This document shows, in pieces, positions 1-64,000 of a stretch of 64,000 nt of DNA. Source of the stretch: an uncultured Candidatus Micrarchaeota archaeon (GTDB lineage Archaea > Micrarchaeota > Micrarchaeia > Micrarchaeales > Micrarchaeaceae). Below the pieces are notes generated by a model. The model saw only the letters and a program-made list of their open reading frames with translations, made no database searches and was not told the origin of the DNA. Every line of letters begins with the position of its first letter. The stretch's first letter is position 1. The stretch lies in the NCBI GenBank assembly GCA_963760035.1, contig CAVXBR010000011.1:365-64364 (forward strand). The letters run 5' to 3'. Made by a program: the position numbers and the translations under genes.

Positions 1-160
1 TTTTAAAGGATCCCAAGTTCGGGCTGTTGAGAAGAGAAGCAAAGGCTTCCGAAGCCACTGGGGTTCGGAAGGTTATACCTTTGGGTGGCGATATAGGAAA
101 AGTGGGAAGCGCCTCCATTTCCTAATCTAGGATTCGTTTCGCGCATTCTGCATGATGGCG

Positions 161-808
161 TTATAGTTTAACATCCATCTCGGAGGCGTAGAGGCTGATT
201 ACCTCGTCGGTAAGCCTGTTGAGGATGGCCAGTTCGGGAAGTTCCCTCTCTTTTTGTGATCTTGAATCGTTCAGAGCCTTGCATTGGCGGAGCAGTTCGA
301 GTGAGTAGTCCATTGCGGCCTGTTGGTATAGGCTGTCGCGCTTTAGGTGGACTAGCTGTGTACCAGAGGGGTACTTTTTGAGCACAAAATCAACAAGGGC
401 AGCGACCCTTTGGTCAGGCTGGGATATGAATGCGTTAAGGTCATCGCCAGAAAAGAGCCAGATCTTTGTACCTTCATGGTTTTCCCTCTCTTGGGCCTGA
501 TAGAGCTTTAGGAGAGGCGACGGTATGGTCAAAAACGGCAGGATGTCCTTAAGGGAGAGGTTTATGCCGCCGTCCCTGCTGTTGTCATCCAGCTCGATCC
601 CCCTGGCTTTTCCCTCAGTTATCAATTTTACTAGCTCAAAACCGGCCCTCGCCCTAAATGGACGCTCCAGGTGGCTTAGGATTTTGCTGCTTTCCATCTC
701 CTTTGGGAGCTGGGCCTCAAGCGCCCTGATACGGCCCATGGAAGAACTAGCGTTCTCGCTCTTTCCTCTGTTGTCCGTTGGGCGTTCTAATGTTAAACCT
801 GACGGCAA
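161..808 (-). CDS. hypothetical protein
   Basis: 215-aa ORF from the track, the longest over this span. I recognise no motif. Confidence 0.35.
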   Translation of the reverse strand: MPSGLTLERPTDNRGKSENASSSMGRIRALEAQLPKEMESSKILSHLERPFRARAGFELVKLITEGKARGIELDDNSRDGGINLSLKDILPFLTIPSPLLKLYQAQERENHEGTKIWLFSGDDLNAFISQPDQRVAALVDFVLKKYPSGTQLVHLKRDSLYQQAAMDYSLELLRQCKALNDSRSQKERELPELAILNRLTDEVISLYASEMDVKL

Positions 809-868
809 AATATCACTTTAGGGAATTGGGCGTTGCTGATATTTATAAGTTTGCAGGATTGAAGGGGT

Positions 869-1300
869 TTATTTGTGCAGGTGTGATTTGATCCGGGAAC
901 TCTTGTAAAGTTTCGGGTTCAATGAGCTTTTTATCCTTACAACCTTTGCCTTCATTCTATTCTCGCTGAGCCAGAGCCTCACTTTTGGGAGATCGACCCT
1001 CTGGTCATAGCCAAATACGATCACATCTGGCCTGTGCTGTTTTATTATCTTGTACATATCGTCTGACTTCCTCAGTCGGTTTCCCACAATTGCCTTGTCG
1101 ACCATTTTGAGCGACCCGACGAGGTGCGCCCTCTCTTTCTGGCCGAAGAGAGGGTGTTTTCCTTTTATCGCCTTGATGCTAGAGTCCCTTGCAACCACGA
1201 CAATGAGATAGCTGCCGAGCTTTGATGCCCTAGTTAGGTAGTGCACGTGACCCGGGTGTAGGAAGTCGAAGGAGCCGAATGCCATAACTTTTTTGTTCAT
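869..1300 (-). CDS. ribL: cytidylyltransferase-like nucleotidyltransferase, probable archaeal FMN adenylyltransferase (RibL-type)
   Basis: GSFDFLHPGHVHYL (HxGH nucleotidyltransferase motif). About 143 aa. Start moved to the internal ATG (MNKKVMAF, cat at 1298-1300), which removes the overlap with the upstream gene. Confidence 0.65.
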   Translation of the reverse strand: MNKKVMAFGSFDFLHPGHVHYLTRASKLGSYLIVVVARDSSIKAIKGKHPLFGQKERAHLVGSLKMVDKAIVGNRLRKSDDMYKIIKQHRPDVIVFGYDQRVDLPKVRLWLSENRMKAKVVRIKSSLNPKLYKSSRIKSHLHK

Positions 1301-1310
1301 AGGATCGCCG

Positions 1311-1850
1311 TCATCTTTTGTAGAAGGATGGGTTCTCAATCTGTATCAGTGCCATCTGGATCGCCTGCTTGGTATACTCCTTCCTGCTGACCCTGCCCTT
1401 TGTCAGCACGCCGATGGCCCCTTCCAATGAGCCTACATTCTTGTGCTCGGTGAGGCCGGCCTTTAAGGATGCCTCGCTGGCATCGAGGCCCTGTTCGTGT
1501 ATAAGCCGGGTGATCTCAAAGGGGAACTCAAAGGCGCAGGAGAGACCCAGATAGGACTCCTTCCCATCATAGATTATACAGGCGCAGAAGTCCATGTAGC
1601 CGCTCTTCGCCTGAGGGACGTGCATAAGGCCGGACTCTATGCCAATGCTGTAGGCGCAGTCCGCGAAGGCTGCCTTTGCCCTGTTGGTGGCACCGGTTAT
1701 CGTCTCCTCCATCGACTTCGGCTGCGGCGAAACTCCTGACTGCGCCTCATGTGTGGTTATCTCGGCTCCAGCAAGAAAGTCGTAGGCCGCTATTGTCTCC
1801 TTGAGGGCGGCGATCTTCGTGGGATTCTTTGAGCCAATGTTTATTCTCAT
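1311..1850 (-). CDS. inosine/xanthosine triphosphatase (YjjX/DUF84 NTPase family)
   Basis: N-terminal INIGSKNPTKIAA, an SGVSPQP segment and IGIESGL, typical of the DUF84 non-canonical NTPase family. 179 aa. Confidence 0.65.
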   Translation of the reverse strand: MRINIGSKNPTKIAALKETIAAYDFLAGAEITTHEAQSGVSPQPKSMEETITGATNRAKAAFADCAYSIGIESGLMHVPQAKSGYMDFCACIIYDGKESYLGLSCAFEFPFEITRLIHEQGLDASEASLKAGLTEHKNVGSLEGAIGVLTKGRVSRKEYTKQAIQMALIQIENPSFYKR

Positions 1851-1870
1851 CTTATCACAATCTGTCTGGG

Positions 1871-2152
1871 CTACCTGAATTTGTGGGCATGGGTCTGGAG
1901 GTCTATCCTTCCCCCTACTATTTTGACTCCTTCCCTTTTTAGCATTTTCATTTTGAGGGACCTGCCCCTATTATAGTTGCCAACCCTGCCGTCCGAGAGC
2001 ACCACCCTATGACAGGGTATATCGTGATTCCTGTTCTTCCGCATTGCGCTCCCGACAGACCTGTAGGCCTTTGACCCGAGAGCTCTTGCTATTGAACCAT
2101 AGGTGGTGACCCTGCCTCTCGGCACTGATTTTAGTAGGCGGTAGCAGCGCAT
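1871..2152 (-). CDS. MGMT-family (O6-alkylguanine-DNA alkyltransferase DNA-binding domain) protein
   Basis: Contains the PCHRV active-site motif and a TYGSIA helix-turn-helix segment. Short (93 aa), so only the C-terminal domain is present. Confidence 0.7.
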   Translation of the reverse strand: MRCYRLLKSVPRGRVTTYGSIARALGSKAYRSVGSAMRKNRNHDIPCHRVVLSDGRVGNYNRGRSLKMKMLKREGVKIVGGRIDLQTHAHKFR

Positions 2153-2183
2153 CTCAAATGAGGTTAGGTTTTGGTCCGTCTAA

Positions 2184-3167
2184 TCATCCCAACTCCTTTA
2201 TCAGGCTTGTGCGCCCTAGATCGAACCAGTACTTTGTCTCTTTGGTGTCGTTGCCATTGATGTACCGTTCCTGGTGCGAGCCCATGAACTCCATAGCAAT
2301 GCCAGCGAGCGTATATTGGTAGAGGCTGTATTTTTCTTCGCTGGAGAGAGGGTTGTACCTGTTGTACATCGATGCGACCAAATCGCACCTCTTGCGCAGC
2401 GCCATGGCACTTGACTTGTCGTAGATGAGGTTTGCGGTGATGACTGCCAGCTCCTGGATTCGGGGGTACCAGTTTGATACCGAGAAGTCCAGGATGTAAA
2501 GTTCGCCATTGTCGGCCTTTATGACATTCGCCTTGGTAAAATCGCCATGGACAAAACAGTGGGGCAGCAAATCGACAGCTATGGTGGCGTATTCGGCGAT
2601 CGCCGTTTCGACGAGTTTTTTGTCATCGGGCTCGATAAATCGGCTCACGCGCCTGTACATCTCCGTAATGTTGGGAATCGCCCACGAATCAAAGATGTAT
2701 TGAGGATGATAATCTATCCTGTTGATTATTGCTGCCTGTTCGATAGCCTTTTCCAGCTCAGCGGTATTTGGTGCGCGGTCCAGTTCAAGGAATGTCTTCC
2801 CATCGATGAAGTTCATCAGAACCATTGACAGTCCGTCTGCTTCCTTGTCACTGTAGACGAAGTCGCCTTTAGCAGTTTTTATGACTTCGGGATGGTTGAC
2901 TCCAGCTGCAGTGACCCTCTCCATGGTCTTTGTATAGCGTGAGATGTCCCCCGGCGTGCGCGTCCTTGAGAAGATCTTGGCCATGTATTTAGATGATTCA
3001 GTCTCGACAAAAACGTTGCAGTCCTCGTAGCCGATCTCTATTATCGAGAACTTGCTTATCTTTCCGATTTCGTAGGCCACTGACAGCCGGTCAATCACCG
3101 GGTTAAGGCTACCCGTATAGCTGAGCCTGTCGGTGGGCCTCTGCTTTTCCATAAGTATAATTTGCAA
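2184..3167 (-). CDS. APH/ChoK-family phosphotransferase, possibly homoserine kinase type II
   Basis: HGDFTKANV catalytic loop and ILDFSVSN (DFG-like) motif of the aminoglycoside phosphotransferase fold. Adjacency to thrC suggests, but does not prove, ThrB2 function. Confidence 0.6.
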   Translation of the reverse strand: MQIILMEKQRPTDRLSYTGSLNPVIDRLSVAYEIGKISKFSIIEIGYEDCNVFVETESSKYMAKIFSRTRTPGDISRYTKTMERVTAAGVNHPEVIKTAKGDFVYSDKEADGLSMVLMNFIDGKTFLELDRAPNTAELEKAIEQAAIINRIDYHPQYIFDSWAIPNITEMYRRVSRFIEPDDKKLVETAIAEYATIAVDLLPHCFVHGDFTKANVIKADNGELYILDFSVSNWYPRIQELAVITANLIYDKSSAMALRKRCDLVASMYNRYNPLSSEEKYSLYQYTLAGIAMEFMGSHQERYINGNDTKETKYWFDLGRTSLIKELG

Positions 3168-3202
3168 GTGAATATCTAAAAAAAGGCCAGTTTAGCGTGC
3201 TG

Positions 3203-4302
3203 CTATGCCTCCCGGAACCTCCCCTCGTTGTTTCCAGTGACCACCACAACTACCTTCTTTCCCCCGAATCGCGCTTTGTCGTTTCCGTAACTCTTCAGGA
3301 AGCCGGCAAAACCCGTTCCGCCGCCCAGCTCCGCATAAACGCCCAGCTTTTCAAGCTCCATTACTGCGTCAGCTATCTCCTTTTCTTTTACGGGGACGCC
3401 AAACCCCTTTGTGGACCTTATCGCTGTCAGCGCCTCGAATCCGAAGGTTGGGTAACCGACAGCTATGGCATCTGCCGCTGTGCGGGGCTTTACGTAGCCG
3501 ATCTTCTTGCCGTCGATTGATGCCCTCACCAGCGGGTCGCATCGCTCTGACTGTACCGCGACAAGCCGTGGAATACGACCGATTAACCCCGCCTTCTTGA
3601 ACTCCTTTAGGCCCTTATACACTCCGGAGAACATGTGGCATTGCCCACAGGCATGAAGATGAAGTCGGGCGCGTTGCCAAGCTGCTCCACGATCTCGTAG
3701 CCAACCGTCTTCTGGCCTTCCTTCCTGAAGTGATAGTCGCCGCAGACAAATGCCCCGGTCTTCCTTGCGAAGCGCTCGGCGCTGTTGAGCGCGCTGTTGA
3801 AGTCGCCCTTTACCATTACTATCCTTGCCCCCTGGGCCCTTATCTTGGATATCTTCTTCGGGTTGGCGCCGCTGCTGATGAATATGGTGCAGTTGATGCC
3901 CACCTTTTTGGCGTAGTGCGCGACCGAGAGTCCCATGTTACCAGTGGAGGCGCAGCAGACGCTCCTCTTTCCCAGCTCTAGTGCCTTAGAGATCTCCACA
4001 GCCGAACCCCTGTCCTTGAAGGTCTTTGTGGGATTTTCAGTCTCCAGCTTTAGGAAGAGCGCGGCCCCGGCGAAGCTGGCCTTTTTCAGCCGCGTGCCAC
4101 CTTCCCCGAGGCTCGGGCTTATGGCCCAGATGGGCAGAAAGTCGATATACCTGCTCATTGGGCTTCCCTTCTTTGCCCTTCTCAGCCTTGGCTTTGCGCC
4201 TTTTCCGTATTCAACCTCCAGTATTGAGCCGCATCTGCCGCACCTGAACGCCGAATCTGGCTCATTGTTGCCGCACTTGGTGCAGACGAGGCTGTATTCC
4301 AT
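3203..4302 (-). pseudogene. thrC: threonine synthase, disrupted by a 1-nt frameshift as sequenced
   Basis: ORFs 3607..4302 and 3203..3634 are the two halves of one PLP enzyme. It has an N-terminal CxxC...CxxC Zn ribbon and the PLP-lysine motif PTKTFKDRG. The PVGNA... motif breaks at about 3631-3637 and continues in another frame as FSGVYKGLKEF. Confidence 0.8.
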
Positions 4303-4365
4303 GTGGAGCTCTGTAAGACGGAGTTAATATATATTTCCATCAGCCGAATATTTGTGTAGATTTAT

Positions 4366-4731
4366 ATGCAGCAGACAGTACAAAAGCCGACGACTCTTGC
4401 GATAAGAGGCGTGAACATCCAGGGGCAGAGGTCAATCCTAGCCATGGCTACGACCTTGGAGAGCATGAGGTGGTTCGGCCCGGCGGTCCTTGATGCAAAG
4501 ACCTGCCGGCTCTCTACAGGGGCTACAGTCAACGAAGCCAAAGGGCCTACTCAACTGGTTGAGCGCTTGCCGGACTCTCTCGGGCCTACACCTCGGGGAG
4601 GGCTGGCAAGCGATAATGTTAAGGTTCAGGCTCGTTGCTCCCTATGCGGTATCTATGCCACCTGCCAGCTTGACAAGGGCACAGGCGAGAGAATATGCGC
4701 AACGTGCGCCACAATCGAGGTGACTCCATAA
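4366..4731 (+). CDS. hypothetical protein with C-terminal CxxC...CxxC zinc ribbon
   Basis: First ORF of a chain of + strand ORFs with overlapping stop/start codons. Its stop TAA overlaps the next ATG (TAATG at 4729-4733). Confidence 0.4.
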   Translation: MQQTVQKPTTLAIRGVNIQGQRSILAMATTLESMRWFGPAVLDAKTCRLSTGATVNEAKGPTQLVERLPDSLGPTPRGGLASDNVKVQARCSLCGIYATCQLDKGTGERICATCATIEVTP

Positions 4732-4934
4732 TGACCTCTGATCCTGACCCAACAGCCCCGACGCCAGGCCAGCTCAGGGCGGCCGCCAACCTGGGCCTAA
4801 TTGTACCGATGGATATCACAAAAGCGGAGCTTTGGGGACTGATCCATGAAGCCCAGGTGCGCATCGAGACCGAGCGTGAGGACGCGGCCAGAAAGAAAAG
4901 AGAGAAGCATAGGGTTTTGGTGGTATTTCTATGA
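4731..4934 (+). CDS. hypothetical small protein
   Basis: Internal ATG at 4731 overlaps the upstream stop. Its own stop overlaps the next start (ATGA at 4931). Confidence 0.35.
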   Translation: MTSDPDPTAPTPGQLRAAANLGLIVPMDITKAELWGLIHEAQVRIETEREDAARKKREKHRVLVVFL

Positions 4935-5242
4935 CCAACAATAATACTGACGACGGCAGAACGGCCGAATTTATCTACACCGACCCGGAGCCGCGACAGG
5001 ATCCGACAGATGGCGTGGGCGGCCATGCGTCTACCTCTTCTCGCCTTCTCAGTAAGTCCACGCCCCTGCCTTCTCGATCGACTGGAATCCGTGCCGCACT
5101 GATGACCCTTGAGGCCGGATACTCTCGCCTTGTCCGAGTTCTTGGCCAACTTAACAACGAATGGACCCTCGCGCCTTACGCAATCCTGCACGGACTCATG
5201 CGCATGGCTGAACGGATACGGAAAAAGGTGAGCAAGCCATGA
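4931..5242 (+). CDS. hypothetical small protein
   Basis: Translationally coupled ORF, with ATGA overlaps at both ends. Confidence 0.35.
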   Translation: MTNNNTDDGRTAEFIYTDPEPRQDPTDGVGGHASTSSRLLSKSTPLPSRSTGIRAALMTLEAGYSRLVRVLGQLNNEWTLAPYAILHGLMRMAERIRKKVSKP

Positions 5243-5487
5243 CTACAATCGCAGCTCATAAGACAGGATGCAAGGGATGGGGCCACAGCTTCAGTCATCC
5301 AACAGCGGCGATCGCAAAGATGCTGAGGCTTGAGCGCCAAGGCTTAGAGACTCTGACCCCCGAGCTCGTTGGCAGCCTGGCGAAGCTGACCCACTATGAC
5401 CCGAGCTGCCGGACATGCTGCGATCTCGCTGGCCGTGAGGTCCGGCGAAGACTGATCTTGATAAAACGTGTTGAGGTGCAACCATGA
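5239..5487 (+). CDS. hypothetical small protein
   Basis: Translationally coupled ORF, with ATGA overlaps at 5239 and 5484. Confidence 0.35.
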   Translation: MTTIAAHKTGCKGWGHSFSHPTAAIAKMLRLERQGLETLTPELVGSLAKLTHYDPSCRTCCDLAGREVRRRLILIKRVEVQP

Positions 5488-5669
5488 CAACCCTAGAACC
5501 AGAATCGGATAGAGTCGAGGATGTGCGAAGGCGGGCCCATAAGCGCCTTACGGTCTGGATCGACAAGGAGCTCGCTGAGGCCCTTGAGAAGCGCAAGGGG
5601 ACCATCAAGCTGGCGCCATTCGTGAGGAACGCTCTTAGGACGGCCTTGAAGGCCGGAAAAAAGGGGTAG
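5484..5669 (+). CDS. ribbon-helix-helix (CopG-like) DNA-binding protein
   Basis: RLTVWIDKELAEALEKRKG...FVRNALRTAL matches the beta-strand plus two-helix RHH pattern. Confidence 0.45.
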   Translation: MTTLEPESDRVEDVRRRAHKRLTVWIDKELAEALEKRKGTIKLAPFVRNALRTALKAGKKG

Positions 5670-5804
5670 AATGTCGGACTTCCAGCTTAATGGCGGGGTA
5701 TGTAGCGAGCAAGTGAGCATGTCAGAAATCCACAAGAGGCTTTTTGAGCGTGAAAAGCTCGGTTTTGAGAGTAAAACCGATTATGTAAGAATTAACAACA
5801 TATC

Positions 5805-5874
5805 GGCATCACGTATGGCATCGTATTGGACATCGTATGCGGCTTCGGGTAGGCATCGTATATGCCATCGTGTA
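5805..5874. repeat. array of five direct GGCATCGTAT-like iterons phased at about 12 bp
   Basis: Copies start at 5805, 5817, 5829, 5852 and 5864: GGCATCaCGTAT, GGCATCGTAT, gACATCGTAT, GGCATCGTAT, GCCATCGTgT. They lie directly upstream of the RHH gene at 5904. Confidence 0.55.
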
Positions 5875-5903
5875 AGCAAAATTCATGATAAAGAGGAGAT
5901 TGT

Positions 5904-6395
5904 ATGCAACAAGAAAATGGATCGAAGGATGTGCGAATAAGAATAAACCCGGAGCTTGATCAGGCTCTCATGGCAGCCATAAAGGGTAGGATTGGTTTAT
6001 CCAAGAGTGTAATTTTTGAGCGCCTATTGCAACTTGGTTTGCCAGCTATTGAAGCTATAATAGAATCTGACTGGGCGAACGCAAGGATTGTTCCGAGCCA
6101 TGAAGAGGGCAGTCTTGGGCGATCGATAGCATTAGATGAGGCGGCCTTGCTTTGTGTTAAGTATGATCTATTCGTACCTGACGTGGAGGATGTTATAGAC
6201 AATGTGGGCGATGAAGTTCTTGGTTCTGGTGTTTTTGATGATATGGAAAAGGAGGGTAGGGAAAAGGGAATAGATATTTTTGAGGAAGATTCTCCAAAAG
6301 TTTCAGAAATGTTAAAACAAGAGAAAATAAAGGCATTTGTTAAGCGGATTTCAATTGCACAACAAACTAAAGTACAATTCAACAAGGAAGAGTGA
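5904..6395 (+). CDS. protein with N-terminal ribbon-helix-helix-like domain
   Basis: VRIRINPELDQALMAAIKGRIGLSKSVIFERLLQLG resembles an RHH fold, followed by an acidic C-terminal half. Confidence 0.4.
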   Translation: MQQENGSKDVRIRINPELDQALMAAIKGRIGLSKSVIFERLLQLGLPAIEAIIESDWANARIVPSHEEGSLGRSIALDEAALLCVKYDLFVPDVEDVIDNVGDEVLGSGVFDDMEKEGREKGIDIFEEDSPKVSEMLKQEKIKAFVKRISIAQQTKVQFNKEE

Positions 6396-6562
6396 TTTGA
6401 ATGACCTGGCCCTTTATCAAGAAGCCCAAACTACAAGAAGACGATGAGGACGACTACGACGATGACGAAGGACATGAGGAGGATGACGATGAGGATTAGA
6501 CTCGTGTGCGAGGAATTTATAGGTTTCTTTGAAGGCCGATTAAACGCTTGTTTGCAGGTCTC

Positions 6563-8149
6563 CTAAGTTACCGAACCGCCATAGGTGGAGGCGTTGAACA
6601 GGACCGAATCGTTGGATGAAGATCCAGAATTCCTGTACTTCATTAGGACAGATAGCTCCACTTGAGCGTTCTCCCCGAAGTTGAAGCTGCCATCGCTGCT
6701 GCGGCATGGTATCGATATTCCGTAGCTGATGAAAGGATAGGGTGGGCTTGGCTGAAGAGTGATTGGACTGCCCGTCACATTCTCATTATTTAGGCCTATT
6801 GATATCGTAACATTTTTGCTGTTCTGCCATGAGTAGCCAGGGTAGTAGCTGAAGCAGGTAAGACTGTAGAGTTGGAATTGGCTGCTGAGGGTGTCGTTGA
6901 AGCTGAATATGGCTGTGCCATTCTGATACAGCCCTTCTAGGGAACAATTGAACTGGCCGCTGGAACTCTGGCAGCTGGGCCCGAAGTTGGTATTTTTAGT
7001 CCCAGGCCCTGCGCCGCTTGATATCACCGACGTGGTAGCGACCGTTGATGTAGTGCTTGTTGTAGTGAGGGCGCCCTTTATGCTCGAGAATTCTGCAATC
7101 ATCTTGATTGTGTCAATCGGGCCTTGCGTATCACTGCTATTATAACCAAGGTAAACATACTCAGTAAGTGGCTCCTGCAATTCGGTCGTATTGAGTGGCT
7201 TGCCTGAAGAGTCAAAACATTCATTTATCTGTATGTTGCTCCCACATGGCTCACTAGCATATTGACTAGTTGCAGGTGGACAATTCATCCATCCTCCCGG
7301 GAAAACCTCAGTGCCGTTCACACCAAGGGAATAAAATCCCTTAAAGCTACTACCAAGGTTCGTGTTCTGAGCTATTGGCATGCCGTTCGTATCAGTTTTA
7401 GCTGCACAGGCAATTATGGTATTTCCCAATGCTTGATGAGCTACATTAAAGAGGGAGATATACAATAGACCGCCTGGATCGAAACTTGCGTGAGTGCAAG
7501 TCCATTCAGGTAATCCTACGCACGATATATTGTTATTGTTGTTATTAAATTCTGTAGGATTAAAGCTCTGGTTAAGTGCTGCTATATATGGTTTGCTTAG
7601 ATTAGCGAATGGGGTATTTGCGGTTGCATTTACAAAGTTGTTTATGATGTTACTGTTTACGGATGCAGTGAAGCTGAGTATTGAATAAAATAATATGGCA
7701 GTTATAATAATTGTGGCGATTAAGCCTGCTAAGACATATGTTACAGGGAATCGACTTGGATGTGTTATAATTTGGGAAGCAGATTGGGCGTCTGTAGTGG
7801 TATTTGGGTTTGCAGTATTTTTTGCCCTTTCCTTCTTTATTTTAAAATAGTAGATTAGCGGTCCAAATATTGGTTCGAAAACCAAAACTAAGATCCAAAG
7901 CAATTGGTTCTCTTTCTGGTATTTCAAACAATCGATAACCATCAACAAGAGGAGAAGTAATCCGATTAAAGAGTATACTGCTGTGATTACCCAAAGGATT
8001 AGTATCTTGCCTGCTAACTGTATGACTGAGTTGTTAAAGCTAGGAACTGCGCCCCCATACTGTGCATAGCCCAATATGGTCCCAAAGGATAGCAGAAATA
8101 TTAGTGCAAGAGGGATACGGTATATTTTATTCGAAAGCAACTTGATCAT
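6563..8149 (-). CDS. membrane-anchored secreted Ser/Thr/Asn-rich protein (probable glycoprotein)
   Basis: Start moved to M50 (MIKLLSNKIY..., 8149), which removes the overlap with 8158..8580. It has several N-terminal TM helices, many N-x-S/T sequons and a TTTSTTSTVATTS linker. Confidence 0.5.
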   Translation of the reverse strand: MIKLLSNKIYRIPLALIFLLSFGTILGYAQYGGAVPSFNNSVIQLAGKILILWVITAVYSLIGLLLLLLMVIDCLKYQKENQLLWILVLVFEPIFGPLIYYFKIKKERAKNTANPNTTTDAQSASQIITHPSRFPVTYVLAGLIATIIITAILFYSILSFTASVNSNIINNFVNATANTPFANLSKPYIAALNQSFNPTEFNNNNNNISCVGLPEWTCTHASFDPGGLLYISLFNVAHQALGNTIIACAAKTDTNGMPIAQNTNLGSSFKGFYSLGVNGTEVFPGGWMNCPPATSQYASEPCGSNIQINECFDSSGKPLNTTELQEPLTEYVYLGYNSSDTQGPIDTIKMIAEFSSIKGALTTTSTTSTVATTSVISSGAGPGTKNTNFGPSCQSSSGQFNCSLEGLYQNGTAIFSFNDTLSSQFQLYSLTCFSYYPGYSWQNSKNVTISIGLNNENVTGSPITLQPSPPYPFISYGISIPCRSSDGSFNFGENAQVELSVLMKYRNSGSSSNDSVLFNASTYGGSVT

Positions 8150-8157
8150 TTTTACCA

Positions 8158-8580
8158 CTATCCGAAATATTCCTTCGGCTCTTTTCTGGTTAGGTATACT
8201 ACCAGTATTATCCCTGCGATCAGACCTAAGATATTGAGCATGAATATGCTCAGTATGTAAAGTATGCCTAAGATTATGCCAAGCCACCAACCCCATTTCT
8301 TACCGTTGTATAGTCCATAGGCAAGAAGCAAGTTTAGGATAGCGATGAGGATGATTACAGCTGCGGCTATAGCAGCAATTGAGGTAAATCTGCCGCTAAG
8401 AGGCAGTAGAGAGGTGAAAAATGACGAATGGAACAATAAAAGCGAAAGTAAGCTGCCTAAGATCGCCGTTATGCCGAATATTGCAGCTAGTGCAGCTATT
8501 ATAACAATCCCTAGCGGTCTATTTTTCTTGGAAAACACAGTAGTAGGCATCGGTTTCTTGGAGTCAGTTCCTTTGGGCAT
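8158..8580 (-). CDS. small polytopic membrane protein (WGWW motif family)
   Basis: Four hydrophobic helices. The GKKWGWWLGII...VVYLTRKEPKEYF tail is paralogous to ORF 44549..44905. Confidence 0.5.
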   Translation of the reverse strand: MPKGTDSKKPMPTTVFSKKNRPLGIVIIAALAAIFGITAILGSLLSLLLFHSSFFTSLLPLSGRFTSIAAIAAAVIILIAILNLLLAYGLYNGKKWGWWLGIILGILYILSIFMLNILGLIAGIILVVYLTRKEPKEYFG

Positions 8581-8597
8581 ATATTTACCTGCTCATC

Positions 8598-10235
8598 TTA
8601 CTTCCATCCAAACAGATTTTTGAAAAATGCAACTATCTTTTGTACAAATCCGCCACCTATGCCCCCATTATTTGATGCTTGTTGTTGAACTACAGTGGTA
8701 GATGCCAAGCTGCTTGATGTAGGCACTGTAGTTATTAGGGTGGAAGTAGAATTCGAAGTTCCAACTGATATGGTAGTAGTTACGATGGTTGTTGGGTATA
8801 TGGTCGTTGGTATTGTAGATAGAGTAGACGAGACGCTATTTGTAGTTATGTTTGATGGTATTGTTGTAGTTATTGATGTTGAACTTGTTTGGTTTGCCCT
8901 ACCAGATGAGTTTAATATGAATATTGCGCTTTTCTGGTATGCGTAATACCCTACATATACTCCTTCCAATTTTATAGATAAAATGTTTAAATTTGAATTA
9001 ATCTGATCTGTAGAGCCAGAAACAATATTAGCGGAGGTTACAAAATTATTGTTGTAATAGAAGTTTATAAACGCCGATGAGCTTTGGCCTAAAACGTTTA
9101 CAAGCTGAACTTTCCACAAACCTAATGTCGCATTTTGGCCTACAGAAATATTGAAAGTTGAAGGTATTGTCACTGATACAGTAGTTGTAGTTGATGTTCT
9201 TACTGACAACCTGACCCATGCATACTTTTGGTACGAGTAGGTTCCTTGGCTACTTGAATTGAGGTATAAAGTGATTGTTGAACTTCCTGAGCTGAGTGTT
9301 GTACTTGCACCGGACGCCAAGGTAACTTGGCTTATTAGACCATTGCTGTTATAAACATTGAATAGTGCTTGCCCGTTCGCCAAATTCATAAATTTAGCAG
9401 AAATCGAACCATTTGTTATTGTCTGGTTTGGAGTAAGTTCTGTAAAACTATTAGGGGCAATGGTTGAAAGTGAAGTTGTGGGAGTTGATGTGGTGCTAAG
9501 AGAACTGGTTGAGGAACTTAGAGTTGTTTGCGTTGTTGTAGATTGAGGAGACACAACTCTAATGTCATCAATCGGTGCCCATACATAGTTATTGGGGTTT
9601 GAAGCGTTAGCAATTTTAAAACAGATGAAATAGGAAGTCCAACCTCCAGGGGGGAGGTTAGCTGAGAATTTGTATGATATAGAATTTGATCCACTTGAAA
9701 TTAATTGCATTGAAGAGGGGTTATATGTGCAGGAATTATAGAGCGAACTATACCACATGTATGTTGTGTCTACATTAGAAACATTTGCAACGCTTAGTGT
9801 CAAGGTTTGGTTGGCAACCACCGTTGGACTAGACGGACTTATTATAGCTGTTCCAGAAAGCACAGTGATATTGTCAGGATTAGCATATGTATAGTTACCT
9901 GTAGAATCTTGAACTTTAAAGCATAGGTACTCATTTTCTCGCTTATAGGAAACTATACCATAGCTAAGAGAATTTGAACCTGTTTTAATTAAGTTGGTGT
10001 TAGAAGAACAAGATGTAGAAAAGCCATAGTACCAGCTAAAAGTATATGGTGGAACGCCACCCAAGTTAGAAATATTTGCAACGTTATATGTAACCTGTGT
10101 AAATGTGACTATGGGGTTAGTTGGGGATATATATAGACCGCTTGAGTTTAGAGGAGCTGCAAACGCAAGATTTGGTATTACTAAATAAGATGCAACCAAG
10201 ATAAAAAACAAGAATGCGTTCATATAGAATTTCAT
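8598..10235 (-). CDS. secreted surface protein with two pairs of internal repeat domains and Ser/Thr-rich linkers
   Basis: N-terminal signal-like helix (FLFFILVASYLVIPNLAFA). One duplicated domain is ...YTFSWYYGFSTSCSSNT...YLCFKV / ...TYMWYSSLYNSCTYNP...YFICFKI. A second duplicated domain lies downstream, followed by TTST linkers. Confidence 0.55.
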   Translation of the reverse strand: MKFYMNAFLFFILVASYLVIPNLAFAAPLNSSGLYISPTNPIVTFTQVTYNVANISNLGGVPPYTFSWYYGFSTSCSSNTNLIKTGSNSLSYGIVSYKRENEYLCFKVQDSTGNYTYANPDNITVLSGTAIISPSSPTVVANQTLTLSVANVSNVDTTYMWYSSLYNSCTYNPSSMQLISSGSNSISYKFSANLPPGGWTSYFICFKIANASNPNNYVWAPIDDIRVVSPQSTTTQTTLSSSTSSLSTTSTPTTSLSTIAPNSFTELTPNQTITNGSISAKFMNLANGQALFNVYNSNGLISQVTLASGASTTLSSGSSTITLYLNSSSQGTYSYQKYAWVRLSVRTSTTTTVSVTIPSTFNISVGQNATLGLWKVQLVNVLGQSSSAFINFYYNNNFVTSANIVSGSTDQINSNLNILSIKLEGVYVGYYAYQKSAIFILNSSGRANQTSSTSITTTIPSNITTNSVSSTLSTIPTTIYPTTIVTTTISVGTSNSTSTLITTVPTSSSLASTTVVQQQASNNGGIGGGFVQKIVAFFKNLFGWK

Positions 10236-10303
10236 TTGATTACCTTCTAAGTTTATTCAATGGCAAGTAATAAAACAGTTTCTAAGGCCATAACTTTTAG
10301 AGA

Positions 10304-11500
10304 CTATCTTAATTGGTCCCTTCCAAGTATCTTATTTGCAATGAATATGCATCTTTCCCGCACGTTTAGTATCTTAGAAGACTCGATATTGAGCTCTTCT
10401 AGTTCATTCAGATTTAAATTGAAAGCGCCATCTCTTAATTCGCTGATTAGCTTAGTGTTTGTCTTTCCTATCTCATTTGATAATGGTGATATGACCCTAT
10501 CGTCTATAGCAGCTAAGTAGGCTTCTCTTTCGGTCAGGGGCCTTATTTTATCCATACTCGCAACAATTCTTCCCATAAGGGTATCTTTTGAACCAGAAAA
10601 ATAAATTTTTTCTTTGAAGCTGACATGATGATCTGTTCGACTCAGCTCATAGTATAGTGGCGCATGCATTTCTCCAATAAACCCTATAGCGGATAATGTT
10701 TCACCGTTTCCTAAGCTTGTTTTCAGTTCTGGAAACAGCTCTTGCGCTTCTTTGAATTTCCCATCGAGTCCCCTTGTTATAGTATCGTTTCTAAATTTGA
10801 TTTCCTTACTAGTCTCTTCCCAATACTTCTTCTCGAAGGAAGCTATTTCGCCCAGAGTCGCATTCTTTTGTGATAGCCCAATCAATTCCGTGTGTAGTAT
10901 TTCAGTGTTATTATTGGTAGATATCATGTCTGCTTCTTTTGTCTGATAGGATTCAATTGGTATTATTTTCAGATCTCTAATCGCGCAGCCAACAAGTACT
11001 ATAGGGATAAAATTATGGCCAGACACATTAATCCCGTGAGGTGATATCCTTTCTCTACAGCTTTCCTCTGCTTCTTCTGTTGATAAACCCATATTTGTTA
11101 ATGATAAATAATATTGTCTAAGTTCTGAAAGCTGCCTATTTGCTACTAAAACATTTGTTTTATATTCTGATTCCTTTTGTCCGGCATTTTCGATGAATAC
11201 AAATTTAAATGGTTTACCTGCTCTTTTCGCTTCATCTATTTCTTCCAAAAAGCGTATGGCATCTTGGTCAGAACCATGATTTAAAAACACTATTTCCAAT
11301 GAGTATTCTGGCTTAGCTACGGTTTGTGGGGATATTTGTTTATGAGCAAACCATGCACCGGTCGCTGCAATGGCACTTGCCAAGGTGTACGCTATCACTT
11401 TCTTTCGGAGCATACCTCCAAGATGGCTTTGAGAGTTTTCTTGCTTATCGCTAGCCGTCCTCTCGGTTTTGTTTCCTTCTTTGATTTTAGACGTTGCCAT
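10304..11500 (-). CDS. hypothetical membrane-anchored protein
   Basis: 398-aa ORF with a single N-terminal TM helix (VIAYTLASAIAATGAWFA). No recognisable motif. Confidence 0.45.
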   Translation of the reverse strand: MATSKIKEGNKTERTASDKQENSQSHLGGMLRKKVIAYTLASAIAATGAWFAHKQISPQTVAKPEYSLEIVFLNHGSDQDAIRFLEEIDEAKRAGKPFKFVFIENAGQKESEYKTNVLVANRQLSELRQYYLSLTNMGLSTEEAEESCRERISPHGINVSGHNFIPIVLVGCAIRDLKIIPIESYQTKEADMISTNNNTEILHTELIGLSQKNATLGEIASFEKKYWEETSKEIKFRNDTITRGLDGKFKEAQELFPELKTSLGNGETLSAIGFIGEMHAPLYYELSRTDHHVSFKEKIYFSGSKDTLMGRIVASMDKIRPLTEREAYLAAIDDRVISPLSNEIGKTNTKLISELRDGAFNLNLNELEELNIESSKILNVRERCIFIANKILGRDQLR

Positions 11501-12028
11501 GCTACCACATGTCTAGTCTCCTGACTGCCATTTTATCAACGATATCTTCGCAGTCATCCAAATATAAAGCACTTACTTTTGCCGTTTTTATGGAAAATAG
11601 GGTTAGCTCAAGCGGCTGATTTTGATCCGTTTAACCGGTTCAGCAAGGAGCTTGTCGGTTGCCACCTTCACCCAAATTGAGCGTGATTTGACCGATTCTG
11701 GGCTCAAAACCGTTGTCAACAATTAACAATTGCCAATTCTTGATAACTTCTTGTCAATTGTTGATAATCGAGGTTCAGGTCTGTTTCAAGCAGACAAATG
11801 CCAGTTTGTTGAACCTTGGACAGCATAGCCTCAGCGTTAGCTGTTGAGGCTGTCTGAGGCCGTAACTGGGTTTATTAACCTTCTATCCCCTACAATATTA
11901 TATGGCTTCAGGCCGCATTTGTGACGATAAAAAGCCCATCCATATTCATCCATATTTATACGGCTGTGGTAAGTCGGACTGGAATCTCGACGCTCGGCCA
12001 AGGCGTTCTCGCATTAATGTGATAGGGT

Positions 12029-12640
12029 ATGACATTGGCAACAGAACCAGAGAATCTGGAACCAACGAATGTTCCCGGCCTTCCTAAGCCGACTGACCAG
12101 GTGGTCAATCCATCCTCTCTTAAGATTGATGAGGTATACAAGAATATCGAGAGCGAGCCGCTGATAAATAAGATAAAAAGGCTGGAGGTGCAGCTTTCCG
12201 GGATTCTGGGGATAGAGTCGATGGAAGTTGATATGAGTCAACAGAAAATAAGCGCAGATAAATTTAGCACGGAAGATGACAAGAATGCTGCTATAAAAAA
12301 ACTCTACAGAGATATTCTAGACTGCTTCAATGATCTTCTGAAGACCCCCTATGGATCTCTGGGGTATCTTGTGAAGTCTGACTCTGAGAGCATAGTCAAA
12401 CTCTATGGCGTTGACAGCGATGATGATTATTACCTTAAATTGAGGGGCAGCGTGATAAGGGTAAGCAGCAAAAGGCTCGAGCGGATGGTCGTAGCCGGCG
12501 GAGGCAGAAGATTTATAGGGGAGAGGGGTCTAACGATCCACGACCCGGCGGAAACGACCGGCAACATGAAAGTCGCAGACCATGTGATACACGAGATAAT
12601 TTACGCCATACACGAGAAACTTGAAGAGTTAACGGATTGA
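12029..12640 (+). CDS. hypothetical protein
   Basis: 203-aa ORF. No recognisable motif. Confidence 0.35.
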   Translation: MTLATEPENLEPTNVPGLPKPTDQVVNPSSLKIDEVYKNIESEPLINKIKRLEVQLSGILGIESMEVDMSQQKISADKFSTEDDKNAAIKKLYRDILDCFNDLLKTPYGSLGYLVKSDSESIVKLYGVDSDDDYYLKLRGSVIRVSSKRLERMVVAGGGRRFIGERGLTIHDPAETTGNMKVADHVIHEIIYAIHEKLEELTD

Positions 12641-12700
12641 GTTGAAAAGCGTTCCGAAACTCTTTGCTTGAAGCTGTATTTTTGGGTTAATGGCTTCGGG

Positions 12701-13615
12701 CTACCAATGCATAAAGGCGCGTAGCTCTGACGGAGGTACCAAAGCCCAAATTGCATATAGTTCCGCAGTGGGATTGCTCCATATATTTGCCACCAGCGAG
12801 TAAGGTGAGCTGAGAACTCTAATACGATACGCATTATTGGGCAAACCGTAGAAAGTGATATTTGTACCGGGGGCGTTCACGTAATCATTGTCGTAAACGT
12901 AGTTGCTTTGCTGGCTGAACACGTCGATTCTATAGGAAGCTATGCCCGGAACAGAAGGCCATGAAACCTTCAGGTCCACTGTGTTCGGCTGGTTCGTGTC
13001 AGATAAGACGACGGCTTGAAGGTTTGTGGGTGCAGACCATGGAATGACATCAGGATTATTATAGGTGATTGCTGGAGAAAGGCCCCCTCTCATGTCGTTA
13101 ACATCAGTAGCGGCAGTAACACTGAACTGTGTAACTCCTGGTCCAACGTTCCAGAACACTCCACTTGTTTGCATAGGGTCGGAACTATAGGGTTGTTGGG
13201 TATACTGTATGTTTTTTATGCCGTTTTGATCGATCCATACTATGCCGTAAAGGCCCGCCCCCTCAACGGCAGACCAGTGGATATGCAGATCACGACGCCA
13301 GGGCCAGTACTGGTTGGTCGTTACATTGTCAAGCCAAACATTTGCCGGGGCGGGCAATGACTGTCCTTGAATTGTTGAAGGATAGGCGCTTATCAGCGCT
13401 GCCATAAGGCCGGCTGCAAGGGAACCGCCAGATCTCCTAAGCCAACTGGCTTCCTTTACTCGCTCCGCTAGGGCTGGCCTTTCGGTCACACGCTCTAGTG
13501 CAATAACCCTAAGTCCGTTGGAGCCAATTTTGCCGGTTTCGGCCTGATTGGTTCTATTTTTGGGCTGGGCTGCCGTAGTTAACATATATTCCCCGTTATT
13601 GCTACGCTGCGTCAA
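12701..13615 (-). CDS. secreted protein with fibronectin-type-III-like repeats
   Basis: TM/signal segment (LAAGLMAALISAYP). Two segments follow the FN3-like pattern: APANVWLDNVT...IHWSAVEGAGLYGIVW and APTNLQAVVL...KVSWPSVPGIASYRIDVF. Confidence 0.45.
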   Translation of the reverse strand: MTQRSNNGEYMLTTAAQPKNRTNQAETGKIGSNGLRVIALERVTERPALAERVKEASWLRRSGGSLAAGLMAALISAYPSTIQGQSLPAPANVWLDNVTTNQYWPWRRDLHIHWSAVEGAGLYGIVWIDQNGIKNIQYTQQPYSSDPMQTSGVFWNVGPGVTQFSVTAATDVNDMRGGLSPAITYNNPDVIPWSAPTNLQAVVLSDTNQPNTVDLKVSWPSVPGIASYRIDVFSQQSNYVYDNDYVNAPGTNITFYGLPNNAYRIRVLSSPYSLVANIWSNPTAELYAIWALVPPSELRAFMHW

Positions 13616-13708
13616 ATATAAAAGAGTTCCTAGTCAAATGGTATTGAGGTCTGGATCTCATACCTTTGGTATCTGCGGACGGTCAAGGCCTATTATGATT
13701 GTGATGTA

Positions 13709-14281
13709 ATGGAAGAGAAAACAGGGGAGAAAACGGAAGTGAAGATGGAAATGGCGAAGCCCAGTGGCCCAAAAGTTAGGCAGGGCCACATACTGATCGC
13801 CATTGTCGTGATAGCCATAGTTATAGTCGCAGTCTTCTTCGCGACCAGCTCATCCGGCCAGGTGGTCGCAGTGGGAAATACGATCAATGTCACTTACACT
13901 GGCAGTTTCACAAACGGCACTGTGTTTGGCACCAACGTTGGGGGGCAACCGCTGCAGTTCACAGTGGGTGCAAACCAGCTTATCCCTGGATTTGACCAGG
14001 GCGTTGTCGGCATGCGCCTAGGCGAGAACAAGACCATAACGGTTCCTGTAAATGAGGCCTACGGACCGGTAAACCCGCAACTGGTAATGCATCCTCCTGC
14101 CAACATTCTGGGAAATACAATAGTCACTGTAGGGATGGGCATTACCACTGACATAAACGGTCACCCACTGCAGGGAGTCGTCACTGCTGTAAACAAGACC
14201 AATGTCACAGTTGACTTCAACTCTCCACTGGCAGGCAAGATTTTGGTCTTCAAGATTAAAGTGCTCGCGATAAAGGGGTAG
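13709..14281 (+). CDS. membrane-anchored FKBP-type peptidyl-prolyl cis-trans isomerase
   Basis: N-terminal TM helix, then the FKBP core VTYTGSFTNGTVFG...FTVGANQLIPGFDQGVVGMRLGE. Confidence 0.75.
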   Translation: MEEKTGEKTEVKMEMAKPSGPKVRQGHILIAIVVIAIVIVAVFFATSSSGQVVAVGNTINVTYTGSFTNGTVFGTNVGGQPLQFTVGANQLIPGFDQGVVGMRLGENKTITVPVNEAYGPVNPQLVMHPPANILGNTIVTVGMGITTDINGHPLQGVVTAVNKTNVTVDFNSPLAGKILVFKIKVLAIKG

Positions 14282-14285
14282 CATT

Positions 14286-15068
14286 TTAGGTCTCGGTAAG
14301 TATCTTAATCAGCTTCTCCCTGTCGATGCCCTTCAGTATTTCCGGTGAGACGGATACGGCCCTTAGAATCGATGCTCTCAGGAGCGAGTCCAGCGTCCCC
14401 GCATCGAACCAGTATCCTTCAACTTTTATCGCCCTCATCTTTCCTTTCCTTATGTAGTAGTTGTTGACGTCGGTGATCTCTAGTTCGCCCCTTTCGCTGG
14501 GCTTGATGCTCCTGATCACATCAAAAACGTCAGGCGGATAGATGTAGAGTCCGGTGACCGCATGCTTGGTCTTGGGAACCTTTGGCTTTTCCGTTATGTT
14601 GGCCACCTGATCGCCCCTCATCTCTGCTACGCCGAACCTCTGCGGGTTCTCGACGTCCTTGATGAAAATGTAGGAGTTGTTGTCCAGTGCTGCAGGGTCT
14701 GGTATGCTAACCTTCTCAAAGATGTTGTCTCCCAGTAGCAGGATTACCTTTGAGCCCTTGGCAAAGCCCTCCGCATGCAGGAAGGCGTCAGCAATCCCGG
14801 CAGGCTTGGGCTGGATCACATAGGTTATTCTAACGCCGAACTTCGACCCGTCGCCGAGGAAGTTTTTGAAGCTCTCCAGATGGTCCTGGTTGGTGACAAG
14901 GCAGATGTCGGATATGCCGGCCGCCTTGAACGACTCGATCGGACCTATTATCATGGGCCTGTCGAATATGGGGAGGAGCATCTTGTTGGTTATATCCGTT
15001 AGGGGCTTCAGACGGACACCTCTCCCCGCCGCGAGTATAACACCCTTGACATTCAGCTTCTTTTCCAT
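14286..15068 (-). CDS. sugar-1-phosphate nucleotidyltransferase (glucose-1-phosphate thymidylyl/uridylyltransferase family)
   Basis: GVILAAGRGVRLKPLT signature at the N-terminus, consistent with a short-form RmlA-like fold. Confidence 0.8.
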   Translation of the reverse strand: MEKKLNVKGVILAAGRGVRLKPLTDITNKMLLPIFDRPMIIGPIESFKAAGISDICLVTNQDHLESFKNFLGDGSKFGVRITYVIQPKPAGIADAFLHAEGFAKGSKVILLLGDNIFEKVSIPDPAALDNNSYIFIKDVENPQRFGVAEMRGDQVANITEKPKVPKTKHAVTGLYIYPPDVFDVIRSIKPSERGELEITDVNNYYIRKGKMRAIKVEGYWFDAGTLDSLLRASILRAVSVSPEILKGIDREKLIKILTET

Positions 15069-15081
15069 TGGATCAAACGCA

Positions 15082-15846
15082 TTAGAGCTTCATTCTCTTG
15101 AAGGCCTGAGTGCCTATTATTATCATCAGGATTGCAAACCCTATCAGCACGGCAAAGTCCATGGGCAGGCCGAAGCTGCTTGGGAGGCCGAGTATCATTG
15201 TTCTAAGTGAATCAACAGCATAGGAGACAGGGTTGACAGATACGAATATGCGGAGCCAGCTTGGCAGGTTGTTGACCGGGAAGAGCGCTCCGCTTAGTAG
15301 GAATAGTGGGAATATCAGGAAACTCGTCACTAGCCCGAATCCCTCCGGGCTGCTCATTAGGGAGCCGATTGTAAGCCCAAGGCTTATGATCGAAACCATC
15401 AGCAGGAAGATTATCAGCAGACTCGCTACGACAGAGACTATAGTAAAGTGTATGCTGAAGAATAATGAACCAAGTATCATCAGCACTATTATTTGGATTA
15501 TCCCGTCTGTCGATCCTCCGAGCACCTTTCCAAAGAATATGGTAATTCTGCTGAGCGGGGCCACAAGGACCTCCTTAAGGAAGTCAACGCGCTTATCCAT
15601 AATTATGTACATGCCGAAGAAAAGTGAGCCGAAGAGCACTGTCATGGCGAGTATTCCAGGGAATATGAAGGTTACATAGTTTGCACCGCTGATCGAACTG
15701 GTTGATATTATGGAGCCTAGGCCGGTGCCGAATATGATTAGCCACATGAGCGGCTGTACTAGTGCGCCCACCAGCCTTGAGGACTCCCTTATGAAGACCT
15801 TGAATTCGCGGTACCATATGGCATACAATCCCATTAGTTCGCCCAT
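15082..15846 (-). CDS. ABC-2 type transporter permease
   Basis: Six hydrophobic helices. Sits 4 nt downstream of the ABC ATPase gene on the same strand. Confidence 0.7.
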   Translation of the reverse strand: MGELMGLYAIWYREFKVFIRESSRLVGALVQPLMWLIIFGTGLGSIISTSSISGANYVTFIFPGILAMTVLFGSLFFGMYIIMDKRVDFLKEVLVAPLSRITIFFGKVLGGSTDGIIQIIVLMILGSLFFSIHFTIVSVVASLLIIFLLMVSIISLGLTIGSLMSSPEGFGLVTSFLIFPLFLLSGALFPVNNLPSWLRIFVSVNPVSYAVDSLRTMILGLPSSFGLPMDFAVLIGFAILMIIIGTQAFKRMKL

Positions 15847-15850
15847 TTGG

Positions 15851-16816
15851 TCACCTCCTGCTATTGCTTATCATCTTCTCGAACGTGCCGCCTTCCCCTT
15901 CCTGATCGCGTATCTCCTCCCCTGTGAGATTTATGAATACATCCTGCAGTGTGGGCGACCTCGACTCTACGCTTTCGGCCTTCCCTATCCTTTTCAGTAT
16001 TTCCTGCAGGTGCGTGCCTGCATCGTTTACGGTAAATGAAAGAACCCCATCCTGGTGCTTTATGTTCTTCACGTATTTGAGGCTCCTCAACGCCTTCACG
16101 TTTGGTTTTTGAATCCTGATTCTCACCACGTCTCCCCCCAAGCTCTTCTTTAGTTTAGATGGTGTATCCAACGCGACGATTTTACCATGGTCGATTATCG
16201 CAAGCCTGTCGCAGAGCTGGTCTGCCTCTTCCATGTAGTGGGTCGTTATGATTATCGTGACCTTTTTCTCCTTTGATAGCCGTTTTATGTATCCCCAGAT
16301 GTGCTCTCTGGTCTGCGGATCGAGACCCAGGGTTGGCTCGTCTAGGAACAGTATCTTCGGCTCGTGCAAAAGGCCCCTTGCAAGCTCAAGCCTTCTCCGC
16401 ATTCCGCCTGAATATCTTTTCATACGTTCATTTTGCCTATCAGTAAGGTCGACCAATTTCAGCACTTCGTCTATCTTTTGGTTTATCTTTTTTCCTTCCA
16501 CACCGTACATGAGCGCGTGGAGATACAGGTTCTCCCTTCCGGTAAGTAGTTCGTCCGAGCTGGGGTCCTGGAAGACAAACCCTATGCTGTGCCTAACCTT
16601 TGACGACTGTTTCCTGACATCAAACCCGTTTACGGTTGCAGACCCTTCAGTGGGGGGCAGCAGTGTGGCGAGCATCGACAGCGTTGTAGTTTTCCCCGCA
16701 CCGTTCGGCCCCAGGAGCCCAAATATCTCGCCTTCATTTATCTTGAGGTTGAGCTTGTGGACAGCGGTGAACTTATCGAACCTTTTTGTGAGATTCTTGA
16801 CTTCTATGGCTATCAT
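15851..16816 (-). CDS. ABC transporter ATP-binding protein (DrrA/ABC-2 type)
   Basis: Walker A GPNGAGKTT, signature YSGGMRRRL, Walker B ILFLDEPT. Confidence 0.85.
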   Translation of the reverse strand: MIAIEVKNLTKRFDKFTAVHKLNLKINEGEIFGLLGPNGAGKTTTLSMLATLLPPTEGSATVNGFDVRKQSSKVRHSIGFVFQDPSSDELLTGRENLYLHALMYGVEGKKINQKIDEVLKLVDLTDRQNERMKRYSGGMRRRLELARGLLHEPKILFLDEPTLGLDPQTREHIWGYIKRLSKEKKVTIIITTHYMEEADQLCDRLAIIDHGKIVALDTPSKLKKSLGGDVVRIRIQKPNVKALRSLKYVKNIKHQDGVLSFTVNDAGTHLQEILKRIGKAESVESRSPTLQDVFINLTGEEIRDQEGEGGTFEKMISNSRR

Positions 16817-16888
16817 TTAGTTGACCTTTTCTAAACAAGCATTGGGCATCTGCCGCTTAAATGCTTGAGTGAAACCCAGGTTACTTTG

Positions 16889-16911
16889 GCAGCCAAAGGT
16901 TTTTATTTGGT
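16889..16911. promoter_or_regulatory. 23-bp motif GCAgCCAAAGGTTTTTATTTGGT, copy 1
   Basis: Shares an identical 19-mer (CCAAAGGTTTTTATTTGGT) with 18193-18211. A CCAAA-N8-TTTGG inverted repeat encloses a T/A-rich TATA-like core. Confidence 0.45.
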
Positions 16912-16929
16912 GGTAATTGGTTTGGTTAC

Positions 16930-18129
16930 TTATGGTAGTATTATGTCGGCGTGCTTTTTGTAGCAGTCCAGGAAAAGCCGCTCCAGCTCCTTCTTCTCTG
17001 ATAGTAGGCGTGTATGCTTGAGGCTTATTTCCTGCTCGGTTCTGGCTTTCCCGGCCTCAACCTTCTGCTTTTCTGCCTTGCCCTTCTCCAATGCCTGGAG
17101 ATGCGCGTGCAGCTCGGCAAGCTCGTTTTCTAACTTCCTCAGCTCGACGGCCGCTTCGCGAGAAGATGCCGACAGGGCTAGCAGGTCTTTGCTTCGTATC
17201 GCGTCTATCTGTGCGATGAGGATTTCAGGATGTTTGGTGTCTATTTTTCCTGTCCGTACCTCTTCTGCGATTTCAAGGAGATGGCTGTGGATTATGCTAC
17301 CGTCTTCAGCTGTTCTTATGTGTTCGGCGGGGTCCTTCATGTAATCAGCCAGTTTCCTCTTGGAGGTGGACAGGTGATCATGTTTCCTCGCAGCCCTTTC
17401 TACAGGCAGGAGAAGGCTTGCCAATACCGAGTCTGCCTCGCGGTAGCGGTGCCTAGCGTGTACGAGATGCGCCTCTTTTTCCTCTATCTGCTTGCGGATT
17501 GTGCCCTCAACGCTTTCGTCAAGGAGTGCATGATGCGCATCCTGCGGAGGAGGGTTTCTAAGCTCTTCAATCTCTGAAGCATTTTCCAGCATCGCCATGA
17601 TTCTGGATCTTATCCTACCATATTCGCTTTCCTCCAATGCGCAGGAGGCGATCTCGTTTCTGAGCTCGTTGCATGACTTCTCCATTGCCGTGAAGTGGCG
17701 TTTTACATCCGCCAGGGCCTTTGCATAGCCGACCATTACAAACTTGAAGGTGTTGTTGGTCTTCAGCACGCTGGTGGTAAAGGATGAGTAGGCATCTAAC
17801 ATCTCTTTTGCCTTGAAGTATAGGCCGTTGCCACCATACTTTGGAGTGGCCGACACCAAATGCAAAACTGAGCTCGAGTAGTTTGCTTTCTGGGACTCCA
17901 TGAAGTTCTCTTTTATCCTGTAAAGGTATTCCATATCAGGGGCAACAGACGAATCAGAAAACTTGCGCACCGCTGCTCCAAAGTCGGCGAAAGAGTCAGA
18001 CAAATCTCTCTCTATTTCAGGCAGGCGCGTAGAGAGGCGCCTCAGCTTGCCATCAAAACATCGGCCAAGGTAGGCCTCCAGCTCTGGCAAGGGAACTCTT
18101 TCTTTTGCAGGAGCACGCCCGAACAGCAT
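16930..18129 (-). CDS. hypothetical coiled-coil protein
   Basis: 399-aa ORF rich in E/K/R/L heptad-like segments. No catalytic motif. Confidence 0.4.
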   Translation of the reverse strand: MLFGRAPAKERVPLPELEAYLGRCFDGKLRRLSTRLPEIERDLSDSFADFGAAVRKFSDSSVAPDMEYLYRIKENFMESQKANYSSSVLHLVSATPKYGGNGLYFKAKEMLDAYSSFTTSVLKTNNTFKFVMVGYAKALADVKRHFTAMEKSCNELRNEIASCALEESEYGRIRSRIMAMLENASEIEELRNPPPQDAHHALLDESVEGTIRKQIEEKEAHLVHARHRYREADSVLASLLLPVERAARKHDHLSTSKRKLADYMKDPAEHIRTAEDGSIIHSHLLEIAEEVRTGKIDTKHPEILIAQIDAIRSKDLLALSASSREAAVELRKLENELAELHAHLQALEKGKAEKQKVEAGKARTEQEISLKHTRLLSEKKELERLFLDCYKKHADIILP

Positions 18130-18188
18130 CGAATCTTATTATATTATTGGCAGGTAGTTCATATAGCTTTCCGAATGCTTAGGCAACT

Positions 18189-18211
18189 GCAACCAAAGGT
18201 TTTTATTTGGT
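18189..18211. promoter_or_regulatory. 23-bp motif GCAaCCAAAGGTTTTTATTTGGT, copy 2; probable amt promoter/operator
   Basis: The TATA-like TTTTTATTT core lies about 35-40 nt upstream of the amt ATG (18242). Same motif as 16889-16911. Confidence 0.5.
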
Positions 18212-18241
18212 TCCATTACACAGATATAATCTGGTGCGCAA

Positions 18242-19528
18242 ATGGATCCAATCCTGATAAACAACCTCTGGGTCATAATAGCAGGACTTCTTGTTTTTCT
18301 GATGACCATAGCTGTCGGGTTCCTCGAGGTAGGCGAGCTCGGAGAGCGCATGAACAAAAGCCTCTTTAAGACCGCAATAATAACAGGAGGCGCCATATTT
18401 TTCATGGCGTTGGTAGGTTTTAACACTGCTTTCGCCCCGACCATACTTCATGGACTCATAGGAAACCCGCTTTACAACGGGCTTTTCCTTGGAGGATTCT
18501 CCGCCGGCGCTCAGGGGCTTCTTACAGGAGTCTGGTGGTCGATGACATCCAACTACTTTGGTGCTGGCCTCACCACAGGGACCTACTTCCTCTTTGAAGC
18601 CGCCTTCGCTTCCGTTACACTTGCCCTGGTCAGCGTAGTTGTGCTTAGAAAGATGAAGCTCTCAGCCTTTGTATTGTATTCAGTCGTCTACTTCATAGTA
18701 ATCTGGGCGCTTCCGGCGGCTTGGATATGGAATCCGACAGGATGGCTTTACACCATGGGCGTACGCGACTTTGCAGGGGGATTAGTTGTACACGGAGCCG
18801 CGGCAGCCGCTGGACTGGGCATAATGTACCAGATATGGAAGGAGGAGAGGAGGAAGGGCTTCAAGAAAAGCCCCCAGACCAAAGTAAAACTGAGCCAAGG
18901 GTGGCTTGCACTCGGCATATTGCTTCTGTGGGTAGGCTGGTTCGGCTTCAATCCTGGAAGCGTGCTCGCATTCAACAGCAGTGCCATGACGGTGGTGGTG
19001 ACTACCTTCTTGGCGGCTGCATCAGCTATGTTCTCCACAATGGCATTTGAATACATCGCTAAGGTTGGAAAGCCGGACATCCTGTTTTCCGTAAATGGCA
19101 TACTAATCGGACTGATAATAATAACCCCGCTTGCAGGATTCGTCAGTCCAGCCAGTGCGGTGATACTAGGACTTCTGGGAGGCCCGATATTCGTTTATGG
19201 GAACATGTGGTTCAGCAGGAGGAAGTGGTTTGCTGATCCGATAGGGCTCCTACCAGGACATATGGTGGGCGGTCTTTTTGGGGTTGCGATGATTGCGTTC
19301 TTTACCCAGTCACCGTTTGCAATCGCCTCGGGTAACCCAACCCTTCCCAATGGACTCCTGTTCGGAGGGGGAATGACAGCGCTGCATCAGCTTGGGCTTG
19401 AGGTATTCGCAATTGTGGTGGTCATGGCAACCGTATTTGTGCTCTCCTACGTGACCTGTGCAATTATTTCAAAGGCGCTCGGTGGGATAACAACAGATTA
19501 CAAAAAGAGGTCTGTCAGAGGCCGGTAA
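18242..19528 (+). CDS. amt: ammonium transporter
   Basis: About 11 TM helices, with the signature DFAGGLVVHGAAAAAGL and a conserved C-terminal half. 428 aa. Confidence 0.85.
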   Translation: MDPILINNLWVIIAGLLVFLMTIAVGFLEVGELGERMNKSLFKTAIITGGAIFFMALVGFNTAFAPTILHGLIGNPLYNGLFLGGFSAGAQGLLTGVWWSMTSNYFGAGLTTGTYFLFEAAFASVTLALVSVVVLRKMKLSAFVLYSVVYFIVIWALPAAWIWNPTGWLYTMGVRDFAGGLVVHGAAAAAGLGIMYQIWKEERRKGFKKSPQTKVKLSQGWLALGILLLWVGWFGFNPGSVLAFNSSAMTVVVTTFLAAASAMFSTMAFEYIAKVGKPDILFSVNGILIGLIIITPLAGFVSPASAVILGLLGGPIFVYGNMWFSRRKWFADPIGLLPGHMVGGLFGVAMIAFFTQSPFAIASGNPTLPNGLLFGGGMTALHQLGLEVFAIVVVMATVFVLSYVTCAIISKALGGITTDYKKRSVRGR

Positions 19529-20959
19529 TCAGCCCTTTGCTACGCCGAGCGGCACAAGCCTTGCAACGATGTTGGATATCTTGGCTCCTTCTATGCTTGC
19601 GACCACGTCGTCGACGTTTTTGTAGGCCCACTCCGCCTCCTCGCTGATTAGTTTCTTGTTCCTTACCCTGAGTTCAATCCCCTTGCTGCTCAGATCGTCG
19701 AGGGTCCTTGAGGCAGGGATGTCTCTTATTGCCTGGTGCCTTGACATCACCCGTCCTGACCCATGACAGGACGAACCAAATGTCTCTTTCATTGCTTCTT
19801 CCCTCCCGGCGAGGATATAGCTTGCGCTCCCCATGCTGCCCGGTATTATTACAGGCTGGCCGAACGCCTTGTAAATGTCAGGTATCTGTTTGTGGTGGGG
19901 GCCGAACGCCCTTGTGGCACCCTTTCTGTGTATGTAGACTTTTCTCCTCTTCCCATCAACCTCATGCTCTTCCAACTTGGCTATGTTGTGGGCTACGTCG
20001 TAGAGGAGCTCCATGCCTAACTTGTCGGGGTCCCTGCCGAACACCTCCTTGAAGCCCTTCCTGATGGAGTGGGTCATTATCTGCCTATTCGTGAACGCAA
20101 AGTTCACTGCCGCCTTCATTGCCGCCAGATAATCGTTTGCCGGTTTTGTACCTATGAATGCGTAGCAGAGTTCCGGATCGGGAGGCACTATGTTCTCCTG
20201 CTTCTGGTACTCCGAGAATATCTTAAGATAATCACTGCAGATTTGGTGGCCGAACCCTCTTGAACCGCTGTGGATCATGATTGTCACTTGGTCTTTTTCA
20301 AGGCCATAGCCTTTTGCAATCTCTTTAGAAAGAATGCTGTCAACGCGTTGTACTTCAACAAAGTGATTTCCGGCGCCCAGTGTACCTAGCTCGTGGACAC
20401 CGCGCTTCCTTGCAAAGTCGCTGACCTTTGATACATCGGCACCTTCCAGGACCCCGTGTTCCTCTATTCTTTCGAGGTCGCTTTCGAAGCCGAAGCCCTT
20501 TTTTATCATGTACTCAGCGCCTTCCTCGTTGACCCTGTCAAGATCAGTCTTCGTGAATCCGAGGTTTATTCTGCTGCCTACGCCGCTCGGCACATTCTTG
20601 AATAGGTGGTCCATCAACTGTGAAAGCTTCGGTTTTATTTCCTTGAATGTGAGATTGGTTTTGATTAGACGGACACCGCAGTTGATGTCGTAGCCCACGA
20701 CCCCAGGTGATATTATTCCATCCTCGGCGTCAAATGCAGCGACACCTCCGACAGGGAAGCCGTATCCCTCGTGGCCATCCGGCATGACTAGAAGGTTCTT
20801 GACTATCTTAGGAAGCTTTGCGGCGTTCCCGGCCTGCTTCAGCGTCCTGTCGTTTGTCATGCTCTTGGCTATCTTCTCGTTTGCGTATATCCTTACGGGG
20901 ACGTTCGCGCCTGTCTCTTCGGGCGGGATTTCCCAGACGAAGTCAGAAAGCTTATTCAT
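19529..20959 (-). CDS. rtcB: RNA 3'-phosphate ligase RtcB (tRNA-splicing ligase)
   Basis: PDGHEGYGFPVGG, HSGSRGFGHQ and SCHGSGR motifs. 476 aa. Confidence 0.9.
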   Translation of the reverse strand: MNKLSDFVWEIPPEETGANVPVRIYANEKIAKSMTNDRTLKQAGNAAKLPKIVKNLLVMPDGHEGYGFPVGGVAAFDAEDGIISPGVVGYDINCGVRLIKTNLTFKEIKPKLSQLMDHLFKNVPSGVGSRINLGFTKTDLDRVNEEGAEYMIKKGFGFESDLERIEEHGVLEGADVSKVSDFARKRGVHELGTLGAGNHFVEVQRVDSILSKEIAKGYGLEKDQVTIMIHSGSRGFGHQICSDYLKIFSEYQKQENIVPPDPELCYAFIGTKPANDYLAAMKAAVNFAFTNRQIMTHSIRKGFKEVFGRDPDKLGMELLYDVAHNIAKLEEHEVDGKRRKVYIHRKGATRAFGPHHKQIPDIYKAFGQPVIIPGSMGSASYILAGREEAMKETFGSSCHGSGRVMSRHQAIRDIPASRTLDDLSSKGIELRVRNKKLISEEAEWAYKNVDDVVASIEGAKISNIVARLVPLGVAKG

Positions 20960-21033
20960 AGTAGGACCTTAGGATTCAATAGTATTGATTTGCTGTGGTT
21001 AAAAAGCTTTTGCGACTAAACTATAGTATCAAA

Positions 21034-21105
21034 GGGCTCGTGGCTCAGTAGTAGAGCGCGTCGTTCGCAACGACGAGGCCGCGGGTGCGATTCCCGCCGA
21101 GTCCA
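21034..21105 (+). tRNA. tRNA-Ala (anticodon CGC), no encoded CCA
   Basis: Hand-folded cloverleaf: acceptor GGGCUCG/CGAGUCC with the G3:U70 alanine identity pair, anticodon stem CGUCG/CGACG, loop UUCGCAA, T arm GCGGG-UGCGAUU-CCCGC. Confidence 0.85.
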
Positions 21106-21168
21106 TTTACATTGAGTAGCTGTTTCTCACCTAACTCCTTTATATAACTTTGCTTTCAAAATAGGTAT

Positions 21169-22374
21169 ATGGCTAGAAAGCATTCGGCCGAACCGATTCT
21201 GTCGAGGGTAAGGAACAATCCTAGGATACTAAAGGCCAACAAAAAGGCGCTTGAGGATCTGGTGGCCTACATGCAGGCCAACGGGATAAAACAGACAACG
21301 ATAGCCAAGAACGTCTACTGCATGGAAAAGTTCATAAACGCAATAGACCCGAAGGTAAATCTGGTCAAGGCGGAGAGGCAGGACATAGAGAGGGCGGTGG
21401 CGAAGATAGTATCGTCTGATCTCTCGGAGGAGACGAAGAGAGCCATACGCGTGGTAATCAAGTCGTTCTATAAACACTTTATAGGGGAGGATCTGTACTA
21501 CCCGAAGCAAATTGCCTGGATAAAGACGACCGTTAACAAGAACAGGAAGTTCCTGCCTGAAGACATACTAAATGAGGAAGATATAGCGAAGCTGCTCGAT
21601 GCGGCGCCCAACCCCAGGGACAGGGCGGTAATAGCCCTGCTATTCGATTCCGGGATGAGGGCAGGTGAGCTCCTTTCCTTGAGAAGGAAGGACGTGGAAC
21701 TTGAAGGCAAGACCGGACATGTAACTGTCATGGGAAAGACAGGAGCCAGGAGGATACCGATACTATTCAGCGTACCATTCATCGGGCAGTGGTTGGACAT
21801 GAAGAAGGAGCTGTCTGGATCAGCCCCCCTCTGGGTAAGCATAGGAAGCTGGTCGAACAAAAACCAGGCCATGGACTACTCCGGGCTCAGGATGATGCTC
21901 AAAAAGCTCACGCTGAAGGCCAAGATAGACAAGAGGGTGTACCCGCACCTCTTCAGGCACAGCAGGGCCTCGAACTACGCTAATATGCTGACAGAACAGC
22001 AGCTCAAGGCCTACTTCGGGTGGACAGGAGACAGCAAGATGACCGCTACATATGTCCACTTATCGGGTAGGGATATAGACAACGCGATACTGAAGGCCAA
22101 CAACATGCAGCCTAAGGAGGAGGCCCAGGAACAGAAGCTCGCCTACAGGCCCTGCCCCAAATGCAGGGAAATAAATGGCATCGCTTCTAGATTCTGTACT
22201 AGATGCGGAGGGGCTATGGATGTGGCAATCGGATTGAAGGAGGAAGCGCTTGATGAGGCAGCGAGGAGAGGAGTGGCAAAGGGCATCGAGGATCCTTCAG
22301 TTGTAGAGAGGGCTCTTGAAAAAGTGGTAGAGGGGATTAGGAAAAAGAGGAACAGAAAAGAGATAGTTAGATAG
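21169..22374 (+). CDS. tyrosine recombinase/integrase with C-terminal zinc ribbon
   Basis: Catalytic residues in DSGMRAGEL (Arg), HLFRHSRAS (H-x-x-R) and ATYVHLS (Tyr). Has a CPKC...CTRCG ribbon and sits next to a tRNA gene. Confidence 0.8.
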   Translation: MARKHSAEPILSRVRNNPRILKANKKALEDLVAYMQANGIKQTTIAKNVYCMEKFINAIDPKVNLVKAERQDIERAVAKIVSSDLSEETKRAIRVVIKSFYKHFIGEDLYYPKQIAWIKTTVNKNRKFLPEDILNEEDIAKLLDAAPNPRDRAVIALLFDSGMRAGELLSLRRKDVELEGKTGHVTVMGKTGARRIPILFSVPFIGQWLDMKKELSGSAPLWVSIGSWSNKNQAMDYSGLRMMLKKLTLKAKIDKRVYPHLFRHSRASNYANMLTEQQLKAYFGWTGDSKMTATYVHLSGRDIDNAILKANNMQPKEEAQEQKLAYRPCPKCREINGIASRFCTRCGGAMDVAIGLKEEALDEAARRGVAKGIEDPSVVERALEKVVEGIRKKRNRKEIVR

Positions 22375-22378
22375 TATT

Positions 22379-23230
22379 TTGGTGCTGAAGAGAGTAAGCA
22401 GACAAGGTGTTAGCGTGGAAGAAGATTATCCCCCTTTGATAGGCAACTACCTCAAATTCTGCCAATACAGAGCAGAGATGGAAAAGAGCGGTATCCTAAA
22501 TCTTACAGATGTCGAATGGTTTTACCCCACAACCCTGCTCCCCCTGTTCAACCTTGTACAGCCTAAAGGGTTCACCCATAAACACCTTCTTCCAAAGGAT
22601 AAGACTGCAAGAAGCTATTTTTCTTACATCATGGAGGATAGGGACGTTCATAAAGCGAGCACTGCAATACCGATAATACAGGCCGAGAGACTCAGCAACT
22701 CTTATGTGGATAGGATATACTCTCTGATAATACACCGTGATGGACATCAGAACATCAAGACCGCCATAAAATACATAATAAACGAAATAGTGGCAAATAT
22801 AGACGAGCATTCGGGATGCAACAACTCCATATTCATGGCGCAGAGCTATCCGAAGAAGGGGTTCTCTGAGATCGCATTTTTTGATAATGGCGTAACAATA
22901 CCAGGGCGTTTCAGGGCAGCAGGTAAACTCAGGCCGGATATGAGTGATTCGGATGCGATAAAATGCGCGATTGACGGCGTATCCACCAAGCCAGAAGGTG
23001 GCAGGGGACACGGACTGCCCAGCACAACAAAGATACTCAAGGCCATGAACAGCGATATCCTTGTCGTCTCTGGAGCCGGGGCAGCCTATTTGAACGGAAC
23101 AGATAAATATCTTAAAGAGGATAAGTTGTATATGCTGGGAGCGGATAGGGCGCTGAACGGCACGATTATATCCTTTAGGATATACCATCCCATAATGGCG
23201 GTGAACATATACGAAGGGGGCTACCTATGA
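22379..23230 (+). CDS. GHKL (histidine-kinase-like) ATPase-fold protein
   Basis: N-box-like EIVANIDEHS, G1-like FFDNGVTIPG, G2-like GGRGHGLPS. The start codon is uncertain (TTG/GTG at 22379-22384). Confidence 0.5.
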   Translation: MVLKRVSRQGVSVEEDYPPLIGNYLKFCQYRAEMEKSGILNLTDVEWFYPTTLLPLFNLVQPKGFTHKHLLPKDKTARSYFSYIMEDRDVHKASTAIPIIQAERLSNSYVDRIYSLIIHRDGHQNIKTAIKYIINEIVANIDEHSGCNNSIFMAQSYPKKGFSEIAFFDNGVTIPGRFRAAGKLRPDMSDSDAIKCAIDGVSTKPEGGRGHGLPSTTKILKAMNSDILVVSGAGAAYLNGTDKYLKEDKLYMLGADRALNGTIISFRIYHPIMAVNIYEGGYL

Positions 23231-23547
23231 TACGAAATAGTGTGATAAAGGTAAGCGAGAGAATCGCGGACAACTTGGGTACTCGTAGGGCCGCAGACGA
23301 GCTGTTTGAATTTGTGGAAGCTGCTCCGCAGGAAAGCGTAACTTTGGACTTCAAAGGCGTCACATTTATGAGCAGGTCATTCGCACATCAGTATCTCACC
23401 AATAAGAAAAATGCGGACAAAAAGATTCTGGAGAAAAACATCGCATCTGTGGTAAAGAAGATGATAGCTGTTGTGAAGAAACAGGGCAATAGCAGCTATG
23501 GCAATGGCAGTCCGAGCTCGTTTCCTGTAGCTGCAGAGAGGCTGTAG
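23227..23547 (+). CDS. STAS-like (DUF4325-type) small protein
   Basis: ATGA overlap with the upstream ATPase gene. VTLDFKGVTFMSRSFAHQY resembles the DUF4325/STAS pattern commonly paired with GHKL ATPases. Confidence 0.4.
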   Translation: MIRNSVIKVSERIADNLGTRRAADELFEFVEAAPQESVTLDFKGVTFMSRSFAHQYLTNKKNADKKILEKNIASVVKKMIAVVKKQGNSSYGNGSPSSFPVAAERL

Positions 23548-23589
23548 TTCAATCTTGATTATATCTTTTTGCAGTGGCAGGAAGGGCCC

Positions 23590-24006
23590 TCAGGCCCCTC
23601 CCAGTTTCCTCTGCTTCTCTTGCTCTCTGTCTTTCCTGGCATACCCCTCCATGGCCATCTTCCCGGCCAGAACTGCAACGTCAGTCAGCTCCCTGCTTAT
23701 CGCCAGGTTGTGCTCCCTATCCGGAAAGGAATGCACATCCTTCAGTATATACTCCGCATGGTATATCGCGATATCCGCCTTAGCGAAGAGTTCTTTCGCT
23801 CTCCCGAACTTGAATATTCTTTCCTTCACAAAATATTCCAGGTTCCTTGTCATGTGTATTTGGTAAGGGATCTCCGGGAGAACCCTCGCGAACTGCTGGC
23901 CTTCAACGGGCTGCTCGAACATGGCAGCCAGGCCAATAAGTCTTTCCGAAAACTCGGAAAGCCTATCATAAGCGCTAGATTTGTTGTTTTTGGTCATGAA
24001 TATCAC
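23590..24006 (-). CDS. hypothetical helical protein, paralogue of 24007..24582
   Basis: YDRLSEFSERLIGLAAM...IPYQIHMTRNLEYFVKERIF aligns with YDRLSELSESLFALSSL...MTYTIHAIRTKEYYLRERIF in the neighbouring gene. Confidence 0.4.
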   Translation of the reverse strand: MIFMTKNNKSSAYDRLSEFSERLIGLAAMFEQPVEGQQFARVLPEIPYQIHMTRNLEYFVKERIFKFGRAKELFAKADIAIYHAEYILKDVHSFPDREHNLAISRELTDVAVLAGKMAMEGYARKDREQEKQRKLGGA

Positions 24007-24582
24007 TTATTTGAGTAGCCTCGCAGAGAGCCATGACAGCCAGTCCTGTACCTTTCCTACAATATAATTGGCCGTGCAGGTCTGGTTATCAGAACCACTC
24101 GGAGGTGTGACTGCTGGTTTTTCCCCGTTCAGGCTCATCTGCGTTCCTTTCGTCACGCCATTGCTTGTCCGTCCTTCGGCTGCCATCGTTTTGACGCTGC
24201 CGGCCGCATCCCTTACCAGCTCGCTTACGCTCTCGAGATTGCTGGTGTTCAGATCTTCGTCCGCATCTGTTATGCTTATCACGTACTCCGCATCGGATAG
24301 GGCCTTGTCCACCTCATTGAAGACCACATCCGCTTTCAGCGAAGTGAATATCCTCTCCCTGAGGTAGTACTCCTTGGTCCTGATTGCATGAATCGTATAG
24401 GTCATCCGTGGCGAGACCTTGTCGAACTGGCCTTCCTTTGAAGATAGCCCCAATAGTGAAGACAGGGCAAAGAGGCTCTCCGATAGTTCCGAGAGTCTGT
24501 CGTAAATAGTAGGTTTGTTGTCCAAATAATCACCAAGACGCGCATGGCGACGGCTAACAGTAGTCGTATAGTGGTAGGTCAA
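24007..24582 (-). CDS. hypothetical helical protein, paralogue of 23590..24006
   Basis: See the paralogue. The two genes abut with no gap (stop at 24007, next start at 24006). Confidence 0.4.
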   Translation of the reverse strand: MTYHYTTTVSRRHARLGDYLDNKPTIYDRLSELSESLFALSSLLGLSSKEGQFDKVSPRMTYTIHAIRTKEYYLRERIFTSLKADVVFNEVDKALSDAEYVISITDADEDLNTSNLESVSELVRDAAGSVKTMAAEGRTSNGVTKGTQMSLNGEKPAVTPPSGSDNQTCTANYIVGKVQDWLSWLSARLLK

Positions 24583-24741
24583 AATTGTAGAGAGGTGACT
24601 GAGGTTACGTCGTAATTGCAGAAAGAGCTTAAGCTAACTCATATGACCCCGATACCGATAATGACCCAGAAGAAGTGGCGTTTGTATAGCGTGCCGCGCG
24701 TTTTGTAGTATTATATTGGTGATAAAAGTTAAATAGCTTTC

Positions 24742-25632
24742 TCAGGATTTTGAAATTCCGACTTTGACCTGCTCCTCCAATTTGGCGATCGTGACATTCA
24801 GGTACTCCGCCACCGACTCGTCCAGAGGCATCAGCGCATCTCCGAGGCGGATCGTGGCCTTCTTTGAGGCCTGCTTTTCAGTGACCCCGATCTCGCGCAG
24901 CCCTTTCTTGGTCTCTGAAACCCACTTACCTAGCTCTTTCTCCCTCTTGACCTTCAAGTATTCAACGTACGTGCCCATGGCGCTTATGCCCCACTCGCAT
25001 TTCCTGCCTAGCCTGCTGTTCACCGCCCCGTAGAACTGCATCTCAGCCCTCAGATCACCTATATCAGCACCTATAATCTCCGAAATTTCCGCCGCATGCT
25101 TCAGCCAGAGACCCCTGAACTTGGCGTTGAGGTAGTAGAACTTCCTTCCGCTCGGCATCTCCCTTGTCTCCATGAAGTTGGAGTAGAACATGGCCAGGTT
25201 CTCCAATATGCTCTGGACCGTCATGCCGTTTATGACTATGGACGCTTTCCTCTTCTTCGGCACAGCCTTGTGGAACATGTCCGACAGCGACTTGATCACC
25301 CACTCCTTGTCCTCCGCTGTTTGAGTATACATCGCCTGCGCCTTTTCCAGAGAGTTTGATACCTCCTCAGGTGTCAGCCATTTGCCCCGCCCACTTGACA
25401 GCAGATCGAGCATCATCGTTAGATCTAAGAGTACAATATTGGACTTCACGTTGTCTAGCACCATGCTCAGGTATTCCTTCCTCACCGCCTCCGCATGCAT
25501 CGGGACCCCTTTACTGGCTAGTATTCCCACTATCACCCGCTCCCTGCTCAGCAGGGCTGCAGGCATGCTGCTCGGATTTGATGAATACATCGCAAGCGCG
25601 TCGATCTTTGTTATCGCATCCTTTCCCTTCAT
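24742..25632 (-). CDS. hypothetical protein
   Basis: 296-aa ORF preceded by a TATTTAAAT box at 25664-25673. Confidence 0.4.
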   Translation of the reverse strand: MKGKDAITKIDALAMYSSNPSSMPAALLSRERVIVGILASKGVPMHAEAVRKEYLSMVLDNVKSNIVLLDLTMMLDLLSSGRGKWLTPEEVSNSLEKAQAMYTQTAEDKEWVIKSLSDMFHKAVPKKRKASIVINGMTVQSILENLAMFYSNFMETREMPSGRKFYYLNAKFRGLWLKHAAEISEIIGADIGDLRAEMQFYGAVNSRLGRKCEWGISAMGTYVEYLKVKREKELGKWVSETKKGLREIGVTEKQASKKATIRLGDALMPLDESVAEYLNVTIAKLEEQVKVGISKS

Positions 25633-25663
25633 TTCATCCCTTGGAGATATTATGAATCCAAAG

Positions 25664-25673
25664 GTATTTAAAT
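25664..25673 (-). promoter_or_regulatory. TATA box (GTATTTAAAT) for 24742..25632
   Basis: Lies 32-41 nt upstream of the ATG at 25632 and is flanked by the direct repeat TATGAATCC / TAATGAATCC. Confidence 0.45.
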
Positions 25674-25779
25674 TATCATAATGAATCCTAACTTTTACTA
25701 AAATAAATGGATTTTGATAGAAAGTTATTTATATTAACATTATGATAAATCATTACAACCAAAAGGTTGGGTGAGAAAA

Positions 25780-25968
25780 ATGCCGGATCTCGAAAGACGC
25801 ATCGTCGTCTATCTAGACGATGAACTGTCGAAATGGCTGGATGGAAAAGCCCAGGAGGGCTACAAGAAGGCGGCATTCGTGAGGCGCCTGATGGAGAGAC
25901 AGTGGAAGCATGAGAAGGTCGTCCTGGAGCAAGGTCAGCGAGGGCTGGAGACGGGTGTCGCATCATGA
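25780..25968 (+). CDS. ribbon-helix-helix (CopG-like) protein
   Basis: RRIVVYLDDELSKWLDGKAQEGYKKAAFVRRLME fits the RHH pattern. The ATG at 25780 is preferred over the GTG at 25771. ATGA overlap with the next ORF. Confidence 0.45.
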   Translation: MPDLERRIVVYLDDELSKWLDGKAQEGYKKAAFVRRLMERQWKHEKVVLEQGQRGLETGVAS

Positions 25969-26246
25969 AGGAGCTCGGAGCAGCTGGCCAACCCGCGGGC
26001 GCCACAGGCCCGGTACCGGACTCGGAGGTGGAGGCGTTCGCCGATGCGATAGTCTTCTATCTCGAGCACCCGGAAGCGATCCATGACGAGTTTCTGAAGG
26101 CGTTCATGGACGGCGCGAGGATCCGGGTGGAGCGGCTGGTGAAGGAGCAGGATGCAGTAGAGGAGGCGGCGAAAGCCGCCCCTCCCTCTATCTCATTTAT
26201 GCTAAATTGCATTATCAAATTTGGGTTATGTTTGGTGGGAATATGA
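25965..26246 (+). CDS. hypothetical protein
   Basis: Translationally coupled on both sides (ATGA at 25965 and 26243). Confidence 0.3.
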   Translation: MKELGAAGQPAGATGPVPDSEVEAFADAIVFYLEHPEAIHDEFLKAFMDGARIRVERLVKEQDAVEEAAKAAPPSISFMLNCIIKFGLCLVGI

Positions 26247-28426
26247 AAGTGTCATTCGATAACGGGAAAACCTGGACAGGGGAAGGCCAGGGCTCGGTCA
26301 GCCCTGAGAATGCGGCGAAGAAACTGCGGAATAGGATAAGCGAAACCTTGCAAAAAGGTCTTGGACTTAGGCATGTCAAGCATGCGGGCTGGTTAGCATG
26401 GAGATCTGTTCGTACTTTCATATATTGGGGAATTATGGTATTCGCCATTGCCATAATCTTTTGGCCGGACGCCGGACGCAGTGCAACTGCAGTGACCGAG
26501 GTCTTCCTGATCGGGACGGCACTGTTACTCGTATGGACTTACCTAGACATACGCAAGCACTTCAACATACGCATATTCAAGGGCGAGCAACAGCACGGAA
26601 TACTGATAGGTCAGTCATACAAGCACTTCACTGAGTCTGGCAATCGGTCAGCGGTCGAGGTCGGAGAGGACGCGCCAAGGTACATAGACTACTTAGCGGA
26701 ACCGAACCCGCACGTGATGATGCTGGGCAGCACATCATCCGGTAAGACAACCACCATGCGGAGCTTTATCTCTAGAGTAGCGGTTACTGACAATGTGCCC
26801 TTCTTGGTAATCGACTGGAACGGAGAAAACGAAACGTGGGCCAAGGAGGCCGGCGCTACGCTGTGGAAAGTACCAGAGCACTTCAAGGTGAATCTTTTCA
26901 GGCTCAACGACATATCGAAGGAGGCGCGGGCATCGATCGCTATGGAAAACCTCGCAATAGCCGCCAGGCTCACCGCCCTGCAGGCGACACGGGTGAAGAC
27001 GCACCTGCTGAAGTTCTATTTGGAAGGCAAGGAACCATCATTGTTTGAGCTCTGGAAGGCGGTCTGCGTTGGCAAGGCATCCAAGAACAACGTGCTGGAC
27101 CAAAGGCTGAGAGCGATACAGAGAGTAATAGGAAGCGAACCCGATGAGTTCTGGAACGGGATATTCACTAGAAACAACATCGTCAGCTTACAAGGACTCA
27201 ACGAGAGCGAGAAGTCGCTGGTGTCGTATGCGATATTGCAACGCATTACGGAACTGTTCGACAAGAACCCGAACAAGGACGCCAAGCCGCGACTGCTTGT
27301 TGCAATGGACGAGGCCTGGCAGCCGGCGAAGGGCCAGGAGAGGTACCAGCAGGAGAAGGAGTCCGTAGCCGAGAGGATAGTGAGGTTGGGAAGGAAGTAT
27401 GGGATAGGAATCCTTGTATCAACGCAGCAGCTCGAGGATCTACCGAAGGTATTCTACAACTCCAGCGCGCTGGTGATGATACACCAGCACAGGGAGGCGA
27501 GCTATCACGGTAAGGATATCCTGCAGCTTGATGCATATGAGCGAGAGTATGTGAAGAACGCAGCCCAGGGCGAGATGCTGCTGCTCGACAGGGGCTACGC
27601 GCAGGCGGGGAATCCACACTCCCAGTATATCAAAGTAACTCCCTTGGCTGGCATTGAAACCCAGGCGCTCGCAGGGCTTTCAGAGCCCTATTCGCCAACG
27701 AAGATAACAGAGCAGGAGATGCCGATAGAGATGCATGATGCAGTGTCGGAGGCCAAATCATTACCGGATATACAAGATAGGGTAGAATCCAAACCCAGGA
27801 GCCCGGCAACGGCGAAGCGCAAGCTGACAATGCCGCCCAATGCAATAACGCCGCCCCAATACGCTGGCCTCTTGGCCGTCGAGGCCAACCCCAAGGCCGA
27901 GAAGAACGAGTTGGTAGGCTACATCAAAGACAGGAAGTGGTTTACCAGCCCGACGACGCTGTGGGGTTCCAAGGGCAACCCGGGAATAATCACCGACCTG
28001 CTAGAGAGGGGAATGATAAAGGAGAAAGGAAGGGGATACGCGCTCACTGATACAGGAGCGGCATGGGTGGTACCTGAACTAATGATGGCGAACCAGACGG
28101 ACAAGCTGGGTTCGGAGGAGCACAAGCAGCTGATGGTCAAAACCATAAGGATGCTCCAGTTGCAGCTCATCCTTCCGATTGTAAGCAGGGAAAAGCATTC
28201 GTTCGACATTCTCGGGATACCAGTAAATGAGAAGAAACGAGGATTATGGAATATCAAAAAGGCGAAGGGCTATGAGTGTCAGACTAGCGCGAGGAAAGAT
28301 TCGATAGGTATCAATGCTGGGAAGAGTGAAATGTGGGGAATTCCAACCGTTTGGGTGGCAGACAAGAAGGAGGTAATGGAAGGGATAAAAGAGGTGCAGC
28401 CCGAGAGCAAGTATATGAAATTATGA
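26243..28426 (+). CDS. membrane-anchored FtsK/HerA-superfamily (DUF87-like) P-loop ATPase; candidate DNA translocase/coupling protein
   Basis: Two N-terminal TM helices, Walker A GSTSSGKTT, Walker B LLVAMDEAWQ, and an RLGRKYGIGILVSTQQ motif. The C-terminal extension has a winged-helix-like segment. Start set at the ATG overlapping the upstream stop. Confidence 0.7.
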   Translation: MKVSFDNGKTWTGEGQGSVSPENAAKKLRNRISETLQKGLGLRHVKHAGWLAWRSVRTFIYWGIMVFAIAIIFWPDAGRSATAVTEVFLIGTALLLVWTYLDIRKHFNIRIFKGEQQHGILIGQSYKHFTESGNRSAVEVGEDAPRYIDYLAEPNPHVMMLGSTSSGKTTTMRSFISRVAVTDNVPFLVIDWNGENETWAKEAGATLWKVPEHFKVNLFRLNDISKEARASIAMENLAIAARLTALQATRVKTHLLKFYLEGKEPSLFELWKAVCVGKASKNNVLDQRLRAIQRVIGSEPDEFWNGIFTRNNIVSLQGLNESEKSLVSYAILQRITELFDKNPNKDAKPRLLVAMDEAWQPAKGQERYQQEKESVAERIVRLGRKYGIGILVSTQQLEDLPKVFYNSSALVMIHQHREASYHGKDILQLDAYEREYVKNAAQGEMLLLDRGYAQAGNPHSQYIKVTPLAGIETQALAGLSEPYSPTKITEQEMPIEMHDAVSEAKSLPDIQDRVESKPRSPATAKRKLTMPPNAITPPQYAGLLAVEANPKAEKNELVGYIKDRKWFTSPTTLWGSKGNPGIITDLLERGMIKEKGRGYALTDTGAAWVVPELMMANQTDKLGSEEHKQLMVKTIRMLQLQLILPIVSREKHSFDILGIPVNEKKRGLWNIKKAKGYECQTSARKDSIGINAGKSEMWGIPTVWVADKKEVMEGIKEVQPESKYMKL

Positions 28427-28435
28427 GATGGAGCG

Positions 28436-29546
28436 CTATCGCCAGTCTGCGTCGTCCTGTTTGAGGATGATCTGGTTGAACCGTGAGATAACTCTTTTGC
28501 GAAAGATGTAGGTATCTGCGAATTTGGCGTAGGTCAACCAACCTTCTAGACGTATAAGTCCTTCCGATGATGTTATTTTGTTTTCATTATATCCTTGCCT
28601 GAATTTTTCTAACCGTTTCCAGATCCGTTTCGAGTTGCTCTTCTTCAGTAGCTTGTAGTCACGGAAAACCCTAAATCCCAAAAAGGTGATACCGTGTCCC
28701 AGTTCCATGACTTGAGATTTTTCGGGGTGCAGATCCAGTTTTAGACTGGAGTTAAGGAACTTGTTTATTTCGCCTTTCCATTTTCTGAGGGTGTACTCAT
28801 CCTCGTGAAGTATCACGAAATCGTCGACATATCTGATGTAATACTTGGCCTTTAATTTGTGCTTAACGAAAAGGTCCAGTTCGTGCAGATATACATTTGC
28901 AAAAAACTGAGATGTTAGATTGCCTATCGGCATTCCCTTCCCCGAGGTCTCGGTTTTGTGGTTTTCTATTATCTTTTTTATTAACCAGATGACATTGCTA
29001 TCTTTTATTTTCCGACAGATTAGACGCATTAGCATTTTATGGTCTACGGTGTCGAAGTAGTGGCGTACGTCTGCCTTGAGTACATAGCAGGTATGTCCTT
29101 TGCCCTCTGAAAATTTACGTTGCCCCCCCCCCCAGCAATACAGGTGTTTTATGTGCAGAGCACACTTTTCTCATGAACTCCTCGAACCTCTTTATCGCTT
29201 TATGTGTTCCCTTACCCTTCTGGTTGGCGAAGGAGTCATGGATAAACTCTTTCTCCAAGATTGGGCTTATGATATTGCATAATGCGTGATGTATGACACG
29301 GTCTCTGAAATGAGACGCGCTTATTGTCCTTGTCTTGGGATCCCTTATTACAAATGTGGTTAGTGGCGCCGGAGAGTATGTGAATGTTTCCAATTCCAGT
29401 TTAAGCTGTTTGAGGTTTGCATCGAGATTCGCCTCAAACTCGATCACATAATTCCTGCGGGTCTTCCCCTTCCTTGCCTTCTTGTGGGCCAATTCTAGGT
29501 TTTCGTAAGAGCAGAGCTTTGAATATAGGTTGTTGTATGTCTTCAT
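28436..29546 (-). CDS. diversity-generating retroelement reverse transcriptase, interrupted by a 1-nt frameshift in a G11 run as sequenced
   Basis: ORFs 29115..29684 and 28436..29035 join through a third frame (..GGGQRKFSEGKGHTCYVLKADVRHYFDTVDHKMLM..) if one G of the run is removed. RT motifs present: ADVRHYFDTVDH, the DGR-typical PIGNLTSQFFANVYL ([I/L/V]GxxxSQ), RYVDDFVIL (YxDD) and ITFLGFRV. The start is taken at MKTYNNLY (29546), downstream of the TR. Confidence 0.85.
29123..29133 (-). repeat. homopolymeric G11 (C11 on the + strand) tract inside the RT gene
   Basis: Counted from tgcccccccc cccagc. Removing one G restores a single 369-codon RT frame. Confidence 0.9.
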
Positions 29547-29581
29547 GCTATTACCATGAATCCTGGGTGTGTAAGTAAGGG

Positions 29582-29681
29582 CCATTGGGGCGACATTGTT
29601 AGGCTCGTTGTTCGCATTGAGGTTGAAACGCCTTCCGTAGTTCGAGGCGTTGTTATCCGAGTGGACGTTCAGCGACAACGG
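29582..29681 (-). repeat. DGR template repeat (TR)
   Basis: About 100 bp, homologous to 30030-30129 and 30713-30812. It lies immediately 5' of the RT start. The coding-strand reading is full of AAC codons (PLSLNVHSDNNASNYGRRFNLNANNEPNNVAP). Confidence 0.9.
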
Positions 29682-29830
29682 CACAGTGTAACCGGTCTAC
29701 TGCCCCTGAGGGCTAAACGGCAGCTTCACGATTTCGGCTGTTGCTTACTCAGTGTCGCTGCTTGATCTCATGACTGGCATGTTCGTGACCTACCAGCGCT
29801 ATAGACAGGTGTGTGGTCCTCGGCTTACAC

Positions 29831-29849
29831 CCGCGAGCCTTTCTCGCGG
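29831..29849. other. GC-rich hairpin in the TR-to-target spacer
   Basis: CCGCGAG-ccttt-CTCGCGG, a perfect 7-bp stem with a 5-nt loop. Confidence 0.4.
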
Positions 29850-29908
29850 TTTGCAGGGTTTTCCCCATGCAAGCCCAGGTAGAAGTAGTTTTTATTGCGG
29901 GTTTATAT

Positions 29909-30520
29909 CTACGTTGGTCTTAGCAACCGTTCGAGCTCTGTTATTTTTGCTCCCAAATTGTCGGCGGCCTCCTCTATTTTTCTAAGCAATACGTCTACAG
30001 CTTCTGCTGGCTGCTTGGCTCGGCCCACCACCACCGGGGCGACATCGTAAGGCACGATGCACGCAAAGAGGCCGAAACGCCCCCCGCAGAGCGAGGCGAC
30101 GTCACCCGAGCGGACGCCCAGCGACAACGGGTTTTCGCCATTCCATACACGAACGGTCATTTCTACTGGTGTGCTTTCTGCTTTTTTGACAAGCTCGCCC
30201 TTCTTGTTTATCTTGTATAAATCGAGTTTCTTATTCATTCCTTTTCCTGCCAGGTAGAACCATTTATCCTTCAATGATTCCTTGAGCTTATCGTCCTTTG
30301 TTAGGATGCTAAGCGCCTCTTGGTATGTAAGGAACGTTAGTTGTGCTTTCTCAAGCATACCTTTTGAGGCAGGATAATCCGCCTTTCTTTCTGACATGTA
30401 TAGTGTGACCCCTGTGCTGCTCGTCACTTCCTTGAATCCGAGCAGCTTTCTCCTTGTTTCCTTTATTGTGGCGGTCGCCGTGCTTCCGGACGCTTTCTTA
30501 GATGAGGTTGTACTGGCCAT
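29909..30520 (-). CDS. DGR target (variable) protein 1, probable C-type-lectin/DUF1566-like fold
   Basis: 203 aa. VR1 covers residues about 131-164 (PLSLGVRSGDVASLCGGRFGLFACIVPYDVAPVV). Paralogue of the next gene. The LTYQEALSIL and KWFYLAG segments resemble the DUF1566 pattern (inference). Confidence 0.8.
   Translation of the reverse strand: MASTTSSKKASGSTATATIKETRRKLLGFKEVTSSTGVTLYMSERKADYPASKGMLEKAQLTFLTYQEALSILTKDDKLKESLKDKWFYLAGKGMNKKLDLYKINKKGELVKKAESTPVEMTVRVWNGENPLSLGVRSGDVASLCGGRFGLFACIVPYDVAPVVVGRAKQPAEAVDVLLRKIEEAADNLGAKITELERLLRPT
30022..30034 (-). other. IMH-like GC-rich element at the 3' end of VR1 (coding strand GGTGGTGGTGGGC)
   Basis: An identical 13-mer follows VR2 (30705-30717). 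The TR counterpart (AATGGCCCTTACT) diverges beyond the first five bases. Confidence 0.5.
30030..30129 (-). repeat. DGR variable repeat 1 (VR1)
   Basis: In the 95-bp core (30035-30129 vs 29587-29681) there are 22 mismatches, all at TR adenines (T on the + strand). Confidence 0.9.
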
Positions 30521-30530
30521 AGTATCACTA

Positions 30531-31172
30531 TTAGTTTAGCACTCTCAACAGCTCCTTCAGCGGGGCAGTTGTTCCCGCGACCAAAGCCCCAGCCTGCTCA
30601 GCTGCCTCAACATTTGCAACGCTCGCTTCTACACTTGCACGTAGTTCCGGCGCTATTTTTGGCGCTGTCTCTGGCTTCAGTTCAAGCTTGAAATCCTTGG
30701 CTACGCCCACCACCACCGGGGCGACAGCGTTAGGCCCGAGGTTCGCATAGAGGTAGAAACGCCCCCCGTAGCCCGAGGCGCCGCCATCCGAGCGGACGAA
30801 CAGCGACAACGGGTTCGTGCCTTTCCAAACGTTAACCCTCTCTTCGAGGGACACTTTGTCTGCACCGTCAACAAGCTCTCCCATGTAGTTTATTGTGAAT
30901 AATCCGCCCTTTTCCATTCCCACGCCTGCCACGTAGAACCATTTTCCTTTCAGCGCATTCTTTAGCGCTTCGTCCCTCATCAGTAGAGGCAGCGCCTCCT
31001 GGCGCGCGAGAGGCCTTAGGTTGGCGTCCTCAAGCGTCTTCATAGAATTAGCATGATTGGCTCCTTTATCCGACACGAACAGGGCAACTCCGGTGTTGCC
31101 GGTTATTTGCTTGAACCCCTGCCTTGTTGCGGTTGCTTGCACTGACTCCTTCATTGTCGCAGTCGTCATCAT
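30531..31172 (-). CDS. DGR target (variable) protein 2, paralogue of target 1
   Basis: Start moved to MMTTATMKES (31172) by analogy with target 1. VR2 encodes PLSLFVRSDGGASGYGGRFYLYANLGPNAVAPVV. Confidence 0.8.
   Translation of the reverse strand: MMTTATMKESVQATATRQGFKQITGNTGVALFVSDKGANHANSMKTLEDANLRPLARQEALPLLMRDEALKNALKGKWFYVAGVGMEKGGLFTINYMGELVDGADKVSLEERVNVWKGTNPLSLFVRSDGGASGYGGRFYLYANLGPNAVAPVVVGVAKDFKLELKPETAPKIAPELRASVEASVANVEAAEQAGALVAGTTAPLKELLRVLN
30705..30717 (-). other. IMH-like GC-rich element at the 3' end of VR2
   Basis: Same 13-mer as 30022-30034. Confidence 0.5.
30713..30812 (-). repeat. DGR variable repeat 2 (VR2)
   Basis: In the 95-bp core (30718-30812 vs 29587-29681) there are 18 mismatches, all at TR adenines. 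Confidence 0.9.
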
Positions 31173-31278
31173 TATCACTGTAAAACTAGCGTCGGGTATA
31201 ATATAAATACATTGCGATGAGGCGCCTCCAGCGCGCCGAACCATAACAGATATATCACAGTTCCGCCAAAATAGTATC

Positions 31279-32604
31279 ATGGGCCTTCAAAACCTATTCC
31301 TGGGCGGTGGCAACGGAATAGACATGAACAAGGAGTTCCGCGGAGCGCTCAACCAAATGGAGAATTCACAGGACAACATCTTCATAACCGGGAGGGCAGG
31401 TACAGGAAAATCCACCCTCCTTGAATATTTTAGGTCCGTAACGAAGAAGAACGTCGCTGTCCTCGCACCCACCGGCGTTGCCGCGCTCAACGTCAAGGGC
31501 CAGACGATCCATTCCTTCTTCCACTTCAAGCCTGATATCACCCTTGAGACTGTAAGGAGGGCATACGGCCCCGCGATGTACAAGAACATCGATGCGATCG
31601 TGATAGACGAGATATCGATGGTCCGCGCCGACCTGCTCGACTGCGTTGACAAATTCATGAGGCTGAACGGGAGGAACTCCGAGCTCCCGTTCGGAGGGGC
31701 ACAGATGATCCTGATAGGCGACCTCTACCAGCTTCCGCCGGTGGTCACGAACACGGAAGAGGAGATATTTAGGACTCACTACAAAAGCCCCTACTTCTTC
31801 GACTCACACTCATTTTCCGGTCTCCAGATGAAATACATAGAGCTCAAGAAGCACTACCGCCAGAAGGAACAAGAATTCATAGACCTCCTCAACGCGATAC
31901 GGAACAACTCCATCACCGACCAGCAGATAAGGCAGCTCAACTCACGCGCTGGCATGTCGTTCGTGCCCAAGCCCGGCGAGCACTACGTCACCCTCACGCC
32001 GACCAACAGGCTCGCGGATCAGATAAACAGCGAACGCCTATCGCAGATCAAGAGGCAGACACGCAGCTTCAAGGCCCACATAAGCATCGACTTCGACAAG
32101 CGTGTCCACCCGGCCCCGGACAGGCTGGAGCTGAAGGAAGGAGCGCAGGTGATGATGCTCAACAACGACCGGCACAGGAGATGGGTCAACGGAAGCATGG
32201 GCGAGGTCGTGGAGATGGAGGGTCCTGCGGGCTGGGAGGGCGTGATAACGGTCAGGCTCATAGACGGCTTCGACGTGAAGGTGGAGCCGCACACCTGGGA
32301 CCTCTTCCGTTTCTCCTATGACATCCCAAGCAGGAAGCTTGTCAGCAACAACGTCGGCAGCTTCAGCCAGTATCCGATGATGCTCGCCTGGGCCGTCACG
32401 ATCCACAAGAGCCAGGGCAAGACCTTCGACCGCGTGGTCATTGACCTGGGATCCGGCACATTCGCGCACGGCCAGCTCTACGTTGCCTTGAGCAGATGCA
32501 CGACAATGTCTGGGGTGGTGCTGAAGAGGCCGGTGCAGAGGGAGCACATCATGATGGATGGCAGGGTTGTTGAGTTCCTGAGCAAACGCGTAAAGACGGA
32601 TTAA
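31279..32604 (+). CDS. PIF1/RecD-like superfamily-1 DNA helicase (AAA_30 + UvrD_C-like)
   Basis: Walker A GRAGTGKST, Walker B IVIDEISMV, GDLYQLPPV, AWAVTIHKSQGKTFD, YVALSRC. An alternative start is possible at 31324 (MNKEF). Confidence 0.8.
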   Translation: MGLQNLFLGGGNGIDMNKEFRGALNQMENSQDNIFITGRAGTGKSTLLEYFRSVTKKNVAVLAPTGVAALNVKGQTIHSFFHFKPDITLETVRRAYGPAMYKNIDAIVIDEISMVRADLLDCVDKFMRLNGRNSELPFGGAQMILIGDLYQLPPVVTNTEEEIFRTHYKSPYFFDSHSFSGLQMKYIELKKHYRQKEQEFIDLLNAIRNNSITDQQIRQLNSRAGMSFVPKPGEHYVTLTPTNRLADQINSERLSQIKRQTRSFKAHISIDFDKRVHPAPDRLELKEGAQVMMLNNDRHRRWVNGSMGEVVEMEGPAGWEGVITVRLIDGFDVKVEPHTWDLFRFSYDIPSRKLVSNNVGSFSQYPMMLAWAVTIHKSQGKTFDRVVIDLGSGTFAHGQLYVALSRCTTMSGVVLKRPVQREHIMMDGRVVEFLSKRVKTD

Positions 32605-32610
32605 GCCGAA

Positions 32611-32658
32611 CCGCAGGCACGAGAAGCCCACGCGAAGCGTGCTGGCTTCGAGCTGCGG
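32611..32658. other. extended imperfect hairpin directly after the helicase stop codon
   Basis: CCGCAG-gcacga-GAAGCC-CACGC-gaa-GCGTG-ct-GGCTTC-gag-CTGCGG, with 17 paired positions by eye. Confidence 0.4.
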
Positions 32659-33027
32659 TGAGGCTAGCAGTCGTGGTCTGCCTTCTTATAATTTATCTGG
32701 TGGAGCAAGCTCGACTTAAGCGGCGACGCGCTTAAACCCATGCAGATAAATTCGGAGGAGAGGGCGATGGCGCTGGTTCTGGTGATGGGAATGCCGGTGG
32801 TGGTGCCGGTGCTAGGGCTCATGCTGTTGGCGATGGAGCTTGGACAGGAGGAGGTGGGGTTGGTGGTGAGGGTTAGGCTTAAGCCAGCAGGGCTTAGCGC
32901 CCCTCGCAGCCCGGCTCCGCAAATCGCCAGGGGGCTCGGGGCGCCCGGCTTGGCAGCAGCGTAGATGCTCAAACAGTACTTCTTTGGCTTGGAACTATGT
33001 GGTTATTCCTAAATCTTCTTACAAATT

Positions 33028-33113
33028 CAAGTGTAGTGGTTTCACGAGGTGACTACACATAGAGCTAGACGACAATGCTACACATCGGTCAGGCGTAGTG
33101 GCAAGTGTAGTAG
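33028..33113. repeat. cluster of five GTGTAGT(G/A)G / CTACACAT octamer sites
   Basis: caaGTGTAGTGG 33028-33039, CTACACAT 33053-33060 and 33078-33085, GCGTAGTGG 33093-33101, caaGTGTAGTAG 33102-33113. Lies upstream of the gene starting at 33156. Confidence 0.45.
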
Positions 33114-33155
33114 GGCAAATTATTAAAGCCGGAACTGTCCTTGGATGTTGAGATT

Positions 33156-33599
33156 ATGAAAGTGCTGTTCTTATGCAAAGCGAATGCGGAACGCAGCCAG
33201 ATGGCCGAGACATTCTTCAACTCTCTGTCCAGGAGGAACAAGGCGTTCAGTGCTGGGATTGTGGCAGATAAGAGACATATCGGGTGGCCACCAGGTAGGA
33301 TAGTAACAGAGCTCATGCTAAGCCTAGGTTATAATGAATTCGAGAAAGGTAAACAAAAGCAGTTGACAGAGAAGATGGCCAAGAAAGCCAACATGATTGT
33401 AGTCCTCTTATCAAAAAGCGGGCGGAGGAAGTATGTGCCTGAATACATTAAAAGGTGTAATGATGTGTTATATTGGGATGTCGGCCACTATCCACGTAGC
33501 TTGATGGCTTCGTTTCCTCCAATCACGTATAAGTACCATATCGCTATGTTATTGAAAACAAAAGCGAAGGTTGAGAGGCTTGTCAAGAAAATTGGCTAG
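33156..33599 (+). CDS. low-molecular-weight phosphotyrosine phosphatase / ArsC-family protein
   Basis: N-terminal VLFLCKANAERSQMAE contains the CX5R(S) P-loop. ATG at 33156 preferred over TTG at 33141. Confidence 0.6.
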   Translation: MKVLFLCKANAERSQMAETFFNSLSRRNKAFSAGIVADKRHIGWPPGRIVTELMLSLGYNEFEKGKQKQLTEKMAKKANMIVVLLSKSGRRKYVPEYIKRCNDVLYWDVGHYPRSLMASFPPITYKYHIAMLLKTKAKVERLVKKIG

Positions 33600-33670
33600 C
33601 GTATAGTTATATTTACTGTTGTTTGACGCCGTATAACAGTGAAAGCGAAACGCTTTTTACGACGACAGTT

Positions 33671-33682
33671 CGCCGAGTCCAT
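33671..33682. repeat. candidate attR: exact 12-bp copy of the tRNA-Ala 3' end
   Basis: CGCCGAGTCCAT is identical to 21095-21106. Lies in the intergenic gap between the phosphatase and vapC genes. Confidence 0.4.
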
Positions 33683-33700
33683 ATCTGTTACCGTTAGTGG

Positions 33701-34141
33701 TTAATATGTTGTTATTTGTCTAAGGGGGTTTGTTACTTTTATCCCGGGAATCTTATTAAAGTCTCTTTCGTTCTCGGTAATTATTTCGGTTATTCCGTTT
33801 TCTTTCATCGTCTCTGATATTAAGGTATCAAGAAATGGTGTTTTAAATTCTTCTGAATTTTTAAGGGCCCTGTCTAAGGTCTCACAATCGTAATTTATTT
33901 TCTTCCAGTTCTGGGATAGAATTAAAGACCTAACAATTATCACTGCTTTATTTGATGGAACATCTAATTTTCGCGTAAGTGAATTAAAAAGCTCTACGAG
34001 AACTTGATTTGACACTACACCGATTATCTCACCGTCTAAAACACGTTGGAATAGTCCCCCACATATCATTCTTTTTTGCCGTTCCGTAAAATCATGTGCA
34101 TAACAGATTATGTTTGTATCAAAGAATAGTTCATCTTTCAT
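33701..34141 (-). CDS. vapC: PIN-domain ribonuclease toxin (VapC-like)
   Basis: FFDTNIICYA (first acidic residue), a conserved E in SNQVLVELFN, and FLDTLI...TENERDF at the C-terminus. Start at MKDELFF overlaps the upstream gene by 11 nt. Confidence 0.65.
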   Translation of the reverse strand: MKDELFFDTNIICYAHDFTERQKRMICGGLFQRVLDGEIIGVVSNQVLVELFNSLTRKLDVPSNKAVIIVRSLILSQNWKKINYDCETLDRALKNSEEFKTPFLDTLISETMKENGITEIITENERDFNKIPGIKVTNPLRQITTY

Positions 34142-34364
34142 ATAATTCACCACGATCAAACTTCCATTTCTTCATCTTTATACCGCTTTTAAACAGTTTT
34201 AATGCTTCGATTTGTACGTCCGAGTCACTTTTTTGCACCCATTCTTTCATTGCTTCTGTAATTGCTTTCCCAAGATAACCTTTCTTTTGCCCATACTTTT
34301 TACTGGCTTGCTTTCTAAATTCGGATGCTACTTGTTCTTCAACATTAATGGTAATCGTTTTCAT
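34131..34364 (-). CDS. vapB: putative antitoxin (VapB-like)
   Basis: 77-aa ORF immediately upstream of and overlapping the PIN gene. TATTTAAAT box 28-37 nt upstream. Confidence 0.45.
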   Translation of the reverse strand: MKTITINVEEQVASEFRKQASKKYGQKKGYLGKAITEAMKEWVQKSDSDVQIEALKLFKSGIKMKKWKFDRGELYER

Positions 34365-34391
34365 TTGATCATATTTATTTAGATAATATAA

Positions 34392-34401
34392 ATATTTAAA
34401 T
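34392..34401 (-). promoter_or_regulatory. TATA box (ATATTTAAAT) for the vapBC pair
   Basis: Position relative to the ATG at 34364 implies a leaderless or near-leaderless mRNA. Confidence 0.45.
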
Positions 34402-34424
34402 CTTTGGTTAATATAAATTATTAT

Positions 34425-36641
34425 TTAGGTATAATCAGGCATTTCAAGAAGTTTATTTTTGTCTACAAATAAATTTAGCCTCTTTTTACCAGAAATTGAT
34501 GTTTCTGCAATAACCTTCCTCTTTTCGTCAATAAGGCAAAGTAGGTATTTTCGTTCTAGGACGAGATGCAGTTTGTAATCTTCTTTCACTGGTATTAGTT
34601 CGTTGATTACCTCCCCAAGAAATCTAAACTCGATATTAAATCTCGAACCGATAAAACCGTCTCCAAACGTCAATTTTAATTCTGTATTTATGAACTCATT
34701 AGAAACGTGTTCCGACTTTATAAAAGGAGGGATAGGAGGCTGCAGGAATGCTTCCGTCTTTATAAAGACGCTCTCTTCTTGTATCTTTTCGCTTCCTTTG
34801 CGTGTAATAAAGCTTAGCGCTCCTACCCTTGAATCAAGAAGCTTGAGTTTTTCTATTACCTTATCTATCTCTATGCCCGGAAATATGAGTTCCTTCGCTG
34901 CTAAATAAGCTGAATCTGGCGCCTGTTTGAGGTACAGTCTGGTTTGACATAGGCGCCTTATTCCTAAATCTATGTCGTTTATGTTATGGGCAAGTAACAT
35001 TAGGCCTATACCTCTCTTTCTAAAATCTTGTATCCGCTGCTTCAGATCTTCAACCGCTGGAGAATCTTCTTCTTTGAATATTATCTGCGCTTCTTCCACG
35101 CAGATAAGCATCCTTAACTTGTCATCACCAAACGTGTCAAAACCTGATGCAATGGCGTAAATCTGGTTTAGCACAAGGGCATAAAGGAATGATCTTGTTG
35201 CAATGCTGGTAGATGAAACATCAAATACCGCACCGCCGACTAGCAACTCTTCAAATTTTACACCGTCTTTCATAGAATAGTTAGGATTGTTTAATATTAT
35301 CCTCAAACTTTCTAACGCCGCCTTTATGTTTTCGCCGTGTTTTGTATACTTAACACCTGTATTTGTTCGTTTACCGTGTAGACAGATTATTGATTCTTCT
35401 ATTTCATCGTAAACATCGATCGGATTAGGGGTTGAGGTAGTTTGGTATATCTTCCTAAATGCATTTAGCATACATTTTTCCATGGGCCTTTTGTAGGGTC
35501 CAGCGCCAGATGCAGACGAAAGGATTATTGCCAGATCCTGGCAAAATTTTTCCCTTTTCGTGTTAGTTGGACACCTAAAGAAGTTTATTGCAATCGAATC
35601 GGAAAAGAGTTTTATCAGATTCATACCGTGAGAGATTGCAAAGCCGTTCCATTCTTCTGTGGGGGCAAGAATAAACAATGGGCAACAACCAGAGTTAATT
35701 ATCCTATCAGATAAGTGCATGGCTTCCATAGTTTTTCCCGAACCAGGCAAACCAGTGATAAGGAAACCCAAGTTAAAGGATGCTGGTTCCACACATATAT
35801 CGGTCTGGCTTTCGGATACTCCATCGTTCATCAATTTTCCTATAGGTATGCCATTTGAGGTATGCCCGGTTGGGTTTAATTTTATAGTTCTCAGCACTCT
35901 TGCTCCATAGAGCTTAATGAATTGGGCGCAATACTTGGTTCCAAACGGGAAAGAACGGATTTTGGATATTTTAGGCATGATTGAGCTAAAGCCTTCTGCA
36001 ATAAACTCAGTTTCGGAAAGATTAGAGACTCTATCGTTTAGATAGGTTTTCATATTCTTTGCATCTAAACTGTACAATAAGAACATTTTGTAGAGTAAAT
36101 TGTTCTTAAGGAGAGCCTCGTTTATGGAATCAAGTATATTTTTCGCTATTAGAAGTTCGTCGGAGTCTTTGTAAAGATCCCTATGAACTGACGATGGACC
36201 AAAAAGTCCACGGATGCCCTGAGAGGTTGATTTTGTCTCACGCATGTCCTTTGAGCTTAGGAGGGATTCGGCATATCGTTTTGCAAATTCGATTTCTTTT
36301 TCTTTAACGGTTATAAAGGCTAGGCATAGAAAATTTTCTGATAGATCAGCGGCAAATAGGTCGTGAAAGGCATCATTGTCTTCTTCACTAATTCGGTAAA
36401 ATGAAAGCGCCTTGAGTTTACGTCCTTTTAAATTTTCGAAATCGCCGACTTTTTCAGAAACAAATCCAGGTATTGAGGAACTTAGGGAGTATATCAGCTC
36501 GTCTTTTTCATCATCAATCCAGAGGAGGGTTCGGTGCAGTTTGGTGTCGTATATAATAGCAAAATTGTTCCTGCCCAGCGTTTCGAAAAAGTGCTCTGAC
36601 TCAAATAGGTCAGGAACACTCAAAACTGCAAAAAATCCCAT
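34425..36641 (-). CDS. large HerA/VirB4/TraG-like P-loop ATPase (DUF87-like)
   Basis: Walker A GLPGSGKTM, Walker B MLICVEEAQIIF, KRGIGLMLLAHN motif. 738 aa with no TM helix. Confidence 0.65.
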   Translation of the reverse strand: MGFFAVLSVPDLFESEHFFETLGRNNFAIIYDTKLHRTLLWIDDEKDELIYSLSSSIPGFVSEKVGDFENLKGRKLKALSFYRISEEDNDAFHDLFAADLSENFLCLAFITVKEKEIEFAKRYAESLLSSKDMRETKSTSQGIRGLFGPSSVHRDLYKDSDELLIAKNILDSINEALLKNNLLYKMFLLYSLDAKNMKTYLNDRVSNLSETEFIAEGFSSIMPKISKIRSFPFGTKYCAQFIKLYGARVLRTIKLNPTGHTSNGIPIGKLMNDGVSESQTDICVEPASFNLGFLITGLPGSGKTMEAMHLSDRIINSGCCPLFILAPTEEWNGFAISHGMNLIKLFSDSIAINFFRCPTNTKREKFCQDLAIILSSASGAGPYKRPMEKCMLNAFRKIYQTTSTPNPIDVYDEIEESIICLHGKRTNTGVKYTKHGENIKAALESLRIILNNPNYSMKDGVKFEELLVGGAVFDVSSTSIATRSFLYALVLNQIYAIASGFDTFGDDKLRMLICVEEAQIIFKEEDSPAVEDLKQRIQDFRKRGIGLMLLAHNINDIDLGIRRLCQTRLYLKQAPDSAYLAAKELIFPGIEIDKVIEKLKLLDSRVGALSFITRKGSEKIQEESVFIKTEAFLQPPIPPFIKSEHVSNEFINTELKLTFGDGFIGSRFNIEFRFLGEVINELIPVKEDYKLHLVLERKYLLCLIDEKRKVIAETSISGKKRLNLFVDKNKLLEMPDYT

Positions 36642-36642
36642 A

Positions 36643-36750
36643 TTATATCACACCAACTACAATTATGAAAACCAGCAAAGCAACAAAGATGGATAGAAGT
36701 ATAAATGGCCTTGATCTGAAGCTATGAAATTCTTTTATATTCTTTAACAT
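36643..36750 (-). CDS. 35-aa single-TM micro-protein (below the ORF-track cutoff)
   Basis: Hand translation: MLKNIKEFHSFRSRPFILLSIFVALLVFIIVVGVI*. Its ATG overlaps the upstream stop (ATGTTAA), and its stop lies 1 nt before the next ATG. Confidence 0.35.
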   Translation of the reverse strand: MLKNIKEFHSFRSRPFILLSIFVALLVFIIVVGVI

Positions 36751-37760
36751 GTAGTCACTTTGAGTAGGTTATTTAGTTTCATTACCAGTAGGCCAGCACC
36801 AAATTTCGAATAAGTCCTAAGCAGTCTCGATAGAGCATGCTCCTCTTCTTTGCCAAATAAAATGAGGTTTATTTTCTGCTCTTTCTGTTTTCTATCTGGA
36901 TATCCTGAATCAAAAAGATCGGACCAGAATACGATATTGTTTGAATGGATGAACGCATCAGTAGTTTTTGATTTCAGGGATATTGAAGAACCTGAGAGAA
37001 CTACGTTCTCATAGAAGATCCTTGCTCCAATAATCCGTTTTGTCAGGGGCGAGCAACCCACGCAATTGAATAAAACATGGCCTATCCCTAAGACCTCCAT
37101 CTTTTTTGAGGCGTATTCGTCATCTTTTTGGATCTTTTTCAGTCCTTCAATTTCATTAAGGGAAGAGAGTTCTGCTAAAATGTCGGATATCTTTTCTGGT
37201 AGATTTGCTACGGCTCTTTTGTTCTTGTAAGCTAAAGAATCAAAAGCGGATTTCAACTGCATGACACCAGTAGGGGCTATGGTTTCTTCGTTAAAATGGA
37301 AAATTTGTTTGTTTCTGTTTGAAGAATCTAAGGCAATAAGTTTTATTAGGAAAAAGAAGATGGCCCCGAGAGGAACAAGGAGGATGTAGAGCATTCCACC
37401 CATATAGAAAAAGCTCACCGAAGATTCAGAATTACCGTATTTCACGTTTATTAGGTTAATTCCAAGGTTTAATGGTGCTTGGAACTGAAGGTTGGACCCT
37501 TCGGTTGTGGTTAGGATGCTTTTATACCTGTCATTTATTGTGATAAGAAGCTTGGCCTCAGGTAATTTGCGCTCATCGTAGCTTATTGCCGTTGTGATGG
37601 CATAGTTGCCTTTCGATGTGAAATTAGAGATGCAAAGATTTGTGCATTTTGTGGATTTGTATAAGCCCAAAAAGAGGAACAGAATTAAAAGCAGGATGCC
37701 GGCGAGGAGTAGTAGGGATATGTTTCTTTGCTGGTACCCTTCTCCAATCGCCTGACTCAT
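36744..37760 (-). CDS. hypothetical membrane protein of the transfer operon
   Basis: N-terminal TM helix (ISLLLLAGILLLILFLFLGL) and a second TM helix mid-protein. 4-nt overlap with the upstream ORF. Confidence 0.4.
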   Translation of the reverse strand: MSQAIGEGYQQRNISLLLLAGILLLILFLFLGLYKSTKCTNLCISNFTSKGNYAITTAISYDERKLPEAKLLITINDRYKSILTTTEGSNLQFQAPLNLGINLINVKYGNSESSVSFFYMGGMLYILLVPLGAIFFFLIKLIALDSSNRNKQIFHFNEETIAPTGVMQLKSAFDSLAYKNKRAVANLPEKISDILAELSSLNEIEGLKKIQKDDEYASKKMEVLGIGHVLFNCVGCSPLTKRIIGARIFYENVVLSGSSISLKSKTTDAFIHSNNIVFWSDLFDSGYPDRKQKEQKINLILFGKEEEHALSRLLRTYSKFGAGLLVMKLNNLLKVTTC

Positions 37761-38422
37761 TTTGTCACCGTTTTTTCGAAAATGAAAGCTGTGGCCGCTT
37801 TATACGCTTCTGTGGTAGTTCCGATTATCTTGGGAAGGGACTCGGCGGTAGGGTCTTTTAGTGCCATCTTGGTCATTGCAGCGGCTATGGCGTCTTTTGA
37901 GAATTTTTTCAGGCACTCGTTTTCCAGTTCAAGATCTTTGCATTTGCGCTGGAACTCCAGAGTTTTAAAAGATAATGAACAGTTCATCGCTGAAAGGGTT
38001 TTCACTTTTCTGATTAGTAGCTCGCTGTTTTCTATTTTCCCTTCAGTGTAGGGTATCTCTTCCATGTATTCAACAAGCGCTTCCATAAAGCTAGGATAAA
38101 GTGATGACAGTTCGGGATCATAGAAATCTGCCGAATAGGCCAAGATAGAGAGGAATTTTATGAGATTTTTAGCGTATTCTTTCGCCGAGCATCTGTTGAA
38201 GCAGTAGTTAAAGGTCAGTCTATTTCCCGTTACTTGCAGTTCGGAAGTGCTGACGCCATCCGACTCAATTATTGAGAAGGTCCTGTTATCGCCTGCCTTA
38301 GTCATGCGAAGGAATGGAGCAGATTGGAGATGGGTGTAAAATTGGGCTATTTGAACCTTAAACTTGCCGCTCACAAAGAAAGACGATTTAAGCCCAAATT
38401 CGAGCTTTTTAGGCGCTTTCAT
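37757..38422 (-). CDS. hypothetical soluble protein of the transfer operon
   Basis: 221-aa ORF overlapping both neighbours. Confidence 0.4.
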   Translation of the reverse strand: MKAPKKLEFGLKSSFFVSGKFKVQIAQFYTHLQSAPFLRMTKAGDNRTFSIIESDGVSTSELQVTGNRLTFNYCFNRCSAKEYAKNLIKFLSILAYSADFYDPELSSLYPSFMEALVEYMEEIPYTEGKIENSELLIRKVKTLSAMNCSLSFKTLEFQRKCKDLELENECLKKFSKDAIAAAMTKMALKDPTAESLPKIIGTTTEAYKAATAFIFEKTVTK

Positions 38423-39740
38423 AGGCGTTCACTATGGTTAGATCGTCTATCCCTAACTGGCGTAGATAGCATACGACAGAAACCCGGTCAAGGCCGATTT
38501 CGGTAAGAAATCGGACAAATGAGGAAATTTCTATATTCTTCCCGTTTTGGATGGAAAATGATATTATCCGTTCTTTTAGGTCCGGATCATGGAAAGATCC
38601 GGTGATGTCAAGGAACCTTTTTTGGCTGATTTGACGTCTCATATTTTCACCTGAAAAATGCAAGTTACCGAACTCCATGCCAGATATTCTTTCCATATAG
38701 AACTTTGACGGAGAGGTAGGGTTACTCTTGTATGCAAGACATAACATGCAGCTACCAATCCCCAAGGAGCAGAGCACGCTCTTGGTATTTGGCTCTATAA
38801 GTCCGGCATTTTCAAGTATTCCGTAGTCCCTTTCGTTCTGAAGCCGAAATATGGCCAAGCATCCCACGTTTGCCATTATCTCGTTGTTTATGTCTGAGGC
38901 AAGCTGGGTCGCGGATATCACAGAGATCCCATATTTCCTGCCTTCTCGGTACAACGTGCCGACCTCGTCCGAGTTCTTAAGGAGGCGCCATGCCTCATCA
39001 AGCACAAGTATACGTTGGATACCACAACCGATCTTCATCTTATGCATGCAGTCTATTACAAGTTTTAATATGAACTTGACTAGCTCACCTCTCTGGGAGC
39101 TGTCCCTAAGGGTTGAAAGGTTTATACTGTAGATTCCGTCCAGCACTTTACCCATATCAAACTCCGTTCTGTCTGCAAAAAATGGGTTGCCTTCTAGCTG
39201 GAGTAGCTTGTTTGACAATAACAGATCTTTGGTCTTGATTTTTGATATTAAAACCCTTAGATTTTTGGGTCCGTTCCCGCCAAAAAGTTCTAATAGGTGG
39301 CTGTGAAGTTCTGACTTTTGGCCTTCTTCGAGCTCTATCATGCTGTCCATTAGCTCGGTTATGTTTGAGATGCCGCTTGGTACGCTGTATACGTCCATGA
39401 TGTTTATTTTGAAGTCCCTGCCGAAGCTAAGAATTTGGCCAGATAAAAATTCGATCAACTCCCTATACTCATCATTCCAGTCTATGGTAAGTACCTTGGA
39501 ATTACGGTGAAGAACGCTCTTTGCTACAACGCTTTTGAGCATGTAGCTTTTTCCGGCTCCCGATATTCCTATTATTGCCATGTGGGGATTTATCAGGACC
39601 GAGCTGTCAAGGTAGAAGGGTAGTTTGTATATCGCAGTTTTGCCCAGGTAAACTCCGGAAGTGGTCGCTGAGACGGGTTCGGACATCTTGTAGATGGATA
39701 TGGCACCCGCAACGGATTGGGAGTTTGGACTTATTTCCAT
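38409..39740 (-). CDS. VirB4/CedB/HerA-like ATPase
   Basis: Walker A GISGAGKSY, Walker B ILVLDEAWRLL, GRKYGISVISATQ motif. Same architecture as the ATPase core of 26243..28426. Confidence 0.7.
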   Translation of the reverse strand: MEISPNSQSVAGAISIYKMSEPVSATTSGVYLGKTAIYKLPFYLDSSVLINPHMAIIGISGAGKSYMLKSVVAKSVLHRNSKVLTIDWNDEYRELIEFLSGQILSFGRDFKINIMDVYSVPSGISNITELMDSMIELEEGQKSELHSHLLELFGGNGPKNLRVLISKIKTKDLLLSNKLLQLEGNPFFADRTEFDMGKVLDGIYSINLSTLRDSSQRGELVKFILKLVIDCMHKMKIGCGIQRILVLDEAWRLLKNSDEVGTLYREGRKYGISVISATQLASDINNEIMANVGCLAIFRLQNERDYGILENAGLIEPNTKSVLCSLGIGSCMLCLAYKSNPTSPSKFYMERISGMEFGNLHFSGENMRRQISQKRFLDITGSFHDPDLKERIISFSIQNGKNIEISSFVRFLTEIGLDRVSVVCYLRQLGIDDLTIVNAYESA

Positions 39741-39744
39741 GGTT

Positions 39745-40464
39745 TCAACCCATTAGGTCTGATTTTATCACTGAAATGAGATCCGTGCCGCTCAGGACTT
39801 CGAACCCGGCTCCCAGGACGGCGGAAAACTCGCCGGAGATCTCTTTAATCTGTGAAAGTGCCCGCTCCTGTGCAGCGAATCTGGATTCAGAGGAGGCAAA
39901 AGTCATTAGATATATGTTGGTCTTGAGGGGCACTGCACCAGTGCCTATTGATTTTATCTCGCTTTCTATTAGTTCGATCTCCCTTTCGACAACCTTACTG
40001 GAATCCGTGCCCTTTTTTGCCCTGGTTTTTGATAGCTCCAGTTCCTTCATCCTCCTCCTTGTTTTTAGGTCGTCGGTGATCTTGCCCGTGTTAAGTCTCT
40101 CTACTTGAACCACGAACCTAAACGGGGAATTTGAGCTTGAGATTATCCGCTCTATGTTCTCCCTGTTTATTTCCTTTGTAGGAAAACTCCGCAGAGCAGC
40201 CGCAGAAACCGCGGAGAACAGCAATCCTTTTTTCCTGATAGCAGAAACCCTGTCAGCTTCAAGCTCGTAATCTCCAATTATCTGAACAACTCCGGTTTTC
40301 TTTATTATTAGGGATTCAAATATGTCCCATAGCTTATAAAGAAAGAATAGTGATAGGGAAACGGAAATCGATAGGATAGTCAGGTAGAGATTTAGAGATA
40401 AAATGCTGGCTAGTGATGCTACTACTGCAATGGCGATTATCACGTATGCAATCATGTCGGGCAT
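39745..40464 (-). CDS. membrane protein with two N-terminal TM helices and a cytoplasmic domain (possible VirB3/VirB4 N-terminal-domain equivalent)
   Basis: Two TM helices followed by about 170 soluble residues. Ends 4 nt before the ATPase gene. Confidence 0.4.
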   Translation of the reverse strand: MPDMIAYVIIAIAVVASLASILSLNLYLTILSISVSLSLFFLYKLWDIFESLIIKKTGVVQIIGDYELEADRVSAIRKKGLLFSAVSAAALRSFPTKEINRENIERIISSSNSPFRFVVQVERLNTGKITDDLKTRRRMKELELSKTRAKKGTDSSKVVEREIELIESEIKSIGTGAVPLKTNIYLMTFASSESRFAAQERALSQIKEISGEFSAVLGAGFEVLSGTDLISVIKSDLMG

Positions 40465-40471
40465 TTGACCA

Positions 40472-41512
40472 CTATATTATGCTCATCCTGCTTAGGTTCA
40501 CTTCGGATCCTAGGATTCTGGAAAGTTCGCGTATGGATACTATTGTTAATACTATGCTGAAAGCGGGCATTACAAACGCCTGGACTACTATTATGCCAAC
40601 AAAGGCTGCAAGGCCAGAAAGGAACTGCTGGACTCCGCCTACGAATCCCGAAATCAGGTTGGTGATATAGTTGGAAACGCCGGTTGAGTTGGCTGCACCC
40701 TTTTGGTAGCTTGAGACCTCGTTTAGAAGATTGCCCTGCAGGCCGGTGGCGTTTGATATAGCAGTGTTTACGGACGAGGGATTGAATGAGGTAGCATAGG
40801 TGCTGATAATGGTTGCATCAAGCGCATAGGTCATTGGCAGAACCGCAAATAGCCCTATGGTTATGGCCAATATCGCTCCTCCGAGCTTTCTAGTGAAGAA
40901 GAGGCACCTCAGGGTTATTCCAATCGGCATCAGTATTGACATGGCACTGACAGATATGACCATCAGTAGAATGCCCTGTATTTCGATGCTCATCAGGGCC
41001 ACGGTCAAAGCGTCTATGGCATAGCCTAAGGCAGTGAGTATTGGCTTCATCGAGCCTGACAATCCCAGACTTATTGGCCCCAGGTTGAAGCTCATAGAAT
41101 TGACTAGGCTAAGCGCGGTGTACATTCCCGCCAGCGGAACAAGCAGAGTTATGGTGGAGTCGAAGACCGTTGGGTAGGAAGCATTGTATACATCTACTTG
41201 GTTTACCCCGACGAGATAGTTGTAGGCAAAGCATAGCGCTGAGTTGTATTTCATCTGCGAAGGACAGGAGTATCCCTGCGCTACGTTGTTGGTGGCCCCA
41301 TTTAGGGCGATTGAGACAATCCCGTTGGTGCTGAAAACAGCAATTAGTACGCCGAGGATGACCCCGTTTATTATCGCGGTGTAAAGCTCTGTTTTTGCCA
41401 GATCCTTTAGTTTTCTGTCATCCAGTGCATATCCCAGTCCTAGGAGTATCCCCCCAACGGAGATTGTTATCGCTATCAGCGCCAATGCTATGCTGTAGCC
41501 TATTGCTTCCAA
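40472..41512 (-). CDS. polytopic membrane protein (VirB6/CedA-like candidate)
   Basis: At least 7 hydrophobic helices over 346 aa. Positioned between the pilin-like and ATPase genes. Confidence 0.45.
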   Translation of the reverse strand: MEAIGYSIALALIAITISVGGILLGLGYALDDRKLKDLAKTELYTAIINGVILGVLIAVFSTNGIVSIALNGATNNVAQGYSCPSQMKYNSALCFAYNYLVGVNQVDVYNASYPTVFDSTITLLVPLAGMYTALSLVNSMSFNLGPISLGLSGSMKPILTALGYAIDALTVALMSIEIQGILLMVISVSAMSILMPIGITLRCLFFTRKLGGAILAITIGLFAVLPMTYALDATIISTYATSFNPSSVNTAISNATGLQGNLLNEVSSYQKGAANSTGVSNYITNLISGFVGGVQQFLSGLAAFVGIIVVQAFVMPAFSIVLTIVSIRELSRILGSEVNLSRMSII

Positions 41513-41522
41513 TCAAATCCCC

Positions 41523-41921
41523 TCAGGTCAGACTATTTGCTGCTGTGAAGTTCGTCAGGAGATTGGTGGATGAAAGCGCAAGGGAGCTGGAGGCAAAACT
41601 CAGGGCAGCGACAACAACTGCACCTATTATTATGTTTATGGCCGCAGCCTGGAAATGCGCCTTCTTATCGGGCGGGAGCATCTGGCCTATCGCATAGAAG
41701 ATCCCAGCTACTATGAAGAGCATTGCGCTGAGTGCCGGACCCAGCTGTCCAAGGACAGTTTTCACCTGGTTGAGGTCGGAAAGGACCTGTGCGCCGGCCG
41801 CATAGTTCAGCCTTGCATAAGTAGTGAGCCCCAAAAGAAGCAGGAGCAGATACTTTAGCATAGGCACGGTATGCAACTTCACTTTCGACGCAACTCGTTG
41901 TTTATTCATATACCCACCCAT
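41523..41921 (-). CDS. small two-helix membrane protein (VirB2/TrbC/CedA1-like pilin candidate)
   Basis: Signal-like N-terminus (LLLLLLGLTTYARLNYAAGA), then two hydrophobic helices joined by a basic loop (PPDKKAH). First gene of the operon. Confidence 0.4.
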   Translation of the reverse strand: MGGYMNKQRVASKVKLHTVPMLKYLLLLLLGLTTYARLNYAAGAQVLSDLNQVKTVLGQLGPALSAMLFIVAGIFYAIGQMLPPDKKAHFQAAAINIIIGAVVVAALSFASSSLALSSTNLLTNFTAANSLT

Positions 41922-41953
41922 TTACTTTGGTATATGAAGTTATACTGAAATAA

Positions 41954-41965
41954 GTATTTAAATAC
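41954..41965 (-). promoter_or_regulatory. TATA box (GTATTTAAATAC) for the transfer operon
   Basis: Lies 33-44 nt upstream of the ATG at 41921. Confidence 0.45.
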
Positions 41966-41993
41966 TTCGGTTCTAGTGGGATAAGCAGGCCAT

Positions 41994-42992
41994 TCAGATT
42001 ATTTGCAGAGCTAAGAAAATACCGAGAGCAACAACGATGCCAAATAGCAGGAACGGTATCGCCGGCAGAGGCCGCTTGTACTTCTTCAGCACGTACATAG
42101 TCAGGCAGAGTCCGAGCAGTGATCCTAAAACCACCACGAAGCTCAGCCTGAAGTTCAGGTGAACCGTATAGGCGGAGATGGCCAGCATCAGGGGGGCCAT
42201 CAGGTCTCCTGTACCCAATCCAGTCCTTGCGGAGAGCGGCACCATTCCACTCGAGACCACCGCCTTCGTGAGGGGACCTCTCGATGAGATCTCCTTCTTT
42301 GCCTTGAGATAATCGCTGCGTTCCTTGTGGCTCAATGAGCTGAGCGGCACCGCCTCTATCTCGTTGGCCATTATCATCAATGAAAGATTGTTGTTCACGG
42401 CCGCGTTGGCAAGCGCGATCATGTGCTTCGTTATGAAGACCGCTATGAAGTCGTAGACAGCTAGGAGGACCATGAAAACGAATGCGAACCAGAAGGGCAC
42501 CGACAGCCCCAGTGCGAGTCCCGCGCCCACGCTGGCTATCATTGCTGTAACATTCCGCAGCCTCGGCAGCTTCAGCTTTGCGGCCGTCAGCAGCAGCGCG
42601 CAGGCGGCAGCAAGAAGAAACGCCCCCAGGGACGGGCCGCTCCCCAGTATCATGTTAAAGGCGTGGCCGGTGAATGAGCCTATCACCAGCAGGAAGAAGA
42701 TAAATGAGGCGAAGCCCACTATCCAGACCTCCAATAGGAGGAAGAGCTTGTCAGTCTTGAGGAACCTGAATGCGAGGGTCAGTATTATCGAGAATACCGC
42801 AATCGCCACTATGATCGATATGACGTAGCCTATGCCTCCCGATAAGATAGAGCCTATCTGGAGGGTCGTAACTTGCGAGAAGTTCACCCCTGAAAAGACC
42901 TGTGTGGCGATCAGCAGTCCGAGGAACTGCACGATCAGGAACATTGATATTATGTAGAGGAGCTGCCTTGCCTCGATCACATTCGTTGCCAA
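41994..42992 (-). CDS. presenilin/signal-peptide-peptidase-like intramembrane aspartyl protease (A22 family)
   Basis: Polytopic, with catalytic YD (LAVYDFIAVF) and GxGD (GLGTGDLM) motifs and a C-terminal PAL-like PAI. Confidence 0.7.
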   Translation of the reverse strand: MATNVIEARQLLYIISMFLIVQFLGLLIATQVFSGVNFSQVTTLQIGSILSGGIGYVISIIVAIAVFSIILTLAFRFLKTDKLFLLLEVWIVGFASFIFFLLVIGSFTGHAFNMILGSGPSLGAFLLAAACALLLTAAKLKLPRLRNVTAMIASVGAGLALGLSVPFWFAFVFMVLLAVYDFIAVFITKHMIALANAAVNNNLSLMIMANEIEAVPLSSLSHKERSDYLKAKKEISSRGPLTKAVVSSGMVPLSARTGLGTGDLMAPLMLAISAYTVHLNFRLSFVVVLGSLLGLCLTMYVLKKYKRPLPAIPFLLFGIVVALGIFLALQII

Positions 42993-43000
42993 CCCATCAC

Positions 43001-43996
43001 CTATGCCGGCAGAGCGGCTATGTCCTTGAATGCATGGAGCTGGGTCCCGACCTCGTCGTCCGAATTAAACACCTCTATCCTTACCCTCGTTCTTTCGGCC
43101 TCCGACAGCACCTCCTGGACGTCCGGCTTTCCTATGAAGCTGTCGTTCACTATCACCGTATCGGCCATTCCTGACTCGACGAACTCCTTGACCTCCTCGA
43201 CTCCGTACTTCGATCTTCCCGAAGATAGCCCTGAGAGGAACTTCTCCATGAGGAGGAACTCCATTCTAATTCTCTCGCGCTCGAGCAGCTTGGCCACCGC
43301 ATCGCTCCTTATGAGCTCGTAGATGCCCGACCTCTCCGAGTTTGATGAGGGTGAGAAGACCAGCTTCTTGCCGAGCTTCTGTATTATGCCCTTGTCCTCG
43401 CCGTACTTCTTTATGTCGTCCTTGGCGAAGCCCGGCCCCGCCATGACTATCGTGTCCACATCCATGTTCCCCGCTACCGATAGGACCTTCTCATAGTACT
43501 TGTTCTGCTGCTCGGTGAAGTCTTTCTGGCTCATGCGCTTGCTGAGGCCGCTGTAGATCTCGTTCTTGAATTCGACGCCATAGCCGAGCAGATAGGCGGG
43601 CAGTGCCTTCTCCTCATCAACGACCATCAGCCCGAGCCTGGGCCTCCTAGTGTCGGAGACCGCGCTCTTCACCACCTGTATCACGTAGCCGGGCCACTTC
43701 TCCTTAGCTATCTCCAGCACGTCGCCCGGCGCCGAGTTTATGGTGTGGTAGCTGTTTAGGCGTACATACTCGAGCGGCTTGCCGTCGAGTATCTTGCCGC
43801 TTATCCTGAGCCTTGACGCTGCCTTGTCGAGCTCGCTCTTCTCGACCCGGAGCGTTATGAAGACCTTCTTCAGCTCTCCTTTTCCTCCGTCCTCCGGCTT
43901 GAACTTGCGCTCGCTTTCCGACATCACTATGTCTCCGGAGAAGAGCACCCGCTGGAGGGACCAGAGGTCCTCCATCGTCTCGATGCGGACCTTCAT
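43001..43996 (-). CDS. pelA: Pelota (Dom34) mRNA surveillance/ribosome rescue factor
   Basis: N-terminal EDLWSLQRVLFSGDIV and eRF1-like central and C-terminal domains. 331 aa. Confidence 0.85.
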   Translation of the reverse strand: MKVRIETMEDLWSLQRVLFSGDIVMSESERKFKPEDGGKGELKKVFITLRVEKSELDKAASRLRISGKILDGKPLEYVRLNSYHTINSAPGDVLEIAKEKWPGYVIQVVKSAVSDTRRPRLGLMVVDEEKALPAYLLGYGVEFKNEIYSGLSKRMSQKDFTEQQNKYYEKVLSVAGNMDVDTIVMAGPGFAKDDIKKYGEDKGIIQKLGKKLVFSPSSNSERSGIYELIRSDAVAKLLERERIRMEFLLMEKFLSGLSSGRSKYGVEEVKEFVESGMADTVIVNDSFIGKPDVQEVLSEAERTRVRIEVFNSDDEVGTQLHAFKDIAALPA

Positions 43997-44133
43997 CAGG
44001 CCCGTGCTCTCGTAGAACTTTATTATCTTCGTGGTCTCACTGGATAGGATAGCCCTGCAATTAATATAACACTTGTGCAGATTCCGCTTCTGAGCTCAGA
44101 TGGGCAGTTTTACTGACGAAAATACGACGATAG

Positions 44134-44143
44134 ATATTTAAAT
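44134..44143 (+). promoter_or_regulatory. TATA box (ATATTTAAAT) for 44174..44398
   Basis: Lies 31-40 nt upstream of the ATG. Confidence 0.45.
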
Positions 44144-44173
44144 CTATCCAGAACAGTATATTTGGTGAATTTT

Positions 44174-44398
44174 ATGGCAGAAAGAATCGGAGCTGAAAAG
44201 CTGTCCAGAGATGACGGATACCTATACTACCTCGGCAAGGACGGGTTTGTATGGAGGACGCCGATGAAGACGAACTCTCGTGGAAGAAAGTCGAGGGTCG
44301 GAAGTGAGAAGGTAAAGAGAGACAAGGGATACCTTTACTTCATCGACAAGAGCGGATACGTCGCAAGGGCAAAGATGAACAGGCGCGGGAGGAGATAA
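44174..44398 (+). CDS. small basic protein with an internal tandem repeat
   Basis: SRDDGYLYYLGKDGFVWRTPMK and KRDKGYLYFIDKSGYVARAKMN are two copies of one module. ATG at 44174 preferred over the TTG at 44162. Confidence 0.5.
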   Translation: MAERIGAEKLSRDDGYLYYLGKDGFVWRTPMKTNSRGRKSRVGSEKVKRDKGYLYFIDKSGYVARAKMNRRGRR

Positions 44399-44548
44399 TC
44401 CTTTCGTAGCTTACGGTGTGGGGGTTAGACACAGTACTTTTGTTTTGTAGTCTGCCCCACTCCTTAGTCTTTAATCCTGACTTTTCTTATCGACATCCAG
44501 TAGAAACGGGTTTTTATTACTTCCGTGTGCTTAAATTAGCGTGATGGT

Positions 44549-44905
44549 ATGGCAACTGCTATGAAAGGCAAAAGGTCAATAGGGATAACAGCACTTGCGG
44601 CGTTCTTTATACTAGGCGCATTGGCTTTGCTTGCTTTAGGGCTATTGGCGGTTGCAGGATCTGCTATAATTGGCATACCTTTTGTGCTATTGGGACTTTT
44701 TGCATTTGTAGTCGCCTATGGCTTATTGAAGATGGAGAGGTGGGGCTGGTGGGCGGCCGTAATATGGATATGCATCGGCACGGTGGGAAGTATCATCGGG
44801 GCAGTATTGACTGCTAACCTAGGCGGTATTCTCGGGATAGTAATAGGCATTTCTATTGTTTATTATCTCACCAGGCCCGACACCAAGAAATTGTTCGGCG
44901 TGTAG
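44549..44905 (+). CDS. small polytopic membrane protein (WGWW motif family)
   Basis: Paralogue of 8158..8580 (MERWGWWAAVI...IVYYLTRPDTKKLF). Confidence 0.5.
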   Translation: MATAMKGKRSIGITALAAFFILGALALLALGLLAVAGSAIIGIPFVLLGLFAFVVAYGLLKMERWGWWAAVIWICIGTVGSIIGAVLTANLGGILGIVIGISIVYYLTRPDTKKLFGV

Positions 44906-44974
44906 ACATTTAGAACTTTCTTGGTAAGCCCAAATGTTATAAACCTATCCTGAGAAGCAGTTAGCGGTGTGAAT

Positions 44975-45796
44975 ATGCCGCACGACGCTTATATGAGAGT
45001 AAGGAAACTGGGTGTCTACTCTTCGGCCAGGACGCTCGCCATTTTCGGTGTGGCGCTTGGCGTAATAACCTTTATCTTCATGGTTGGGCTTGGCGCTTCA
45101 GGGCTATCGCCCCGTCTGACGCTCGGCGCCGGGCTGATGGTGGGAGTCGTGCTGCTGGTGCTTTGGATCGTCGGCCTATTCGTCCTGGGCGCAGTTGGAA
45201 CCTTCCTTTACAACGTAATTACCCGCATAGTTGGCCCGCTGAAGGTCGTCATCACTAAAGATGTGCTCAAGAAGGTAGATCCTCTCTCCTACGCCAAGAT
45301 AGCCTTCGTATTCAGCCTCATAATATACAGCATTTTTGCGCTTACGGCATCGTCTGTCCTTCTCGCTACGGTGGGTATAAGCACCACCTCCTCAAGCTTC
45401 CCGCTCATAATAATTGTGGGAGCCTTTATTTTTGCCCTGGTGGTCTACGGGTTCATCCTGCCCTACGTCTGGGCACTGGTGTACAACTGGCTGGCTGAAA
45501 AGATGAAGGGCGTCGGCATTGTGATCAAGGACGGCGTCCTCCAGAGCATCAATGTCTGGTCCTATGTTAAGATATTCCTGGCTCTATCCGTGATCGTCTT
45601 CGTCGTTGAGAGGATCATAGGCACCATAGCGGGTTTTGCGTTGAATATATCCCAGGCCAACCCGCTCTTCGTCACCTTCGTCGGCTTCATCGCGGTCATT
45701 GTTGCTTCGCTGGTCGTCAACGCGCTGCTGGCCTGGTTCTACAACGTCGTAGCGAAGAGGTTCGGTGGCTGCGGGATCGACCTTGAGAAGAAGTAG
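44975..45796 (+). CDS. hypothetical polytopic membrane protein
   Basis: Multiple hydrophobic helices. ATG at 44975 preferred over the GTG at 44969. Confidence 0.45.
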   Translation: MPHDAYMRVRKLGVYSSARTLAIFGVALGVITFIFMVGLGASGLSPRLTLGAGLMVGVVLLVLWIVGLFVLGAVGTFLYNVITRIVGPLKVVITKDVLKKVDPLSYAKIAFVFSLIIYSIFALTASSVLLATVGISTTSSSFPLIIIVGAFIFALVVYGFILPYVWALVYNWLAEKMKGVGIVIKDGVLQSINVWSYVKIFLALSVIVFVVERIIGTIAGFALNISQANPLFVTFVGFIAVIVASLVVNALLAWFYNVVAKRFGGCGIDLEKK

Positions 45797-45802
45797 ATGG
45801 GC

Positions 45803-46198
45803 TCAGATCTTGGCGGTCGAGCCTTCCTTTATTTTGTTCTTCATTAGCTCTCCTGCGTTGAGCTCTATCAGGTAGTGCGCCTGGACCTTGGGCGAATATT
45901 GGGGGCAGTCGAAGAGCGATTGGCAGGGCTTGATGTTTGTCTTCGTGTCCAGGACCAGGCCATCTTTGTCGAGCCAGGCCACGTCGATTGGAAACTTCAT
46001 GTTGCGCATCCATATGCTGTGGTAGCCAGGGCCGCCGAAGAGGAAGAGCATGCACGATCCCTCTGGCAGCGACTCCCTGAACATAAGTCCTATCGCCCTC
46101 TTCGTTGATGTATCAGCTACTATCGCGCTGTACCTCTTGCCTGCTATGCTTATCGTACGGGTATCGTACTTCTGCATCCTATAGAGGAGTTTCAGCAT
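45803..46198 (-). CDS. DUF192-family protein
   Basis: AIGLMFRESLPEGSCMLF...MRNMKFPIDVAWLDKDG matches the DUF192 (COG1430) pattern. Confidence 0.6.
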   Translation of the reverse strand: MLKLLYRMQKYDTRTISIAGKRYSAIVADTSTKRAIGLMFRESLPEGSCMLFLFGGPGYHSIWMRNMKFPIDVAWLDKDGLVLDTKTNIKPCQSLFDCPQYSPKVQAHYLIELNAGELMKNKIKEGSTAKI

Positions 46199-46210
46199 AA
46201 GATAAGCACC

Positions 46211-47830
46211 CTAGGCCATCAGGGAGAGGCTCTGCTCCCGCAGGAACTGCTGCAGATAGAATTTGCTGCCTGTTCCCTTGCCCGTGAAGCTGCTGGCCTT
46301 CCACCCGACAAAGGTATGCGTGCCCACCATGGCACCCGTGGTGGCGCTGGCCTCGCGGTTCACGTAGACCACGCCGGCCTGTATTCCATCCGTGAAGCTC
46401 TTGATCTCCGATCTCTTCTTTCCGTAGAAGCCTGCGGTGAGCCCGTAGTCGGTGTCGTTGGCGAGCTTCAATGCCTCGTCAAGCGTCTTGAAGGTTTCGA
46501 CCGTCAGGAGGGGCAGGAAGAGCTCTGTCCTTACCAGCTCGCTGTCATGCTTGGCCTCCACCAGAGTTGGTTCAACATAGTAGCCCCCGAGACCCGTCTT
46601 GACCTCATTGCCTCCATGGAGTATGCGCCCCGTTGACCTCGCGATCTGTATCGCCTCAATATACTTCTTGTAGGCCTTCTCTCCCATGAGGGGGCCCAGA
46701 TATATCCCCTTGCTGACGGGGTTGCCTATCTTCATGCCCCTGGCCTTCTCTATTATCTTAGCGACCAGCTCGTCCTTTGCAGATTCATGGACGTAGAGGC
46801 GGGAGAGCGCGCTGCACTTCTGCCCGCAGTAGCCGAATGCCGCGCTCGCGATGCCGTTGGCAGCCATGTCCAGATCCGCGCCCTTCGCTACAATTGTCGG
46901 GTTCTTCCCGCTCATCTCGACTATGAACTGCTTGTGGTTGCCGCTCGAAACTGACTCTGTCAGCATGGCTTCGCCGGTGGTGCGCGATCCGGTGAAGGCG
47001 ATGCCCTTAACCGACCTGTTGTAGATAATCTCCTTGCCGAATGCAGGGCCGGGCCCGGTAACGTAGTTGAATACTCCTGCAGGGAGTCCGGCATCCTTGA
47101 AGAGCTGGTAGATCTTTACTCCTGTCAGCATGGTTGCGTTGTCTGTGCAAGAGGGCTTGAAGACCACCGTGTTGCCTGTTATGAGGGCGGCCGTGCTCAT
47201 CCCTATCGATATCGAGACCGGAAAGTTGAATGGCGCGATGACGGCGAAGACGCCGTAGGGCTTAAGCGCGATTGTTACTTTTTCACTTGAGGGCGCGCCC
47301 TGAAAGCCGGCGGAGTGTGTCGGTACTCCCTGAAGTGATCTCTTCCTCACAAATCCCCTATTGGACTCCATCTCCGAGGCATAGTACCTCATGAAGTCTA
47401 TGCCCTCATCGACCTCGCCCACTGACTCATAGCGCGTCTTGCCGTTTTCGTAGCTCAGAGCCGCGGCCATCTCAAACTTCTGTTGGGAGAGCAGGTCGGC
47501 CGCCTTTCTGAATATGGATATCCTCGCTGTGTAGTCGAGCTCTGACCATTCCGCGAAGGCCTTTTCGGCGGCTGCCACGGCTGCTGAAAAGTTTGACTGA
47601 CCAGCTTTTTGGAACTTGCCGATTATTATCCCGTTGTCTATGGGCGAGCGTTCAATTATCTTCTCCTGGCAGAGGACCGCTGATCCGCCTATGTAGAGAG
47701 GGTATTCGGAACCGAAAGAGCCGTGCCTGGCCTCGGCTGCGATGTCGAAGAGGTGGTCGAACTCCGCCTCCTTTCCGGATTCGAGGAAGCCTTTGTAGGT
47801 TGATTCATTGGTGAACTTCTCTTTTGCCAT
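46211..47830 (-). CDS. aldehyde dehydrogenase, probable L-glutamate gamma-semialdehyde (P5C) dehydrogenase
   Basis: ALDH motifs FTGSRTTGE, EMSGKNPTIV (catalytic Glu) and GQKCSALSR (catalytic Cys). Start moved to MAKEKF (47830). A proline dehydrogenase gene lies nearby. Confidence 0.8.
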   Translation of the reverse strand: MAKEKFTNESTYKGFLESGKEAEFDHLFDIAAEARHGSFGSEYPLYIGGSAVLCQEKIIERSPIDNGIIIGKFQKAGQSNFSAAVAAAEKAFAEWSELDYTARISIFRKAADLLSQQKFEMAAALSYENGKTRYESVGEVDEGIDFMRYYASEMESNRGFVRKRSLQGVPTHSAGFQGAPSSEKVTIALKPYGVFAVIAPFNFPVSISIGMSTAALITGNTVVFKPSCTDNATMLTGVKIYQLFKDAGLPAGVFNYVTGPGPAFGKEIIYNRSVKGIAFTGSRTTGEAMLTESVSSGNHKQFIVEMSGKNPTIVAKGADLDMAANGIASAAFGYCGQKCSALSRLYVHESAKDELVAKIIEKARGMKIGNPVSKGIYLGPLMGEKAYKKYIEAIQIARSTGRILHGGNEVKTGLGGYYVEPTLVEAKHDSELVRTELFLPLLTVETFKTLDEALKLANDTDYGLTAGFYGKKRSEIKSFTDGIQAGVVYVNREASATTGAMVGTHTFVGWKASSFTGKGTGSKFYLQQFLREQSLSLMA

Positions 47831-47840
47831 GTTATCTCCG

Positions 47841-49148
47841 CTATACCTTCGCGTTGGTTGAGCAGTAGCCCGAGTAGAAGGGTATCGGGTAGTCGCTGGC
47901 CTGGTTCCAGCCAACTATTCCAGTGGGACCCAGGTCTGAGTAGAGGACCGTCTGGGAGGCGTTGCCCCGTCCGCCGACGCAGAAGATGTTGTTTTTGTTG
48001 GATGTGCAGACGGTGCCGATCAGCTGCTCGGGATATGGTGAGGTGGGTATCCAGTTGCCGACCGAACCGCTGGCGGTTATGGGAGCGTAAAACGCTGGCG
48101 AGCTCTGGTTCTGGAACGACTGAAGCAGCTCGCTGGAGTTCATGCTCCTGGACATGGTGTAGTTGACGTTGAAGCCGCCAAAGGTGAGCGATGTGGCCGA
48201 GCTTCCGATGCAGTAGATCGTGGAGTTTGATATGGCACAGGTACCGCCCTGGATGGGTATGGGTATCTGGGTTATGGGCCTCCATGTGCCCACGCCGGAT
48301 GATGATATCGGAGCATAGTAGTCGCTGCTGGTGCTGAGCGGCGGCAGGCTCCCGTTCGTTATCTCATTAGCCGTAACCGTAGCGCTTATGCTCTTTAGGT
48401 AGTTCACCTCTGCCGTAACGTTGGTGTAGCTGTCGCCTATGCAGTAGATGTAGCCGTTGTAGGCGTTGCACTGGGCGCTGTAGAACGGGATCGGATAACT
48501 TGTCGTCTGCTTCCACGTCCCTATCCCGCTTGGGCCGACAGCCGCATAGAAGACGTCCTCCGAGTCGGATCGGTTTGATGTGCCGACGCAGTAGATGTGG
48601 CCGTTGTAGGCCGTGCAGCTGCCCGAGGTGAATGGAACAGGATAGCTAGATGTCTGGTTCCAGCCGCCGACACCGAACGGTGAGAGGGGAGCGTAGTAGG
48701 CCTGCCTTGTCCTATTCTTGAAGATTAGGCTGGAGTCACCCACGCAGTAGACCGTGCCTCCGGTGGAGGCGCACGAGCCGTCGAGGAATGGTATTGGATA
48801 ACCTGTCGTTTGCTTCCAGGACTCGGCCCCGATCTCGTCCATTTGGGAGTAGTAGCTCTGGTTGAATCCAGGGGTTGGCGACCCGACGCAGTATTCATAG
48901 AATATGGTGGTGGTCGAGGCATTGTTAGGGGTAAGAAGCTGCTGTATGTAATTGGAGTAGTTGAAAGACGAGTTGGTCGACTGGTTGGGGCCCGAAGTCG
49001 TTATGGTGGTTGTCGCTAGGGTCGTCTGGTTTGTGGCATTATTCGGGTTTAGCGTGGTGGTTGGATTTATTATGTTGGCGGAGGTGACATTCGGGGGTTG
49101 GCTGCCCTGCTGGCCCCTTTTTGACGGACCAGAGTGGGGTAGGACCAC
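47841..49148 (-). CDS. secreted six-bladed beta-propeller (Kelch-like repeat) protein
   Basis: Six repeats of the form (Y/F)YAP...G(I/V)G.W..T..YP.P......C.......IYC(I/V)G, preceded by an Asn/Thr-rich linker. The N-terminus is uncertain (see findings). Confidence 0.55.
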   Translation of the reverse strand: MVLPHSGPSKRGQQGSQPPNVTSANIINPTTTLNPNNATNQTTLATTTITTSGPNQSTNSSFNYSNYIQQLLTPNNASTTTIFYEYCVGSPTPGFNQSYYSQMDEIGAESWKQTTGYPIPFLDGSCASTGGTVYCVGDSSLIFKNRTRQAYYAPLSPFGVGGWNQTSSYPVPFTSGSCTAYNGHIYCVGTSNRSDSEDVFYAAVGPSGIGTWKQTTSYPIPFYSAQCNAYNGYIYCIGDSYTNVTAEVNYLKSISATVTANEITNGSLPPLSTSSDYYAPISSSGVGTWRPITQIPIPIQGGTCAISNSTIYCIGSSATSLTFGGFNVNYTMSRSMNSSELLQSFQNQSSPAFYAPITASGSVGNWIPTSPYPEQLIGTVCTSNKNNIFCVGGRGNASQTVLYSDLGPTGIVGWNQASDYPIPFYSGYCSTNAKV

Positions 49149-49284
49149 TATGAGGGCGGCTATGCATAGTATCAGGGCGCAGACGAGGCCCAGGATTATC
49201 TTGTTGTTCTGCTCTATGGAATCGCCACTAGCTTATGCCTGCCTATATTTATACACTTTTCCTTGCCGCTTTTGACTTGACCTT

Positions 49285-49845
49285 TCAGATCTTGTATACC
49301 CTGCCGAACAACCTGTTGAATATGCCTGCAAGGATGTTGTTTATCTTTTTGCTCTGGCTCTTCAGTAGTCCGGCAACCAGAAGGCTTATCACCACCCCTG
49401 CCACAATGTCGGTCAGGTAGTGCTGGGCGAGCAATAGCTTGCCGAACAGCAGCACTATTACCCATATTAGATAGAGGAGCTTCAGGTACCTTTGATTGAT
49501 AAAGAGGAAAAGTCCAGAGAGAATCATTGCATGGTTTGAAGGGAAGGAGTAGCCCGTATCGCAATAGGCCGTCATGTATTGCAGCCCTTGAAAGCTGCAT
49601 GGCCGGGGCTCCTTGACAATCATCTTTATGATGTCGCTTATCACGTATAGTATCAGGAAGGCGGCTGCGAATACGAAGGCGTTCCTGTCCCTCTTGAATA
49701 GGAGGTATAGGAAGATCAGAGGGATTACCACCAAATAGCTTTCCAGGAAGTAGGACATGATATGATAGAGAAGGGGGCTTCCAAGCTTTGCTACCGCTTC
49801 GTAGGCAGCCAGATTTAAACCCTGCAGTAAGTAAATTCCTACCAT
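49285..49845 (-). CDS. PAP2-family lipid phosphatase
   Basis: KEPRP, SFPSNH and HYLTDIVAG motifs (KxxxxxxRP / PSGH / SRxxxxxHxxxD pattern). Confidence 0.75.
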   Translation of the reverse strand: MVGIYLLQGLNLAAYEAVAKLGSPLLYHIMSYFLESYLVVIPLIFLYLLFKRDRNAFVFAAAFLILYVISDIIKMIVKEPRPCSFQGLQYMTAYCDTGYSFPSNHAMILSGLFLFINQRYLKLLYLIWVIVLLFGKLLLAQHYLTDIVAGVVISLLVAGLLKSQSKKINNILAGIFNRLFGRVYKI

Positions 49846-49869
49846 ACCTATCCTTTCTTACCAGCTTCG

Positions 49870-50130
49870 TCAGACTACGCCTAGCTTACCCAGAACCCTC
49901 CCCAGGTAGACCGTGACTATGACTGCTATTATCGTAACTACGATTGCGTATCCCAACATTGCGTAAAGCCCTCCTGCGGTGCCGAATATGATTGAGAATA
50001 GCTTCTGGATAGCGCTGTTCCAGGCCAATGCGGCAATAAGACCGAAGGCCGCTGTCATGAGACCCGTTATGTTCTTGACGGTCGCCTCCATTACCTCTTT
50101 CTTTGTCCCAGCGTTCTTTTTGACGGGCAT
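49870..50130 (-). CDS. small two-TM membrane protein
   Basis: 86-aa ORF with two hydrophobic helices around AWNSAIQKLF. Confidence 0.45.
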   Translation of the reverse strand: MPVKKNAGTKKEVMEATVKNITGLMTAAFGLIAALAWNSAIQKLFSIIFGTAGGLYAMLGYAIVVTIIAVIVTVYLGRVLGKLGVV

Positions 50131-50187
50131 ATTTACTTCTCTCTCACCCTCCCTAAAAACCTTTCGAACCGGTTCCCGTGAAGTCGG

Positions 50188-50913
50188 TCAGCCTTTCTTC
50201 AGCTTCTTTATGGCGTCATTGACCCCTAGATAAAGAAGCACCTGTCCCACCAGCGGTATGTTTATTATTGTGGTAGTCACCGCACCAATCTTTATGCTGG
50301 TGTTGTTGTAGGCAGAACCTACCTTCCAGAGGCCCCACAATGTTGCTATGGCATACACCAGACCGCCAACTACTAGGAAGATTAGGCCTAGTATGAAGAT
50401 AACGTTCTTTATCGTGTTAAAGGTGTTGCACATTGTGGAAATCACCGCGTCGTTTGGCGTGTTTGGCAGGGTGGAGCTACCACTACAGAGCATGGAAGCC
50501 GATGGGGCGTTAACTCCGGCTGATTGGCCGCCACTAACACTAACAATCGAAAGTAGGAAAAAGGGGGACAGAGCCGCTGCTATTACACCTAATAACCCGA
50601 TCACTAGTAGTATACCGCCTAAAATGACCGCGATGCGCGCCTTCCTCAGACCCTTTTCCTTAGATGAAAGCAACCTGAAGGCACCCATAATGAGCCAGAT
50701 GGAGATAACAGCAACAACCAAAATGCCGGCGTAGGTAATTACCATAACGGCAACTGTCGCGGTGCCATTCGCAGCGAAGAAACTGGCGCTCGCAGATATA
50801 ACAAAGACTAACAACAGCAGAAGCAGTTGGATCAGTGCATACCACTTTATCTTGTTCAGGCCTTCAAGTTCGGCTGAAACATTTTTTGGCATACGACCAT
50901 CTTTTCCTCTCAT
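50188..50913 (-). CDS. hypothetical polytopic membrane protein
   Basis: 241-aa ORF with about 6 hydrophobic helices. Confidence 0.4.
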   Translation of the reverse strand: MRGKDGRMPKNVSAELEGLNKIKWYALIQLLLLLLVFVISASASFFAANGTATVAVMVITYAGILVVAVISIWLIMGAFRLLSSKEKGLRKARIAVILGGILLVIGLLGVIAAALSPFFLLSIVSVSGGQSAGVNAPSASMLCSGSSTLPNTPNDAVISTMCNTFNTIKNVIFILGLIFLVVGGLVYAIATLWGLWKVGSAYNNTSIKIGAVTTTIINIPLVGQVLLYLGVNDAIKKLKKG

Positions 50914-50966
50914 TAATCATCCTGAGCCAAGATTAATAGCCCTATTGCAGTCTTCTAAAGTTGAGG

Positions 50967-51533
50967 CTAGTGGAACTCCTCTCCTCTCGCAAGCATCGCA
51001 ATTATGGAATCCGTCTTTTCCATTCTTCTTTTTCCATCCCTTATGGTATGGAGTCTGAATATTATGGCGTAGACATTTGATCGGTTCAGCGTCTTGAGAA
51101 ACGCCTTTGCCTTTTTGTTTTTGTTTATTTTCTCCAGGAAGTCAGGAGGAAGTGTTGCAGTCTTCTGAGGTTCGTATGCCCTTTCCCATCTTCCGTCCGC
51201 CTTCGCCTCTTCTATCTCTTTCATCCCACCAGGCTTCATCCTACCCGCCCTGATCAGTCTTTCGGCATGGACGGTATTGATCTTTGACCACAGACTTCTC
51301 GGCCTGCGAGGGCAAAAGTACCAGAGTATCGATATCTTGTCATAGGGCTTGGCCTGCCCGGTGATCCATCCGTAGCAGAGGGCTATGTCAAGGGCGTCAG
51401 AGCCAGTTACAGAAGGCCTATGGGAGTCCTTCTTGTAGCGGCGCATCCATATGCCGCTTGACTTGGAATGGTTTTTGCTGAGCCAAGCCCCCCACTGCTC
51501 TGCAGATTTAAACCCTATTATTTTCGCCAACAT
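50967..51533 (-). CDS. YdeI/OmpD-associated (DUF1801-related) family protein
   Basis: WLSKNH...GIWMR..KK......VT..DALDIALCYGWI matches the N-terminal YdeI family pattern. Confidence 0.6.
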   Translation of the reverse strand: MLAKIIGFKSAEQWGAWLSKNHSKSSGIWMRRYKKDSHRPSVTGSDALDIALCYGWITGQAKPYDKISILWYFCPRRPRSLWSKINTVHAERLIRAGRMKPGGMKEIEEAKADGRWERAYEPQKTATLPPDFLEKINKNKKAKAFLKTLNRSNVYAIIFRLHTIRDGKRRMEKTDSIIAMLARGEEFH

Positions 51534-51553
51534 ACCAGCTCAAATAAATATCA

Positions 51554-51628
51554 CGGGCCTGACGGGATTTGAACCCGCGACCTTCAGATTAGAAGTCTGT
51601 TGCTCTATCCAAGCTGAGCTACAGGCCC
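51554..51628 (-). tRNA. tRNA-Arg (anticodon TCT)
   Basis: Hand fold of the reverse complement: acceptor GGGCCUG/CAGGCCC, anticodon loop CUUCUAA, T loop UUCAAAU, discriminator G. Confidence 0.85.
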
Positions 51629-51629
51629 G

Positions 51630-52427
51630 TCAATTACGCATCAATGTCAGCTTCGGCTTGCTGCTAATTTCTGTGCCGAAGAACCTCTTCGTGTTGGCGA
51701 CCATGGCACTCGCAGCCTGCTCGAAGGTGATTCTTTTCTCTTCCGCTATGATCTCAACCGCCTTCCCTACATCAGAGGGGGACTTTACGGCCGCCGGCGC
51801 GTCGCTCTCGACCATTATATTATCTATCGAAACCTCCTTTATAACCTTTCTCCTCCTTCCGGACTCGAGCGGAGGGAAGGACATCATGTAGCCCAACCGC
51901 TCTACCCGCTTCGCCTGCATTATGTTTCCTTCAAAGAAGTGGATGTGGGCCCTCTTTACGCCCTTTTCCTCGAGTATGGTGAGAACCTCATCGAGCGCCT
52001 CCCTCGAGTGTATTGAAACAGGGACATTGAGCTCAAGCGCAAGATCCAGCAGTCGCTTGAATACAGTCTTCTGCCACTCCATGTTACCTGCCTTTCCGTC
52101 AAGCCCTATCTCTCCTATGCCTACTATACCTGGCCCGAACGACCCCTTGATAAGCCCCACGACCGCTTCAAGCTCGTCAGGCTTGACCAGAACCGCATGC
52201 TCCGGGTCTATCCCCAGCATGGCGAATACGTTTTTGCCATCTGCCAGCCTCATCGCCGCCATGTTCGACTTTATATCGACCCCATTGGTTATCATCGTCT
52301 TTATGCTTGCGTTTATCGCCGCGCCTATCTCAGCAGCGCTCAGCAGGTCGAGATGACAGTGCGCGTCGGCAAGCTCGGTAGCGGTCTTCTGGTGGAGGTC
52401 CTGCTTCAGTATCTCCCTTGTCGCCAC
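51630..52427 (-). CDS. tatD: TatD-family metal-dependent hydrolase
   Basis: DAHCHLD, GEIGLD, SIHSREA and HIHFFEG metal-ligand motifs. Confidence 0.8.
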   Translation of the reverse strand: MATREILKQDLHQKTATELADAHCHLDLLSAAEIGAAINASIKTMITNGVDIKSNMAAMRLADGKNVFAMLGIDPEHAVLVKPDELEAVVGLIKGSFGPGIVGIGEIGLDGKAGNMEWQKTVFKRLLDLALELNVPVSIHSREALDEVLTILEEKGVKRAHIHFFEGNIMQAKRVERLGYMMSFPPLESGRRRKVIKEVSIDNIMVESDAPAAVKSPSDVGKAVEIIAEEKRITFEQAASAMVANTKRFFGTEISSKPKLTLMRN

Positions 52428-52431
52428 GCAT

Positions 52432-53337
52432 TCACCTTGTTATTTTTGTACCCGACCTTCCAGTGAGTATCTCTTCCAACTTGTAGAGGTTGCCTATGTA
52501 TGCCGCCCTGCCGCCTCCCCTGATGAAGTCGACACAGGCCTGCACCTTTGGCCTTATGGTGCCCTCCTCAAGCGAATCCATCATCGTGGAGAGCGACTTG
52601 ACCCTTATCTGCTTTATCGCCCTACCATCCGAGTCGCCGGCATGTAGATAGTCGGTATCCGTTAGTATGACCAGGATCTCTGCGTCTATGTCGTGGGCCA
52701 GGATTGCAGAGGTGAGGTCCTTGTCGACCACGGCCTCAACGCCATGGTATTTGCCTCCGCTCTTAATCATAGGTATTCCCCCTCCACCTCCTGCTACTAC
52801 GATCCCATTGACGGTAAGCGAGTTTATCATGTCCGACTCGAGCAGCACAAGCGGCTTCGGGGAGGGTACAACCCTCCTGTATCGGTTTCCCTTCTTTATG
52901 TAATTGAACTTGCCGCGCCTGAGCTCCGCCTTCAACTCAGTAGAGCTCATGAACTGGCCCACCGGCTTCCTTGGCGCCTTTCCTTTCTCGACCAAAACGT
53001 GTGATATTACTGTGCAGACCTCTGGCTTCTTTCGGCGAAGAAGTAGTTCCTCACTCAGTGCTGTGCTGATCGCCGACCCGATGACGGACTCGGTCTCGGC
53101 AGTCAGATAGTAGAGAGGAAGTTCGGGGACCTCCTTCGCTGCGACCTCGTTCCTCCAGAGCTCCCTCCCGACCTGTGGCCCATTCCCATGGGTCACGACT
53201 ATCCTGTTGCCGCTGAGATAAAGCTTTACTATCTCTCGTGCCACCTTCCTTATGTTGTCCGACTCCGAGCGGGGGTCGCTCATGGCTGAAGGGTCCGATA
53301 TCGCGTTCCCGCCGATGGCGACTACTATTCCCGTCAC
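52432..53337 (-). CDS. arcC: carbamate kinase
   Basis: VVAIGGNAI, VVTHGNGPQVG and VVAGGGGGIP motifs. 301 aa. Confidence 0.85.
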   Translation of the reverse strand: MTGIVVAIGGNAISDPSAMSDPRSESDNIRKVAREIVKLYLSGNRIVVTHGNGPQVGRELWRNEVAAKEVPELPLYYLTAETESVIGSAISTALSEELLLRRKKPEVCTVISHVLVEKGKAPRKPVGQFMSSTELKAELRRGKFNYIKKGNRYRRVVPSPKPLVLLESDMINSLTVNGIVVAGGGGGIPMIKSGGKYHGVEAVVDKDLTSAILAHDIDAEILVILTDTDYLHAGDSDGRAIKQIRVKSLSTMMDSLEEGTIRPKVQACVDFIRGGGRAAYIGNLYKLEEILTGRSGTKITR

Positions 53338-53376
53338 TAAACAACCTTTTTAAGCATCTGCCTCCATCTTATTCGG

Positions 53377-53976
53377 ATGATAAAGCTTATAATGTTCGAT
53401 ATTGGGGGCGTCATAGAGGACTATACCGAGGAGCAATACATAAGGTACATCTGCGCCAAGCTTAAGCTCGACAAGAAGGAGTTTGCTGACGAGCTTTTGA
53501 GGATATTGCCGAGCGCAGAAGAAGGGCGCATCTCGACAAGGGAGATGCTGGAGAGGGTCTCCATCCTCTTTGGGGTGCGCTTCAGCAAGTTGGAGTGGGC
53601 GGACTCGATAAGGAGGCTCGGAAGGATAAACCCCAAGATGGTCGCACTTGTGAATAGGCTCCATTCTAAGCATAGGGTCGTGCTCCTCACCAATGTGTCG
53701 AAGAGCAGGTACATGGAGAACGTCAGGTTCGGATTTTTCAGGCAGGTGAAGGTTGACCGGGTTTATGCATCATGCTACGTTGGCCTGTCCAAACCAGGGC
53801 AGCAGATATACAGGTATGTCCTGAAGAAGGAAAGGGTAAGTCCAGAGGAGGCCGTCTTCATCGACAATCTGGAGATCAATGTCCAAGGGGCGAGGAAGGT
53901 CGGGATTAGGGGGATACATTTCGTGGGCCAGGCAAAGCTCGTCCGCGACCTTAGGAAGCTAGGGATAAGGTGGTAG
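53377..53976 (+). CDS. HAD-superfamily hydrolase
   Basis: N-terminal IMFDIGGVI (motif I), LLTNVS (motif II), and K...FIDN (motifs III/IV). Confidence 0.7.
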   Translation: MIKLIMFDIGGVIEDYTEEQYIRYICAKLKLDKKEFADELLRILPSAEEGRISTREMLERVSILFGVRFSKLEWADSIRRLGRINPKMVALVNRLHSKHRVVLLTNVSKSRYMENVRFGFFRQVKVDRVYASCYVGLSKPGQQIYRYVLKKERVSPEEAVFIDNLEINVQGARKVGIRGIHFVGQAKLVRDLRKLGIRW

Positions 53977-53977
53977 G

Positions 53978-54826
53978 ATGCCCTACGGCTGGGAAAGGTG
54001 GATGGCAGGTAGATGGATAGCAGGGCCCGGCATCAATGATGCCCTCGAGAGAGCCAACGCCATAAACAAGAAAGGGATCTCGGTCCTGATAAACTATTTA
54101 GGTGAAGGCTTCACGGCAAGAACCGATGTTAATGACGCGGTCGAGACCTATCTAAAGCTGATAAAGGAGATGGAGAGGGGATGGGTAAAGGGGGACATCT
54201 CGGTAAAGCCGACCCAGATCGGGCTCTCCATCAGCTACCGCCTCATGATGGAGAACTATATAAAGATAATAGAAAGGGCGAAGAGGAGCGGCATCTTCGT
54301 CTGGTTAGACATGGAGGAGCCGCGCCATGTCCCTGCGGTGTTAAGGTTGTATGGGGAGGTGGGGATTCATGGTGGTGGCATATGCATACAGGCCTGCCTG
54401 AAGAGGAGCCTTGACGACGTGAAGGCGGTAGTAAGGGAGCACGGAGTTGTAAGGTTAGTAAAGGGCGCCTACGGTTACAAGGAGGGCATGGGGATGATAA
54501 ATGGTAGGGTTGAGATCGACTCTAATTACCTGGAGATAATGGAGTACTTGTTCAACCATTCGCCCAACTTCATGATAGCAACCCATGACACGTTAATTAT
54601 CAGGGAGGCACTGGGGCTTAACAGAAACCACAAAAGGAATGTGACCTATGCCATGCTCAACGGCATAAACAACAGGGCGGCAAAGGATCTGGCTGCCAAG
54701 GGAGAGAAGGTGGCGCTCTACCTTCCTTTCGGTACCAGATGGATAGGATATTCCTACAGGAGGATGAGGGAGGCGGGCCACCTCAGGCTGATTGTGGGGT
54801 CGCTCTTCAGAAGCCAACAGCTATAA
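53978..54826 (+). CDS. proline dehydrogenase
   Basis: SVKPTQIGL, VWLDMEE and VRLVKGAY motifs of the PRODH TIM barrel. Confidence 0.75.
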   Translation: MPYGWERWMAGRWIAGPGINDALERANAINKKGISVLINYLGEGFTARTDVNDAVETYLKLIKEMERGWVKGDISVKPTQIGLSISYRLMMENYIKIIERAKRSGIFVWLDMEEPRHVPAVLRLYGEVGIHGGGICIQACLKRSLDDVKAVVREHGVVRLVKGAYGYKEGMGMINGRVEIDSNYLEIMEYLFNHSPNFMIATHDTLIIREALGLNRNHKRNVTYAMLNGINNRAAKDLAAKGEKVALYLPFGTRWIGYSYRRMREAGHLRLIVGSLFRSQQL

Positions 54827-54853
54827 ATAATATCAATCCGCCATTTATATCGC

Positions 54854-54926
54854 AGCCCCATCGTCTAGTGGCCAAGGACAGCGGGCTTTGGACCCGCGAA
54901 CATCGGTTCGAATCCGGTTGGGGCTA
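54854..54926 (+). tRNA. tRNA-Gln (anticodon TTG)
   Basis: Acceptor AGCCCCA/UGGGGCU, anticodon stem GCGGG/CCCGC with loop CUUUGGA, T loop UUCGAAU. Confidence 0.85.
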
Positions 54927-55811
54927 TTGCAGGAACTCCGAGGCCTCATCCTTCAGGCTCCTTGCGACGGCTATGATGCCGCCCTGGAGCGCGCTTACAT
55001 CGAGCCCGAACTTCTTCTTCAGCAACCTTGAGGTATGGAGGGCCATTATCCCATCATAAGAGACCAGCACCAGGGGCATCATCTTCTGTATCTCGGACTT
55101 GCTGCACTTTAGGAGGTGGCTCCCGCTCATCTGCACCATCTTGTCTTCGCTTACTCCCAGGACCTTGTCTGCCTCCTCATCTGGTTCTACACCCATCCAT
55201 AGGAACCTGGCGCCGCCAGATTCGACCATCGCCCTGGCCTCCTTGAAGGTGATTCCGGCTCCGAGGTCACCTTTGTTGAATGAGTAGCTGTGCTCGGGTT
55301 GCAGCGCCGCCTTTCTCTCCTCGTCTTCCTCGTACTCCTCAAACTCTATAACCTCCTCTATGAAGGCCGCCATTATCGTAGCTTGGTGGGTTGGTATTCC
55401 GTGTATCTCGGTCTCTCCCCTAAGGGTTGTGAATGGATCGGAACCTCCCTGTATATGCAGCTTGATCGATGAGAAAAACAGCCCGTTTGATATTGTTACG
55501 CTTATTATGTGCTTGTAGGGCAGTATCGCGTAGCGGGTAGAGCTGGTCACGTCATGGCCGAAATAAAGCCCCCAGAAGGATGGGTCGACTATTATCAGCC
55601 TCCTCTTGGTGGCAACCAAACGGGACGGGTCGATCGATGCGAATAGGCTCTGTTTCGCCTCTATTACCGTCTCCTCGTCCCTGTAGAGCACGTGCTTGAG
55701 AAGGTTCATGCACCTTCTGCTATGCCTGTGCCTCCTGATGCCGCTCTTGTCTAGAGAGGAACAGGCCCTGTTAATGGCCTTTTCAAAGCTTGTTTGCATC
55801 TGTCGCACCAA
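54924..55811 (-). CDS. hypothetical protein with possible PH-like (bPH) N-terminal and rhodanese-like C-terminal domains
   Basis: The C-terminal segment PLVLVSYDGIMALHTSRLLKKK resembles a rhodanese loop lacking the catalytic Cys. Weak call. Confidence 0.35.
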   Translation of the reverse strand: MVRQMQTSFEKAINRACSSLDKSGIRRHRHSRRCMNLLKHVLYRDEETVIEAKQSLFASIDPSRLVATKRRLIIVDPSFWGLYFGHDVTSSTRYAILPYKHIISVTISNGLFFSSIKLHIQGGSDPFTTLRGETEIHGIPTHQATIMAAFIEEVIEFEEYEEDEERKAALQPEHSYSFNKGDLGAGITFKEARAMVESGGARFLWMGVEPDEEADKVLGVSEDKMVQMSGSHLLKCSKSEIQKMMPLVLVSYDGIMALHTSRLLKKKFGLDVSALQGGIIAVARSLKDEASEFLQ

Positions 55812-55877
55812 AATCAGTGGATAATCAAGAAAGTTATGCGCAGAGAAGATATTACAGCTTTGCGGAGTGATAGGCTA

Positions 55878-55887
55878 CTTTTAAATA
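55878..55887 (+). promoter_or_regulatory. TATA box (CTTTTAAATA) for the C/D-box sRNA
   Basis: Centred about 26 nt upstream of the C box. Confidence 0.5.
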
Positions 55888-55908
55888 GCGTGGCTGGAAA
55901 GCTTATAC

Positions 55909-55957
55909 AGTGATGAGACGAGGTATTTCTGACCTGTGATGAAAAGAGAGTCGCTGA
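55909..55957 (+). ncRNA. archaeal C/D-box sRNA (2'-O-methylation guide)
   Basis: aGTGATGA (C) - 12 nt - CTGA (D') - 3 nt - GTGATGA (C') - 11 nt - CTGA (D). This is canonical archaeal box spacing, in an intergenic position. Confidence 0.7.
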
Positions 55958-56004
55958 CGCGGCTTGCCTTGATCGCATCGCTCCACTTTATTGGCGTGCT
56001 ATAA

Positions 56005-57582
56005 ATGGGGGTTTCAACAGGCAGCACAAGGTTAACTAAATACACTTTGGTAGTAATCGCTGCAGTTCTTATTAGTATCATTTATTGGTCTCTTTTCTCA
56101 GTGCATGCCTACAATACCTATCATGAATATCCTGACGTTGGGATATACTCATTCGACATGTATTATCATCTCCATTATCCAGGAATAGTCAATGGACTCC
56201 AGTATTTGGTGTTTGGCAATCATATAGCCCCAGACCAGCTCTTGGCGCTGCCCCTCTTTTTACTCCTTCCCTCCGCCGTCACACTCGAGGTATTTCAAAG
56301 TATAGTTTTAGCACTTACAGGGCTTGTCATATTTTTCATAGCTAAGGATCTGCTTAAGAATGAGAAGGTAGCTATGCTTCTCGCCTTGGCGTTTCTTCTG
56401 AATCCGGGCATCTGGGGGATGCTGATATTCGACTACCATGCCGAGATGTTCATTCCGCTCTTTCTTCTGTTGACCTTTTACTCCATGGTAAAAAACAGAA
56501 AGTATCTGTTTGTCGCCTCTTTGCTCCTGCTGCTTGGAACCATTGAGGTCTCTCCCTTCATCGCGCTTGCGCTGGCAATCTCCATGGGTGCCTATGCATT
56601 GGTGAGGGAAAAGAACCGTGCAGTTCGAAGGAGCTGGCTAAAGTACTCGGGGATTGTGGCAATTGCAGCGGTAGTGGTTTTCTTGGCCTACGGCTTCCTA
56701 ACGAGCTATCTTGCTAACGCCTATAATTCAGGGCAGTACCCCCTCCTTCCGCAGATAAGCATGCTGCCGGCAACAACTTCTGGGCAGTTCAGCCAGGTAG
56801 GGGTAGGGTTAAGCAATTATGGCGTAGTAAGCCAGTTTTGGTACTTCAGGTCCATGGATGGCTATCTGTTGTACGCTCTTGCTGTCATTTTGGTAGGTTT
56901 TGGGGTCGCCTGCCTCTTTGACCCGCTTTTTGCGCTATTATTCGTTTCTCCGTGGTTGTTCGAAATGCTTATCGTCGGCAACACGACATTCCTTTTTGTA
57001 TGGTACCAGTACTTCTCCTACGCCATAGGCGGGGCGGTCTGTATTACTCTATTGACATTGCGCAGCCTGGGATCAACCGATATTAGGAGGTCATTTTCTT
57101 TGCTTGGCTCTATTAAAACCAATTCAAAATACCTTACCCTCTCAGTACCCATATGCGTCATAATAATTTGCCTATTTTATCCGCACTTTGTCCGGTCGAT
57201 AAACCTGAATAATCTCGGGCAAAGCTTCCTCTTCCAGTCCAACTCAAGTCAAATGTTGCAGATAAGGCAGCTGGACTCCTTGATCAATCTAATACCTTCA
57301 AATGCGCCTCTCATGGCCCCCTATTTCACCATGCCACAGCTCTTCGGGCGCAGGTATTTTGAGATTATACCGGCGGGCTATTCTAACTATACCGTTGTTT
57401 CGACAAATGAGATCCAAGGGGAGATGTGGTTCCAGCCGGAATATGTGCTTGCAGACTTCAATAACAATATAAGCCTGAATTCGGGGTCTGACTATCAGCT
57501 TCAGAACTTTGAGAACATAACTGCAAACGGTTATTCGTTATACGCAGAGAACGGGACGGCGATGCTGTACAGGAAGAGTTGA
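56005..57582 (+). CDS. large polytopic membrane protein (DUF2079/GT-C glycosyltransferase-like)
   Basis: About 12 TM helices in the N-terminal 400 aa, followed by a soluble C-terminal domain. The family call is tentative. Confidence 0.5.
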   Translation: MGVSTGSTRLTKYTLVVIAAVLISIIYWSLFSVHAYNTYHEYPDVGIYSFDMYYHLHYPGIVNGLQYLVFGNHIAPDQLLALPLFLLLPSAVTLEVFQSIVLALTGLVIFFIAKDLLKNEKVAMLLALAFLLNPGIWGMLIFDYHAEMFIPLFLLLTFYSMVKNRKYLFVASLLLLLGTIEVSPFIALALAISMGAYALVREKNRAVRRSWLKYSGIVAIAAVVVFLAYGFLTSYLANAYNSGQYPLLPQISMLPATTSGQFSQVGVGLSNYGVVSQFWYFRSMDGYLLYALAVILVGFGVACLFDPLFALLFVSPWLFEMLIVGNTTFLFVWYQYFSYAIGGAVCITLLTLRSLGSTDIRRSFSLLGSIKTNSKYLTLSVPICVIIICLFYPHFVRSINLNNLGQSFLFQSNSSQMLQIRQLDSLINLIPSNAPLMAPYFTMPQLFGRRYFEIIPAGYSNYTVVSTNEIQGEMWFQPEYVLADFNNNISLNSGSDYQLQNFENITANGYSLYAENGTAMLYRKS

Positions 57583-58548
57583 TTATCCGCTTGTGAAATT
57601 CCTCAATATTACTCCCCATTCTACCGCCGTAAACCCATTCCTCGTTTGTGCAGTGAGGTTTGGTTCTGGGATTGAAACAGGCGCGTTGAGCTTTTGGATG
57701 ACCAGGATTACTCTAATAGTGGTGTTGGGTTTTGGTGATATACTAAGCACGCTGGTTTTGTTGAGTTGGGAACCGTTCAGTAAACTTATTAAATAATAAT
57801 TGGCGATGGGGAGATTTTGATCCCAATAACCCATAAAGTCGTTTGTCTCATTATAGCTCAAACCCATTCTTGGCAGGGTGGCGTTGAACCAGTCAGTTAT
57901 GTTGTTTTTAGACACGACCCAGCCTGTAGTTAAAGAGAGGTTCCATGGGGCCTTGGTTTCGTAAAATAGGTAGGGGTATTGTGTGCCGTTTTGTATTATT
58001 TTGCCGTTAGGTTCCGCAATAACGGCCCAGGTGCCATTGATCCCAATTGTGGGGTCAGTGGCGGTTAGGTAACCATTCGGTATATTTAGTGTAACGCTTA
58101 CGTTTATCATGTTCTCGGGGTATAGATAGATAACCGGCTTATCGGCACAGGCACTAAATGGGCCACCACACGGGCCCCAAGGGCCATGGCTTTGCTGCGA
58201 ACTTACATAAGATAAGCCTATGGTTAATAGAATGAATAATATTAACATTAGTATGAACGTCTTTAGAATAAATGGTTTACTTACCGTATTTAATGTCTCT
58301 GCTTTTGGCCACATAAACCTTCCAACTCCTTTGAATATTATTCCAAGAGTTAGCAAGATTACGCTTATTAGGAAGATTAAACTGGTATAACCACCCAGAT
58401 AACCATAGGGCGAGAGTAGTAAAGAAATAAAAGCAGTGGCGAAGAGGGACAAAATTAAAACAACTCCAGTAAAGAAAGTTAGCAGTGAAATTTTGTCCGC
58501 TATCCTCCTTCTTCTCAAGCCTTTTTCCCCAGCTGGTTTATCCACCAT
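57583..58548 (-). CDS. hypothetical membrane-anchored secreted protein
   Basis: Three N-terminal TM helices, then an extracellular domain with several N-x-S/T sequons. Confidence 0.4.
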   Translation of the reverse strand: MVDKPAGEKGLRRRRIADKISLLTFFTGVVLILSLFATAFISLLLSPYGYLGGYTSLIFLISVILLTLGIIFKGVGRFMWPKAETLNTVSKPFILKTFILMLILFILLTIGLSYVSSQQSHGPWGPCGGPFSACADKPVIYLYPENMINVSVTLNIPNGYLTATDPTIGINGTWAVIAEPNGKIIQNGTQYPYLFYETKAPWNLSLTTGWVVSKNNITDWFNATLPRMGLSYNETNDFMGYWDQNLPIANYYLISLLNGSQLNKTSVLSISPKPNTTIRVILVIQKLNAPVSIPEPNLTAQTRNGFTAVEWGVILRNFTSG

Positions 58549-58647
58549 AAAATAGCTATAAGTTAGAGACCTTTTAGCACTTTGGGAAGTGTTCAGATCA
58601 TCACCTATTTTGAACGCATTTTCTACGACGTGTCGGAGTCGATAAAA

Positions 58648-58733
58648 TGCAGGGAGAGAGATTTGAACTCTCGAACCCGCTAAGGGACTGAACCCTAAAT
58701 CCAGCGCATTTGACCAGGCTTTGCTATCCCTGC
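58648..58733 (-). tRNA. tRNA-Leu (anticodon TAG), long variable arm
   Basis: Reverse complement: acceptor GCAGGGA/UCCCUGC, anticodon stem CUGGA/UUCAG with loop UUUAGGG, about 13-nt variable arm, T loop UUCAAAU. Confidence 0.85.
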
Positions 58734-58809
58734 ATTTATTTTATAATAGGTTTGTAGGCACTGTTTATATTCCTTTGGAGAGAAAGTATAGACGGTAACG
58801 GGCTTCTAA

Positions 58810-60111
58810 ATGATAAACACAAAGTACGTGAGGGAAAACCTGGCTCAGATACGTGAAACGCTGAAAAACAGGGCCAGCAAGTTCCCCATTGACGACCTAC
58901 TTGCATCCGATGAGAAGTGGAGGAAGCTCAAGACAGAACTCCAAGAGCTACAGTCGAAAAGGAACAAGGCAAGCATTGAGATATCGGAGGCCAAGAAGAA
59001 GGGACAGGAGATAAAAGACAAGATAGCCGCCCTCGCTTCGCTTAAGACGCAGATGGAGGCGATGGAGGCAGATGTTTTGAAATATGAGGGGCAAATTGAC
59101 GCACTCATTTGGAATGTGCCGAATGCACTCGACAAATCAGTCCCGATAGGAATGCCGCCTGAGGCAAACAAGACTTTGAAGGTGGTGGGAGAAATAAAAA
59201 AGAAGGGAGGCCCGAGTCATGAGGGGATACTCTCGAAGCTTGATCTTCTTGACGTCGAAAGGGCTGCCAAAACTGCAGGGGCAAGATTCTATTTCATGAG
59301 GGGCGACCTCGTTCTTTTGGAGCAGTCTCTCCTTAGGTATGCACTTGACAAGATGTCGAAAAAAGGTTATATGCCAATACTCCCGCCGTTTATGTTAAAG
59401 AAAAGATATTACAAAGGAGTTGCGCCGCTGGGGGTCTTCGAAGATGCCCTTTATCGCATATCGGAGGCCAACGAGGCTGCCAATGTCAAGGATGCGGAGC
59501 ACCTGGACGAGGAACTCTTCTTAATCAGCACCGCAGAGCACGCACTAGCATCGATGCACGCTGAGGAGCTGATCAAGGGCTCAGATTTGCCGCTCAAATA
59601 TGCCGGCATAAGTCCCTCGTTTAGGAGAGAAGCCGGAGCTCACGGTAAGGACACGAAGGGAATATTCAGAGTACATCAGTTCAACAAGGTTGAGCAGTTC
59701 ATATACTGCAAACAAGAGGATGAGGAGAAGTATTTCAACGAGCTTCTCGGCAACTCGGAAGAGATACTCAAGGATCTTGGAATACCCTACCGTCTCGTAT
59801 TCCTTTGCAGCGGAGATACGGGTCATCAGATGACAAAAACGGTGGATTTCGAGTGCTGGTTCCCGAGTCAGAATGACTACCGCGAGCTAGGCTCCTGTTC
59901 GAGCGCAGGAACATGGCAGAGCATGAGGCTAGACATAAAATACGAGGAGAAGGGAGAGCGCAAATATGTCTCGACTCTCAATAACACCGCGATAAGCGCC
60001 CAGAGAACTCTCGCCTGCCTTATTGAAAACTATGCAAACCCTGATGGAAGCATAGATATTCCTAAAGTTCTTGTCCCTTACATGGGAAAAAGCAGGATAA
60101 CCAAGCAGTGA
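58810..60111 (+). CDS. serS: seryl-tRNA synthetase
   Basis: N-terminal coiled-coil arm. Class II motifs include SPSFRREAGAHGKDTKGIFRVHQFNKVE. Confidence 0.9.
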   Translation: MINTKYVRENLAQIRETLKNRASKFPIDDLLASDEKWRKLKTELQELQSKRNKASIEISEAKKKGQEIKDKIAALASLKTQMEAMEADVLKYEGQIDALIWNVPNALDKSVPIGMPPEANKTLKVVGEIKKKGGPSHEGILSKLDLLDVERAAKTAGARFYFMRGDLVLLEQSLLRYALDKMSKKGYMPILPPFMLKKRYYKGVAPLGVFEDALYRISEANEAANVKDAEHLDEELFLISTAEHALASMHAEELIKGSDLPLKYAGISPSFRREAGAHGKDTKGIFRVHQFNKVEQFIYCKQEDEEKYFNELLGNSEEILKDLGIPYRLVFLCSGDTGHQMTKTVDFECWFPSQNDYRELGSCSSAGTWQSMRLDIKYEEKGERKYVSTLNNTAISAQRTLACLIENYANPDGSIDIPKVLVPYMGKSRITKQ

Positions 60112-60115
60112 GACA

Positions 60116-61318
60116 GTGGCGGGCAACGAATACACCATAAAGAGGGAGCTGAAGAGGCTCGCCGCCATAAGGGGATCCGGCACCGAGCTCATAAGTGTCT
60201 ACATACCTCCCGATTTTTCTCTATCAGAGGAGATGGGCAAGCTGAAGGAAGAATCAAGCCAGGCGGGCAACATAAAGTCCAAGGCGACCCGCCAGAATGT
60301 CCAGGGGGCCCTCGACAGGATAATACAGTTCCTGCGTCTTTACAAGAAGATTCCACCCAACGGCATCGCGATCTTCGCGGGCAACATCTCGAGCATACAG
60401 GCAAACCCACAGATCGAGCTCTTCACCATCGAGCCTTTGGGCGTCCTGAAGTCCAACATCTACCGCTGCGACTCCGAGTTCCTGCTGGAGCCGCTCGAGT
60501 CCATGATGGAGGCCAGTGACATGTACATACTTGTCGTCCTCGATGGCAGGGATGCCACCGTTGGCATACTGAAGGGGGCGCGCTTCGAGCTGGTTAAGAA
60601 GGTACGGTCCTTTGCTTCCTCCAAGTCCAGCAAGGGAGGCCAATCGGCCGGCAGGTATGAGCGAGCCATAGAGGAGAGCATCGACGATTATTACAAGATG
60701 GTCGCTGACGCTGCCAATGACATCTATCTCAAGTACACCAAGAAGATAACTGGCCTTATCGTCGGAGGGCCTGGCCCCAACAAGGAGAACTTCATCAAGT
60801 CGAAGAATCTCAACTATCAGATAAAGGTGCTCGGAGTCTTCGACACCGGCTACACTGACGAGCATACTGGCGTCAACGAGCTCCTGGAGAGGTCGAAGGA
60901 GCTGCTTTCGAAGCAGACGGTAATCAAGGAGCGCGCAGTAATGGAACGCTTCCTTGACGAGGTCTCAAGAAACGGGATGGCAACCTACGGCTACGACAAG
61001 GTAAAGAACGCCATCGACAACGAGAATGTATCGAAGCTTATAATAAGTGAGGAGCTTGAGCTCACCTCTGTCTCCTACCTATGCAGCAACTGCAAGCAGG
61101 AGATCACCGACGTCGAGGAGGGCAACTTCCGGAAGACGAAGCATGAATGCGGCGGTAACCTCGAGATAACAGCGCAGAAGGACGTGGTGGAGGAGCTGAT
61201 AGAGATCGCCGAGAAGAAGGGGATAGAGATGGTCTTCATATCATCCGAGACACCCCATGGAAAGCAGCTGCTCCTGGGGTTCAAGGGTATCGCGGCGATG
61301 CTTCGCTACAGGAGATGA
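60116..61318 (+). CDS. prf1: peptide chain release factor aRF1
   Basis: NIKS and GGQS motifs. GTG start 4 nt after the serS stop. Confidence 0.9.
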   Translation: MAGNEYTIKRELKRLAAIRGSGTELISVYIPPDFSLSEEMGKLKEESSQAGNIKSKATRQNVQGALDRIIQFLRLYKKIPPNGIAIFAGNISSIQANPQIELFTIEPLGVLKSNIYRCDSEFLLEPLESMMEASDMYILVVLDGRDATVGILKGARFELVKKVRSFASSKSSKGGQSAGRYERAIEESIDDYYKMVADAANDIYLKYTKKITGLIVGGPGPNKENFIKSKNLNYQIKVLGVFDTGYTDEHTGVNELLERSKELLSKQTVIKERAVMERFLDEVSRNGMATYGYDKVKNAIDNENVSKLIISEELELTSVSYLCSNCKQEITDVEEGNFRKTKHECGGNLEITAQKDVVEELIEIAEKKGIEMVFISSETPHGKQLLLGFKGIAAMLRYRR

Positions 61319-61822
61319 TCAATACTTTACAAGTGATATTGCTTCCCCTTCCAGATTTTTCCTTCCGTTCAGCTTGGTAAACTCGATGACAAAAGCGAAT
61401 GCGCTCATCTTTCCCCCTAAACTCTTCACAAGCTTCGCCGCCGCCTGTGCGGTCCCTCCGGTGGCAAGTACGTCGTCGACCAGCACCACGCTCTGCCCCC
61501 TCTTTACCGCGTCCCTATGCATCTCTATGGTGGCGCTCCCGTACTCGAGGTCGTAGCTGACCATCACCTTGTCGTGCGGAAGCTTTCCCAGCTTCCTTAT
61601 CGGTATGAAGCCCTTTCCCATCTTTATCGCAAGAGCTGCCCCGACAACAAATCCCCTCGACTCCACCCCGACCACGTAGTCTATGGTCCTGCCGTCTAGC
61701 CTTGCGGCCAGCTCGTCTATGCAGGAGCCAAAAAGCTTCGGGTCGGCGAACAACGGAGTTACGTCCTTGTAGGATATTCCAGGTTTAGGGTAGTCCTTTA
61801 TGTCGCGTATCAGGTTCCTCAC
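61319..61822 (-). CDS. apt: adenine phosphoribosyltransferase
   Basis: PRPP-binding motif VVLVDDVLATGGT, and an N-terminal IRDIKDYPKPGI segment. Confidence 0.85.
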   Translation of the reverse strand: MRNLIRDIKDYPKPGISYKDVTPLFADPKLFGSCIDELAARLDGRTIDYVVGVESRGFVVGAALAIKMGKGFIPIRKLGKLPHDKVMVSYDLEYGSATIEMHRDAVKRGQSVVLVDDVLATGGTAQAAAKLVKSLGGKMSAFAFVIEFTKLNGRKNLEGEAISLVKY

Positions 61823-61844
61823 TGCCTTCTCGTCGAAGATGGCA

Positions 61845-62417
61845 TCACCCTAGCTCGGATGAGATGCCGCACTCGCTCAGAAATAGTGCGTCGCCGCTGG
61901 TGTAGAGGTTCCCCGACCTTACTGCAGTCGAATTGGTGTCGCTGTAGTTTATGAATATGGATGGCTCGCTGTGCGAGATCGCCAGACATGACGATATAGG
62001 GATCACCTTTGTGCCGTTTGCCGATCCAAGTGGCCCGTTGGGTGCCAGGCATGATGTCGAGTTGGCGATTATCATGAGGTCTATGGTGGTCATGTTCCTG
62101 TGGTGCGACCTGCTGGCCGTGATGCTCTCGATCAGGTTGGATGCGCAGCCGTCAGCGTAGGCGAAGCTTGAGCCATTGAGGTAGGTGACATATATGCCGA
62201 CCCTCTGGGCAGCATAGAAGCTGTTTTCGAAGCCCTGGAGGCTCTGCTGGCCGCCGCCTCCCCCGCCCAGGATGGTAGAGCTCGCCAGGTAGCCCAGCAC
62301 TAGAGCTATGGCGATCACGGCCACTATTATCACGGCAGGCACCAGGTAGCCGCCACCTTCGCTCTCGGCGGCCTTTGTTGCCTTTTTACTCTCCTTTGAA
62401 GCCTTTGCGCTTGCCAT
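61845..62417 (-). CDS. hypothetical membrane-anchored protein
   Basis: Start moved to MASAKASK (62417), which removes the overlap with the upstream gene. Single TM helix, then an extracellular domain. Confidence 0.4.
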   Translation of the reverse strand: MASAKASKESKKATKAAESEGGGYLVPAVIIVAVIAIALVLGYLASSTILGGGGGGQQSLQGFENSFYAAQRVGIYVTYLNGSSFAYADGCASNLIESITASRSHHRNMTTIDLMIIANSTSCLAPNGPLGSANGTKVIPISSCLAISHSEPSIFINYSDTNSTAVRSGNLYTSGDALFLSECGISSELG

Positions 62418-62421
62418 TTGA

Positions 62422-63921
62422 TCACTTTCTTGAAAGCAGTTGTGCCACCAGGCATGAGCTTCCCGCTGTGCTCGCACCGTTGGCGTAGAGGATCTCGCCG
62501 TAGAGGCCCTTGTAGACAATGCCGTTGCCCGTGGCGCTGAGCGCCACTACCGGAGTGCCTGCCCCGAGGGCCAGGTCTATGCAGCCGACGCCCAATGGCG
62601 ACACCGTTCCACCTGCAACGCAGGAGTAGTTTGTTGCTTCAACGATCTTGACCGTCTTGCCTTTTGAGCTGAGTATTGATGACACCGCACTGGCGCAGGC
62701 CGACACGCTCTGGTTTCCGTAGGCCGCGCTGCCGTTGAGCACCACGTAGGCCGCCTTGCTTGTTTGCAGGTAGCTGGTGAAGTAGGCGAATGGCAGGAAG
62801 TTTGTCGCCGCCTGGGCATAGATGTAGGTTACGTAGGCGTATATCAGGACCAATATGAAGAGTACTATGAACAGTATGACCCAGGCCATGGTGGAGCTCC
62901 TTGACCTTCTCAGCTTATGCCTCCTTGAGAGGCGCCACCTGGTTGCGAGATAGAAGAGCGCCAATAGGAGGACTCCAATTATGAATGAGAGCAGCGCCGC
63001 GTAGGTTGGCGCCGAGGCTATCTTCGACGGCACCGATGCATTTGAGCCGGAGATCATGCCGTTTATGAACCATCCGTCGAGCAGCTTCACCAGGTAGCCC
63101 ATGGTCGTTATTGGTGTAAATACGTTGAGCTGGAGTCCTATCACCTGCAGGCCAGGCAGCGCCGCCGCGACCGCTGTCGCGTTGGGCCCTGCGCCTAGCT
63201 TCAGGTCGATGCTCTGCAGTTGTGCAGCGAGCTCTGCGAGCTTTGGCGGGTCATTTTTGTAGTTGAGCTCTGCCGCGAGCGCGGAGAGGGTGTAGTTTGA
63301 CGAGTATGCTGATGCCTGGGAGAAGACCGCGTTGGCGGATGCGTACTTGGCAAGCAGGCCTGACAGCAGGGAGTTGAAGCTGGAAGCCTCGGTGGCTATG
63401 CTGACGTTCACACCGTTGGAGAGTATGGCCGAGAAGGATGACTTTAGGCTGGAGAGCGAGTTGCTCAGGTTCGAATCGTTGCTCTTCGCCAGCAGGGCCG
63501 TTACCTCAGCTAAGGTGGCATTGTATTTGGGATAGGTCGTATTGAGGAATGCCTTGTAGGGTCCTGAGTTGGCCTTCAGGTTAACCTGGTTTATGTAGTA
63601 GCCGGCGCTCGCGGCTGCTGCGGCGCTGTAGGCACTTATCTCGGCCTTCGAGGGTATCTGTGCGGCGAGTTGCTGCTGGGCCGAGCTTATTGATGTTAAT
63701 AGGCTGCTGTTGATGTTCATTGGTGCGCAGAAGCCCGTTGCTACGCAGTACCAGGGTTGCTTGTTGGCCAGGCCGGCGTTGCAGTTGCTGAAGCTGATGG
63801 TCGATGGTGGAGGCAAGAGCGTGTTGACCGATAGCTTCGTCGACACCGCGCTTATGTTGGAGATCTGCGCCCCGATGGAGGCGAGCCTGTTGCCCGCGTT
63901 GGAGGCGTTTATGCCCTGCAC
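62422..63921 (-). CDS. hypothetical large secreted/membrane protein (N-terminus may lie beyond 63921)
   Basis: Ala/Ser/Asn-rich helical region, then two TM helices and a C-terminal domain. The reading frame may continue toward the window edge. Confidence 0.4.
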   Translation of the reverse strand: MQGINASNAGNRLASIGAQISNISAVSTKLSVNTLLPPPSTISFSNCNAGLANKQPWYCVATGFCAPMNINSSLLTSISSAQQQLAAQIPSKAEISAYSAAAAASAGYYINQVNLKANSGPYKAFLNTTYPKYNATLAEVTALLAKSNDSNLSNSLSSLKSSFSAILSNGVNVSIATEASSFNSLLSGLLAKYASANAVFSQASAYSSNYTLSALAAELNYKNDPPKLAELAAQLQSIDLKLGAGPNATAVAAALPGLQVIGLQLNVFTPITTMGYLVKLLDGWFINGMISGSNASVPSKIASAPTYAALLSFIIGVLLLALFYLATRWRLSRRHKLRRSRSSTMAWVILFIVLFILVLIYAYVTYIYAQAATNFLPFAYFTSYLQTSKAAYVVLNGSAAYGNQSVSACASAVSSILSSKGKTVKIVEATNYSCVAGGTVSPLGVGCIDLALGAGTPVVALSATGNGIVYKGLYGEILYANGASTAGSSCLVAQLLSRK

Positions 63922-64000
63922 CAGGCTGAAGTAGGAGTTGAGGCTCGCGTTCAGGGTACCGTATTCGATCGATAGGTTCTGGAGGCCTGCCCCGAACGGG

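Follow-up and report, generated by a model that had tools for sequence, protein, structure and literature searches.

A diversity-generating retroelement on a putative integrated island of a Micrarchaeota-like genome, with its reverse transcriptase gene out of frame at a poly-G run

Diversity-generating retroelements (DGRs) of DPANN archaea have been described from Nanoarchaeota, Pacearchaeota and Woesearchaeota (Paul et al. 2015, PMC4372165; Paul et al. 2017, via PMC6349945). These elements share several features with the locus examined here: the clade of the reverse transcriptase (RT), the order target, template repeat (TR) and RT, a G/C-rich IMH followed by a small hairpin with a three-base loop, and a C-type-lectin-like target fold, the last suggested by weak matches in the window (the whole 64-kb stretch of DNA analyzed). 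Unlike the elements described there, this one has a host that is Micrarchaeota-like by the names of its homologues, a target family without a Pfam model and no Avd-like open reading frame (ORF). The accounts consulted, Paul et al. 2017 apart, make no mention of repeat-interrupted RT genes or of an RT-16 domain. Literature queries that paired DGRs with frameshift or homopolymer, with phase variation or simple repeats, with poly-G or with RT-16 returned nothing relevant.

The DGR of Bordetella phage BPP-1 (mtd, avd, TR, brt) has the same adenine-specific transfer, AAY codons, IMH/IMH* logic and lectin-fold target. Its structured element, Sp/RT-10, is 3', whereas the conserved RNA of the window (RT-16) is 5' of the TR; it needs Avd, which was not found in the window; and it has one target where the window has two. 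Regulation of DGR mutagenesis is poorly understood, and uncontrolled activity would erase useful variants.

IS transposases and dnaX, known for slippage or frameshifting, likewise combine an out-of-frame gene, a homopolymer at the frame junction and a low-level, potentially harmful enzyme. Their recoding typically takes place on runs of A or T and in a single, fixed direction, unlike the clade of the window, which has G or GA runs and mixed offsets. Contingency loci of Campylobacter, Neisseria and Haemophilus (poly-G or tetranucleotide; PMC6321876, PMC11868660) share a sense-strand poly-G of 9-12 nt or dinucleotide repeats within the ORF. They also share on/off alleles and length polymorphism between near-identical genomes, as found among relatives of the window. 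In contrast to those loci, the gated gene here is itself a mutator (the DGR RT), the hosts are archaeal, and the off state is over-represented.

We consider it very probable that the window carries a functional DGR on an integrase-bearing island of a Micrarchaeota-like (DPANN) genome, with expression of the RT gated by a run of 11 G residues (G11). The DGR itself is of a known kind; its repeat-gated RT is potentially new.

Template repeat, variable repeats and target genes

A repeat search of the window recovered a single three-copy family of 100 nt, as the first-pass annotation had reported. The three copies, namely the TR and two variable repeats (VRs), are listed below with their candidate IMH elements and target genes.

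29582-29681, minus strand: TR, with 26 mutable adenines and 2 more in the IMH* boundary (from a base-by-base table)
30031-30130, minus strand: VR1, inside target gene 1
30713-30812, minus strand: VR2, inside target gene 2
30023-30043, minus strand: candidate IMH of VR1, GTCGCCCCGGTGGTGGTGGGC, the same in all four VRs, two in the window and two in the related contig L001
30705-30725, minus strand: candidate IMH of VR2, the same element as in VR1
29909-30520, minus strand: target gene 1, 203 aa, with a predicted divergent C-type-lectin-like domain
30531-31172, minus strand: target gene 2, 213 aa, a paralogue of target 1 (ORF; the same start is called in L001)

The positions given earlier for TR and VR2 stand, and that of VR1 moves by one base, from 30030-30129 to 30031-30130. 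On the minus strand the cassette reads target 2 (VR2), target 1 (VR1), a TATA-like box, RT-16 RNA, TR and RT.

The TR contains 28 A, 32 C, 22 G and 18 T on the minus strand. By the base-by-base table, VR1 differs from it at 24 of 28 A positions and VR2 at 20 of 28, with none of the 72 non-A positions changed in either repeat. The substitutions are A>G (15 in VR1, 13 in VR2), A>T (8 and 5) and A>C (1 and 2). The last 5 nt of the repeat, AATGG, form the IMH*/IMH boundary, at which each of the four VR copies seen carries a fixed AA>GG change. Once these 5 nt are dropped, the count made by hand in the first-pass annotation (26 adenines, 22 and 18 of them changed, 69 invariant non-adenine positions) is exact. 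Its proposed tabulation by TR base places the mismatches at adenines only, and the peptides that it had read from the TR and VRs, together with the motifs PIGNLTSQ and YVDD, are all present.

Codons of the TR include 8 AAC and 2 AAT, and no substitution of a TR adenine can produce a stop codon. There are 15 variable codons, corresponding to ~4e14 possible peptides. VR1 spans codons ~130-163 of the 203 in target 1, in the C-terminal part of the protein. The candidate IMH of the VRs, which diverges from the 3' end of the TR (GTCGCCCCAATGGCCCTTAC), encodes APVVVG, a string invariant across the target family. A small candidate hairpin, GGC-NNN-GCC, follows it, with short and weakly supported stems 3' of the VRs. 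We infer that GTCGCCCCGGTGGTGGTGGGC acts as the IMH.

A contig from another sample, L001, is 99.06% identical to the window, with 40 differences in the 4271 nt covered by the comparison (L001 ends before the G11 run). Thirty-seven of these lie inside the two VRs, 16 in VR1 and 21 in VR2, each at a TR-adenine position; the TR is identical in the two contigs, and the flanks (~4.1 kb) contain 3 substitutions. A sister lineage with a G12, out-of-frame RT behaves similarly: L002 differs from L088 at 8 positions in 2795 nt and from L003 at 10 in 2005 nt, with no difference outside the two VR regions. Because 37 of 40 strain differences are TR-A positions of the VRs, the element is judged to have been very recently active on both targets. 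The near-identical contig, differing almost only at such positions, thus strengthens an earlier claim of past activity to one of recent activity.

We also weighed a reading without a DGR, in which the three repeats would simply be paralogous segments that have diverged, or tracts of gene conversion. The targets are tandem paralogues with 46% identity, as that reading would have it. However, the pooled comparison of both VRs with the TR gives 44 differences at 56 A positions and 0 at 144 non-A positions, the third copy is non-coding and adjoins the RT, and all 37 strain differences fall on 56 TR-A-aligned sites of 4271 (chance about 3e-77). The restriction of differences to TR adenines in the base-by-base table refutes such an origin, and we accord it practically no likelihood.

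Neither target gene matched Pfam, and target 2 was also without an NCBIfam or PHROG match. An AlphaFold2 model of target 1 from 56 sequences (pLDDT 92.6, pTM 0.79) predicts a helix at the N-terminus and a long one at the C-terminus (residues 172-200). When this structure was compared with the PDB by Foldseek, the best 50 matches were all C-type lectin domains, at weak scores (best E 0.017, TM 0.3-0.5), and a viral structure library again gave weak matches to C-type lectins. Comparison of the target with the PDB by sequence returned matches to ribosomal L31 and L1 only, which were discarded as spurious. The family alignment, A2, comprises 56 sequences including target 2, and in it the variable residues are set in a conserved scaffold, PLSLxVxSDxxAxxxGRRFxLxAxxxPxxVAPVVVG. 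The targets form a Micrarchaeota family without annotation that may adopt a C-type-lectin-like fold, to which the weak structural matches point; this defines a new target family, possibly lectin-like, in Micrarchaeota.

The reverse transcriptase and its interrupted frame

The RT gene and the repeat that interrupts it occupy the following positions.

28436-29546, minus strand: DGR RT gene, in two reading frames in the assembly (PF00078, PIGNLTSQ, YVDD)
29123-29133, minus strand: G11 homopolymer (C11 on the plus strand), between RT motifs 1 and 2

In the assembly the RT is split over the ORFs 29115-29684 and 28436-29035. Removal of one G from G11 gives an RT of 369 aa from the ATG at 29546, only about 36 nt from the TR. 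The frame-restored protein matches PF00078 at 9.5e-22 and has both PIGNLTSQ and YVDD, the columns of which are invariant in 51 relatives. Its nearest relatives are from DPANN MAGs, and its identity to Micrarchaeota RTs is 65% (L004), 62% (L024) and 58% (L033). A TR-like repeat precedes the RT in 96 of 125 related RT loci, and in 81 of those 96 at least 80% of mismatches are at TR adenines. As judged by sequence, the RT belongs to a DPANN DGR clade.

The original call of a DGR is borne out by the adenine-only differences between TR and VRs and by a TR just upstream of an RT carrying the DGR motif. The element had also been termed complete, a term that needs qualifying on two counts: the RT reading frame is broken in the assembled consensus, and no Avd or other accessory gene was found. 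Small ORFs examined for an accessory gene had no match to PF05635 or any other model, and no Avd was found in the window by tblastn or HMM from three Avd proteins of the clade. Not all DGRs have an accessory protein (Avd or HRDC). Some members of this RT clade do have Avd.

G11 is the sole homopolymer of at least 8 nt in the window. It puts the downstream two-thirds of the RT, with motifs 2-7, into the wrong frame; a run of G10 or G13 would be in frame. Both halves of the gene are free of internal stops and are under purifying selection (pN 0.15-0.35 versus pS 0.80-0.96, with synonymous sites saturated). An independent Logan assembly of the locus also has G11 (the Logan contig, L046, ends inside VR1).

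Related loci show the same arrangement. Across 705 kb of them, 27 of 28 long simple repeats are located in the RT, and on the sense strand every repeat consists of G or GA. In DNA samples unbiased with respect to frame, distinct G runs of at least 9 were out of frame in 14 of 14 cases and long (GA)n in 6 of 6, with both wrong offsets (+1 and -1) represented; G runs of 8 or fewer in the RT are in frame. The site of the window's run is also out of frame in L002/L088 (G12), L024 (G10), L033 (G9), L119 and L120 (both G11) and, in two samples, L127/L128 (G9). In-frame long runs occur among relatives as well (L134, G12; L135, G11). Over 7 kb, L026 and L099 are distinguished solely by a 2-nt indel at the run, L131 has an interrupted, "locked-on" run (GGGGGCGGCGGAGGG), and L137 has kept G9 with the frame restored by a second-site insertion.

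Split RT genes make up about one fifth in unbiased samples. More than 100 protein clusters, from many projects, are N-terminal RT fragments that end just after GGG, RERE or PPP. When an N-terminal query was used, 120 of the 120 matches listed were short, a figure that is unusable as an on:off ratio, with at least 27 equally good full-length proteins left out. The out-of-frame RT is a conserved feature of the clade and should not simply be corrected as though it were a defect.

The length of long G runs is difficult to establish with Illumina sequencing. It is conceivable that the RT is intact in an otherwise ordinary DGR and that G11 is an error of sequencing or assembly: such runs are error-prone, the true length need differ by one base only, and the sole mismatch between L101 and L102 lies 5 nt from the run. 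We regard this as improbable, given that G11 was obtained from two assemblers and that the same site is out of frame in L002/L088, L024, L033, L119, L120 and L127/L128. The occurrence of both offsets, the like behavior of (GA)n, the in-frame short runs, the truncated protein clusters and the second-site repair in L137 all argue in the same direction.

A further possibility is that the RT is a dead pseudogene, the VR differences being relics or having been written in trans by another RT. The broken consensus ORF, the absent accessory gene and the location of the element on a mobile island would fit this. It is nevertheless very unlikely, since the VRs changed at 37 sites while the flanks of about 4.1 kb acquired 3 substitutions, with the L002 lineage alike in this respect. 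The two halves, moreover, have remained free of stops and under purifying selection over saturated synonymous divergence, and no second RT was seen among the larger ORFs of the window by ORF and Pfam inspection.

Routes to a full-length enzyme

The assembled consensus is unable to encode a full-length RT. A split-protein model with two RT polypeptides was rejected: the downstream frame has no ATG, GTG or TTG ahead of the motif-A Asp (LKADVRHYFD) and ORF2 begins after it, so a separately translated C-terminal piece lacks the catalytic Asp. With no full-length product from the consensus and no such start codon, active enzyme would have to come from a minority of templates or transcripts, those with one G fewer or two more. 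Such molecules could originate in slipped-strand changes of the run at the DNA level (phase variation), or in slippage on the run during transcription or translation. Under either route, mutagenesis would be rare and stochastic rather than constitutive. A fixed +1 ribosomal frameshift at GGG-GCA-ACG-TAA was set aside as a general explanation, since other loci need the opposite shift and have no nearby stop.

If the G run is a DNA contingency locus, slipped-strand mispairing would toggle the RT, the off state would dominate, and rare on cells would diversify the targets. Poly-G and dinucleotide repeats are classic substrates for this process, and (GA)n and poly-C signatures are found at the same loops. 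The relatives include both wrong frames as well as long runs that are in frame, L026 and L099 differ solely by a run-length indel, and interrupted, locked-on runs such as that of L131 are known. We rate this route somewhat below an even chance. In unbiased samples, where one third of long G runs would be expected in frame, none of 14 was (binomial about 0.003), and the same off frame is common to diverged lineages (the window and L002; L033, P0206 and P0243). The L137 lineage, furthermore, repaired its frame at a second site and not at the run.

Programmed recoding is the other route, in which slippage of RNA polymerase, or frameshifting by the ribosome, at the G run would yield a fraction of full-length RT from a gene that is stably out of frame. 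It is consistent with an out-of-frame layout conserved over saturated synonymous divergence with the downstream half under selection, with repeats that are all G or GA on the sense strand, and with a 0-frame stop two codons past the run in the window and L002. However, some loci need a shift of -1 nt and others one of +1 nt, and the 0-frame stop lies at varying distances from the run, which argues against a single ribosomal frameshift of fixed direction. In-frame long runs also exist, and (GA)n slippage is not, to our knowledge, an established mechanism. Recoding is likewise a tentative explanation, to which we give a little less than an even chance.

For the clade as a whole, we see an even chance that many DPANN DGRs deliberately keep the RT behind a hypermutable poly-G, poly-C or (GA)n repeat in one of three tolerant loops, and that hypermutation is made stochastic by phase variation or by transcriptional or translational slippage, with RT-16 as the 5' domain of the template RNA. 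If true, a mutator would be under contingency-repeat control that is simple, heritable and reversible. DGR surveys that accept only an intact RT ORF will overlook, or score as dead, a sizeable fraction of those in DPANN archaea.

The adjoining RNA and the integrated element

Two features precede the TR on the minus strand.

29683-29879, minus strand: structured ncRNA domain, Rfam RF03019 (RT-16 RNA), found by cmscan
29902-29908, minus strand: TATA-like box ATATAAA, ~26 nt ahead of the 5' end of RT-16

The RT-16 match in the window is full-length (model positions 1-158) and includes the conserved GAGUA and GAA blocks, at 47.8 bits (below the gathering score of 50) and E 2.8e-6. The gathering score is passed in 31 related loci, by L002 at 50.1 bits and by the 30 others at 58-103. 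RNAalifold predicted 33 pairs, 14 of them with compensatory changes. The RNA lies directly against the TR, on its 5' side, in 32 loci, the window and 31 relatives; in the relatives its 3' end is within a few nt of the TR start. RT-16 has been described only as lying near RT genes, with RT-10 alone tied to a DGR (Weinberg et al. 2017, PMC5737381); its position against the TR 5' end gives this orphan family a likely role. In 11 of 12 related loci an A/T-rich box sits at a matching distance, and we infer that the TATA-like box is a promoter.

By analogy with BPP-1, a transcript would start at RT-16 and run through the TR into the RT mRNA. It would then be reverse transcribed with misincorporation opposite A, and the cDNA would replace VR1 or VR2, guided by the G/C-rich 3' IMH that is present in the VRs and absent from the TR.

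The DGR lies within a putative integrated element. The first-pass annotation had included neither this mobile context nor the RT-16 RNA.

21095-33682: putative integrated element of ~12.6 kb carrying the DGR, with att repeats and an integrase
21095-21106: attL, in the 3' end of tRNA-Ala, 12-nt direct repeat CGCCGAGTCCAT
21169-22374: integrase (PF00589 at 7.6e-20)
26207-28426: HerA/FtsK-like ATPase
31279-32604: PIF1/Dda-like helicase
33141-33599: LMW phosphatase
33671-33682: attR, 12-nt direct repeat CGCCGAGTCCAT

A viral identity for the island was considered and rejected: PHROGs gave only integrase, helicase and weak ATPase matches, and a capsid gene was absent. Homology between the window and L001 stops exactly at 33682, the end of attR.

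Adenine-restricted variation and its turnover between strains

A repeat search of the window returned a single family of three 100-nt direct repeats, comprising the template repeat (TR) and one variable repeat (VR) in each target gene:

29582-29681, minus strand, TR
30031-30130, minus strand, VR1, in target 1
30713-30812, minus strand, VR2, in target 2

When the repeats were compared base by base on the minus strand, VR1 differed from the TR at 24 and VR2 at 20 of the 28 TR adenines, while all 72 positions with C, G or T were unchanged in both VRs. The first-pass annotation had claimed adenine-only mismatches from a hand count of 26 adenines, 22 and 18 differences and 69 invariant non-adenine positions; the claim was borne out by the tabulation by TR base, and the count was reproduced exactly once the last five TR bases were excluded. 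These five bases mark the boundary of IMH* and IMH, the 3' elements of TR and VR, and carry an AA>GG change that was fixed in all four VR copies examined. The peptide readings, PIGNLTSQ and YVDD were likewise present as it had stated. The TR contains eight AAC and two AAT codons, no stop codon can be created by adenine substitution, and the 15 variable codons allow about 4 x 10^14 possible peptides.

With one G removed, the reverse transcriptase (RT) is 369 aa long and matches PF00078 at 9.5e-22. Among one-genome-per-species contigs, the relatives nearest to it come from Micrarchaeota MAGs (65%, 62% and 58% identity) and the next nearest from Woese-, Pace- and Nanoarchaeota. Upstream sequence was long enough to examine at 125 related loci. 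In 96 of them a TR-like repeat with a second copy elsewhere lies close upstream of the RT, and in 81 of the 96 the TR adenines account for at least 80% of mismatches. We therefore place the window RT in a genuine clade of diversity-generating retroelements (DGRs). The identification of a DGR was right. The element is a new member of the known DPANN group; its target family is unannotated, and no Avd or other accessory gene was found in domain and homology searches. An Avd-family gene (PF05635) adjoins the RT in some clade members (L077:359-817, L134:338-703 and L135:2222-2578). Some RTs of the clade, of 556-579 aa, carry a fused extra PF14493 domain (P0133, P0149, P0157, P0159, P0161 and P0169).

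Target 1 has its closest homologue (P0001, 93% identical) on L001, a contig of 6.3 kb that came from a different sample. L001 aligned without gaps to window positions 29412-33682, with 40 differences in 4271 nt, of which 21 were in VR2, 16 in VR1 and 3 elsewhere. All 37 VR differences lay at positions aligned with TR adenines, and the TR was identical in both. Similar results came from a sister lineage with 59% target identity: L002 and L088 differed at 8 of 2795 nt, all inside one VR region, and L002 and L003 at 10 of 2005 nt, all inside the other. The sequence comparisons thus indicate that the element has been active very recently, which strengthens the earlier evidence of activity. A Logan contig of run ERR12036783 terminates within VR1 (L046:1-20, about window position 30044), which may stem from VR heterogeneity in the reads.

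Simple repeats that break the RT frame

The RT gene (28436-29546, minus strand) is split into two reading frames at one feature:

29123-29133, minus strand, run of 11 G (G11), at which the upstream frame ends LLGGGAT*

Beyond the run the reading frame starts QRKFSEGKGHTCYVLKADVRHYFD, and an in-frame gene would need one G fewer or two more. As no start codon precedes motif A, the downstream ORF would not be independently translatable with that motif. G11 is the only homopolymer of at least 8 nt in the 64-kb window, where the next longest G/C run is 6, and it had the same length in an independent Logan assembly.

Related RTs were examined in a DNA-level census, independent of ORF calls, of 42 genome loci and 80 metagenome loci. 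All G runs of at least 9 inside the RT were out of frame in the census, representing 14 distinct lineages when the window and L127 were included. Runs of 8 or fewer were in frame, with the single exception of a G6 in L034/L115. Six (GA)n repeats of at least five units, read as RERERE, were also out of frame; others of 4-5 units were in frame.

Simple repeats out of frame in RT genes (locus:position)
Poly-G, 9-12 nt: window 29123-29133; L002:3496; L024:4411; L033:4408; L026:4708; L028:1947; L114:1129; L119:741; L120:2304; L122:992; L123:1587; L125:3579; L126:3544; L127:6391
(GA)n with frame break: L037:1680; L038:1116; L039:4581; L118:1064; L121:912; L124:2244

Three loops carry these repeats: one between motifs 1 and 2, one ahead of GMPLGNLTSQ and one following YVDD. 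The RT accounts for 19% of the 705 kb of related loci, and 27 of the 28 long simple repeats in this sequence were inside it; their sense strand was always G or GA. RT poly-G runs were also almost the only long homopolymers in these DPANN loci. The frame correction needed at long G runs was -1 in some lineages and +1 in others. An assembly error at G11 is therefore unlikely, as the break recurs over assemblers, samples, repeat types and offsets.

A second reading, that the RT is dead, is contradicted both by the VR turnover between strains and by selection on the two RT halves. Six out-of-frame RT genes had no stop codon in either half, and non-synonymous differences (0.15-0.35 per site) were fewer than synonymous ones (0.80-0.96), the downstream half being as constrained as the upstream half. 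By these measures, the out-of-frame RTs are not decaying pseudogenes.

Two readings remain. DNA-level phase variation with a favoured off state is supported by the types of repeat, by length polymorphism and by the existence of both on and off alleles. In-frame forms also occur among relatives. At the same loop, intact homologues have GGG, GGGG, GGGGG or RERERE, and long runs in frame occur in L134 (G12), L135 and L136 (G11) and L131, where the run is interrupted. The 7-kb contigs L026 and L099 are identical save for a 2-nt indel at the run. The intact RT of L137 (1172-2293) and the split RT of L033 (4330-4492) share a G9 run; in L137 the G9 is kept and the frame is restored by a +1 insertion (AGG>AGGG) 22 nt upstream, a second-site frame restoration that rewrites 7 residues. 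Recoding through slippage of RNA polymerase or ribosome is favoured by the finding that 0 of 14 long runs were in frame, against one third expected, and by diverged lineages having the same off frame and a downstream half that is conserved; in the 59%-identical lineage (L002), for example, a G12 lies at the same place and offset as the run of the window. Under either phase variation or recoding, little RT would be made, and its production would be stochastic.

A protein search with the RT N-terminus showed that truncated forms are very common. All 120 matches listed were of 122-223 aa, although this is no proportion, as the same search passed over at least 27 full-length proteins of equal score; 115 of the 120 stop short of motif A, with a GGG, RERE or PPP signature directly preceding the end, and each of the two wrong frames is represented. 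The PPP signatures suggest poly-C runs. Truncated RTs with repeat signatures at the frame break include P0210, P0225, P0251, P0218, P0224 and P0241. RTs of the clade are disrupted in other ways too: by a 19-bp tandem duplication (L019:4060-4100), by a 59-nt insertion with internal inverted repeats (L035:1486-1545) and by a single-base indel (L031:1631, in L031/L107). The literature searched, which excluded the survey of Paul et al. 2017, contained no account of a repeat-interrupted DGR RT. The unusual features of this DGR are the repeat-gated, out-of-frame RT common to many relatives and an RT-16 RNA domain 5' of the TR.

RT-16 RNA 5' of the template repeat

Target 1 and the TR are separated by a 224-nt spacer that is conserved among related loci despite their differing TRs. 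RNAalifold predicted a multi-branched fold of 33 pairs, 14 of them with compensatory changes, and two features were located here:

29683-29879, minus strand, RT-16 RNA (Rfam RF03019), whole-model match, 47.8 bits, E 2.8e-6, just under the 50-bit cut-off
29902-29908, minus strand, TATA-like box ATATAAA, about 26 nt upstream of RT-16

Thirty-one related loci scored 50-103 bits against RF03019. Each of the 32 DPANN DGR loci checked had RT-16 directly 5' of the TR (for example L038:299-457 and L013:3728-3879), the RT-16 3' end lying within a few nt of the TR start in every locus that allowed comparison. As a TATA-like box was found 24-32 nt upstream of the RT-16 5' end in 11 of 12 loci, the transcript probably begins at RT-16. 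The BPP-1 spacer lies on the other side of the TR from this RNA. RT-16 could serve as an RT-binding scaffold or as a stop for cDNA synthesis. Other RT motifs were speculated to be DGR-associated too (PMC5737381), and later papers merely list RT-16. On one contig from Nanoarchaeota, RT-16 is present twice, the copies lying about 3 kb from each other (L014:671-888 and 3671-3896), which suggests a second TR or cassette.

Target proteins and genomic setting

The two targets, of 203 and 213 aa, are 46% identical to each other and had no match in Pfam, NCBIfam or PHROG. Of 55 database homologues, those with names are from Micrarchaeota or Micrarchaeaceae. Their alignment showed a hypervariable VR region within a conserved scaffold that ends in an invariant APVVVG. 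An AlphaFold2 model built from the family alignment was confident (pLDDT 92.6), and the top 50 Foldseek matches in the PDB were all C-type lectin domains; a viral structure library gave the same picture. Because these matches were weak (best E 0.017, TM 0.33-0.5), the predicted fold is regarded as C-type-lectin-like rather than proven. The model also has a helix at the N-terminus and a long one at the C-terminus, which may form a coiled coil, and no signal peptide or transmembrane segment was evident by eye.

The surroundings of the cassette include the following:

21034-21105, tRNA-Ala(cgc)
21169-22374, tyrosine integrase
21095-21106 (end of the tRNA region) and 33671-33682, 12-nt direct att repeats, CGCCGAGTCCAT

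L001 homology stops exactly at 33682, and the flanks differ beyond. As the 12-nt repeat lies at the tRNA and the homology ends at its other copy, the DGR appears to be part of an integrated element about 12.6 kb long, along with genes for a HerA/FtsK-like ATPase, a PIF1/Dda-like helicase and a small phosphatase. Genes outside the element look chromosomal and include those for RtcB, an ammonium transporter, an eRF1-like protein and an aldehyde dehydrogenase. In L127 the same cassette sits between the PriX and PCNA genes, and it is therefore not always on such an island. Two stretches of the window, 6000-12000 and 34000-38000, have a clearly lower G+C content (0.38-0.43, against about 0.50 elsewhere) and may likewise be foreign. 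A 738-aa ORF without a Pfam match lies in the second stretch, which adjoins a second HerA/TraG-like ATPase (38409-39740).

Follow-up and report, generated by a model that had tools for sequence, protein, structure and literature searches.

The window, the whole stretch of 64,000 nt from an uncultured Micrarchaeota archaeon that was analysed here, contains an operon of eight genes whose products probably (about 0.75 by our estimate) make up a pilus or translocation apparatus derived from a type IV secretion system (T4SS), encoded on the chromosome and not mobile. The operon is best read as a T4SS derivative that lacks a relaxase, has been domesticated and is characteristic of Micrarchaeota, with a function like that of the archaeal Ced and Ted systems. 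Such a resemblance to a minimal Ced/Ted-type core had been proposed in a first-pass annotation of this DNA, and overall it was confirmed. Public records label all eight products 'hypothetical' or 'ATP-binding protein', and no description of a T4SS-like cluster of Micrarchaeota or DPANN archaea was found in the searched literature.

Operon organization and promoter

Inspection of the ORF listing showed that the eight minus-strand ORFs at 41921-34425, which the first-pass annotation had described as tightly packed, were all present at the positions it gave. The genes and the promoter element were as follows:

41955-41964, minus strand: TATA-box-like element TATTTAAATA, likely promoter
41921-41523, minus strand: g1, 132 aa, putative pilin precursor
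41512-40472, minus strand: g2, 346 aa, polytopic membrane protein
40464-39745, minus strand: g3, 239 aa, membrane-anchored protein with a predicted VirB4 fold
39740-38409, minus strand: g4, 443 aa, VirB4/CedB/HerA-type ATPase
38422-37757, minus strand: g5, 221 aa, soluble protein
37760-36744, minus strand: g6, 338 aa, membrane protein
36750-36643, minus strand: g7, 35 aa, single-TM micro-protein
36641-34425, minus strand: g8, 738 aa, second ATPase

Neighbouring genes were separated by gaps of 10, 7, 4 and 1 nt or overlapped by 14, 4 and 7 nt. The TATA-type element that had been claimed ahead of the operon was read directly from the sequence, with a BRE-like CCGAAG upstream of it. Its core, TTTAAATA, was identical in the two closest relatives (loci L001 and L008), in which the 72-nt spacer of the promoter region was also mostly conserved, and it is likely that TATTTAAATA is the promoter of the operon.

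As had been noted before, no relaxase was recognized among the operon products with Pfam and NCBIfam. The same libraries gave no DNA-binding or DNA-processing domain and no TrwB/TraG-type match above noise in any operon product, and the operon contained neither an integrase nor a VirD4-type coupling protein. Sequence search assigned no family to five of the eight products (g2, g3, g5, g6 and g7); among these, a structural match was obtained for g3 only.

The putative pilin g1

The family of g1 supported its assignment as a probable VirB2/TrbC-type T4SS pilin precursor. The window protein by itself matched T4SS_pilin with an E-value of 1.9e-4 and TrbC with 1e-3, both under the Pfam cut-off. When the family was searched, 36 of 37 members matched T4SS_pilin (PF18895; best 1.2e-7) and 22 of 37 matched TrbC/VirB2 (PF04956; best 4.9e-7), and hardly any other TM family was matched by these 37 proteins. 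The N-terminus is charged and hydrophobic, resembling a signal peptide, and is followed by a small-residue motif. Hydropathy and the alignment showed two hydrophobic helices with the basic loop GQMLPPDKK between them, and the C-terminus carries a conserved N-x-T sequon. The pilin-like topology suggested for the first protein of the operon was therefore upheld at family level by the matches to T4SS_pilin together with the leader, the two helices and the loop. With the g1 family profile no pilin was matched by sequence among PDB chains, and hhalign of the family against the single TrwL sequence gave a probability of 13.9%, single sequences being too weak for a verdict.

Of the operon genes, g1 is conserved best, with 90% identity to its orthologue in L001. 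The ATG at 41921 is replaced by AAG in L008, and the ATG at 41909 is preceded at a distance of 4-9 nt by GGTGGG; the conserved start is therefore probably 41909. The 132-aa ORF exists as annotated, but the protein would have 128 aa.

g3 and g4 as a probable split VirB4

Hydropathy predicted two N-terminal TM helices in g3, followed by a cytoplasmic domain that was modelled by AlphaFold (pLDDT 81) as an alpha/beta domain. In the Foldseek search of the PDB, the best 11 matches were all TrwK/VirB4 of R388, with E-values of 5e-4 to 1.3e-2, probabilities of 0.99-1.00 and TMq of 0.36-0.40. The first match beyond TrwK dropped to an E-value of 0.33, and there was no HerA chain among the 50 matches listed. 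These results indicated that the soluble domain of g3 adopts a VirB4 fold. As Foldseek gives no matched portion of TrwK, we infer rather than read from the match that the domain would cover the N-terminal domain of VirB4. At the sequence level, the family profile matched neither VirB3 nor VirB4 (TrwK) among PDB chains, and hhalign against the single TrwK sequence gave 0.24%, a kind of comparison that is too weak for a verdict.

The gene lay directly upstream of g4 in 68 of 68 loci, with a gap of 4 nt in the window. In g4 the Pfam models DUF87, AAA_10 and the TraG P-loop were all over their cut-offs. Its best NCBIfam matches were CedD (2e-20, 72.9 bits, cut-off 600) and CedB (2e-19, 69.5 bits, cut-off 700), aligned just to model positions 221-512 and 239-535, respectively. 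All 20 of the 20 family members matched CedB (best 4e-32) and the VirB4-like CD1110 (best 1e-26); for HerA, the best family match was ∼1e-16. By tblastn, the closest plasmid relatives were TraC of conjugative plasmids. The Walker A and B residues were invariant. The protein has no N-terminal domain of its own, and its conserved C-terminal ∼100 aa have no assigned domain. Since g4 covers the C-terminal ATPase part alone of the CedB, CedD and VirB4 models, the missing portion is roughly as large as g3.

It should be mentioned that window g4 matched PADLOC HerA with 3.4e-20, on par with CedD, and that the family profile scored better against HerA-type PDB chains (1e-20) than against the VirB4 C-terminal domain 4ag5 (8.5e-16), with TrwK unmatched. 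From ATPase-core sequences alone, VirB4 and HerA cannot be told apart. The classification of the 443-aa protein as a VirB4/CedB/HerA-type ATPase was thus borne out by the CedB, CedD and VirB4 models, with its core fitting HerA at least equally well. Because the soluble domain of g3 matches the VirB4 fold itself, g3 and g4 together look like one VirB4 whose membrane-anchored part and ATPase part are encoded by separate genes. The pair had been taken as a split VirB3-VirB4: the 2-TM partner 4 nt ahead of a VirB4/CedB-type ATPase is real, but no support for a VirB3 identity was obtained, the match of its soluble domain being to VirB4.

The remaining components

By hydropathy and AlphaFold (pLDDT 77), g2 contains 5-7 long hydrophobic helices. 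It had been described as a protein with at least seven TM helices and as VirB6/CedA-like; its polytopic nature stands, and the helix count may be lower. Its position, size and topology are those of VirB6, CedA and TedA, by analogy with which it is a candidate channel or platform subunit, but no homology search supported the relationship. No match was obtained in Pfam, NCBIfam or, by sequence, in PDB chains, and Pfam returned nothing for 38 members of the family and 52 distant relatives. Foldseek of the model gave no significant match in PDB or BFVD: TrwI/VirB6 (7o3v_F) had the highest TM-scores listed, 0.30/0.36, yet its E-value was 0.76. The hhalign result against TrwI was also negative (0.15%), TrwI being a single sequence and as such too weak for a verdict. 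The superfamily of g2 comprises at least 2241 representative proteins and has no Pfam model.

The 738-aa g8 is soluble, with a HerA/VirB4-type core at about residues 258-628 flanked by N- and C-terminal domains without assignment. Comparison with the g4 family by hhalign gave a probability of 95% and an E-value of 2.6e-8 over 325 columns, which agreed with the earlier placement of g8 as a second ATPase of the same superfamily and showed it to be a distant paralogue of g4. Its profile matched HerA-like PDB chains (2e-7); within the family, 19 of 28 members matched Zot and 7 of 28 HerA_C, and the Walker motifs were invariant. A weak match to PADLOC mad8 was also observed. By sequence, g8 is VirB4/HerA-like rather than VirD4-like, and it is a candidate for the substrate motor. 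It was seen in 31 fetched loci, 27 of which are distinct species representatives.

The soluble g5 has a coiled-coil-like middle; no family was matched in Pfam or NCBIfam, and its PDB matches were of the coiled-coil type only. It was found at the same position in 34 fetched loci. In g6, TM helices were located by hydropathy at about residues 10-40 and 114-147, ahead of a C-terminal domain of ∼190 aa; no family or PDB match was found (Pfam, NCBIfam, PDB chains), and positional homologues were present in related loci. Both proteins, which we regard as accessory components, evolve fast, with identities of 43-48% where Pelota has 89%. The place of g7 is occupied in L001 and L008 by single-TM ORFs of 40 and 35 aa, and in remoter relatives by a ∼62-aa 2-TM protein and a ∼100-aa 3-TM protein.

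Conservation and genomic context

The genes g1-g2-g3-g4 ran collinearly in at least 38 Micrarchaeota genomes that each represent a species, with g8 also present in 27, a recurrence that places the arrangement far beyond chance. In L001 and L008, as in the window, the operon lies between Pelota-SPP and tRNA-Ala-RtcB-Amt. Its GC content is 42.9% against 50-53% in the flanks, and in the window, L001 and L008 alike it is 6-10 points under the flanks; across genomes, the GC of the cluster tracks that of the host from 20 to 58%. Only one weak partial match was found among IMG/VR viral contigs, from which the family is essentially absent, and PHROG matches were limited to generic ATPase families. The operon had been regarded as an AT-rich island, and a comparison of genomes for its mobility had been proposed. 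The lower GC is real, but the comparison found the operon at the same chromosomal place in its close relatives. Its collinearity in at least 38 species, its synteny in the close relatives and a GC that follows the host indicated that it is chromosomally fixed and vertically conserved, not a mobile island.

Beside tRNA-Ala there is a variable segment of ∼13 kb (13.4 kb) that carries a tyrosine-type integrase, a DGR, a Pif1 helicase, a third ATPase of the HerA/FtsK type at 26207 and VapBC. The segment with its integrase was absent from L001 and L008, and no att repeat derived from tRNA-Ala was found to bound it. The grouping of the DGR, the third ATPase and VapBC with the operon in the first-pass annotation was consequently abandoned, as all three belong to this separate integrase-bearing segment. 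The addiction module said to follow the operon is indeed present:

34131-34364, minus strand: VapB-like 77-aa ORF overlapping the start of VapC, no family match in Pfam
33701-34159, minus strand: VapC PIN toxin, PIN E-value 1.3e-9, 39.1 bits against a cut-off of 23.6

L001 and L008 lack this module at the corresponding site, and in other loci (L003/L017, L010, L030 and L018) the cluster is bordered by different, unrelated VapBC/PIN genes. The module therefore adjoins the operon but is not a conserved member of it.

Comparison with known systems

The Ted system of Thermoproteales, considered here as it has been described, consists of the pilin TedC with TedA and TedB, and its loci commonly include a HerA-like ATPase (Beltran et al. 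2023, PMC9905601). Like the Micrarchaeota operon, it is chromosomal, lacks a relaxase, and combines a polytopic membrane protein and a VirB4-like ATPase with a VirB2-like pilin that has a cleavable signal sequence; in g1, cleavage is suggested by the N-terminus. The HerA-like ATPase of Ted loci parallels g8. In contrast, the Micrarchaeota VirB4 appears to occupy two genes (g3 and g4) within one tight operon, which has the extra genes g5, g6 and g7 and no ParA/MinD or Rad50 neighbour that could be seen, and the host belongs to DPANN, not to Thermoproteota.

The Ced system of Sulfolobales comprises CedA, CedA1, CedA2 and CedB, plus CedD and CedE; in both CedB and CedD, the N-terminal domain is structurally homologous to portions of that of VirB4 (PMC11868833). 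In NCBIfam, g4 comes closest to CedD and CedB, and g3 matches VirB4 in fold; the two paralogous ATPases CedB and CedD (PMC11868833) have a counterpart in g4 and g8, and each system combines a large polytopic protein with small TM proteins. Nevertheless, the score of g4, ∼70 bits, reaches roughly one tenth of the 600-700 bits set as equivalog cut-offs, implying that g4 is related to CedB and CedD but not orthologous. No CedA, CedA1 or CedA2 match was found for g1, g2, g6 or g7 in NCBIfam and Pfam, libraries that may lack some of these models. For the pilins of Ced, secretion in unprocessed form has been reported (PMC9905601), whereas g1 has a signal-peptide-like leader. The Ced genes are dispersed and those of Micrarchaeota form a single operon. 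The CedA1-like N-terminus of CedA has no equivalent in g1/g2; a CedA1/CedA-type relation of g1 to the N-terminus of g2 was considered and dropped at an hhalign probability of 3.4%.

A chromosomal T4SS without relaxase occurs in 2417 of 3035 Patescibacteria genomes (PMC12102498); it is described as required for epibiotic growth and has been speculated to be a conduit for uptake from the host (2025 review, PMC12857230). This MPF-FATA-related system is likewise a lineage-wide chromosomal T4SS of ultra-small symbionts, with VirB2-like pilins, mostly no relaxase and a suggested role in host dependence or uptake, and the best Pfam model of g1 is T4SS_pilin (PF18895). It differs in being bacterial, with a full-length VirB4 and recognizable VirB6, VirB3 and VirB8-type partners, whereas the Micrarchaeota system is archaeal, with a VirB4 that appears split and partners that are unrecognizable. 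The VirB/Trw T4SS of R388 and the Ti plasmid and the archaeal conjugative plasmids pNOB8 and pT33-3 share with the operon the VirB2/TrbC-type pilin family, the VirB4 fold predicted for g3 and the VirB4/TraC ATPase core of g4. Unlike VirB/Trw, the operon has no VirD4, relaxase, VirB8-11 or VirB1 and is not plasmid-borne. The SPEARE/VirB4-like proteins of nanohaloarchaea differ from it in architecture.

Proposed mechanism and alternative explanations

If the operon encodes a T4SS-derived apparatus, the g1 pre-pilin would be exported, its signal peptide would be cut by type I signal peptidase, and the pilin would reside in the membrane as a helical hairpin. The g3-g4 ATPase, docked at the membrane beside the polytopic g2 platform, would extract the pilin and polymerise it into a pilus or a short conduit, while a soluble hexameric g8 motor may feed or pull the substrate, which might be DNA imported from or exchanged with another cell. 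Judging from Ced and Ted, which are likewise chromosomal and lack a relaxase, DNA would be the most likely substrate, and this assignment of the cargo is put forward tentatively.

It was also considered whether the operon might serve for transfer within an integrated conjugative plasmid or ICE that would also comprise the integrase, VapBC, Pif1 helicase and third ATPase. The reduced GC of the operon and the accumulation of these genes within 13 kb by tRNA-Ala would fit this explanation, and the known archaeal conjugative plasmids lack a recognizable relaxase (PMC12857230). However, L001 and L008 have the operon at the same site, flanked by Pelota-SPP and tRNA-Ala-RtcB, and both lack the 13.4-kb segment, so that synteny largely refutes an ICE; the gene order shared by at least 38 species, the host-tracking GC, the lack of an att repeat and the single weak IMG/VR match point in the same direction, and such an origin is highly improbable. 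Just as improbable is a HerA-type defence or DNA-repair module, unrelated to T4SS, with which membrane proteins are associated by chance. Although good scores were obtained for g4 and g8 with HerA models and with PDB chains of the HerA type, and a weak match for g8 with mad8, neither a NurA, Sir2, nuclease or other effector partner nor a HAS-barrel N-terminal domain was detected with Pfam, NCBIfam and PADLOC. Defence islands are usually patchy, whereas this operon is conserved lineage-wide, and a HerA module would leave the T4SS pilin family and the VirB4-fold partner unexplained.

A further alternative accepts the same T4SS-derived apparatus but makes it a symbiont-host conduit instead of a device for DNA exchange, through which proteins, lipids, nucleotides or signals would be taken up or delivered between the micrarchaeon and its host archaeon, in line with proposals for the Patescibacteria T4SS. 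The small genomes and the host dependence of Micrarchaeota, which belong to the DPANN archaea, suit a conduit, as do the absence of DNA-processing domains from the operon products in Pfam and NCBIfam and the fast evolution of g5 and g6, expected of partner-facing parts. The lineage-wide, chromosomal occurrence of the system resembles that of the Patescibacteria T4SS (PMC12102498), with its stated requirement for epibiotic growth (PMC12857230). On the other hand, the nearest characterised archaeal HMM relatives, CedB and CedD, move DNA, a second FtsK/HerA-type motor such as g8 is typical of nucleic-acid translocation, and the operon is not accompanied by genes for adhesins or effector-like proteins. 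A conduit for cargo other than DNA is thus possible but rather unlikely. For the T4SS-derived apparatus itself, a speculative extension is that it represents a third independent domestication, following Ced and Ted, of conjugation machinery within Archaea, serving as a conduit for the import of host DNA or other macromolecules and forming an archaeal counterpart of the Patescibacteria T4SS.

Implications

The apparatus would extend domesticated conjugation machinery beyond Thermoproteota, and it would link the g2 superfamily, with its unannotated membrane proteins, to T4SS-derived machinery. If g3 and g4 are indeed a split VirB4, it also adds to T4SS evolution a case in which VirB4 is divided into an anchor gene and a motor gene. 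No dedicated envelope apparatus has so far been linked to the uptake of host-derived DNA, nucleotides and other building blocks by DPANN archaea. A lineage-wide chromosomal T4SS derivative would provide a concrete eight-gene candidate for such uptake, and the operon may serve Micrarchaeota for the uptake or exchange of large molecules such as DNA.

Operon layout and chromosomal setting

The window's ORF list bore out the eight consecutive, packed minus-strand ORFs (g1–g8, 5' to 3') described in the first-pass annotation, with gaps of 10, 7, 4 and 1 nt or overlaps of 14, 4 and 7 nt at their junctions.

Operon features
41955-41964, minus: TATA element TATTTAAATA, CCGAAG directly before it
41921-41523, minus: g1, 132 aa as annotated ORF
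41512-40472, minus: g2, 346 aa
40464-39745, minus: g3, 239 aa
39740-38409, minus: g4, 443 aa
38422-37757, minus: g5, 221 aa
37760-36744, minus: g6, 338 aa
36750-36643, minus: g7, 35 aa
36641-34425, minus: g8, 738 aa

Aligning the window with its two closest relatives, L001 and L008, showed an identical TATA core and a 72-nt spacer that is identical for the most part. The first ATG of g1 (41921) is AAG in L008, and the second (41909) is conserved, preceded by GGTGGG and equivalent to the invariant Met of the family, suggesting that the true g1 product is probably 128 aa. In some relatives, tRNA-Phe, tRNA-Ile and tRNA-Arg genes were observed inside the operon and on its strand, between g1 and g2, g2 and g3, or g4 and g5 (9110-9201 and 11386-11477 in locus L003, 8042-8134 in L013, 8059-8136 in L016). 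Several of them are 92-93 nt long and may for this reason contain introns.

There are hundreds of g4 homologues, and the named ones are nearly all from Candidatus Micrarchaeota. When one genome per GTDB species was scanned with the g4 alignment, 355 stretches encoding relatives were obtained, and almost all of the best 80 loci were Micrarchaeota MAGs. The window proteins were then compared by BLASTP with every ORF of the fetched loci: g1-g2-g3-g4 occurred in this order in 38 species representatives (g4 identity 27-69%), and g5, g6 and g8 were detected in 34, 16 and 31 loci, the 31 including 27 distinct species representatives. In a wider family with ATPases of ~525 aa (~27% identical), g3-g4 was kept, g2 and g1 sometimes, but g8 was not. 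The g4 of L001, on a 535-kb contig, is 69% identical to that of the window. The operon flanks are the same in the window, L001 and L008, with Pelota and a signal-peptide peptidase upstream, and tRNA-Ala(CGC), RtcB and an ammonium transporter downstream. A GC deficit of 6-10 points in the window operon recurs in L001 and L008, and across 24 species the cluster GC (20% to 58%) tracks that of the flanks (mean difference -1.9 points). A search of IMG/VR returned one weak partial match to the operon and nothing more. The recurrent gene order, shared neighbours, host-tracking GC and near-absence from IMG/VR indicate that the operon is an old, vertically inherited chromosomal locus and not a recently acquired island, in contrast to its earlier framing as an AT-rich island.

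The pilin and the polytopic membrane protein

The window g1 protein matched T4SS_pilin (1.9e-4) and TrbC/VirB2 (1e-3), both below gathering scores. At the family level the matches were much broader: T4SS_pilin was matched by 36 of 37 members (best 1.2e-7) and TrbC by 22 (best 4.9e-7), while other families were matched by one or two members only. Hydropathy indicated a leader followed by two hydrophobic helices; the family leader is basic and hydrophobic, with a small-residue motif at its end. The family core is nearly invariant (GPALSA-LF--AGIFYAIGQMLPPDKKA-FH--A-NIIIGA), and an N-x-T sequon is conserved at the C-terminus. No other protein of the operon is as conserved as g1 (90% identity to L001, versus 89% for Pelota). 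No PDB pilin was matched in sequence searches. By these family profiles g1 is a type IV secretion (T4SS) pilin, in agreement with the VirB2/TrbC-type assignment made earlier. The signal-peptide peptidase gene (41994-42992, minus) lies 72 nt upstream of g1 in the same orientation. This arrangement was seen in the window, L001 and L008 only (PF06550 in the L001 orthologue), and a link to pilin leader processing is conceivable.

Hydropathy gave 5-7 hydrophobic helices in g2, for which at least 7 had been proposed. Long helices and a small beta element make up its AlphaFold model (pLDDT 77), for which Foldseek gave no significant match; TrwI, the VirB6 of R388, had the best TM-scores among the listed hits (0.30/0.36) but stood at rank 30 (E 0.76). 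HMM searches, PDB-sequence searches and hhalign (single-sequence TrwI; g1 family) were all negative. When 1.84 billion representative proteins (50% clustering) were searched with the g2 profile, 2241 relatives came up at a cut-off of E 1e-3 and 826 at 1e-10, the named ones being Micrarchaeia proteins labelled 'hypothetical protein' only. No Pfam family was found for 52 distant relatives. This superfamily (window g2 and proteins P0210-P0356) lacks a Pfam model, and some of its members reach 450-1327 aa.

A probable split VirB4 and a second candidate motor

The g4 protein scored above the Pfam thresholds for DUF87, AAA_10 and TraG P-loop, and its best NCBIfam matches were CedD (2e-20) and CedB (2e-19), followed by VirB4-like families. 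The alignments were confined to model positions 221-512 of 527, 239-535 of 590 and 437-682 of 792, so that the N-terminal part of these proteins has no counterpart in g4. At the family level, CedB (4e-32) and VirB4-like CD1110 (1e-26) led, with HerA models behind (about 1e-16). Among 72,556 plasmids searched, 191 were matched, of which 127 are conjugative, and the closest relatives were TraC proteins. Nevertheless, PADLOC HerA models matched the window g4 at 3.4e-20, on par with CedD, and in the PDB the family profile ranked HerA-type chains (1e-20 to 1e-16) above the C-terminal domain of Thermoanaerobacter VirB4 (8.5e-16), without reaching TrwK, the VirB4 of R388. The ATPase core by itself thus fails to discriminate HerA from VirB4. 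The C-terminal ~100 aa (38409-38700) form a conserved extension past the core with near-invariant R419, L426, R427, L429 and G430, which gave no family match; it is seemingly missing from some relatives of only 365-395 aa.

The missing part appears to be supplied by g3, which has two N-terminal TM helices (hydropathy). The top 11 Foldseek matches of its AlphaFold model (pLDDT 81) were all TrwK/VirB4 of R388 (E 5e-4 to 1.3e-2, probability 0.99-1.00; TMq 0.36-0.40 over about 170 columns), and the next match was at E 0.33. It lacks a P-loop, is similar in size to the stretch that g4 lacks, and immediately precedes g4 in all 68 fetched loci where it was detected. We infer from the model and these features that g3 would be a membrane anchor with a module like the VirB4 N-terminal domain; the tool did not report the TrwK residues matched. 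The N-terminal domains of CedB and CedD were reported to be structural homologues of parts of that domain (PMC11868833). Together, g3 and g4 look like a split VirB4. Of the split VirB3-VirB4 suggested earlier, the VirB4/CedB-type ATPase following a 2-TM partner stands, but the partner's fold matches VirB4 itself.

The families of g8 and g4 were related by hhalign (95% probability, E 2.6e-8, 325 columns). The g8 profile matched HerA-like PDB chains, its members matched Zot, HerA_C and DUF87 weakly, and its Walker motifs are invariant; no domain is assigned to the ~257 residues before the core or to the ~110 after it. This paralogous pair recalls CedB/CedD of the Ced system, and g8 alongside g4 recalls the HerA-like gene of Ted loci. 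By hydropathy, no TM helix was predicted in g4, g5 or g8, two in g6 and one in g7. No relatives of known function were found for g6 or the coiled-coil-like g5. Single-TM counterparts of g7 occur in L001 (40 aa) and L008 (35 aa), and distant relatives have instead a ~62-aa 2-TM and a ~100-aa 3-TM protein.

The adjoining variable segment

From g8 to tRNA-Ala there are 13.4 kb in the window, versus 1.4-1.8 kb of unrelated small genes in L001 and L008.

Features of the variable segment
20960-34424: variable segment (~13.4 kb), absent from the syntenic L001 and L008
21034-21105: tRNA-Ala(CGC), bordering the segment
21169-22374: tyrosine integrase directly after tRNA-Ala (PF00589, 7.6e-20)
26207-28426, plus: HerA/FtsK-type ATPase, 739 aa, two N-terminal TM helices (residues about 67-111)
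28436-31280, minus: diversity-generating retroelement (DGR) with reverse transcriptase (RT) fragment, template repeat and two variable repeats in two target ORFs
28436-29035: RT fragment ORF (RVT_1, 6e-12)
29582-29681: template repeat
30031-30130 and 30713-30812: variable repeats
31279-32604, plus: Pif1-family helicase (PF05970, 5e-31)
33141-33599: ORF, 152 aa
34159-33701, minus: VapC, PIN domain (1.3e-9)
34364-34131, minus: VapB-like ORF, beginning 60 nt after g8

The segment is probably an integrated element, although no bounding att repeat was found in the window. Its ATPase is 23-25% identical to g4, with neighbours lacking a family match, and no relaxase domain is attached to the Pif1 helicase. 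The DGR is bona fide, with repeat differences at template adenines within a 100-nt core; its RT ORF spans only the C-terminal half of RVT_1 and may thus be frameshifted or mis-started. Because all of them lie in the segment missing from L001 and L008, the third ATPase and the DGR, and probably VapBC, owe their place beside the operon to the chance position of a tRNA-linked variable site, and their earlier grouping with it was not upheld. VapBC/PIN genes, drawn from two or more unrelated families, abut one or other operon end in five lineages (L003/L017 15671-16277; L010 6921-7569; L030 7104-7759; L018 5338-5586; window 33701-34364), which may reflect chance, a preferred insertion site or a functional link.

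Nature of the operon and its possible cargo

We consider it probable (about 0.75) that the operon represents a T4SS derivative of Micrarchaeota, domesticated and without a relaxase, comprising a pilin, a split VirB4, a candidate polytopic platform, a second motor and lineage-specific accessories. This assignment is based on the pilin, on the fold of g3 and on the membrane proteins around them. An ICE is unlikely given the synteny in L001 and L008, the order kept across species and the GC tracking the host, as is a provirus in view of the single IMG/VR match; a defence system was also rated unlikely. Searches of open-access papers and bioRxiv brought up Ced, Ted, new Ced components, archaeal conjugative plasmids, Patescibacteria T4SS and VirB4-like domains in nanohaloarchaeal giant proteins, and no description of the Micrarchaeota operon.

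As to what this T4SS derivative would carry, a host-symbiont conduit for molecules other than DNA is a serious alternative, such a role having been discussed for Patescibacteria T4SS (PMC12102498, PMC12857230). The analogy with Ced/Ted and the second HerA/FtsK-type motor tentatively favour DNA, at somewhat below even odds, as the cargo of the Micrarchaeota apparatus.
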